Source of the DNA: Acidothermus cellulolyticus 11B | GTDB taxonomy: Bacteria; Actinomycetota; Actinomycetes; Acidothermales; Acidothermaceae | Assembly: GCF_000015025.1 (NCBI RefSeq) | Contig: NC_008578.1 | Location: forward strand, 1,500,001-1,532,000 | Direction of reading: 5' to 3' | DNA: 32,000 nucleotides | Shown: one piece after another, positions 1 to 32,000 of the stretch | Layout: each line of letters begins with the position of its first letter | Numbering within the stretch: the first letter of the stretch is position 1 | Made by a program: the position numbers and the translations under genes | The notes under the pieces: generated by a model | Database searches by the model: none | Seen by the model: only the letters and a program-made list of their open reading frames with translations | Told to the model about the DNA's origin: nothing

Positions 1-31
1 GCCCGGCAGCGGGGCGCCCTGTCGTGCCCGA

Positions 32-655
32 TCACACCCGAGCCTGCGCAGCGACCATCGCGACGAAGAAGGCGTGCAACCGCCGATCAGCAGTGAGCTC
101 CGGGTGGAAGGCGGTGGCCAGCACAGCGCCTTGCCGGACGGCGACGATCCTACCCGCGTGCCGGCCGGACGGCACACGCCCGAGGACCTCGACGTCCGGG
201 CCGGTCTCCTCCACCCAGGGCGCCCGGATGAAGACAGCGCGCAGCGGGCCGCCGTCCAGACCGGTCAGCGGGATGTCGGCTTCGAAGGAGTCGACTTGGC
301 GGCCGAAGGCGTTGCGTCGCACGGTGATGTCCAGGACCCCGAGGGTCTCCTGGCCGGGAGCGGCGTCGACAACCCGCGCCGCAAGCATGATCATCCCTGC
401 GCAGGAGCCGAAAGCCGGCATCCCTGCCGCCAGCCGGGCTCGCAGCGGTTCCCAGAGGCCGAACGCCCGCGCGAGTTTGTCCATCGTGGTGGATTCGCCG
501 CCTGGGATGACGAGGGCGTCGACCGTCGCGAGCTCGTCGGCACGCCGCACCGGCACGGCGTCCGCTCCGGCGTCGCCGAGTGCGGCGAGGTGTTCGCGGA
601 CGTCGCCCTGCAAAGCGAGAACGCCGACCCGAGGCCGGTTCGATGGGATGGTCAC
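32..655 (-). CDS. pdxT: Pyridoxal 5'-phosphate synthase glutaminase subunit PdxT
   Basis: The C-terminal ~207 aa of ORF 32..1198(-) reads [23 protein letters not shown]...IPGGESTT...[10 protein letters not shown]...AFHPELT, the class I amidotransferase SNO/PdxT signature. It sits directly downstream of pdxS. Start taken as GTG 655; GTG 670, overlapping the pdxS stop as GTGA, is an alternative. The upstream part of the long ORF is an Arg-rich shadow overlapping pdxS. Confidence 0.9.
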
Positions 656-666
656 GGCCGGTCCGG

Positions 667-1635
667 TCACCACCCGCGGCCGGCGAGGCGGCGCTCGGCA
701 GGCAGGCTCTCGGCGGAAATCCCGACCATCGGTTCGCCGAGGCCGCGGGAGACCTTGGCGAGGACGTCGGGGTCGTCGTAGAACGTGGTCGCTTTGACGA
801 TGGCCGCGGCGCGCTTGGCGGGATCGCCGGATTTGAAGATGCCGGAGCCGACGAAGACGCCGTCCGCGCCGAGCTGCATCATCAGCGCCGCATCCGCGGG
901 CGTGGCGATTCCGCCGGCGGTGAACAGGACGACGGGGAGCCGGCCGGTGCGGGCGACTTCGCGGACCAGCTCGTACGGGGCCTGCAGTTCCTTGGCGGCG
1001 GCGTACAGTTCGTCGTCCGGCAGGCTGGTGAGCCGACGAATCTCGTCGCGGATCGCCCGCATGTGGGTGACCGCGTTGGAGACGTCCCCGGTGCCTGCCT
1101 CGCCCTTGGAGCGGATCATCGCTGCGCCTTCGGTAATCCGGCGGAGGGCTTCGCCGAGGTTGGTGGCGCCGCAGACGAACGGCACGGTGAACTGCCACTT
1201 GTCGATGTGGTGGGTGTAGTCGGCGGGGGTGAGCACCTCGGATTCGTCGATGTAGTCGACGCCGAGAGCCTGCAGGATCTGGGCTTCGACGAAGTGGCCG
1301 ATCCGGACCTTGGCCATCACGGGGATCGACACCGCGTTCATGATCTGCTCGATGAGTTCGGGGTCGCTCATCCGGGCGACGCCGCCCTGGGCGCGGATGT
1401 CCGCCGGCACGCGCTCGAGGGCCATCACCGCGACCGCGCCGGCGTCCTCGGCAATCTTCGCCTGCTCCGGCGTGACCACATCCATGATCACACCGCCCTT
1501 GAGCATCTCCGCCATTCCCCGCTTGACCCGGACCGTGCCGACCTGCGGTTGGGCCTCCGCCCCGGCCGATGCACCGCGCGGGGTGTCGCCGATGCGGTAG
1601 CGGAGTTCGGGGTCTTGCGACGTCGTCTGAGGCAC
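667..1635 (-). CDS. pdxS: Pyridoxal 5'-phosphate synthase lyase subunit PdxS
   Basis: Product contains [22 protein letters not shown]...[11 protein letters not shown]...FVCGA...[11 protein letters not shown]...[34 protein letters not shown], the typical PdxS/SNZ sequence. An AAGGAG Shine-Dalgarno lies 6 nt upstream of GTG 1635. ATG 1671 is the longest-ORF alternative. Confidence 0.93.
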
Positions 1636-1795
1636 GGAAATCTCCTTTGCCGCCGAATTCGGTTTGATCACTGCGGGCGCAGGTAGCGCCGTGGATGGCG
1701 GTCTTGCCTTGAGTCTAGGGCGGTCCGATGGACAGGTATGGAGGTGTTGCGAGCGGCGACCTCGGTCACGTGTGTGCCGCCCTCAGTTCTGAATC

Positions 1796-1824
1796 TTGAC
1801 ACGGGATCACGGCGAGGTTACCCT
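1796..1824 (+). promoter_or_regulatory. Candidate sigma-70-type promoter for the low-GC three-gene module (TTGACA-17 nt-TACCCT)
   Basis: TTGACA at 1796-1801, a 17-nt spacer, then TACCCT at 1819-1824, which fits the actinobacterial TANNNT -10. A flanking inverted repeat GATCAC (1805-1810) / GTGATC (1828-1833) could be an operator. Sequence pattern only. Confidence 0.35.
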
Positions 1825-1867
1825 CTGTGATCGTTCGTGAAGATCAACCACAAGGAGGGTGCGCGTC

Positions 1868-2290
1868 GTGTCAATCTGGCGGCGCATGAGTTACAGCGGC
1901 TTCGCTCTCCTTGTGTGCGCGGGAACAATTTTCGCGAGCGGGGTACCCGCGCACGCCGACGGCTCTCCCGGACTGGTGAATGGAACGGAGAGCATGAATA
2001 CCTGGTGGCCAGCAGCTGAGCTCACCGTCCCGGTGCAGTACGTAGGACCACCGTTTTTCTTTGGTGTGCCAACGCTAAAGGAAATCTCAAGTAGGGACAA
2101 CCGAGCTGAAGGACGAGCTCTCAAGAAGATGCAGTACGACCCGGCGTGCCGAATGGCGGTCTCCACGCCAACAGTCACGGACTTTCCGGGCTCCGGTGTT
2201 CAGCGGTTCGTGGTTGTCCCAATGGTGCTGGAGAATTCCACACACATCTGTACACCAATGAACACCAGCGGAACACCCCTCGCCAGCTGA
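1868..2290 (+). CDS. Small secreted protein of unknown family (signal peptide, two Cys in the mature part)
   Basis: AAGGAGG at 1852-1858 lies 9 nt before GTG 1868. The N-terminus VSIWRRMSYSGFALLVCAGTIFASGVPAHA|DG has a basic RR n-region, a hydrophobic core and an AxA cleavage-like site. The region has lower GC than its flanks. I recognise no family for the mature ~110 aa. Confidence 0.6.
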   Translation: MSIWRRMSYSGFALLVCAGTIFASGVPAHADGSPGLVNGTESMNTWWPAAELTVPVQYVGPPFFFGVPTLKEISSRDNRAEGRALKKMQYDPACRMAVSTPTVTDFPGSGVQRFVVVPMVLENSTHICTPMNTSGTPLAS

Positions 2291-2318
2291 TGGCAGCACG
2301 TGTTGAGGAAGATACCGA

Positions 2319-2996
2319 ATGAACGAATCCGTACTTCCATCATCCCGTGAAATTCACGAGTGGGTGCGCAAAGAAGAGCAGCGGCGGCAATCCGTGGAAA
2401 CTGCGGATCCGACTGCACTCGCCGCAGAGCTCGTCGGACTAGAGAATCGGCTGCGCATCCAGCGCGCACCGCTGGGACGACTACTGCGCCCCGGAGCGCC
2501 AGAAGAGGAGCTCCAAGCCACATTTTCTTGGCTTGGACTCACGCTTCCCGACGAGCTCCGCGTCCTGTACCAGTGGCATGACGGGACGATCGTTGACTTC
2601 GACGAACCTGAAGATCCAGACATGCCCGGACTCTGGATTTTCGATCGTCTTCGCAGCGCCGTTCTCAACTACCTGGATCTTGTCACCTTCTCTGAGGAGA
2701 CAGGAGATCTTGGTGATCCCGATCACATGTTGTCTACCTGGTTTCCTATCAGTTACTCGGATGGTCGAGCGCTCCTGGTCGAATGTAATGTTCCTCCCGG
2801 CCAGGCGAGTCACATTTACGTTTACTGTCACGACGACGTGACCCACTGTGCCGCGACATCTTTACTGAGCGTCGTCCGATTGTGGAACCGCATGTTCGAC
2901 GAGGGTTACTTCGTATATGACCCTTATACGTGTGAATGGCTCGACCGGTTCAGTGAGATCCCCGTCGAGTTGCGCATTTCCGGCCTTGTCGACTGA
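2319..2996 (+). CDS. SMI1/KNR4 (SUKH-1) family immunity-like protein, copy 1
   Basis: ATG 2319 is preceded by GAGGAAG. The motif LGLTLPDELRVLYQWHDG matches the SMI1_KNR4 core (LP.d...fY...nG). WFPI and the C-terminal SLLSVVRLWNRMFDEGYFVYDP are shared with the next gene, so the two are paralogs. Confidence 0.75.
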   Translation: MNESVLPSSREIHEWVRKEEQRRQSVETADPTALAAELVGLENRLRIQRAPLGRLLRPGAPEEELQATFSWLGLTLPDELRVLYQWHDGTIVDFDEPEDPDMPGLWIFDRLRSAVLNYLDLVTFSEETGDLGDPDHMLSTWFPISYSDGRALLVECNVPPGQASHIYVYCHDDVTHCAATSLLSVVRLWNRMFDEGYFVYDPYTCEWLDRFSEIPVELRISGLVD

Positions 2997-3025
2997 GAAG
3001 CGCTGCGGATCCACGGGGAGAACCG

Positions 3026-3712
3026 TTGCGAAACAGCCTCAGGTCAAATGACAGCGAGAGGAGCACGGTGACGCAGTTCGCCGACATACCAGCATTGACG
3101 GCTGAGCTCAACGGCTTCGCCGAACGCATCGCTACCCTGAAGCTGCCGCTCAGGTGGTGGAAAAGTTCATTTGCCCACGATGTCATTGATCGCGTCTTCC
3201 GCCATCTCCACCTCACCGTTCCGGACGAACTTCGTGCCTTCTACGCGTGGAGCAACACTTTCTCCACCGAAGCACGCGAATACATCCCCGGCTTCGGGGA
3301 AATAGAAATCTTTGGTCACAGCGTATCGACATACCTCTTATGCCTCCTCAATAAGCACGGTGACCCGGACAGTAACATACCTAGCGACGGTGACCGATAT
3401 CGCCGATCCTGGTTTCCACTCGGTGCTGTGTACGGTGAACGACACGACGTCATCCATGCCGTTGTTCTCGACTGCGACGTCACCCCGCAAGCTGCGAGTC
3501 CCGTGTACCTTTTTTCCAGAACTGGGCGGCCACAGCTCATCGGCCCCTCTCTCCTCGACGTTGTTCAGACGTGGAATCAGCTCCTTGACATCGGCTACTG
3601 GAGCTACGATCCCGACGCACACGGCTGGAGCCTCCACCCCGATAAGATTCCTTCAGGACTCCGCGCCGTAGCACAACTCGCCGCGTGCACCACACCCCGA
3701 CGGTCCACCTGA
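3026..3712 (+). CDS. SMI1/KNR4 (SUKH-1) family immunity-like protein, copy 2
   Basis: LHLTVPDELRAFYAWSN, WFPLG and SLLDVVQTWNQLLDIGYWSYDP parallel copy 1. The start is uncertain: TTG 3026 with GGGGAG upstream, or GTG 3068 with GAGAGGAG upstream. The stop lies 8 nt from the convergent gene's stop. Confidence 0.72.
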   Translation: MRNSLRSNDSERSTVTQFADIPALTAELNGFAERIATLKLPLRWWKSSFAHDVIDRVFRHLHLTVPDELRAFYAWSNTFSTEAREYIPGFGEIEIFGHSVSTYLLCLLNKHGDPDSNIPSDGDRYRRSWFPLGAVYGERHDVIHAVVLDCDVTPQAASPVYLFSRTGRPQLIGPSLLDVVQTWNQLLDIGYWSYDPDAHGWSLHPDKIPSGLRAVAQLAACTTPRRST

Positions 3713-3720
3713 CAACGCCC

Positions 3721-4326
3721 TCACCGCCCCGTCGGGGATTTCCCGGGAGACGGACCGGTGTCGCGAATCCCCCGCTGCCGTTCGGCGAACCGCAGGAGCG
3801 CAGCCGGGGGTTCGTCGTCGATTTCGAAGAAGGCGGGTTCCGGACGGCGGGCCAGGCGGAGGAGGCGGACCAACCGGTGCCGCCGTACGGCGAGAGTGGC
3901 GCGGACGGCGTCGTTGTGGAACCGCCGGGCCAGCGGGATTTTCGTGGCGGCGGCTTCGAGTTCTTCGATGAGCGGCCGGGCGGACGGATCGGAGGCCAGG
4001 GTGTCGAGGACGTCGCCTTCCCCGCCTTCCTCGTCGAACGCCGCCCGGAGCGCCACCGACAGGGCGCTCTCTTCCGCTTCACGGTCGGGGTCGTCGGCGG
4101 TGCGCGCCCGATGGGCGGCGGTGGCAAGGAGCAGGCTGGTGGCGGGGTCAAGCAGTCCGGAGGCGGCAAGCTCAAGGACGACCGCCGAGCGGCGCAGCAG
4201 GTGGGAGTCCAGGATCGCGCGGGCGGTTTCGACCCGGCCGTGCAGCCGGTCCAGCCGGCCCGCTGTCGCGGTTACGTAGGCGAGGACGACGATCCCGGCG
4301 ATGACCGCCCAGAACCACCACGGCAT
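3721..4326 (-). CDS. Membrane-anchored hypothetical protein (single N-terminal TM helix, possibly LemA-like)
   Basis: MPWWFWAVIAGIVVLAYVTA forms a TM helix, followed by an Ala/Arg-rich helical region (RLDRLHGRVETARAILDSHLLRRSAVV, weakly LemA-like). It is co-directional with pimA and starts 6 nt after the pimA stop. Coding-like GC3 bias. Confidence 0.6.
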   Translation of the reverse strand: MPWWFWAVIAGIVVLAYVTATAGRLDRLHGRVETARAILDSHLLRRSAVVLELAASGLLDPATSLLLATAAHRARTADDPDREAEESALSVALRAAFDEEGGEGDVLDTLASDPSARPLIEELEAAATKIPLARRFHNDAVRATLAVRRHRLVRLLRLARRPEPAFFEIDDEPPAALLRFAERQRGIRDTGPSPGKSPTGR

Positions 4327-4332
4327 GGCCGG

Positions 4333-5499
4333 CTACCCGTCGAGCCCGCCACCGGCCTCGGCAGCCAGCAGCGGGCCGCGGCGTACAACCGCCGCAGGGG
4401 TGATCGCTACCGTTTCGTAGACCCGAAGGATTTCCCGGGCGACGACCGTCCAGTCGTAGCGGCGGACCCGCTCCCGGCCGGCGAGGGCGAGGCTGACCCG
4501 TTGCGCCGGATCGCTCAGCAAATCAGACAGCACGGCGGCGAGCGCGGCGGCGTCACCAACCGGAAAGAGCCGGCCGGCGTGACCGTCGTCCAGGACGGCC
4601 CGGAATGCGGCAAGGTCGCTGGCAACGACCGGCGTCCCGGCGGCCATGGCTTCGAGGAGCACCACCCCGAAGCTCTCCCCGCCGGTGTTGGGCGCGACGT
4701 AAACGTCGACCGACCGGAGAATCCGCGCCTTGTCGTCCTCGCTCACCCGGCCCAGGAACGTGACCCGGTCGCGCACGTCGGTGTCGAGGGATCGCCGGAG
4801 CTGATCGCCGTCCCCCGGCCCGGCGATCAGCAGCCGGAGGCCGGGACGGCTCCGGGCAAGCCGGTGGAAGGCGTCGAGGAGCACGGCGAGTCCCTTGCGG
4901 GGTTCGTCGATCCGGCCGACGAAGCCGATGGCCCCGCCGTCGCCGGGCCAACCGTCGAGCGGCTCGGCGTCCGCGAACCGGTCGACCCGCACCCCGTTGG
5001 GAATGAGAACGGCGTCGCCGCCGAGGTGCTCGACCAAGGTGCGGCGGGCTGCTTCCGAGACGGCAACCCGTCCGTGGATTTTCTCCAACGCGGTCTGCAG
5101 GATCGGGTACGCGGCGACCATAGCCCGGGATCGGCTGATGGACGTGTGGAAGGTGCCGACCAGCGGACCGTCGGCGGCCCAGCAGGCGAGGAGACCAAGG
5201 CTGGGCGCGGCCGGTTCGTGCACGTGGACGACGTCGAATCCGCCGTCGCGGAGCCAGCGGCGGACCCGGCTGGCGGACAGAACACCGAAGCAGAGCCGCG
5301 CGATCGACCCGTTGTACGGAACCGGCACCGCGCGACCGGCAGGGACGGCGTACGTCGGCAGCGTGTCGTCGTCGTCCGCCGGTGTGATCACCGAGACGTC
5401 GTGGCCGAACTCGAGGAGGGTCTCGGCAAGATCGCGTACGTGTCCTTGGACCCCGCCAGGCACATCCCAGGTGTAGGGGCAGACCAGGCCGACCCGCAT
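4333..5499 (-). CDS. pimA: Phosphatidylinositol alpha-mannosyltransferase (GT4 family) PimA
   Basis: MRVGLVCPYTWDVPGGVQGHVRDLAE... at the N-terminus, and a C-terminal GT4 motif APNTGGESFGVVLLEAMAAGTPVVASD. GAGGAGG lies 7 nt before ATG 5499. Synteny with the acyltransferase, pgsA, HIT and thrS genes matches the mycobacterial Rv2609c-Rv2614c-type cluster. Confidence 0.88.
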   Translation of the reverse strand: MRVGLVCPYTWDVPGGVQGHVRDLAETLLEFGHDVSVITPADDDDTLPTYAVPAGRAVPVPYNGSIARLCFGVLSASRVRRWLRDGGFDVVHVHEPAAPSLGLLACWAADGPLVGTFHTSISRSRAMVAAYPILQTALEKIHGRVAVSEAARRTLVEHLGGDAVLIPNGVRVDRFADAEPLDGWPGDGGAIGFVGRIDEPRKGLAVLLDAFHRLARSRPGLRLLIAGPGDGDQLRRSLDTDVRDRVTFLGRVSEDDKARILRSVDVYVAPNTGGESFGVVLLEAMAAGTPVVASDLAAFRAVLDDGHAGRLFPVGDAAALAAVLSDLLSDPAQRVSLALAGRERVRRYDWTVVAREILRVYETVAITPAAVVRRGPLLAAEAGGGLDG

Positions 5500-5504
5500 C
5501 CCGG

Positions 5505-6491
5505 TCACCTCCTCGGTTCGCGGTCGGCGGTCCACAGCGGCTGCATCATGTGCCAATCCTGCGGGTGGGCGGCAATCGCCGCGGCAAACGCATCGGCGAG
5601 CTGCTGGGTGAGGGTGGCGATCCGCTCGGCCCGGTCGGTGTCCGGGGCTGGGGGTGGGACGTCGAGCGGCGGGAGGACCCGAGCGCCCCAGCCGTCGATG
5701 CGCCGACCGTTCTCCCCTCGGCGAGTGAACCAGAGTTCCACCGGCAGGAGCGCAGCGCCGGTGGTGACGGCAAGGGCAGCCGGACCGGGCGGCAACGTCG
5801 TCTCCTCGCCGAAGAATTTCACCGGGACGCCGTCACCAGCAAGGTCGCGGTCGGCCACCAGGCAGACGACACCGCCGGCACGCAGGCGGCGCACCAGCGT
5901 GGTGAAGGTGGATCGGTCCCCGTCGAGGCCGAGCACTTCCATGCCGAGGCGTTGCCGGACGGCGACGAAGCGCCGGAAGAGGCGGTCGGGTCTGAGCCGT
6001 TCGGCAACCGTGGTGAACGGGTAGCCGTGCCGGGCAAGCCACGCCCCGGCGTGATCCCAATTGCCGAGATGCGGCAGGGCGAGGATGACGCCGCGGCCGG
6101 CTTGTGCGGCCGCCTCGATGTGCTCGAAGCCTTCGACATCCATGCCGTCGTCGATGCGCCGACCGAGTTTGGGCAGCCGGAAGAACTCCACCCAGTACCG
6201 GGCGTAGGAGCGGAGTGCGTCCCGCGTGAGGGTGCGCAGGTCGGCGTCCGGGCCCACTACCCGGGCGAGGTTTCGTTCGAGTTGACCGACCCCTGGCGTG
6301 CGCCGCCACCAGAGCAGATCGGCGAGCCCGAAGAAAACGGCACGGACAACCGGTTCAGGCAGGGTCTCGGCGGCACGGGTTGCCGCCGCGAGCAGGCCGT
6401 ACCAGGCCCGGCGGCGTAGGCGCTGCAGCAGGGAGCGCCGCTTCGGACCGGGATCGCGGGAGGTCGGCTGGTTGCCGTGAGTCATGGTCAT
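5505..6491 (-). CDS. patA: Phosphatidylinositol mannoside acyltransferase (LPLAT/HtrB family)
   Basis: HLGNWD is the HX4D acyltransferase motif. The product also shows ...LVADRDL...FFGE..LPPGPAALA. ATG 6491 overlaps the pgsA stop as ATGA. Only the C-terminal 328 aa of the 496-aa ORF look protein-like. Confidence 0.8.
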   Translation of the reverse strand: MTMTHGNQPTSRDPGPKRRSLLQRLRRRAWYGLLAAATRAAETLPEPVVRAVFFGLADLLWWRRTPGVGQLERNLARVVGPDADLRTLTRDALRSYARYWVEFFRLPKLGRRIDDGMDVEGFEHIEAAAQAGRGVILALPHLGNWDHAGAWLARHGYPFTTVAERLRPDRLFRRFVAVRQRLGMEVLGLDGDRSTFTTLVRRLRAGGVVCLVADRDLAGDGVPVKFFGEETTLPPGPAALAVTTGAALLPVELWFTRRGENGRRIDGWGARVLPPLDVPPPAPDTDRAERIATLTQQLADAFAAAIAAHPQDWHMMQPLWTADREPRR

Positions 6492-7234
6492 CGGACGAAG
6501 AGTCGGAGTCGGTGCGGCGAGGCACGAACGGCCGGCTCGGAGGCGGCTCCGACAGGGGTCGCCCGGTCGGCGGGTGGCGGGCCGGCGGGGGCTGCGACCC
6601 CGGCGGGCGCTGCGACCCCGGCGGGCGTTCCGAGGGAAGCCCGAGTCTGCCGGTACACCGCGACGAACCGCTGGACGACGGTGACGGCGCTCGCGACGGC
6701 CAGCAACCAGAGCCCGATCGCCGCGACGTACGGCACTCCCAAGCCACTGACGCCCGTAGCTACGAGGACGACGATGAGCCGTTCGGTACGCTCGGCGATT
6801 CCGACGTCGCCGCGCAGGCCGAGCCCCTCGGCGCGGGCGCGTTCGTACGAGATGAGCATCGCGGTGACCAGGCAGAAGAGGGTAAGGCCGGCGAGCACCG
6901 GCTGCCGACCGCCGTGGGCGAACCACCACGTCAACCCAGTGAAGATCGCCGCATCGGCGATGCGGTCCATCGTGGAGTCGAGGAAGGCCCCCCACGGTCC
7001 GGTGCGGCCAGCGGCCCGAGCAAGGGCTCCGTCGAGCATGTCGAAGCAGACCAACGCTCCGATGATCAGGGAACCCCAGAAGAGCTGGCCGCGCGGATAC
7101 AAGATGAGCGCCACCGCGGTGACCGCGGCCGTGCCAACAACAGTGATCACATTGGGGTTGACGCCGCGCGCGGCGAGCGCCGTGCCGATCGGGGCGAGGA
7201 ACCGCTGAAGCGGAACACGTACGCGCTTCAGCAT
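6488..7234 (-). CDS. pgsA: CDP-alcohol phosphatidyltransferase (phosphatidylinositol phosphate synthase)
   Basis: DMLDGALARAAGRTGPWGAFLDSTMDRIAD matches DG(x2)AR(x8)G(x3)D(x3)D. Several TM segments are present. ATG 7234 has GAGGAG upstream. The C-terminal tail contains the tandem PAGVAAPAGVAAPAG. Confidence 0.85.
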   Translation of the reverse strand: MLKRVRVPLQRFLAPIGTALAARGVNPNVITVVGTAAVTAVALILYPRGQLFWGSLIIGALVCFDMLDGALARAAGRTGPWGAFLDSTMDRIADAAIFTGLTWWFAHGGRQPVLAGLTLFCLVTAMLISYERARAEGLGLRGDVGIAERTERLIVVLVATGVSGLGVPYVAAIGLWLLAVASAVTVVQRFVAVYRQTRASLGTPAGVAAPAGVAAPAGPPPADRATPVGAASEPAVRASPHRLRLFVR

Positions 7235-7359
7235 GGCGCTCCTCGGTGGTCGACTCCGGTCGGATGGACGCTGCTCATGGTATCGGTCGGCCAGGCCGGC
7301 GAACCGCGTCTTGGCGCCAGCCGGTGGATACGGCGAAGCGGACCGGTGGATAGTACGCC

Positions 7360-7600
7360 GGCCGCGCCCGCAGCGCCCGCCTCCGCACGCCGCGGCCGTC
7401 GCTGCCCGCGGCCCCCGCGCCCCAGCCGCGCCCGCAGCGCCCGCCTCCGGCCCCCCGAGCCCCAGCCGCGCCTGCAGCGCCCGCCTCCGCCACTGCCCGC
7501 CCCGGCCGCTGCAGCGCCCCTCCCCCCGCACGCCGCGCCGTCGCTGCCCGCGCCCCTCCCCCGCCGCGGCGCCCCAGCCACGCCGGCCGGCGACGTCTTC
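7360..7600. repeat. C-rich (plus strand) degenerate direct-repeat block in the pgsA / EF-G-paralog divergent intergenic region
   Basis: CCGCGCC(C/T)GCAGCGCCCGCCTCCG occurs three times (about 7362, 7427, 7467). CGCACGCCGCG(G)CCGTCGCTGCCCGCG occurs twice (about 7385, 7528). There are many C3-C6 runs. No credible coding frame. Confidence 0.7.
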
Positions 7601-7672
7601 GGCGAAGTGCTTGTCGGCGGCGACCCGCGAGGAGCAGAGTCGAAGAGTCTCCCACGTGCGAAGGAGGATCCC

Positions 7673-9832
7673 ATGGCAGACAAGGCGTCGAGCGGATCTG
7701 CGGCGGCCGCCGGCAGAGTACCGGTGGTCGACCAACCCGAGCGGATTCGCAATGTGGTGTTGGTCGGCCATTCCGGAGCTGGCAAGACAACGTTGGTGGA
7801 GGCGTTGCTCCTCGCCGCCGGTGTCATCAACCGGATGGGGCGGGTGGAGGACGGCACCACGGTGACGGATTTTGATGAGGCGGAAATTCGTCAACAGCGG
7901 TCGATTTCACTGGCGCTCGCGCCGCTGGAATTCGACGGCGTCAAGGTCAATCTTCTGGACGCGCCGGGATACGCGGATTTTGTCGGGGATTTGCGGGCGG
8001 GGCTCCGGGCCGCGGACGCCGCACTGTTCGTCACGTCGGCGGCGGACGGCATCGACGGCTCGACCCGGATGCTCTGGGAGGAGTGCGGCCGGGTGGGCAT
8101 GCCGCGGGCCGTCGTCGTCACCAAACTGGATTCGCAGCGGGGGAATTTCGACGAGGTGGTCGCTGAATGTCAACGCGCGTTCGGCAATGGAGTGGCGCCG
8201 CTGTACGTACCTGTGCGGCCGGCTCCGGACGCGCCGCCGTCCGGTCTCCTGGGTCTGCTGTCCGGGCAGGTCGCCGAATATCGCGAGGGACGCCGTGAGG
8301 TGCGGCCGGCCGCCGACGAGCAATGGCGCGCGGCCGAAGCGGTGCGCAACAGTCTGATCGAGGGCATTATTTCGGAGAGTGAAGACGAAACCCTGATGGA
8401 CCGCTATTTGGCCGGCGAGGAGATCGACGAAAAGACGGTCATTGCGGACCTGGAAAAGGCCGTGGCCCGCGGGTCGTTTTATCCCGTGCTCGGCGCATGC
8501 GCGCCGAGCGGTTTAGGTACCGTGGAGATTCTCGAACTCATCACCCGGGCTTTTCCATCTCCGGTTGAGCGGCCGATTCCGCCGGTGATGAGCTTGTACG
8601 GCGGTCCGCAGCGGGAATTGTCCTGCGATCCGAAAGGACCCCTCGCCGCTGAGGTCGTCAAGACCACGTCCGACCCTTACGTGGGACGCATTTCGTTGGT
8701 GCGGATTTTCTCCGGGACGCTTCGCCCGGACACCACCGTGCACGTTTCCGGCCACGGCATGGTGGACCGCGGACACGAGGACCACGATGTCGATGAACGG
8801 ATCGGCGCACTGAGCTGCCCGCTCGGCAAGACGATGCGGCCGATTCCCCACGGCATTGCAGGGGACATTGTCGCCATCGCGAAATTGAGCCGTGCGGAGA
8901 CCGGCGACACCCTCTCCGACAAAGACACTCCCCTGCTGATGAGCCCGTGGGAAATGCCGGAGCCGCTCCTGCCGGTGGCGATTCATGCGAAATCCAAGTC
9001 GGACGAGGACAAGCTCTCCCAGAGCATCAACCGGCTGGCCGCCGAGGATCCGACCTTGCGGATCGAAATGAACGCCGAGACCCACCAGTTGGTGCTCTGG
9101 TGCATGGGCGAGGCGCACGCGGACGTCGTCCTCGACCGGTTGAAGAGCCGGTACGGGGTGGAAGTGGAGACCGTGCCGCTGCGGGTACCGCTCCGGGAAA
9201 CGTTCGCCACCAAGGCGACGGGTCACGGCCGCCACGTCAAACAGTCCGGCGGTCACGGCCAGTATGGAATTTGCGACATCGAAGTGGAACCGCTGCCCGA
9301 AGGGAGCGGTTTCGAATTCGTCGACAGAATTGTCGGCGGTGTCATTCCGAAACAGTTCATCCCGTCGGTGGAGAAGGGCATTCGCGCCCAGATGGAGAAA
9401 GGCGTCGTCGCCGGGTATCCGGTGGTGGATATTCGGGTGACCTTGGTCGACGGCAAGACGCATCCGGTGGACTCGTCGGATATTGCGTTTCAACTTGCCG
9501 GGGCGCTTGCGCTCAAAGAGGCGGCGAAATCGGCGCAGATGCTCATTCTGGAACCGGTCGATGAGGTCGGCGTCCTGGTGAGCGATGAGTACGTCGGCGC
9601 GGTGATGAGCGACCTCTCCGGACGACGGGGCCGGGTTACCGGAACCGAACCCGTCGGGCAGGGCCGCACGCTGGTCAAGGCGGAAGTGCCGGAAATTGAA
9701 ATCACTAGGTACGCGGTGGATTTGCGGTCCCTTTCCCACGGCACCGGGACGTTCACCCGCAAACGGCTGCGTTACGAGCCGATGCCGGCTCACCTCGCAC
9801 AGAAGGTCATCGCCGAATACAAGGAGGAGTAA
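7673..9832 (+). CDS. Elongation factor G paralog (EF-G2-like translational GTPase)
   Basis: AAGGAGG lies 5 nt before ATG 7673. G1 is GHSGAGKTT, G3 is DAPGYADF and G4 is TKLD. EF-G domains II-V are recognisable (for example HGRHVKQSGGHGQYG and IPKQFIPSVEKG). The 431 codons upstream in the same ORF are low-complexity shadow. Confidence 0.88.
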   Translation: MADKASSGSAAAAGRVPVVDQPERIRNVVLVGHSGAGKTTLVEALLLAAGVINRMGRVEDGTTVTDFDEAEIRQQRSISLALAPLEFDGVKVNLLDAPGYADFVGDLRAGLRAADAALFVTSAADGIDGSTRMLWEECGRVGMPRAVVVTKLDSQRGNFDEVVAECQRAFGNGVAPLYVPVRPAPDAPPSGLLGLLSGQVAEYREGRREVRPAADEQWRAAEAVRNSLIEGIISESEDETLMDRYLAGEEIDEKTVIADLEKAVARGSFYPVLGACAPSGLGTVEILELITRAFPSPVERPIPPVMSLYGGPQRELSCDPKGPLAAEVVKTTSDPYVGRISLVRIFSGTLRPDTTVHVSGHGMVDRGHEDHDVDERIGALSCPLGKTMRPIPHGIAGDIVAIAKLSRAETGDTLSDKDTPLLMSPWEMPEPLLPVAIHAKSKSDEDKLSQSINRLAAEDPTLRIEMNAETHQLVLWCMGEAHADVVLDRLKSRYGVEVETVPLRVPLRETFATKATGHGRHVKQSGGHGQYGICDIEVEPLPEGSGFEFVDRIVGGVIPKQFIPSVEKGIRAQMEKGVVAGYPVVDIRVTLVDGKTHPVDSSDIAFQLAGALALKEAAKSAQMLILEPVDEVGVLVSDEYVGAVMSDLSGRRGRVTGTEPVGQGRTLVKAEVPEIEITRYAVDLRSLSHGTGTFTRKRLRYEPMPAHLAQKVIAEYKEE

Positions 9833-9942
9833 CAGGCTCGTGCCGGAAGGGTCGTCGGGACGCCGGCGCGAACGCTGCCGCGGCTGGGACGCTGCCGCGG
9901 CCGAACACCGGCACGGCCAAGACGCCGACACGGCTGGACGCT

Positions 9943-9964
9943 GGCGCGCGCCGAAACGCGCGCC
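9943..9964. terminator. GC hairpin between the convergent EF-G paralog and HIT gene (possible bidirectional terminator)
   Basis: GGCGCGCG (9943-9950), loop CCGAAA, CGCGCGCC (9957-9964): a perfect 8-bp stem. No U-tract. Confidence 0.35.
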
Positions 9965-9985
9965 GAAGGGCGGCCGGCGGGCCGG

Positions 9986-10747
9986 TCACGCCGAGGTTTC
10001 CGCCCAGGTTTTGGCCAACAATTCCCTGGTGTCGCGGAGAAGTTGCGGCAGAACCCGGGTCCGCCCGATCACCGGCATGAAATTCGTATCCCCGCCCCAC
10101 CGCGGAACGATGTGCTGGTGGAGATGCGCGGCGATCCCAGCGCCGGCGACCGGCCCGAGGTTGATGCCAATGTTGAAGCCGTGCGGATTCGACGCAACCC
10201 GCAGCACCCGGACGGCCCGCTGGGTGAACGCCATGAATTCTGCCGCTTCGTCGGCGCGCAGGTCGGTGAGGTCGGGAATGTGCCGGTAGGGGACGACGAG
10301 CAGGTGTCCGGCGTTGTAGGGAAAAAGGTTGAGGACAGCGTAGACGAGTGTTCCGCGGGCGACCACGAGGGCCTCGTCGTCCGGCTGATTGACCGCCACG
10401 CAGAACGGGCAGACCGACGGATCATTAGGGTCACCGGCCGGTTTTGCCTCCCCGCGGATGTACGGCAGGCGGTGCGGCGTCCAAATGCGGGTGAACCCGT
10501 CCGGGACGCCGACCCCTACCCCGGTGTCGTGACCCGGATCGGCGGTTGGCTGCTCCGCCGTATCTGCCGCGGCCGCACCCAGATCGGCGGTGGGTTGTTC
10601 CGCGGTATCTCCACCCGTACCGGCGCGGATCCGCGACCCGCTGTCCAGCCCGGCATCACCGGGTTGGCGTGCCGCGCCGGGCGAATTCCCAGCGGTGGCA
10701 GCCGACGTGTGCGGACGGATGGTGTCGTCGCTGGTCATGGGGGTCAC
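9986..10747 (-). CDS. HIT-family nucleotide hydrolase/phosphorylase (Rv2613c-like) with a low-complexity N-terminal extension
   Basis: Histidine triad [12 protein letters not shown], plus CPFC and [18 protein letters not shown] 10747 overlaps the thrS stop as GTGA; ATG 10738 is an alternative. The N-terminal ~85 aa are Ala/Gly/Thr-rich and carry the duplicated DTAEQPTAD. Confidence 0.8.
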
Positions 10748-12801
10748 ACCTGAATGCGCCGGTCGATGGCATCGCGGATTTCGGCGACGGCGTCAGCAAT
10801 CGGCACGCCGTTCTTCTGGGATCCATCGCGGTATCGGAAGGAAACGGCGTGGCGGGCGATGTCGTCGTCGCCGGCAATAAGCAGGTACGGGATTTTCTGC
10901 TTGGCGGCGTTGCGAATCTTCTTCTGCATCCGGTCATCGGAGTCGTCGACCTCGTAGCGGATGCCGGCGGCGCGAAGGGACGCACCGACGGTGTCCCGCA
11001 AATACGGCACGTGCGCGTCGCTCACCGGGATCCCGACGGCCTGCACCGGGGCGAGCCACGGTGGGAACGCTCCGGCGTAGTGTTCGAGCAGGACGCCGAA
11101 GAACCGCTCGATGGAACCGAAGAGCGCACGGTGAATCATGACCGGCCGTTGCCGGGTGCCGTCGGCGGCCTGGTATTCCAGGTCGAAACGCTTCGGCAGG
11201 TTGAAATCCAGCTGGATCGTGGAGATCTGCCAGCTTCGGCCGATGGCGTCCCGGGCCTGCACGGAGATTTTCGGCCCGTAGTATGCCGCACCGCCTGGGT
11301 CGGGGACGAGCTCGAGGCCGGAGTCCCGTGCCGCGGCTTCCAGTGCTTCGGTGGCTTGCGCCCAATCGGCCGGGTCACCGACGAATTTCGGGGAGTCGTC
11401 GCGGGTGGAGAGCTCGAGGTAGAAGTCGGTGAGCCCGTAGTCGCGGAGCAGGTCGAGGACGAAGCGGAGGAGGTCGCGGAGTTCGGCGCCCATCTGCTCG
11501 CGGGTGCAGAAAATGTGGGCGTCGTCCTGGGTGAAGCCCCGGGCCCGGGTGAGGCCGTGGACGACACCGGATTTCTCATACCGGTACACCGTGCCGAATT
11601 CGAAGAGCCGCATCGGCAATTCGCGGTACGAGCGGCCGCGGGACCGGTAAATAAGAATGTGCATCGGGCAGTTCATCGGTTTGAGGTAGTAGGTGACCCC
11701 GCCGTCAAGCTCGAAGGGCGGGAACATTCCTTCGGCGAAAGACTGCAGATGCCCGGAGGTGGCGAAGAGATCGTGCTTGGTGATGTGCGGCGTATTGACG
11801 AACAGATAACCGGCCTTTTCGTGCTGCAACCGAGAGTAATTCTCCATTTCCCGGCGGATGATGCCGCCTTTGGGGTGGAAGACGGCGAGGCCGGAGCCGA
11901 TTTCGTCGGGAAAACTGAACAGGTCGAGTTCGACGCCGAGCCGCCGGTGGTCGCGTCGTTCAGCTTCGCGGAGCAGGTCGAGGTATTTCTGCAGCGCGTC
12001 GCGAGATTCCCAGGCGGTGCCGTAAATCCGCTGCAACTGCGGGTTAGTTTCCCGGCCCCGCCAGTAAGCAGCAGCTGTGCGGGTGAGGGTAAAGGCAGGG
12101 ATGTGCCGGGTGCTGGGCAGGTGCGGGCCGCGGCAGAGGTCTTTCCAGGCAAGGCTGCCGTCGGGACGGAGGTTGTCGTAAATGGTGAGTTCTTCCCCGC
12201 CGATTTCCGCACCGGCGCCTTCGGTGTCCGCGGCGGCGGATTTCACCGAAATGAGCTCGAGTTTGTACGGTTCGCCGGCGAGCTCGGTGCGGGCTTGCTC
12301 GTCGGTGACGACCCGCCGGCGGAAAATCTGGCCTTCCCGGATGATGTCCCGCATCCGCTGTTCGATCCGCCGCAGGTCGTCGGGGGTGAACGGCTGAGCG
12401 GTGTCGAAGTCGTAGTAGAAGCCGTTCTCGATCGGCGGACCGATGCCGAGCCGGGTGCCGGGGAAGAGCGCCTGCACCGCTTGAGCGAGGACGTGCGCGG
12501 TGGAGTGGCGGAGGATGCTCCGCCCGTCGGGCGTGTCGATCCGGACCGGTTCCACCTCGTCACCGTCGGCGAGCACGGTGGCAAGGTCGCGGAGCACCCC
12601 GTTGATCCGGACGGCGATCACGGCCCGGTCGTCGAAGAGGGTGGCCGCGGTGGCGCCGACCGGTACCTCGCGCGGTTCACCACCGACCCGCACCCGGAGT
12701 GTCGCGGGCTCACCGGCGGGCGCGGATCGCCCGGGGGCGCGTTCGGTGCCGGCGAGTGCGGAGTCCGACGCGTGGTTCGGCTCGGGGTTCGGTTCGGTCA
12801 C
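10744..12801 (-). CDS. thrS: Threonine--tRNA ligase
   Basis: 685 aa with a TGS domain, the editing-domain [12 protein letters not shown], class II motifs (FRRE..., [13 protein letters not shown]) and a C-terminal anticodon-binding domain. GTG 12801 has GAGGAG upstream. Confidence 0.95.
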
Positions 12802-12888
12802 GGGCGCTCCTCGCGGGATCGTCGTTCGCTGCCTGCCGTGCCGATGCTAGTGCGCCGCCGGACCGGGCCATGACACCCGGCGTGGGCC

Positions 12889-13008
12889 GCGCGGCACGGC
12901 GGTGGGCTCGGTCGGGGCGCGCGCTACGGCTGCGGGCTGGATCGGGGCACGCGACAAGGCGGCGGGCTAGGTCAAGGCACGCCCCACGTCGCGGGCTGCG
13001 TGCTGGCC
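12889..13008. repeat. About four degenerate 30-bp tandem repeats upstream of thrS
   Basis: Units at 12889, 12919, 12949 and 12979: GCGCGGCACGGCGGTGGGCTCGGTCGGGGC / GCGCGCTACGGCTGCGGGCTGGATCGGGGC / ACGCGACAAGGCGGCGGGCTAGGTCAAGGC / ACGCCCCACGTCGCGGGCTGCGTGCTGGCC. Confidence 0.75.
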
Positions 13009-13158
13009 CGGGCTGGAAGCTGGGTCCGTCCGGTTGGCGAACGCTAAGCTGCAGTCCTCCGACGGGTGGAGCTGACACCTGTCGCGAATATGCCGACAAT
13101 GCCACAGACGTTGGTCGTCCACGGTGATCGTGGTCAACCGCGACGCCGCAAGACGGCT

Positions 13159-14211
13159 TCACGCCGGGTGGAATCGCGGGCGAATCGATCCGCGCTCGCG
13201 AAGCGGCATGCGGATGCGGTAACGCCCTGGCGCCGGCCGACGCTCTCCGCGTATCTCTTTGAGCAAAAGTTCGACGGCGGTTCGGCCCAGCTCATAGTGC
13301 GGAAGAGCGACGGTCGTCAGCGGCGGCCGAACCCACGTCGCATAGATATCGTCATCGAAGGAGACGACTGATACGTCGTCGGGCACCCGGAGGCCGGCGT
13401 CGGCCAGTGCTTGGTAGGCACCGAGGGCCAAGCGGTCATTGAAGCAGATGAGTGCGGAGAGCTCCCGCACCTCTCTGAGCAGCCGGTGGGTCGCTTCCCA
13501 ACCGTGATGTGGTTGCCAGTCGTCGCAGCCTACGGCAGCAGCGATGTCGATTCCCTCTGCCGTGAAGACTTCTTCGATGCCCTGAAAACGTTCAATGGCC
13601 GCGAGACTATCGGTGCGGGTCCGTCCAGGTCCCACTCCGATAAGTCCGATGCCCTCACGATGTCCCGCCTCGAGCAAGGCGCGCGCCGCCGTGCGACCCC
13701 CTTCGATCTCGTCTGGTACGACGGAAACGATCGGCTTAGGACGGGCCGGTACCGCGTTGAGCAGAATCGAGGGCCGCTCGCCAAGCGACTTCGGGGGGAG
13801 CAGGGCACGCGTGTACATGGAGGCGAGGACAATTCCATCGACCTGCCGGTCGACCATCGCCTGGACCAGCTCTTGCTCTAATTCAGGATCTCCCTCGGAT
13901 TCAGCGATAAAGAGTAAATAGCCATGCTCGCGAGCAGCGTCCAAGGCACCCCAGATCAAGTGGCCCGCGAACGGCGCCGTGGAGATCGTATCCGAGACCA
14001 ATCCGATCGTATGCGTCGTCCCCGTGCGCAGACTCCGGGAGACGGCGTTCGGCCGGTAGTCCAAGACACGCACGGCATGGAGCACCCGCGCCTCGACGTC
14101 CGCCGAGATTCGCATGTCTTCTCGGCGCCCCGAGAGGACGAAGGACGCAGCCGTCTGCGAAACACCGGCAAGACGTGCGACGTCCGCGAGGGTAACCCGC
14201 TTCTTTGCCAT
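13159..14211 (-). CDS. LacI-family transcriptional regulator
   Basis: N-terminal HTH VTLADVARLAGVSQTAASFVLSG...YRPN, followed by a periplasmic-binding-protein-like sugar-binding core. Divergent from the sugar ABC genes. Confidence 0.92.
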   Translation of the reverse strand: MAKKRVTLADVARLAGVSQTAASFVLSGRREDMRISADVEARVLHAVRVLDYRPNAVSRSLRTGTTHTIGLVSDTISTAPFAGHLIWGALDAAREHGYLLFIAESEGDPELEQELVQAMVDRQVDGIVLASMYTRALLPPKSLGERPSILLNAVPARPKPIVSVVPDEIEGGRTAARALLEAGHREGIGLIGVGPGRTRTDSLAAIERFQGIEEVFTAEGIDIAAAVGCDDWQPHHGWEATHRLLREVRELSALICFNDRLALGAYQALADAGLRVPDDVSVVSFDDDIYATWVRPPLTTVALPHYELGRTAVELLLKEIRGERRPAPGRYRIRMPLRERGSIRPRFHPA

Positions 14212-14224
14212 GGTGATCCGCAGT

Positions 14225-14244
14225 GTAACGCGATGAAACGTTAC
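14225..14244. promoter_or_regulatory. Candidate LacI-type operator (inverted repeat GTAACG-N8-CGTTAC)
   Basis: GTAACG at 14225-14230 and CGTTAC at 14239-14244, containing a TGAAACGTTAC core that resembles LacI/GalR half-sites. It lies in the divergent region between lacI and the binding-protein gene. Confidence 0.35.
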
Positions 14245-14254
14245 CCAGTAGGGC

Positions 14255-14283
14255 TTGACAGGTTCAGCAGCCTCATGGAGAAT
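14255..14283 (+). promoter_or_regulatory. Candidate promoter for the sugar ABC operon (TTGACA-17 nt-GAGAAT)
   Basis: TTGACA at 14255-14260, a 17-nt spacer, and GAGAAT at 14278-14283 preceded by TG. Pattern only. Confidence 0.3.
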
Positions 14284-14433
14284 GCCATCTGACCGTGCTA
14301 ATACGCTTTAGCTGGACGGAGTAGCGATCGGCTTACGTTGATTGCACCGTCCACGACCGGTGAGGAGACCCTCGCTCGTTGCGTTCCCAGGCGCGCGGTG
14401 GCACGGCCGCGCCCTCAATTGAGGAGGCACGAC

Positions 14434-15870
14434 ATGATAGTCGACACTAACCGCGAGGTGAACCCGCGCCGCGGTTGGCGACGCGCAGGTCAGGTGACGG
14501 GTGTTGCCCTGGCACTGGCTCTCACGATTGCCGGCTGTAGCAGCGGGACAAAGACTTCGTCGTCACCGTCAACAAACCCACCGACGACATCGCCGTCGCA
14601 AAGCTCCAGTATCACGGCGTCGGGCGGGCCGCCAACCGAAGAGCAGGCATGCGGCACCAAGCCGGTAACCATGCAGGCGTACGTCGAAACGGGCTTCCCC
14701 GACGTTATCGACCTCATGCACCTATTCACCAAGCAGTACCCGAATGTGACGTGGAACATCCGGCAAGACCAATTCGCGGTCCTCACCCAGAATGCACCGC
14801 TCGTGCTCTCCGGGCCGAATCCGCCGGACATCATGCGTCTGCCACAGTTGAGCGGCCTTGTCCACGATCATCTTCTCAAGAACCTCGACTCCTACTATGA
14901 CGCGTACGGATGGAGCTCCTTCCCGTCGGCGCAGTTAGCGCAACTGCGGATGCCGCCGAGCGGTCACCCCAGAGGAAGCGGCTCTCTGTGGGCGATGGGC
15001 CTCAACTACAGCCTGACCGGTGTCTTCTACAACAAGACGCTGGCCGCGAAGATCGGAATGACCAGCCCGCCGAAGACGCTCGCCGAATTCGATGCGCTCC
15101 TCGCCAAGGCGAAGGCGGCGGGCCTCACGCCGATCGTCCAGTTCAACGGGGGCGCGACGGGTGGTCTGCTCTTTCCGCTGCAGCAACTCATGGCCGACTA
15201 CGGTCCGACAGACGCCATCAATAACTGGATCTTCCAGAAGCCCGGTGCCACGATTGACACGCCGTCCAATCTCGAAGCAGTCAAGCACCTCAAGCAATGG
15301 ATCGACAACGGCTACTTCAACAGCGACGCCAACGCCACCGACTACGCGAAGATGATGAGTAAGTTCGAACACGGCGAAGGTGTGTTCATGTTTGACGGTG
15401 ACTGGGAATCAGGAAATCTCGACAAACTCATGCCCGGCCAGGTCGGCTTCTTCCTCATGCCGCCGCTGAAGGAAGGCGACAAGTACGCAGCCATGTCCGC
15501 ACCCCTGACCTACGGAATTGCTGCGACCGCCAAGCATGCGGATTGCGCTGCCTTCTTCTTCAACTGGGTCGCGACCAACCCCGACGCTCGTCAGATGAAC
15601 GTCGAGGTCGGCGGGTCCAATCCCGGTGGTCCGCCGAATCTGCCGATCCCGGTCAAAGAAGGAACTCTCGTCGCACAGACACTGGCGGCAGGGAAGATCA
15701 TCGCTCAGGAGAACACGGCTATGGACTTCATTGCCAACGCGACCGGAGCGATCTATGCGCAGGCGTGGACACCCGAGGTTCAGAAACTGTTCGCCGGACA
15801 AGAGAGTCCTGAGGGTGTATTGCAGAAGGTCCAAGCCGCCTATGAACAGGAGATCAAGAGTGGTGCATAG
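14434..15870 (+). CDS. Carbohydrate ABC transporter solute-binding lipoprotein (family 1)
   Basis: GAGGAGG lies 6 nt before ATG 14434. The signal peptide ends in the lipobox LTIAGC, followed by a Ser/Thr/Pro linker. The body is typical of extracellular sugar-binding proteins. Confidence 0.88.
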   Translation: MIVDTNREVNPRRGWRRAGQVTGVALALALTIAGCSSGTKTSSSPSTNPPTTSPSQSSSITASGGPPTEEQACGTKPVTMQAYVETGFPDVIDLMHLFTKQYPNVTWNIRQDQFAVLTQNAPLVLSGPNPPDIMRLPQLSGLVHDHLLKNLDSYYDAYGWSSFPSAQLAQLRMPPSGHPRGSGSLWAMGLNYSLTGVFYNKTLAAKIGMTSPPKTLAEFDALLAKAKAAGLTPIVQFNGGATGGLLFPLQQLMADYGPTDAINNWIFQKPGATIDTPSNLEAVKHLKQWIDNGYFNSDANATDYAKMMSKFEHGEGVFMFDGDWESGNLDKLMPGQVGFFLMPPLKEGDKYAAMSAPLTYGIAATAKHADCAAFFFNWVATNPDARQMNVEVGGSNPGGPPNLPIPVKEGTLVAQTLAAGKIIAQENTAMDFIANATGAIYAQAWTPEVQKLFAGQESPEGVLQKVQAAYEQEIKSGA

Positions 15871-15909
15871 CTGACCCGGAAGTGTCAGCAGCCACAAAGG
15901 GGATGCTCC

Positions 15910-16857
15910 GTGAACCGTACGATGATCCAAGCGGTCAACACCGCCACCGATAGCGCCCCACGGCGGGCCCTCACCACGAGGGCCCGCCACCGGCCGTCAC
16001 ATCTCGGCTGGCTTTTCCTCATTCCGGCGCTCAGTGTGTATGGAATCTTCGTCCTGTGGCCCATCCTTCAAACCATCCGTTACTCCTTCTATTCATGGGA
16101 CGGCGTTGACAAGCCGCAATGGGCTGGGCTCCGCAACTTTCGGGCCGTATTCACCGATCCACAACTGACGTCCACGCTCGTGCATGTCGCCGAGCTGATT
16201 CTCTTCTTCACCGTCATCCCCGTCGGGCTCGGGCTCGTTCTCGCCGCCATCATGCAACGGGTGACGTCAAGAAGAGTGACATCGGTTGCACGCGCAGTCC
16301 TCATCTTGCCTCAGATCGTGCCGCTGGTAGCGGCCGGCATTGCGTGGAGCTGGGTCCTCTCGTCGTCCGGCGTGGTCAACCAAGTGCTGCAGGCAATCGG
16401 CCTTCGGCACATCACCCGTGCCTGGCTCGGCGACTTCACGACGGCGCTGCCCTCGGTCGGGCTGATCGGCGCATGGGTCTTGCTCGGACTCTGCACCGTC
16501 CTATTGTCCGTGGGAATGGGGAAGATTGACGCGAGTCTCTATGAAGCCGCCGTACTTGACGGAGCCGGACGCATACGCGAGTTCTTCGCCGTCACACTTC
16601 CCAGCATGCGCAATGAGATTGCCGTCTGCGTCACGGTGACGATGATTTCGGCACTCTCCGCGTTTGACATCGTCTACATCACCACGCAAGGCGGACCAGG
16701 TAACGCGACCATGGTCCCGGGCTTAAAGGTTTACCAATTGGCATTCTTCAATCGGCAAGTCGGGCTTGCGTCTGCGTTGGCTCTCGTTCTGATGGTCATC
16801 GTGATCCTCTGCATTATGCCGGTGCAATCGCTGTCGCGACGGAGTGGCGACGAATGA
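15910..16857 (+). CDS. Carbohydrate ABC transporter permease (MalF-like)
   Basis: Six predicted TM segments and the EAA loop LYEAAVLDGAGRIREFFAVTLPSMR. GTG 15910 has AAAGGGGA upstream. Confidence 0.88.
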   Translation: MNRTMIQAVNTATDSAPRRALTTRARHRPSHLGWLFLIPALSVYGIFVLWPILQTIRYSFYSWDGVDKPQWAGLRNFRAVFTDPQLTSTLVHVAELILFFTVIPVGLGLVLAAIMQRVTSRRVTSVARAVLILPQIVPLVAAGIAWSWVLSSSGVVNQVLQAIGLRHITRAWLGDFTTALPSVGLIGAWVLLGLCTVLLSVGMGKIDASLYEAAVLDGAGRIREFFAVTLPSMRNEIAVCVTVTMISALSAFDIVYITTQGGPGNATMVPGLKVYQLAFFNRQVGLASALALVLMVIVILCIMPVQSLSRRSGDE

Positions 16858-17678
16858 CGGAGAGACGTCAGGAAACCCTCATCAGCAGCGTCTTACTCGC
16901 TGCTGTCTTCGTGGTCACCTTGCTACCCTTCGCCAGCCTCTTCACCACTGCACTGCACACGTCAGGCACGTACCCCACGGGGCTCAGCTGGCCGAAGCAT
17001 CCGCAATGGCACAACTTCGTCGACGCGTTCCATGCCGCCGACATGGGGGCGATTTTCCTCTCCAGTACAAGCATTGTGCTCGGCGTCGTACCAGTCGCGA
17101 TCGTGCTTGCCACACTCGCCGGTTTCGCGTTAGGCCATCTGCGGCCGCGAGGCGGGCGCGCGGCGTTCGCGGTCTTTCTTGCCGGGCTGACCCTCCCGTT
17201 GGAGGGCGTCATCGTCCCGCTGTATTACGAGATCCGCGATTTTCACCTCTTGAACACCCGGTTTGCTATTATCCTGCCGCTTATCGGCCTCTACATGCCG
17301 TTCGCCGTCTACTGGATGCGCGCGCACTTCCTGGCGATGCCCAACGAGTTGTCCGAAGCCGCCCGCATCGACGGCGCCACGACGTGGCAGCTCTTCTGGC
17401 GGATACATCTGCCGCTCGCCCGTCCCGCCGTGACGGCACTCGGCATTCTCCTGACAATTTGGACGTGGAATCAGTTCTTGTTGGCGATCGTCCTGGTGGA
17501 CGATCCGAAGAAGCGCACGATGGCGGGTGCGCTCGGCGCATTCCAAGGCCAGTGGGGAACAAATATTCCACTGCTCGCTGCCGGTGCGCTGTTTATTCTT
17601 ACACCCATGCTCATCGTATTCCTCATATTCCAGAGAAACTTTGTCGTTGCTCTGCTGCAAGGATCGGTGAAGGGCTAG
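16854..17678 (+). CDS. Carbohydrate ABC transporter permease (MalG-like)
   Basis: ATGA start/stop overlap with the preceding permease. EAA loop LSEAARIDGATTWQLFWRIHLPLARP. Multiple TM segments. Confidence 0.9.
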   Translation: MTERRQETLISSVLLAAVFVVTLLPFASLFTTALHTSGTYPTGLSWPKHPQWHNFVDAFHAADMGAIFLSSTSIVLGVVPVAIVLATLAGFALGHLRPRGGRAAFAVFLAGLTLPLEGVIVPLYYEIRDFHLLNTRFAIILPLIGLYMPFAVYWMRAHFLAMPNELSEAARIDGATTWQLFWRIHLPLARPAVTALGILLTIWTWNQFLLAIVLVDDPKKRTMAGALGAFQGQWGTNIPLLAAGALFILTPMLIVFLIFQRNFVVALLQGSVKG

Positions 17679-17758
17679 CACATGCATGGCGACACGTTGG
17701 CGATCCGCTCTGCGGTCAATACCGTCGGGTCACCCGCTGTGAGTGACGGCGGCGGCTC

Positions 17759-18754
17759 ATGACGCTACGACTGGAAGACAAGTGGGTATGGGATTTCTGG
17801 TTTGCCGTCGACGGTGATGAATATCACGTCTTCTATCTTCAGGCGCCACGTTCTCTCGGCTCGCCGAATTTGCGTCATCGGCATGCATCCATCGGTCATG
17901 CGGTGTCGACGGATCTTCGGACGTGGTCAGTTCTACCTGACGCGGTGCTGCCCGGCACTCCCGGCAGCTGGGACGACCTGGCCGTATGGACGGGAAGCGT
18001 CATTCGACGTGGTGACACCTGGTACATGTTCTACACCGGCATCAGCAGTCGTGACCAGGGTCGCGTGCAGCGGATTGGGCTCGCCGTTTCGCAAGACTTG
18101 ATAGCGTGGCGGAAGCATCCAGCAAATCCGGTGCTTGAGGCTGACCCGAGATGGTACGAGCTTCTTGACTTATCCCGCTGGCGGGACCAGTCCTGGCGTG
18201 ATCCGTGGGTCTTCTACGTGCGGGAGGACGACAGCTTCCACCTGCTGGTTACCGCGCGGGTTCCCTACGGTCCGCCCGACGAGGCCGGGGTGGTCGGCCA
18301 CGCACAGTCCGCCGATTTGGTGAACTGGACGGTACTCCCACCGCTCACTCAGCCCGGTGAATTCGCCCAGGCGGAAGTGCCGCAGCTGGTGTATTACCAC
18401 GATACGTACGCGCTGCTCGTCTCCTGTCTCGCGGAAGATCACTCTCGCAAACGCCGCGCTGAAATGCGAGAGGTCGCCCAGACCGGTACATTCGTCGCGT
18501 ACGCCAGCGATTTTCGTGGACCGTACACGTGCTTCGAGGGACCGCTCGTTCCGGCTAACAATCCGCTCGGCCCCTTGTATGCGGGAAAACTTTTACACGC
18601 AGGAGATCAGTGGTGGTATTTTGCGTTTCGCGGTGATGACAGCCGGGAGTTTCACGGCGAGCTCATTGATCCGCTGCGTGTCGGCCAGACGGCGTCGTCG
18701 CGAATAGCGGTCGAACGTCCGCGGGGTTGGGTGCACCACGACGGACAGGATTGA
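17759..18754 (+). CDS. Cytoplasmic GH32-like (clan GH-J) glycoside hydrolase, catalytic beta-propeller only
   Basis: Motif series: VWDFWF (nucleophile region), HVFYLQAP...IGHAVSTDLRTW, WTGSV, MFYTG, RIGLAVSQDLIAWRKHPANPVL, WRDPWVF (RDP), EVPQL (acid/base region). No signal peptide. At 331 aa there is no room for the usual C-terminal beta-sandwich. Confidence 0.75.
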   Translation: MTLRLEDKWVWDFWFAVDGDEYHVFYLQAPRSLGSPNLRHRHASIGHAVSTDLRTWSVLPDAVLPGTPGSWDDLAVWTGSVIRRGDTWYMFYTGISSRDQGRVQRIGLAVSQDLIAWRKHPANPVLEADPRWYELLDLSRWRDQSWRDPWVFYVREDDSFHLLVTARVPYGPPDEAGVVGHAQSADLVNWTVLPPLTQPGEFAQAEVPQLVYYHDTYALLVSCLAEDHSRKRRAEMREVAQTGTFVAYASDFRGPYTCFEGPLVPANNPLGPLYAGKLLHAGDQWWYFAFRGDDSREFHGELIDPLRVGQTASSRIAVERPRGWVHHDGQD

Positions 18755-18866
18755 GGTCGGCACGGAGCCGCACTCTGCGCCAAGCGCGACGCCGTCCATC
18801 AATCGCCGCAAATGCTCCTCACGGAGGCTCTACCCAGCACCCCCGGAACGCCATTGCCGCCGCGGG

Positions 18867-19439
18867 CTAGTAGTCCTCCGGGGTGAGCACCTGTAACAAT
18901 TCGGCGACCACGTGAATGTCTGCGCCGCTGCGGAAGACGATCGGCGGGAACTCCGGATTGATCGGCTCCAGCCGGATCACGGTGTGCCGCCAGGAGCCGT
19001 CCCAGGTGCGGGCTTTTTCGCTCCGGTACCGCTTGACGGTGTACGAGCCGCCGGTCTCCGGATCGGTGAAGTCGCGGCACTGCACCAGCACGATCTTGTT
19101 GTTTCGGCTGCCTGGTTGGGCGCGGCGGAAGAGGCACCATGCACCGTCTGGAATGAGCGGCTCCATGGAGCGGCCGACGACCCGCGCGATGAACATGAAC
19201 GGATCGACGGCCCGGTAACGCGGTGCCTTTGCCCAGCCCAGCGGTTCCGGGATCTGGGTTCCGCTGAACCCGCCCGCTGCTGCGGCGAGATCGTAAATGG
19301 GGACGTACGGGCGAAACCGTTGACCCGGTGGAGGTGCCGGCAGGACTTTCAACTCCGGCGTCGGTGCGAAGGGCTCTGTGCGCGGTGCCGCCGGAACCAC
19401 CGGCTGGACGACGGACGGCGGCCCTTCGGTAGTCGGCAC
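18867..19439 (-). CDS. S24 (LexA/UmuD-like) peptidase-domain protein with a Pro-rich N-terminus and no DNA-binding domain
   Basis: VGRSMEPLIPDGAWCLF...KIVLV...YTVKRY gives the Ser/Lys dyad motifs. IYDLAAAAGGFSG resembles the Ala-Gly self-cleavage region. GTG 19439 is the first canonical start, but the frame stays open 83 codons further upstream with no ATG/GTG/TTG. Confidence 0.65.
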   Translation of the reverse strand: MPTTEGPPSVVQPVVPAAPRTEPFAPTPELKVLPAPPPGQRFRPYVPIYDLAAAAGGFSGTQIPEPLGWAKAPRYRAVDPFMFIARVVGRSMEPLIPDGAWCLFRRAQPGSRNNKIVLVQCRDFTDPETGGSYTVKRYRSEKARTWDGSWRHTVIRLEPINPEFPPIVFRSGADIHVVAELLQVLTPEDY

Positions 19440-19554
19440 GGGCGGACGCTGGTCAGCGGCCGGTGGCCCTTCGGTAGTCGGCGCGGGCGGACGATGGCCG
19501 GGGGCTGGTGGCCCTTCGGCGGGCGCGTACCCGGCCGGGCGGTGTCCGAGGGAC
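19420..19554. repeat. About three 45-bp tandem repeats spanning the predicted S24 gene start
   Basis: GGCCCTTCGGTAGTCGGC at 19420 and 19465, with a degenerate GGCCCTTCGGC at 19510, giving a period of exactly 45 bp. On the minus strand, in the S24 frame, each unit encodes PP(A/V)PTTEGPP. Confidence 0.8.
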
Positions 19555-19938
19555 GCGCCCGGGTGCTGGCCAGCAGGCGCAGTCCCGGCCAGCGGGCTCG
19601 GCAGCTGGTCGAGCAGGGCAAGCCAGGGCGGGGCGGGCGGAAGGGCCAGGGCTGAGCGGGATAGTTGGAGCGGGGTAGCCCGAGTGGGTTAACCGGCCAG
19701 CGCAGGCCGGCCCGGACCCCGGACGCTCGGAGGAGCACCTCCGAGACCGTTGTGTCGGATGGAATACCGCCCGCGGCCTTCTCGTTACGATCAATTGAGC
19801 TAAACGATCACACGGCGGTAGGGACTCGGTTACACGAACGTCGCGCGGCACGGAGCACACCCAAACCTCCCGCGCCGCGCGGAGTGCGGAGAACCGCGCG
19901 TCCGCCGCACGGTGGTGCCTTCGAGAAAGGAGGTCTCT

Positions 19939-20358
19939 ATGGATGGAGTCGTCCTCGCCGGACGAATTCTCTTCGCCATTCTCTTCGTCATGTCCGGTTT
20001 GAATCATCTCACCCGCTTGTCCATGATGTCGGGCTACGCAAAGAGCCGGGGGCTCCCCGCACCGAAACTCGCGGTCGCCGGTTCCGGAATTGTCATTCTC
20101 GCCGGCGGACTGATGGTTGCGCTGGGGATTTACGCAGACCTCGGTTCACTTCTCCTGGCCGCCTTCTTGGTATCGGCCGCGTTCCTCATGCACGCTTTCT
20201 GGCGCGAGAAGGACCCGCAGGCGCGTGCGATGGAGCAGGTGCAATTCTCCAAGGACGTCGCCCTCCTCGGCGCAAGCCTCGCCCTCTTCGCCTTTTTCTC
20301 TCACGCCGGGTCGAGTCTCGGCCTGACCATTACGGGTCCGCTGTTTCACATCAACTGA
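19939..20358 (+). CDS. DoxX-family membrane protein
   Basis: AAAGGAGG lies 7 nt before ATG 19939. About 139 aa with four hydrophobic helices (RILFAILFVMSGLNHL..., FLMHAFW), typical of DoxX. Confidence 0.8.
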   Translation: MDGVVLAGRILFAILFVMSGLNHLTRLSMMSGYAKSRGLPAPKLAVAGSGIVILAGGLMVALGIYADLGSLLLAAFLVSAAFLMHAFWREKDPQARAMEQVQFSKDVALLGASLALFAFFSHAGSSLGLTITGPLFHIN

Positions 20359-20392
20359 CGCCGGACCCCCGTCCAGGCCTCCAATCCTTCCG

Positions 20393-20426
20393 GTTCCGAG
20401 GCGCAGCACAGCCTGCGCCTCGGAAC
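20393..20426 (+). terminator. Stem-loop downstream of doxX (14-bp perfect stem)
   Basis: GTTCCGAGGCGCAG (20393-20406), loop CACAGC, CTGCGCCTCGGAAC (20413-20426). It lies 35 nt after the doxX stop and has no U-tract, which is common in high-GC actinobacteria. Confidence 0.55.
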
Positions 20427-20726
20427 AGTGCCCATGTCACCGATCCTTCCATCCGCCCGGTCAATTACAGACCCGCAGCGTTCGGCGTCGCCCGCGTCAA
20501 TTTCGCGAATTTCTCATGACGCCGACTCCACACGGGTGGCGACCGTCATGCGCAGTCCTCACCGAGGTGTGACGGCCGGTGACGTGCAGTCCCCCACAGG
20601 GACGCGCGGCGGCCAAGAATATACGCCGACGGATGCGCGACTGCCGATAATGCGCAATCTTCCACGGGACGCACAGCGACCGGCGATGCGCGGAGGCCAC
20701 AGACATGCGGCGATAGGCGATACGCC

Positions 20727-20756
20727 ACCGCCTGCCGACGCCGACTCGGCAGCGGT
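20727..20756 (-). terminator. Stem-loop immediately downstream of the TetR gene stop
   Basis: CTGCCGA (20732-20738), loop CGCCGAC, TCGGCAG (20746-20752). The stem is extendable with one bulge to ACCGC(C)TGCCGA/TCGGCAGCGGT. Confidence 0.4.
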
Positions 20757-20764
20757 GCCGGCAC

Positions 20765-21475
20765 CTATGTTCCCGCCGAAGCAGTGACGCCACCAAAGAG
20801 GTAGCGCTCAAACGTCGGCGCGACCAGAGCAGCGACGTCAGCAGGCGGTGCACTCGCCAACGGCTCAACCGCGACAATGAACCGGGCAAAAACAAGGCCG
20901 AGAAAATGCGACCCGACGAGGGTGATGCGCAGCGCCGCGTCCGGGGCATCGAGGAGCCGGGTAAGCGGCGCGACAACCTCGTTGCGCAGAAAATCGCGCA
21001 TCATCGGGGCAATCGCCGGATCACCGGCGGCCGCCCGCATGACACCGACCATGCGCTCGTATATCGTCGGCTCCGCCAATACTCTCGTCAACACCTCCCG
21101 AATGCGCTGACGGGCAGCCCGCCGCGGACCGGCCAGCACCTCACGCAGCACCTCGGCGGGATGCACCGGTAATCCGACCGCGGCAAGAAACAGACCCTGC
21201 TTCGATCCAAAATAGTGGGCGATCATTCGCTGATCGACACCGGCATCCGCGGCAATAGCACGCAACGATGCGCGGGTGTAGCCGTCAAGGGCGAACCGAT
21301 GCCGGGCAGCTTGCAGGATCAGCAGCTGGGTTCTGGGCAGCTTCGCACCGGCATCGATGACGCCTGGCGTGGCTCGCGGACCAGGAAGCGGCCCGCCTGC
21401 CGCTGCGGACTGCGCACGGTCCGGTGTTTTTCTGCCGCGAACCACAGTGCCCACCTCCTGTCGCTCTTCCATCAT
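20765..21475 (-). CDS. TetR/AcrR-family transcriptional regulator
   Basis: HTH region QLLILQAARHRFALDGYTRASLRAIAADAGVDQRMIAHYFGSKQGLF. Divergent from an ABC-2 exporter pair. The true start may lie downstream of ATG 21475, because there is a ~45-aa pre-HTH tail. Confidence 0.85.
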   Translation of the reverse strand: MMEERQEVGTVVRGRKTPDRAQSAAAGGPLPGPRATPGVIDAGAKLPRTQLLILQAARHRFALDGYTRASLRAIAADAGVDQRMIAHYFGSKQGLFLAAVGLPVHPAEVLREVLAGPRRAARQRIREVLTRVLAEPTIYERMVGVMRAAAGDPAIAPMMRDFLRNEVVAPLTRLLDAPDAALRITLVGSHFLGLVFARFIVAVEPLASAPPADVAALVAPTFERYLFGGVTASAGT

Positions 21476-21497
21476 CGATGGTTTGGCCCTGCCACTC

Positions 21498-21603
21498 GGT
21501 CACATCCGGGACCGGCCGACCGCGCCACGGCCGGATCGCCACCAACACCGTGCCGCCAGGTCACACCCGGGACCGGCGAACCGCGACAGGCCGGATCGCG
21601 ACC
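21498..21603. repeat. Two ~45-nt direct repeats (61-bp period) in the tetR / ABC divergent region
   Basis: GGTCACATCCGGGACCGGCCGACCGCGCCACGGCCGGATCGCCACC (21498-21543) versus GGTCACACCCGGGACCGGCGAACCGCGACAGGCCGGATCGCGACC (21559-21603). Confidence 0.8.
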
Positions 21604-21928
21604 GCCGTCCCATGACCCGCGCATGTCCGGGGCCGCCCGGCCGAGCCACAGCCATTGTCACCCTCGGTATTGCACACCGTCCGCGGCGTACGACATCCCA
21701 TCGCAATCCCCCCGCCTGTGGTATCGGGGCGAGCTGACGCATCCGGTGCGCGACGACTCGATACGCCTGGTCAGTGCCGGTCCGAGGACACGGTAGGGGT
21801 TGTGACGTGACACGCCGGATGAACGCCGACGCGTGACCCGCCCACCATCGCGGTCCGACAGGCCGGAGCAACGCCGACGGGCGATTCGCGCCAGTATTAC
21901 GGCCCGACACGTCCGACGCTCTCGGCAC

Positions 21929-21957
21929 TTGACACGCCCACGACGCCGGGCAAAAAT
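21929..21957 (+). promoter_or_regulatory. Candidate promoter for the ABC-2 exporter operon (TTGACA-17 nt-AAAAAT), possibly giving a leaderless or short-leader mRNA
   Basis: TTGACA at 21929-21934, a 17-nt spacer, then AAAAAT at 21952-21957. The -10 overlaps ATG 21956. GTG 21965 lies about 7 nt downstream of the -10 and is in frame. Confidence 0.25.
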
Positions 21958-22720
21958 GAACACCGTGACAAATTCAGCAGCCGATGAATTTAAGGACTCG
22001 GCCGGCCCGTCCGCCGACGCCATCGAGATCGACGAGCTGACGGTCCGGTTCGGCAGTCGAGATATTCTGCGCAGCATCACCGCGCGGGTGGCTTTCGGCC
22101 GGATCACCGGTTTGCTCGGGCCAAGCGGGGCCGGTAAGACCACGCTCATGCGGGTCATTGTCGGCGTCCAGCGGTTCACCGCCGGAGGGGTGCGGGTGTT
22201 GGGACGCCCGGCCGGCGCCCCGGAGCTGCGGCATGCCGTTGGTTATGTGACGCAGGCGCCCTCGGTGTATGCCGACCTCACCGTTACAGAGAACCTGCGG
22301 TATTTCGCTCGACTCGTCGACGTCGACCAAACCCGCATTGATGACATCCTGACGCTCGTCGACCTCCGGACACAAGCCCACCAGCTCGCCGGCACTCTCT
22401 CCGGCGGTCAACTCTCCCGGGCCTCGCTGGCAATCGCCCTTCTTGGCAGGCCGAAACTCCTCGTCCTTGACGAACCGACGGTCGGGCTCGACCCACTGCT
22501 GCGCCGCAGCCTCTGGCGTACCTTTCACGACCTGGCCGCCGACGGCGTCACCCTGCTCGTATCGACCCACGTCATGGACGAGGCGGACCGTTGCGACGAC
22601 CTCATGTTGTTGCGCGACGGTCAGGTACTCGCCGCCGGAACCGGCGTGGAGCTTCGCGAACGTGCCCATGCCGCCACCATCGAAGACGCGTTTCTCACCC
22701 TCGCTGGAGCAACCCCATGA
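21956..22720 (+). CDS. ABC transporter ATP-binding protein (ABC-2/drug-exporter type)
   Basis: Walker A GPSGAGKTT, signature LSGGQ, Walker B LLVLDEPT, H-loop STHVM. The start is ATG 21956, or GTG 21965 if the mRNA is leaderless. Confidence 0.9.
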   Translation: MNTVTNSAADEFKDSAGPSADAIEIDELTVRFGSRDILRSITARVAFGRITGLLGPSGAGKTTLMRVIVGVQRFTAGGVRVLGRPAGAPELRHAVGYVTQAPSVYADLTVTENLRYFARLVDVDQTRIDDILTLVDLRTQAHQLAGTLSGGQLSRASLAIALLGRPKLLVLDEPTVGLDPLLRRSLWRTFHDLAADGVTLLVSTHVMDEADRCDDLMLLRDGQVLAAGTGVELRERAHAATIEDAFLTLAGATP

Positions 22721-23586
22721 CGAATCGCCCGATCCGCCGACGACAGACGTCAACCACCGGAACACGTACGGCGGCGAAAGCGGAAGCCGGGCACAACCGA
22801 AGCCTTGCCGGCGTCGGCGGTCGGTTCCGCACCGCCTGGCGCAGCGAACGTCCACACGCGGCGGCGGCAATGGCCACGGCGATTCGGGTGGTCAACCAGC
22901 TGCGGCGCGACCACCGGACACTTGCCCTGATACTCGTCATGCCACCAGGAATCCTCGCCCTGTTCCGGTACGTCTACGACGCACATCCAGCTATTTTTGC
23001 TCGCATCGGCGCGCCGCTGCTCGGGATTTTCCCACTCGTCATCATGTTCGTCGTCACGTCCATCGCGATGCTCCGCGAGCGCCGGACCGGAACCCTCGAA
23101 CGGCTCATGACACTTCCCATCGCGAAAATCGACATTCTTGCCGGGTACGCACTTGCATTCGGTGCCGTTGCGGTCGTGCAAACCGTCGTTGCCGTGGCAA
23201 TCGGCGTCGGACTTCTCGACGTACACACCCACGGTCACACGACGGCACTTGCCGCCTTGGCGATTCTCGCCGCACTCTTCGGCATGGCGTTCGGACTTTT
23301 CGTCAGCGCCTTCGCGCGCACGGAGTTCCAGGCGGTCCAATTCATGCCCGCGCTGCTCTTTCCGCAACTCATTCTCGGCGGACTCTTTGCGCCGCGGGAC
23401 GAGTTTCCCCGCGTCCTGGAAATAGTCTCCGACATCCTCCCCTTGAGCTACGTGTACGACGCCGTGGTGCGCGCTCTGGCAGGCGATTCGAGCGGCCTTT
23501 TCTGGCGGGACGTCGGAATAATCGCCGGCGCCACTGTGGTCGCGCTCCTGCTGGGCGCGGCGACGCTGCGTCGTCGTACCCGTTAG
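22717..23586 (+). CDS. ABC-2 type transporter permease
   Basis: ATGA overlap with the ATPase stop. Six hydrophobic segments, and RERRTGTLERLMTLP is typical of the ABC-2 membrane family. There is a basic ~50-aa N-terminal tail. Confidence 0.85.
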   Translation: MTNRPIRRRQTSTTGTRTAAKAEAGHNRSLAGVGGRFRTAWRSERPHAAAAMATAIRVVNQLRRDHRTLALILVMPPGILALFRYVYDAHPAIFARIGAPLLGIFPLVIMFVVTSIAMLRERRTGTLERLMTLPIAKIDILAGYALAFGAVAVVQTVVAVAIGVGLLDVHTHGHTTALAALAILAALFGMAFGLFVSAFARTEFQAVQFMPALLFPQLILGGLFAPRDEFPRVLEIVSDILPLSYVYDAVVRALAGDSSGLFWRDVGIIAGATVVALLLGAATLRRRTR

Positions 23587-23648
23587 CCAGCCCAGCCCCG
23601 GGAGCCAGGCGGCAAGGTGCGCCGGAGGACGGCCGGCGGGGAGTGCCG

Positions 23649-23720
23649 TGGGCGTACATGGATTCGAACCATGGACCTCTGCCGTGTGAAGGCAGCGCTC
23701 TCCCGCTGAGCTATACGCCC
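23649..23720 (-). tRNA. tRNA-Val (anticodon CAC)
   Basis: The reverse complement folds as GGGCGTA-TA-GCTC-AGCGGGA-GAGC-G-CTGCC-TTCACAC-GGCAG-AGGTC-CATGG-TTCGAAT-CCATG-TACGCCC-A, a full cloverleaf. CCA is not encoded. Confidence 0.95.
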
Positions 23721-23786
23721 GTCGCGACCGGGCCGCGGCGAATGCCCCGGACACAATCTCCCGGCGAGGCGCTACTTTACACGCCC

Positions 23787-23861
23787 GCGCCGGTGGATGG
23801 GACACCCGTAGGCGCACCGGTGGACGTAACACCGATCGCCCGCACCGGTGGACGTAACACC
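23787..23861. repeat. Three 27-28-bp tandem units carrying CCGGTGGA / palindromic CACCGGTG, between tRNA-Val(CAC) and ssgB
   Basis: GCGCCGGTGGATGGGACACCC (about 23787). GCACCGGTGGACGTAACACC occurs identically at 23814-23833 and 23842-23861. Confidence 0.8.
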
Positions 23862-24043
23862 TGCAGGCGCGCCTCCACGACCCGAGCCGGGGCAAGAGCC
23901 GCCGTACTCGCCAGCGCACCGCAAGATCGGCCAGGCAATCCACGCGAAACTGAACCGACGATGCGCCAGTCGCGTGATAATCACCACAGGACAGGGAATG
24001 TCCGGAAGGTCGAACCCCGGCCACCGTCGAAAGGACGGCGATC

Positions 24044-24430
24044 ATGAACGCGTCCGTCCACATCATCGAGGTCACCGAGTTCCACCTGCTCCTCGACGGC
24101 GATAGCCGCGTCATAACCGCCCGACTCCATTACGACCCAGCCGACCCCTACGTGATCACCGTGCACTTTGACACCGGCGTAACGTGGGTGCTCGGGCGCG
24201 ATCTCTTGGCGGACGGCCTGCACATGGAGATCGGCGACGGTGACGTGCATCTTCGCCCGGAGGGTGACCAGCTTTTCCTCACCCTGCGTTCGCCGAGCGG
24301 CGAGGCGCTCCTTGCCGCTTCCCGATCAGCCATCGCGGGTTTCATGGCGGATACCGAGCGGGTCGTACCGCGAGGGACCGAGCACCTGCGCGTCGATCTC
24401 GACAAGGAGCTCGCCCGGCTCCTCCCGTAG
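24044..24430 (+). CDS. ssgB: SsgA-like protein (SALP), SsgB-type sporulation/cell-division protein
   Basis: The 128-aa product LHYDPADPYVITVHFDTG...WVLGRDLLADGL...GDGDVHLRP...LTLRSPSGEALL...FMADTERVVPRGTEH...DLDKEL matches the conserved SsgB pattern (RYD..DPYAV...F.RDLL..GL...G.GDV...SP.GEALL...VP.GTE). An adjacent tRNA cluster is, as I recall, also found next to Streptomyces ssgB. Confidence 0.85.
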   Translation: MNASVHIIEVTEFHLLLDGDSRVITARLHYDPADPYVITVHFDTGVTWVLGRDLLADGLHMEIGDGDVHLRPEGDQLFLTLRSPSGEALLAASRSAIAGFMADTERVVPRGTEHLRVDLDKELARLLP

Positions 24431-24436
24431 CGCCGT

Positions 24437-24626
24437 CCGGGACGCGGCCGGACGCGCTTCGTGGCCTCGCCCGGCTGCGGTCAGGACGCGACGGGACGCG
24501 ACCTGGCTGTTGTCGGGACGCGACGGGACGCGGCGCGCCGCACGTCGTGAGCGCGTCCGGCTTCGGACGGTCCGCACGTCGTGAGCCCATCCGGCTTCGG
24601 CCGGGACGCATGTCGTGACCTCGCCC
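24437..24626. repeat. GGGACGCG octamer array followed by ~2.5 copies of a 33-34-bp tandem repeat, between ssgB and tRNA-Gly
   Basis: (G)GGACGCG occurs at about 24439, 24450, 24484, 24493, 24515 and 24524. CCGCACGTCGTGAGCGCGTCCGGCTTCGGACGG (24538-24570) is repeated as TCCGCACGTCGTGAGCCCATCCGGCTTCGGCCGG (24571-24604), and a degenerate third unit runs to about 24626. Confidence 0.75.
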
Positions 24627-24761
24627 AGGTGCTGTCGTGGGGCGCGCCGGGAGCCCCGGCGCCACGGCGCGCGACGCGACCCGTAAGGATGGGCGGGCCG
24701 GTTTCCGTCTCGCCGCCGAATCGGTTAGAGTGCAGAACGCAACGGGGTGCAAGCCCCCAAC

Positions 24762-24834
24762 GCGGACGTGGCTCAGTTGGTAGAGCATCACCTTGCCAAG
24801 GTGAGGGTCGCGGGTTCGAGTCCCGTCGTCCGCT
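24762..24834 (+). tRNA. tRNA-Gly (anticodon GCC)
   Basis: GCGGACG-TG-GCTC-AGTTGGTA-GAGC-A-TCACC-TTGCCAA-GGTGA-GGGTC-GCGGG-TTCGAGT-CCCGT-CGTCCGC-T. Confidence 0.95.
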
Positions 24835-24882
24835 CGGAGGCGCCCGGACGGCGTCGCAGGGCCGGATGTGATCAGGCCCCCC

Positions 24883-24954
24883 GGCGGAGTGGCCGAGTGG
24901 CTTAGGCAAGGGCCTGCAAAGCCCTGTACGCGGGTTCGATTCCCGCCTCCGCCT
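24883..24954 (+). tRNA. tRNA-Cys (anticodon GCA)
   Basis: Acceptor GGCGGAG/CTCCGCC, anticodon stem-loop AGGGC-CTGCAAA-GCCCT, T-arm GCGGG-TTCGATT-CCCGC. Confidence 0.92.
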
Positions 24955-24999
24955 CACCTCTCGGCCGGCCCGATCCCACGGGAACCGAGCGGACGCGTC

Positions 25000-25074
25000 G
25001 GGCGCTTAGCTCAGTGGGAGAGCGCTACCTTGACACGGTAGAGGTCGGCAGTTCAATCCTGCCAGCGCCCACCA
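25000..25074 (+). tRNA. tRNA-Val (anticodon GAC), CCA encoded
   Basis: GGGCGCT-TA-GCTC-AGTGGGA-GAGC-G-CTACC-TTGACAC-GGTAG-AGGTC-GGCAG-TTCAATC-CTGCC-AGCGCCC-A-CCA. Confidence 0.95.
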
Positions 25075-25076
25075 TT

Positions 25077-25108
25077 TCCGACTGCCGTCGGATGTCAAAG
25101 GCAGTCGG
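25077..25108 (+). terminator. Hairpin directly after the tRNA cluster
   Basis: CCGACTGCC (25078-25086) pairs with GGCAGTCGG (25100-25108). An alternative small hairpin is TCCGAC-TGCC-GTCGGA (25077-25092). Confidence 0.45.
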
Positions 25109-25255
25109 ACATCGTTACTCATCGCCGCTTCGTAATTGGCAAAGGTGATGACTGCTGCCTTCGCTAAGATATTCGGCTGCGACGGATCAGCCCCGGTGTG
25201 CTGAGCATCGCGCAAATCGTGCCGAGCATACCGCCACGTCTTTCACCCGGCGCGT

Positions 25256-25558
25256 TCATCCCACCTTGGCGCATCCACCGCTGGCGACGACTGTTTCACA
25301 GGTCGAGGCGGGCAGGATCTCGACGGAACCGGCCTGGGCGAACGGCGTCATGAATTTCTCGATCTGCTCCTGCTGCGCCGCTTCGGCAATCAGATAGAAC
25401 GTGTGCTTGTTGTTCGCCACCGCATCAGCCCGAATTGTCACGCCGTAACCGGCGGCGTTCTCCGTCGACAAATGCTGGAGCAGCATCGAGCCCATCGCCG
25501 GATCCTGGGCCGGGCACGTCTCCGGCGCGTGTTGGTGAATGACGACGAAAAGTGCCAT
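25256..25558 (-). CDS. Small hypothetical cytoplasmic protein (100 aa, 3 Cys)
   Basis: GGGGAGG lies 5 nt before ATG 25558. The product MALFVVIHQHAPETCPA...FYLIAEAAQQEQIEKFM...STCETVVASGGCAKVG suggests an alpha/beta fold. I cannot name a family with confidence. Confidence 0.6.
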   Translation of the reverse strand: MALFVVIHQHAPETCPAQDPAMGSMLLQHLSTENAAGYGVTIRADAVANNKHTFYLIAEAAQQEQIEKFMTPFAQAGSVEILPASTCETVVASGGCAKVG

Positions 25559-25653
25559 ACGAGCCTCCCCATTCGCTCGGCTGCGCCGAACGACGTTACC
25601 GCGACCGGCACGTCGCTACCGCACTGCGGCACATCGACGCTACCGCACGCCGG

Positions 25654-27297
25654 CTAACCGCTACCCGACGACGTGGGCGAGCCGGCGGAAACCGTGGGCG
25701 TCGGCTTGGCACTGCCGGTGGCGTGCGAACTCGGCGTAGGACTCGGCGTCGAACTCGGCGTCGGCGTCGCCGGTCGGGTTGCCGGAGCCGGCGGCACCCA
25801 GTGCCGGTTGTTGCTCACCCCTGGGGTCGGGCTGTAGTACCCGAAACCGTCCCCCTCCGCGGCGACGACGTCCGCATCAGAGAGCCGCGGATTCTCATTC
25901 GCCGGCAAGGCACTGCCCGCCACCCACTGACTCCACGGCATGTTCCAGTCGGTCCAGCCGTTGCCGCTCTCCAACCCGCGTGGTGTGCCCACAACTTGGA
26001 CGATGTCACCGCGTTGGGACAGGTTGTAGAACCACTCGGCGTTCGCCGGGCTTACGTTGACGCAGCCGTGGCTGACATTCACCCGACCCTGGTCGGCGAC
26101 GGACCACGGCGCGGCGTGCACGAATTCCCCGGACCACGAAATCCGCACATTCCAATAGACGACCTCGTAGTAATAATCCGGATCGCCCTTGGGAATCCCG
26201 ACGGTCGCCGAGTCCATGATGACTTTTTGTGCCTTCTCCAAAACGACGTGCACCCCAGACGTCGTGGGGTATTTGTCCCGCCCCGTGCTCACCGGAATAA
26301 CCCGCGCCACCTGGCCGTTGATCCGCACCGTCATCATGTGCGTCCTGGCGTCCACCACGCTGATGTGCGAATCGCCGATCGTGAAATGCACCGTGCGGTT
26401 CTCGGTGCCCCACACACCGCGACCGGCGTCCACTCCGGCGAGATCCGCGTGCAAGGTCACCTGGTCACCGACCGGCCAGTACACCGTCGGCCGGTAGTGC
26501 ACCTCGGTGTCGCCGTACCAGTGCCACGCACCAAGAACCGGCATCGACGCCTCGACAGACAAGTGCCGCTCGACCGCCGCTTTGTCCGTCACCGGCGCCG
26601 TGAAGTAAATAATGATCGGCATGCCGACCCCGACGGTCTCCCCTTCCAGCGGGGCAATCCGCATCCCGAGAACTTTCGACGGCTGCATGGTCGAGAACGT
26701 CGAGCTGAACGTCGCCGCCTGCCCGGCGTCGTCCTCCGCTTCGGCGACCACGTGGTACGTCGTGCCGGGCTGCAGCGCCTCAGCGCTCCGCCAGGTGTGG
26801 TGATCGGCGTCCATGCCGCCATCCAGCCGGTGACCGGCGCCGTCCGCCACCGATACGAGCGTCAACGACCCGTGCTGGACGCTCACCGTCACGTCCGCGT
26901 TCAGCGGGACGCCGGTCGCCTTGTCCGCCGGCGACACGGTGAAATCCACCGGCAGGGCCGACACGGACGTCCGCGACGTCGGCGCGCTGGTCTGGTTGCC
27001 GCCCGCTGCGGCAAGGCCGGCGGGAGCCCGCTGCTGACACCCGCCGAGAGCAGCTGCGGTCGCAATCGCCAGACCGCCGGCAACCAGCAAGCCGAGCAGG
27101 CCATGCCGCAACGCGGGACGAACCCGCGACCTCGGCGCGCGATGCTTGGGCAGCACGTCGGCGGGGATGCGGCGGTCACCTCCGCCGATCTCCCAGCCGT
27201 CGTCGTGAGGTTGCCCTGTCACTCGCGCGCACTCCGATCGCTGTCCGGACACCGTAGGGCTTCCAGTCTCGCCTACGCCGACCGGTTGCTGCGGCAT
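25654..27297 (-). CDS. L,D-transpeptidase lipoprotein (YkuD domain) with a C-terminal Pro/Thr/Ser-rich tail
   Basis: Catalytic motif VSHGCVNVS, upstream Ig-like domains, and the lipobox AALGGC. The start is uncertain: ATG 27297, or TTG 27111, which would give a compact 25-aa lipoprotein signal. Confidence 0.85.
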   Translation of the reverse strand: MPQQPVGVGETGSPTVSGQRSECARVTGQPHDDGWEIGGGDRRIPADVLPKHRAPRSRVRPALRHGLLGLLVAGGLAIATAAALGGCQQRAPAGLAAAGGNQTSAPTSRTSVSALPVDFTVSPADKATGVPLNADVTVSVQHGSLTLVSVADGAGHRLDGGMDADHHTWRSAEALQPGTTYHVVAEAEDDAGQAATFSSTFSTMQPSKVLGMRIAPLEGETVGVGMPIIIYFTAPVTDKAAVERHLSVEASMPVLGAWHWYGDTEVHYRPTVYWPVGDQVTLHADLAGVDAGRGVWGTENRTVHFTIGDSHISVVDARTHMMTVRINGQVARVIPVSTGRDKYPTTSGVHVVLEKAQKVIMDSATVGIPKGDPDYYYEVVYWNVRISWSGEFVHAAPWSVADQGRVNVSHGCVNVSPANAEWFYNLSQRGDIVQVVGTPRGLESGNGWTDWNMPWSQWVAGSALPANENPRLSDADVVAAEGDGFGYYSPTPGVSNNRHWVPPAPATRPATPTPSSTPSPTPSSHATGSAKPTPTVSAGSPTSSGSG

Positions 27298-27512
27298 CAC
27301 CACCGGCGAATCTGGACATCCTCGAAGCCGGCCGGCACTGCATGAGACGGACCGGCCGCGGGGAAGGTTGCCCGTCGTGTCCAATTCGTTACGTCGGCCC
27401 CGCGGGGCGGCCACGTTACGGTGGACAAGCGATTGGTGTCTTCGGGCCGGGCTCCCGCCGGCCGACGACACCGCGGGGGATGACAAAGACCACGATCGGA
27501 GGACGCGGACGG

Positions 27513-29640
<2,128 letters not shown>

Positions 29641-29651
<11 letters not shown>

Positions 29652-31983
29652 CGCCGATTCGACACGTCGTCGCGGTCGGACCCCCACCGCCACCTACCGG
29701 ATTCAGCTGCGGCCGGATTTCGGGTTCGCCGACGTCGCCGCGCTGGCTTCATATTTTGCCGACCTCGGTGTCAGCCACGTCTACCTCTCCCCGGTCTTGG
29801 AGGCGGTACCCGGTTCCACGCACGGGTACGACGTCATCGATCCGACCCGATTGCGTCAGGAGTTCGGCGGCGAGGCCGCATTCACCGCGATGCGCGAGGC
29901 GCTCGCCGCGGCCGGCGTCGGGATCGTGGTGGACATCGTGCCAAACCACCTGGCGATTCCGGTGCCGGAGTGGCAAAATCCCGCGTTCTGGTCGGTGCTG
30001 CGGGAAGGCCGGCACTCGCCGTTCGCGGCATGGTTTGACATCGACTGGGACGCCGGCGACGGCCGGATCGTCTTACCGTTCCTCGACGGGCCATTGACCG
30101 AGAACCTCGGTCATTTCTCGGTCGTCACCGACGACGAGCACGGCGCAATGCTCGCCTACTATGACCATCGGTTCCCCCTTGCCGCCGGCACCGAACAGTT
30201 GCCCGTTGCCGAGGCGCTGGACCGTCAGCATTACCGGCTCATCGACTGGCGCGCCGGCCCGCAGGAGCGGAATTACCGGCGCTTCGTGGACATCGATCAG
30301 CTGATCGCCGTCCGGGTGGACGATCCAACGGTGTGGGATGCGACGCACGCCGTCATCGTCGACCTCGCCTGCCGCGAGCTGATTGACGGGCTCCGCATCG
30401 ACCACATCGACGGGCTGCACGATCCGGCCGGATACCTCCGGCGACTGCAGAACGTGACCGGAGTGGACTGGGTCGTGGCCGAGAAAATCCTCACGCTGAA
30501 CGAAGAACTCCCGGCCGACTGGCCGATCGCCGGGACCACCGGATACGACGCCCTGGCGGTGCTGAACGGCCTGCTCATCGATCCCGACGGTTATCGGCGG
30601 ATTCGCCGGTGCTACGCCGACCTTGCGCACATGACGGCCGAACGCACCGAGGTCGTCACCGAGAGCAAACGGGCGGCGCTTGCGGCTTTTGCCGGCGATA
30701 TCGAGCGATTGGCCGACGCGCTCTCCGGTGAAGCCGGCTGTGCGCCTGCCGTCGCGCGGGACCTCCTGCACCGGATCCTCCTGGACCTGCCCGTGTACCG
30801 GCCCTATCCGAGCGACCCGACCAGCATGACAGCGCTGCACGCCGCGGTCCGTCAAGCGGTGGGCGCACACGCTGATGCGGCGGACTGCGCCCGGTTCCTG
30901 GCGGCGGCGGTCCGCGACGGCCGGCCGGTCGGGGCGCGTTTTGGTCAGCTTGCCGCCGGGGTTTACGCCAAGGGCGTGGAAGACACCGCCTTCTACCGGG
31001 ACATCGCTCTCCTCGCCGTGAACGAGGTGGGGTGCGATCCACGTCGTCCGAGTTGCTCGGTCGCCGAATTCCACGACTTCATGGCCCGGCTGGAAGCGCA
31101 CCATCCGACGACGATGACGACGCTCTCGACGCACGACACCAAGCGGTCGGAGGATGTCCGGGCCCGGCTCGCCGTCCTCTCCGAGCTTCCCGAGGAGTGG
31201 GACACCTGTGTCCGCCGGCTCAGCACGCTCTCAACCGCGTTGGGCTGCCCCGACGAGCACGCCGCATACCTCGTCGTCCAGACCTTGGTCGGCGCGTGGC
31301 CGCTCGACCTGCGTCGCACCGCAACCTACGTGCGCAAGGCACTCCGGGAAGCAAAACGGGCCACCTCATGGCAGCATCCGAATGCCCGGTATGAATCCGC
31401 GGTGGCGTCATACCTCGACGCGGTCTTCGCGTCGGCCGATTTTCTCGGCCGCATCGAGGAATTCGTCAACCGGCTCGCCCCGTACGGGCGCGCCAACAGC
31501 CTGAGCCAGAAACTCCTCCAGCTCACGATGCCCGGCGTCCCGGACGTGTACCAAGGGTGTGAACGCACCTCGCTCCGGCTCGTCGACCCCGATAATCGGG
31601 CGCCGGTGGACTTTGCCGCGTGCCGGGCGGCATTGGACGAATTCCTCGACCCGAAAGTGCGGCTTACGGCCACCGTGTTGCGGCTTCGCCGACGGCATCC
31701 GGAATGGTTCACCGGCTACCATCCGCTCGTCGCGGACGGCCCGGCGGCCGACCATCTGGTCGCGTTTCACCGCGACGGTCCGGTCGTGACAGTGGCCGGA
31801 CGGCTCACCGCACGCCTTCGCGCCGCCGGCGGCTGGCGCGAGACGACGGTGCACATCCCCGCCGGAACGTGGGTCGATGCGCTCTCCGGGCGGGAATGTG
31901 ACGGTGGAGAACACGCAGTAGGGAGCCTGCTGGGCGCCGCCCCGGTTGCGCTTCTCGTCCCGGCAGTGGAGGTCACGGCATGA
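29641..31983 (+). CDS. treY: Malto-oligosyltrehalose synthase TreY
   Basis: TATYRIQLRPDFGFADVAALASYFADLGVSHVYLSP...THGYDV...VDIVPNHLA...GLRIDHIDGL...GTTGYD...STHDTKRSEDVRAR. GTG 29641 overlaps the glgX 3' end by 11 nt. Confidence 0.9.
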
Positions 31984-32000
31984 GACCCCGGGTCTGGGCA
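31980..32000 (+). CDS. treZ: Malto-oligosyltrehalose trehalohydrolase TreZ (5' end only, truncated by the window)
   Basis: ATGA overlap with the treY stop. The first codons MRPRVWA resemble the TreZ N-terminus (..F.VWAP). It sits at the expected position in a glgX-treY-treZ operon. Only 7 codons are visible. Confidence 0.5.

Follow-up and report, generated by a model that had tools for sequence, protein, structure and literature searches.

In the genome of Acidothermus cellulolyticus 11B, a segment of about 2 kb and low G+C content lies between pdxS and p201, a 201-aa gene adjoining pimA, and carries three co-directional genes, Acel_1349–1351. Where did this segment come from, and what can its genes still do? 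An earlier note, made from the sequence alone, had read it as a low-GC insertion of one of two kinds: a horizontally acquired secreted toxin with a new small toxin domain and a double immunity cassette, or an orphan immunity array beside an unrelated exported protein. No mention of Acel_1349–1351 was found in the literature. In what follows the genes are termed ORF1, SUKH_A and SUKH_B, the island is 1690–3715, and the window is the whole 32,000-nt stretch (32 kb) that was analysed. Features are collected in Table 1.

Table 1. Features of the insert and its native flanks, in window coordinates
Feature	Position	Strand	Description and evidence
pdxS	667..1635	-	Left native flank; PF01680 (SOR_SNZ), E 3e-110
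Promoter-like element, TTGACA-17 nt-TACCCT	1796..1824	+	Read from the sequence; putative function
ORF1 (Acel_1349), 140 aa from GTG 1868	1868..2290	+	Putative remnant of a NucA/NucB-type (PF14040) toxin, predicted to be exported
Signal-peptide-like segment, aa 1-30, MSIWRRMSYSGFALLVCAGTIFASGVPAHA/DG	1868..1957	+	Heuristic prediction only
Unique 38-aa segment, aa 31-68	1958..2071	+	No counterpart in the nuclease family
C-terminal half of NucB-type domain, aa 69-135	2072..2272	+	Profile positions 98-164, E 8e-21
SUKH_A (Acel_1350), 225 aa	2319..2996	+	SUKH-1 (SMI1/KNR4) immunity-type; PF09346, 31.4 bits
SUKH_B (Acel_1351), 214 aa	3068..3712	+	Divergent paralog of SUKH_A; BLASTP and subfamily alignment
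p201	3721..4326	-	Right native flank; 201-aa membrane-anchored protein

Composition and arrival of the insert

A windowed scan of GC and GC3 bears out the low-GC insertion, with a sharp drop inside the island. Its GC is 0.577 overall; 200-nt windows within 1700–3700 lie between 0.525 and 0.635, mostly 0.53–0.61, and the 60 nt at 2041–2100 hold 28 G+C by direct count. Elsewhere in the 32 kb, windows of island size have a mean GC of 0.659 ± 0.030 and never fall below 0.598, which makes the island the lowest-GC stretch of the window. The flanks of about 70% G+C described earlier are found in the immediate neighbourhood (0.70–0.75 in 200-nt windows) but not over the window as a whole. GC3 is 0.65, 0.61 and 0.65 in ORF1, SUKH_A and SUKH_B, against 0.82–0.90 in the flanks (pdxS 0.90; pdxT, p201 and pimA 0.84 each).

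The pdxS–pimA interval was compared across relatives. The insert is missing from 69 of 69 related intervals, and none of these holds a homolog of SUKH or of ORF1. Of the related genomes, 32 have an empty p201–pdxS gap (48–468 bp) and 34 have a DUF3048 gene of native GC in it; p201 lies beside pimA in 74 of 80 related loci. SUKH and nuclease profiles gave 0 matches in 1.39 Mb of related actinobacterial loci. Within the species, every species-level contig recovered has the same arrangement. Because of its deviant composition and its absence from all 69 related intervals, the ~2-kb insert is horizontally acquired, as the earlier note had proposed, and its unameliorated composition suggests that the cassette arrived recently.

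Nothing in the surroundings of the segment accounts for its arrival. There is no mobility gene (integrase or transposase) between pdxS and p201, the nearest tRNA is 20 kb from the insert, and flanking direct or inverted repeats do not rise above chance (the longest edge repeat is 8 nt, a length reached in 88 of 300 shuffles). On the left, pdxS likely starts at a GTG near 1635 after a AAAGGAGA site, and gene calls give 322 aa; the list of open reading frames extends it to 1671. On the right, p201 is convergent with SUKH_B, and their stop codons are 8 nt apart.

Gene layout and expression signals

The TTGACA-17-TACCCT element of the earlier note is present, as are the Shine–Dalgarno sites of the three genes: AAGGAGG at 1852–1858, 9 nt ahead of the ORF1 GTG; GAGGAAG ahead of the SUKH_A ATG at 2319; and GAGAGGAG ahead of the SUKH_B GTG at 3068. 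The element is the sole promoter-like one upstream of the three genes and is overlapped by a 6-nt inverted repeat, GATCAC...GTGATC. Scans of 1500–4400 for a sigma-70 consensus and for terminators found nothing; the consensus scan leaves the element unflagged because TACCCT matches TATAAT at only three of six positions, and it is promoter-like only under the looser actinobacterial TANNNT rule.

For SUKH_B the gene and its end are as first described, but GTG 3068, the start in RefSeq and in gene calls, is likelier than TTG 3026, which would give 228 aa. The spacer between ORF1 and SUKH_A is 28 nt and that between SUKH_A and SUKH_B is 71 nt, or 29 nt if counted from TTG 3026. SUKH_A and SUKH_B, in tandem on one strand with this short spacer, are probably co-transcribed from the old promoter of the toxin.

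Two SUKH-1 immunity-type proteins

SUKH_A exceeds the cut-off of PF09346 (25.4 bits) and SUKH_B, at 15.6 bits, falls below it; SUKH_B is nonetheless a clear paralog, 30% identical to SUKH_A (BLASTP, E 2e-24). Both the paralogy and the SUKH identity proposed earlier thus stand. The two genes are already annotated as SUKH-1, SUKH_A bearing the RefSeq name 'SMI1/KNR4 family protein'. A profile of the subfamily (42 members) matches the solved structures of Knr4 (8aj2, E 3.7e-8), Smi1 (5j1b, 7e-6) and FBXO3 (9kbd, 0.031), a relationship drawn from sequence profiles only.

SUKH_A is 44% identical to the second SUKH protein of a metagenomic toxin locus, L088, and SUKH_B aligns over its full length with SUKH genes downstream of nucleases. 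The final ~10 codons of SUKH_B (3680–3712, GC 0.73) reach past the ends of SUKH_A and of the subfamily members. Both proteins are predicted to be cytoplasmic, with no signal peptide, from heuristic hydropathy: they have no N-terminal hydrophobic segment, and their 12-aa maxima (1.59 and 1.54) are internal.

ORF1 is a partial relative of NucB-type toxins

The product of ORF1, labelled 'Secreted protein' at UniProt, has all the features first noted for a ~140-aa protein: an RR-containing N-terminus with a hydrophobic core (12-aa Kyte–Doolittle maximum 2.39, at residue 12), AHA/DG at residues 28–32 with AHA at -3 to -1, and two Cys in the mature protein, C94 and C128. It is presumably exported.

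No Pfam or NCBIfam model matches ORF1 itself (Pfam at E ≤ 1), and word-indexed homolog searches with ORF1 and SUKH_A returned same-species copies only. Its relatives came from an exhaustive phmmer search, with 11 matches, all but one confined to residues ~60–135. Eight of the nine informative homologs (P0004–P0012) exceed the Pfam cut-off for PF14040; P0009, a 92-aa fragment, is below it. The homology of ORF1 to PF14040 is indirect, in that residues 69–135 match an hmmsearch profile of PF14040-positive proteins, built from 17 family members with ORF1 left out. The matched part holds the second beta strand, the metal-binding Asn helix (RDNRAEG, N78), the C-terminal strand and an S.H.C motif. 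Its identity to family members is 0.40, compared with 0.42 within the family, and ORF1 is 40% identical to the very C-terminus of the L088 toxin (E 4e-16).

Residues 1–68 are without significant similarity to any family N-terminus, those of full-length toxins included (BLASTP against the nuclease family, E ≥ 0.35). The unique segment of ORF1 sits where the family has its catalytic CDEYPFYTTVEGG strand, and reads YVGPPFFFGVP there. Among 15 billion proteins searched with phmmer, the ORF1 architecture occurs in no other organism.

The AlphaFold model of mature ORF1 has a pLDDT of 52 with a 10-sequence alignment and 62 with 80 sequences. Only the C-terminal half is confident: mature residues 1–35 stay below a pLDDT of 50, and block means are 64–88 for mature residues 41–100. 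In the fold search that had been suggested, Foldseek found nothing in the PDB below E 7.6 for the model; the link between ORF1 and NucB therefore rests on sequence profiles, not on fold. Searched against PDB sequences, the ORF1-family profile matched NucB weakly (E 0.2), over the catalytic motif that ORF1 lacks. By its sequence, ORF1 appears as a partial relative of known PF14040 nuclease toxins, through its C-terminal half only, and the 'new small toxin domain' of the earlier note has to be given up.

The missing catalytic half

Profile positions 1–97 are unmatched in ORF1. It keeps 14 of 16 conserved columns in the C-terminal half of the domain and 0 of 35 in the catalytic half. The motif DE[YWF]P (CDE[YF]P), present in 139 of 143 family sequences, is absent; MAFFT puts YVGPP of ORF1 at the position of the DRDE-type motif, a region that the profile leaves unaligned. 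Also absent is the upstream His (His53 of NucB, the H of AAxHD). The DNRG-type motif is retained, with N78 in SRDNRAEG invariant in the alignments; the Asn persists even in a natural ORF1 allele that has SLANQAEG here. In NucB, D93, E94, N117 and H53 are each essential (PMC5758888), and of their equivalents ORF1 retains the Asn only.

Because only the C-terminal half of the domain is left, the ORF1 product is predicted to be incapable of NucB-type nuclease action, and a test for Mg/Mn-dependent DNase activity is predicted to be negative. No out-of-frame remnant of the catalytic half was found in 1400–2400. The present arrangement of residues 1–68 may stem from an internal deletion or from fusion to a new 5′ end, and the comparison of N-termini favours neither.

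Linkage of toxin domains and SUKH genes in other loci

Homologs of ORF1 do co-occur with SUKH genes elsewhere, a linkage that the earlier note had singled out. In 45 of 52 testable independent metagenomic loci a SUKH gene of the subfamily lies immediately downstream of a PF14040-type domain, on the same strand. Proteins downstream of nuclease domains match PF09346 in 22 of 42 cases, and four metagenomic loci have SUKH arrays of two to six genes. The large members of the ORF1 family are Rhs-repeat or transglutaminase proteins with the nuclease domain at the C-terminus, and three loci (L103, L112 and L134) have a NucB-type C-terminal toxin on Rhs-family proteins with a candidate immunity gene adjacent. 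A single locus, L088, holds the best relatives of all three island genes. Together, sequence and neighbourhood support SUKH_A and SUKH_B as SUKH-1 immunity-type proteins in a toxin–immunity context.

A further decayed example in the family is L121, where a frameshifted nuclease is followed by two SUKH genes.

Selection within the species

Polymorphism was scored in six A. cellulolyticus assemblies. ORF1 has seven nonsynonymous and two synonymous changes (pN/pS about 1.15), including RDNR to LANQ in one allele, SUKH_A has two and three (pN/pS 0.21), and SUKH_B has three and four (pN/pS 0.24). Synonymous density being equal, nonsynonymous changes are 4.5-fold denser in ORF1 (Fisher p 0.011); a contingency test of N against S does not by itself reach significance (p 0.18), and the counts are small (9, 5 and 7 sites). 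In every assembly the ORF1 frame is open and its Shine–Dalgarno site and signal peptide are kept. On these small counts, ORF1 evolves neutrally and SUKH_A and SUKH_B are constrained.

Origin and present role

The explanation that we consider probable is a horizontally acquired toxin–immunity cassette whose toxin has been truncated, leaving an orphan double-immunity operon. In the ancestral cassette, a gene for an exported protein with a C-terminal NucA/NucB-type beta-beta-alpha-metal DNase domain would have preceded SUKH-1 immunity genes, whose products would bind and neutralise the nuclease domain in the cytoplasm of the producer. About 2 kb of DNA would have entered the A. cellulolyticus lineage at the short gap between pdxS and p201–pimA. 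The toxin gene would then have been hit by one clean truncation or internal deletion that spared its expression signals (promoter-like element, ribosome-binding site and start codon) and its signal peptide. The loss would comprise positions 1–97 of the nuclease domain, among them the Asp that binds the metal, the Glu that acts as general base and the upstream His by which the Asp is positioned. ORF1 would now drift neutrally, and SUKH_A and SUKH_B, intact, would be under purifying selection. Their likely role would be orphan or double immunity against NucB-type toxins of competitors, for which they presumably have the binding specificity, at no cost of toxin making.

On this reading no intact cognate toxin would exist elsewhere in the genome. 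There is none in the 32-kb window, and among 81 family profile matches the ORF1 cluster is the sole one that belongs to the 2,443,540-bp A. cellulolyticus contig. Of the two readings offered earlier, the toxin with a double-immunity cassette keeps its acquired insert, its SUKH pair and its toxin–immunity context and loses its working new toxin domain. The orphan immunity array comes closer, but its exported neighbour would be a toxin remnant, as the 45 of 52 linked loci indicate, and not an unrelated protein.

This lack of an intact partner, in the window or among the 81 matches, would suit three undecayed leftovers of a past transfer, with SUKH proteins that confer nothing. The composition suggesting recent arrival and the small polymorphism counts fit such a relic too. 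We hold it unlikely, since both SUKH proteins are full-length relative to their homologs, their pN/pS values differ from that of ORF1 at the same synonymous diversity, and the island is in every sampled population contig.

Slightly less likely again is that Acel_1349 is an exapted non-toxin fragment with a new extracellular role apart from SUKH, for example as a decoy that binds DNA or a receptor. Conservation of its C-terminal half matches that in functional relatives, which means either that the truncation is recent or that the fragment is still used; the conserved columns, the pLDDT of mature residues 41–100, and the open frame and export signals in all alleles would agree with use. Against it are the neutral-looking polymorphism, with non-conservative changes in the conserved helix, the confinement of ORF1 to a single species, the improbability that half of a compact domain of ~100 residues folds alone, and the lack of any Foldseek match.

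We also doubt strongly that Acel_1349 works as an exported toxin, its active site being minimal or novel, and that the two SUKH proteins protect the producer from it. The gene order is the canonical toxin-then-immunity one, reading frame, Shine–Dalgarno site, promoter-like element and signal peptide are intact, and the conserved C-terminal half includes the metal-site Asn and the Cys...S.H.C motif. Yet the catalytic half is gone, and with it the His and the Asp-Glu pair found in 139 of 143 relatives, all of them residues essential in NucB; the segment in its place is predicted to be unstructured; pN/pS is about 1, one allele having three substitutions in the remaining metal-site motif; and the architecture is unique among the 15 billion proteins.

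A speculative variant, marginally more doubtful still, is that Acel_1349 is retained as an inactive exported toxin half, such as an extracellular decoy occupying the receptor or uptake route of NucB-type toxins. If true, defence would have two layers, this half outside the cell and the two SUKH proteins in the cytoplasm, and a toxin domain would have been domesticated as an extracellular immunity factor.

A housekeeping, non-immunity role of the SUKH proteins (as in Smi1/Knr4 and bacterial Syd), with the nuclease fragment an incidental neighbour, is very improbable: the superfamily does have non-immunity members (PMC3113570) and the best solved match of the profile is yeast Knr4, but the subfamily follows NucB-type domains in 45 of 52 loci and was found 0 times in 1.39 Mb of control actinobacterial DNA, and the SUKH genes are foreign in composition and missing from all relatives.

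Relation to known systems

Supernumerary SUKH genes and homogeneous polyimmunity loci have been described (Zhang, Iyer & Aravind 2011, PMC3113570; Zhang et al. 2012, PMC3482391). The island resembles them in its tandem, co-directional, close and divergent SUKH paralogs right after a nuclease-toxin gene, in its relatives, which have an Rhs or other N-terminus, a C-terminal nuclease and then one to six SUKH genes, and in its foreign composition and strain- or lineage-specific distribution; it differs in its truncated toxin with no active site. The 'Tox-NucA' of Serratia and Anabaena (GH, N, N, E), a SUKH partner in those two papers, is not the Bacillus NucA/NucB type (PF14040; DRDE/DNRG) of the island, and 'NucB' does not occur in the searched text of the 2012 catalogue (PMC3482391). 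Two literature matches for NucB with Rhs, the stain 'NucBlue' and the strain label 'Nuc^BB22', were false.

Relatives of ORF1 align with Bacillus NucB (PF14040; 5OMT, 6EJS; PMC5758888) over DE-W/Y-P...EGG.GA...DN-R-G, and ORF1 shares with NucB the metal-binding Asn helix, the C-terminal strand and a mature length of ~110 aa. Unlike NucB, ORF1 is without the N-terminal half of the domain, its first beta strand (Asp93/Glu94) and His53, and an additional motif, Cys...GPPS.H.C, is found at the C-terminus in its clade. NucB is a free biofilm and competence nuclease without an adjacent immunity gene, whereas the ORF1 clade is immunity-linked.

Expression in Escherichia coli has shown that the NucB-like C-terminal domains of WapA/Rhs toxins are toxic (PMC12704120). 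WapA-CT1 of Streptococcus suis (PMC12704120) and Rhs-Ct of Stenotrophomonas (bioRxiv 10.64898/2026.07.13.738213) are, like the relatives of ORF1 in L103, L112 and L134, NucB-type polymorphic C-terminal toxins with adjacent candidate immunity; these toxins are intact, whereas the island has a remnant only, and their immunity families are not stated to be the SUKH-1 subfamily of the island. In studies of orphan immunity genes and decayed effectors, immunity is kept without a working cognate effector and is presumed to protect against non-self toxins (PMC12247911, PMC10539506). The island would likewise keep immunity genes without a working cognate toxin; those studies concern Gram-negative T6SS effectors, whereas the island is in a thermophilic actinobacterium and its toxin ancestor was probably Sec-exported.

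As a probable orphan-immunity leftover of bacterial warfare the island is ordinary and leaves current understanding unchallenged. The gain is mostly one of annotation, the 'hypothetical/secreted protein' Acel_1349 becoming a putative truncated NucB-type toxin remnant, and it accounts for two SMI1/KNR4 genes inside a block of housekeeping genes in a thermophilic, cellulose-degrading actinobacterium. The island is a clean, datable case in which a toxin was lost and the immunity genes stayed: the truncation point lies directly behind the catalytic strand, and remnant and immunity genes differ in selection. The more useful by-product may be the pairing of the SUKH-1 subfamily with PF14040 in 45 of 52 loci, where the N-terminal scaffold is Rhs, bears a transglutaminase or is smaller. 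It differs from the 'Tox-NucA'/SUKH pairing of the 2011–2012 catalogues and offers matched toxin–immunity pairs for specificity studies.

Gene layout and composition

The island of Acidothermus cellulolyticus 11B is in our reading a horizontally acquired toxin-immunity cassette, real but ordinary, made up of a truncated, predicted-dead toxin and two live immunity genes. Both SUKH genes already carry SUKH annotation publicly; the reading of Acel_1349 (ORF1) is new.

Features of the island, its flanks and other parts of the window
Feature	Position	Strand	Identity or content
pdxT	32–640	−	
pdxS	667–~1635	−	
Promoter-like element	1796–1824		TTGACA-17-TACCCT, ahead of ORF1
Inverted repeat, 6 nt	1806–1833		GATCAC...GTGATC
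ORF1	1868–2290	+	Acel_1349, WP_148204563.1 'hypothetical protein'; UniProt 'Secreted protein'
SUKH_A	2319–2996	+	Acel_1350, 'SMI1/KNR4 family protein'
SUKH_B	3068–3712	+	Exact product ABK53123.1 / Acel_1351; chromosome 2,443,540 bp
p201	3721–4326	−	201-aa membrane-anchored protein
pimA	4333–5556	−	
Acyltransferase	next after pimA	−	
GC-rich stretch	7300–7600		C-rich, imperfect repeats
Second lower-GC stretch	13159–18754		Regulator, sugar transporter and GH32 genes
tRNA cluster	23648–25074		Val(cac) (−), then Gly(gcc), Cys(gca), Val(gac) (+)

GC content is 0.525–0.635 (mostly 0.53–0.61) across ~1700–3700, versus 0.70–0.75 in the immediate flanks; the island as a whole stands at 0.577, and equal-size windows elsewhere in the 32 kb have a mean of 0.659 ± 0.030 and a minimum of 0.598. 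Third-position GC is 0.65 in ORF1, 0.61 in SUKH_A and 0.65 in SUKH_B, versus 0.84–0.90 for pdxT, pdxS, p201 and pimA. The drop between housekeeping blocks described in an earlier note is borne out by these scans, and its count of 28 G+C within 2041–2100 is exact. The promoter-like hexamers that it listed are present, as are its ribosome-binding sites, a purine-rich site preceding each of the three island genes; because a consensus promoter and terminator scanner makes no call at the island, we grade the element promoter-like only. The inverted repeat flanks the −10-like TACCCT and could be an operator.

The second lower-GC stretch (0.595–0.635 per kb, versus about 0.66–0.72 elsewhere) carries a LacI-family regulator gene (−) and, on the + strand, genes for a sugar ABC transporter (solute-binding protein, permeases) and a GH32 glycoside hydrolase; it may be another acquired block. 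The GC-rich stretch (0.83–0.88), with imperfect repeats of GCGCCCGC(A/C)..., sits between two divergent genes, one PI-synthase-like (−) and one for an EF-G-like GTPase (+), and mechanical ORFs there give Pro/Ala/Arg-rich translations.

The pdxS–p201 gap in related genomes

A PimA query, with one genome kept per species, retrieved 80 loci, the best PimA matches being just 67–72% identical (Acidothermaceae MAGs, Thermomonospora, Actinoallomurus), and gap comparison was restricted to the 69 loci with both p201 and pdxS. The gap spans 48–468 bp in 32 of these and about 1.1–1.7 kb in another 34, where it has native GC and a DUF3048 lipoprotein gene (e.g. 11877–12893 of L003, a related genome); it is 768 bp in one locus and larger in two. 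None of the 69 loci holds an ORF1 or SUKH homolog, in keeping with the insertion proposed earlier, and ORF1-family and SUKH profiles gave zero matches over 1.39 Mb of related loci. The same three genes lie in the same place in every same-species assembly recovered (15 contigs with exact ORF1, and the divergent alleles of L001 and L144). Since the gap holds the DUF3048 gene in about half of the related genomes and is empty in the other half, it is a site where genes have been gained or lost repeatedly.

An integrase, a transposase, a tRNA and a significant flanking repeat were looked for at the island edges, and none was found. The tRNA cluster of the window lies 20 kb off and is unrelated to the island. 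SUKH_B finishes with ten codons (GC 0.73) that run past the ends of SUKH_A and other members of the SUKH subfamily, and therefore the right junction may be near 3680. At 3721–3800, p201 has about 25 additional C-terminal residues (…AALLRFAERQRGIRDTGPSPGKSPTGR) past the conserved FFEIDD.PP with which the L003 protein ends, so that the junction may have altered the two convergent genes at their 3′ ends.

ORF1 as half of a nuclease domain

Neither Pfam nor NCBIfam gave a match for ORF1, and a word-indexed search returned a same-species copy as its sole relative. Exhaustive phmmer against 1.84 billion representatives gave 11 matches. One is the same-species copy and one a repeat protein; the others cover ORF1 residues ~60–135 only, in proteins of 92–536 aa that carry the matching part at their C-terminus. 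Of the nine informative homologs (P0004–P0012), eight pass the cut-off of PF14040 (DNase NucA/NucB), the exception being P0009, a 92-aa fragment; a profile search added about 70 further proteins, nearly all PF14040-positive. Against a family profile of 189 positions, built from 17 domains with ORF1 left out, residues 69–135 match positions 98–164 (E 8e-21) and positions 1–97 are without match. The missing nuclease half was sought in other reading frames of 1400–2400 and not found. With columns counted as conserved at 80% or more of the family, the C-terminal half of the domain has 16, of which ORF1 retains 14 (V→I and A→V at the other two), and the N-terminal half has 35, of which it retains none; over the common half its mean identity to the family is 0.40, and that within the family 0.42. 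Homology begins just 3′ of the family's CDEYPFYTTVEGGPGA strand. By BLASTP, G60–S140 aligns with residues 486–579, the very end, of the 579-aa toxin of locus L088, the nearest full-length relative. The proposal of a new small toxin domain, placeable in no family, is thus set aside: ORF1 contains the C-terminal half of a PF14040-type domain and is related to NucA/NucB through it, though without a Pfam match itself.

In NucB, Asp93 is a metal ligand, Glu94 is the general base in place of the His of His-Me finger nucleases, Asn117 chelates the metal and His53 positions Asp93; all four are required, activity being lost in the D93A/N, E94A, N117A and H53-equivalent variants (PMC5758888). The family profile aligns NucB DRDEWP...EEGG.GA...DNRG with CDEYP...EGGPGA...EN.AEG, and DE[YWF]P occurs in 139 of 143 family sequences; among those that lack it are two fragments, P0009 and P0032, and the 3′ part of the L121 gene, which is frameshifted. 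A forced MAFFT alignment sets ORF1 Y-V-G-P-P opposite the family C-D-E-Y-P. ORF1 keeps the Asn alone (N78) of the required residues, which on sequence grounds excludes a NucB-type catalytic mechanism. AlphaFold with 80 sequences gave pLDDT < 50 for mature residues 1–35 of ORF1 and block means of 64–88 for residues 41–100, modelled as strand-helix-strand; Foldseek with the half-domain model returned no match.

SUKH genes and their linkage to toxins

SUKH_A scores 31.4 bits against PF09346, above the cut-off of 25.4; SUKH_B alone, at 15.6, is below it and is tied to the family by paralogy to SUKH_A (30% identity, E 2e-24), so that the pair are SMI1/KNR4-type paralogs as first proposed. Both align full-length with proteins encoded right after ORF1's relatives, a subfamily with the common motifs LP.ELR.W..WHDG, WFP and SL...V..W.....GYW.YD. 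PF09346 is matched at E ≤ 0.01 by 22 of 42 subfamily members, and the subfamily profile matches the solved structures of Knr4 (E 3.7e-8), Smi1 (E 7e-6) and, weakly, FBXO3. An N-terminal hydrophobic segment is found in neither SUKH_A nor SUKH_B.

Close ORF1 homologs have a SUKH gene directly downstream in L082, L083/84 and L086, and after an IS insertion in L085 (four contexts), with Colicin D and its immunity gene, or Barstar, nearby. Scanning metagenomes with the catalytic motif yielded 53 further loci, 52 with room to judge; a SUKH gene of the subfamily starts on the same strand no more than a few hundred nt past the nuclease stop in 45 of the 52, the co-occurrence that the earlier note had proposed to look for. 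L099 and L121 have two SUKH genes each, L088 three and L120 six. The nuclease ORFs reach more than 1,800 aa and include Rhs-repeat proteins (L103, L112, L134) and one with a transglutaminase core (L127), PF14040 being C-terminal in each. The single locus L088 holds the nearest relatives of the ORF1 half-domain, SUKH_A (44%) and SUKH_B (31%), and the island resembles a cut-down version of such a locus.

NucB-type toxins lie amid Colicin_D/Colicin_immun and Barstar modules in L085 (380–1256 and 3947–4849) and L086 (1506–1961); a DDE transposase sits between toxin and SUKH gene in L085. The divergent SUKH genes of L120 (294–6151) and L088 (894–4980) are homogeneous polyimmunity arrays on a NucB-type toxin. 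In L121 (965–2141) the nuclease gene is frameshifted into 70- and 74-aa pieces, followed by the two SUKH genes, and in L138 (62–1678) SUKH genes flank a nuclease fragment of 90 aa; these are other decayed toxins of ORF1's family.

Polymorphism within the species

Six assemblies (the window, L001, L140–142 and L144) gave 21 segregating sites. ORF1 has seven nonsynonymous and two synonymous changes (pN/pS 1.15), SUKH_A two and three (0.21), and SUKH_B three and four (0.24). At similar synonymous density across the genes (0.019–0.026), ORF1 has a 4.5-fold higher density of nonsynonymous changes (Fisher p 0.011, small counts); by the N/S table alone the difference is not significant (p 0.18). One ORF1 allele changes RDNR to LANQ within the remaining metal-site motif. 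These small numbers point, in the same direction as the anatomy, to immunity genes that are maintained and a toxin remnant that is not.

Proposed history and relation to known systems

A foreign cassette occupies a gap otherwise empty or differently filled. Homology and context show an ancestor with a NucB-type toxin gene, then SUKH immunity genes, and the toxin gene has lost the region from just after the predicted signal peptide to just beyond the catalytic strand. The loss may have come about by internal in-frame deletion or by fusion to a new 5′ end, ORF1 residues 1–68 matching nothing. The old promoter-like element, ribosome-binding site and short ORF may still drive SUKH transcription; SUKH_A and SUKH_B lie 28 and 71 nt downstream of the preceding gene, and the scanner found no terminator-like site between island genes. 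As in other SUKH systems (PMC3113570, PMC3482391), the SUKH proteins would bind NucB-type domains delivered by competitors, and two divergent paralogs would cover different toxin variants.

SUKH immunity, tandem SUKH arrays, polyimmunity loci and orphan immunity are already well described (PMC3113570, PMC3482391). Published work has found NucB-like C-terminal domains on WapA/Rhs toxins and demonstrated their toxicity (PMC12704120), and NucB-like domains are among the Stenotrophomonas Rhs-Ct families, beside Knr4/Smi1 immunities (bioRxiv 10.64898/2026.07.13.738213). The 'Tox-NucA' partner of SUKH of Zhang et al. is of the Serratia/Anabaena NucA family (GH, N, N, E) (PMC3113570) and is not PF14040; 'NucB' was not found in the accessible part of the 2012 catalogue text (PMC3482391). 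The tight pairing of PF14040 with the SUKH-1 subfamily thus brings no new principle and is a modest addition to these systems.
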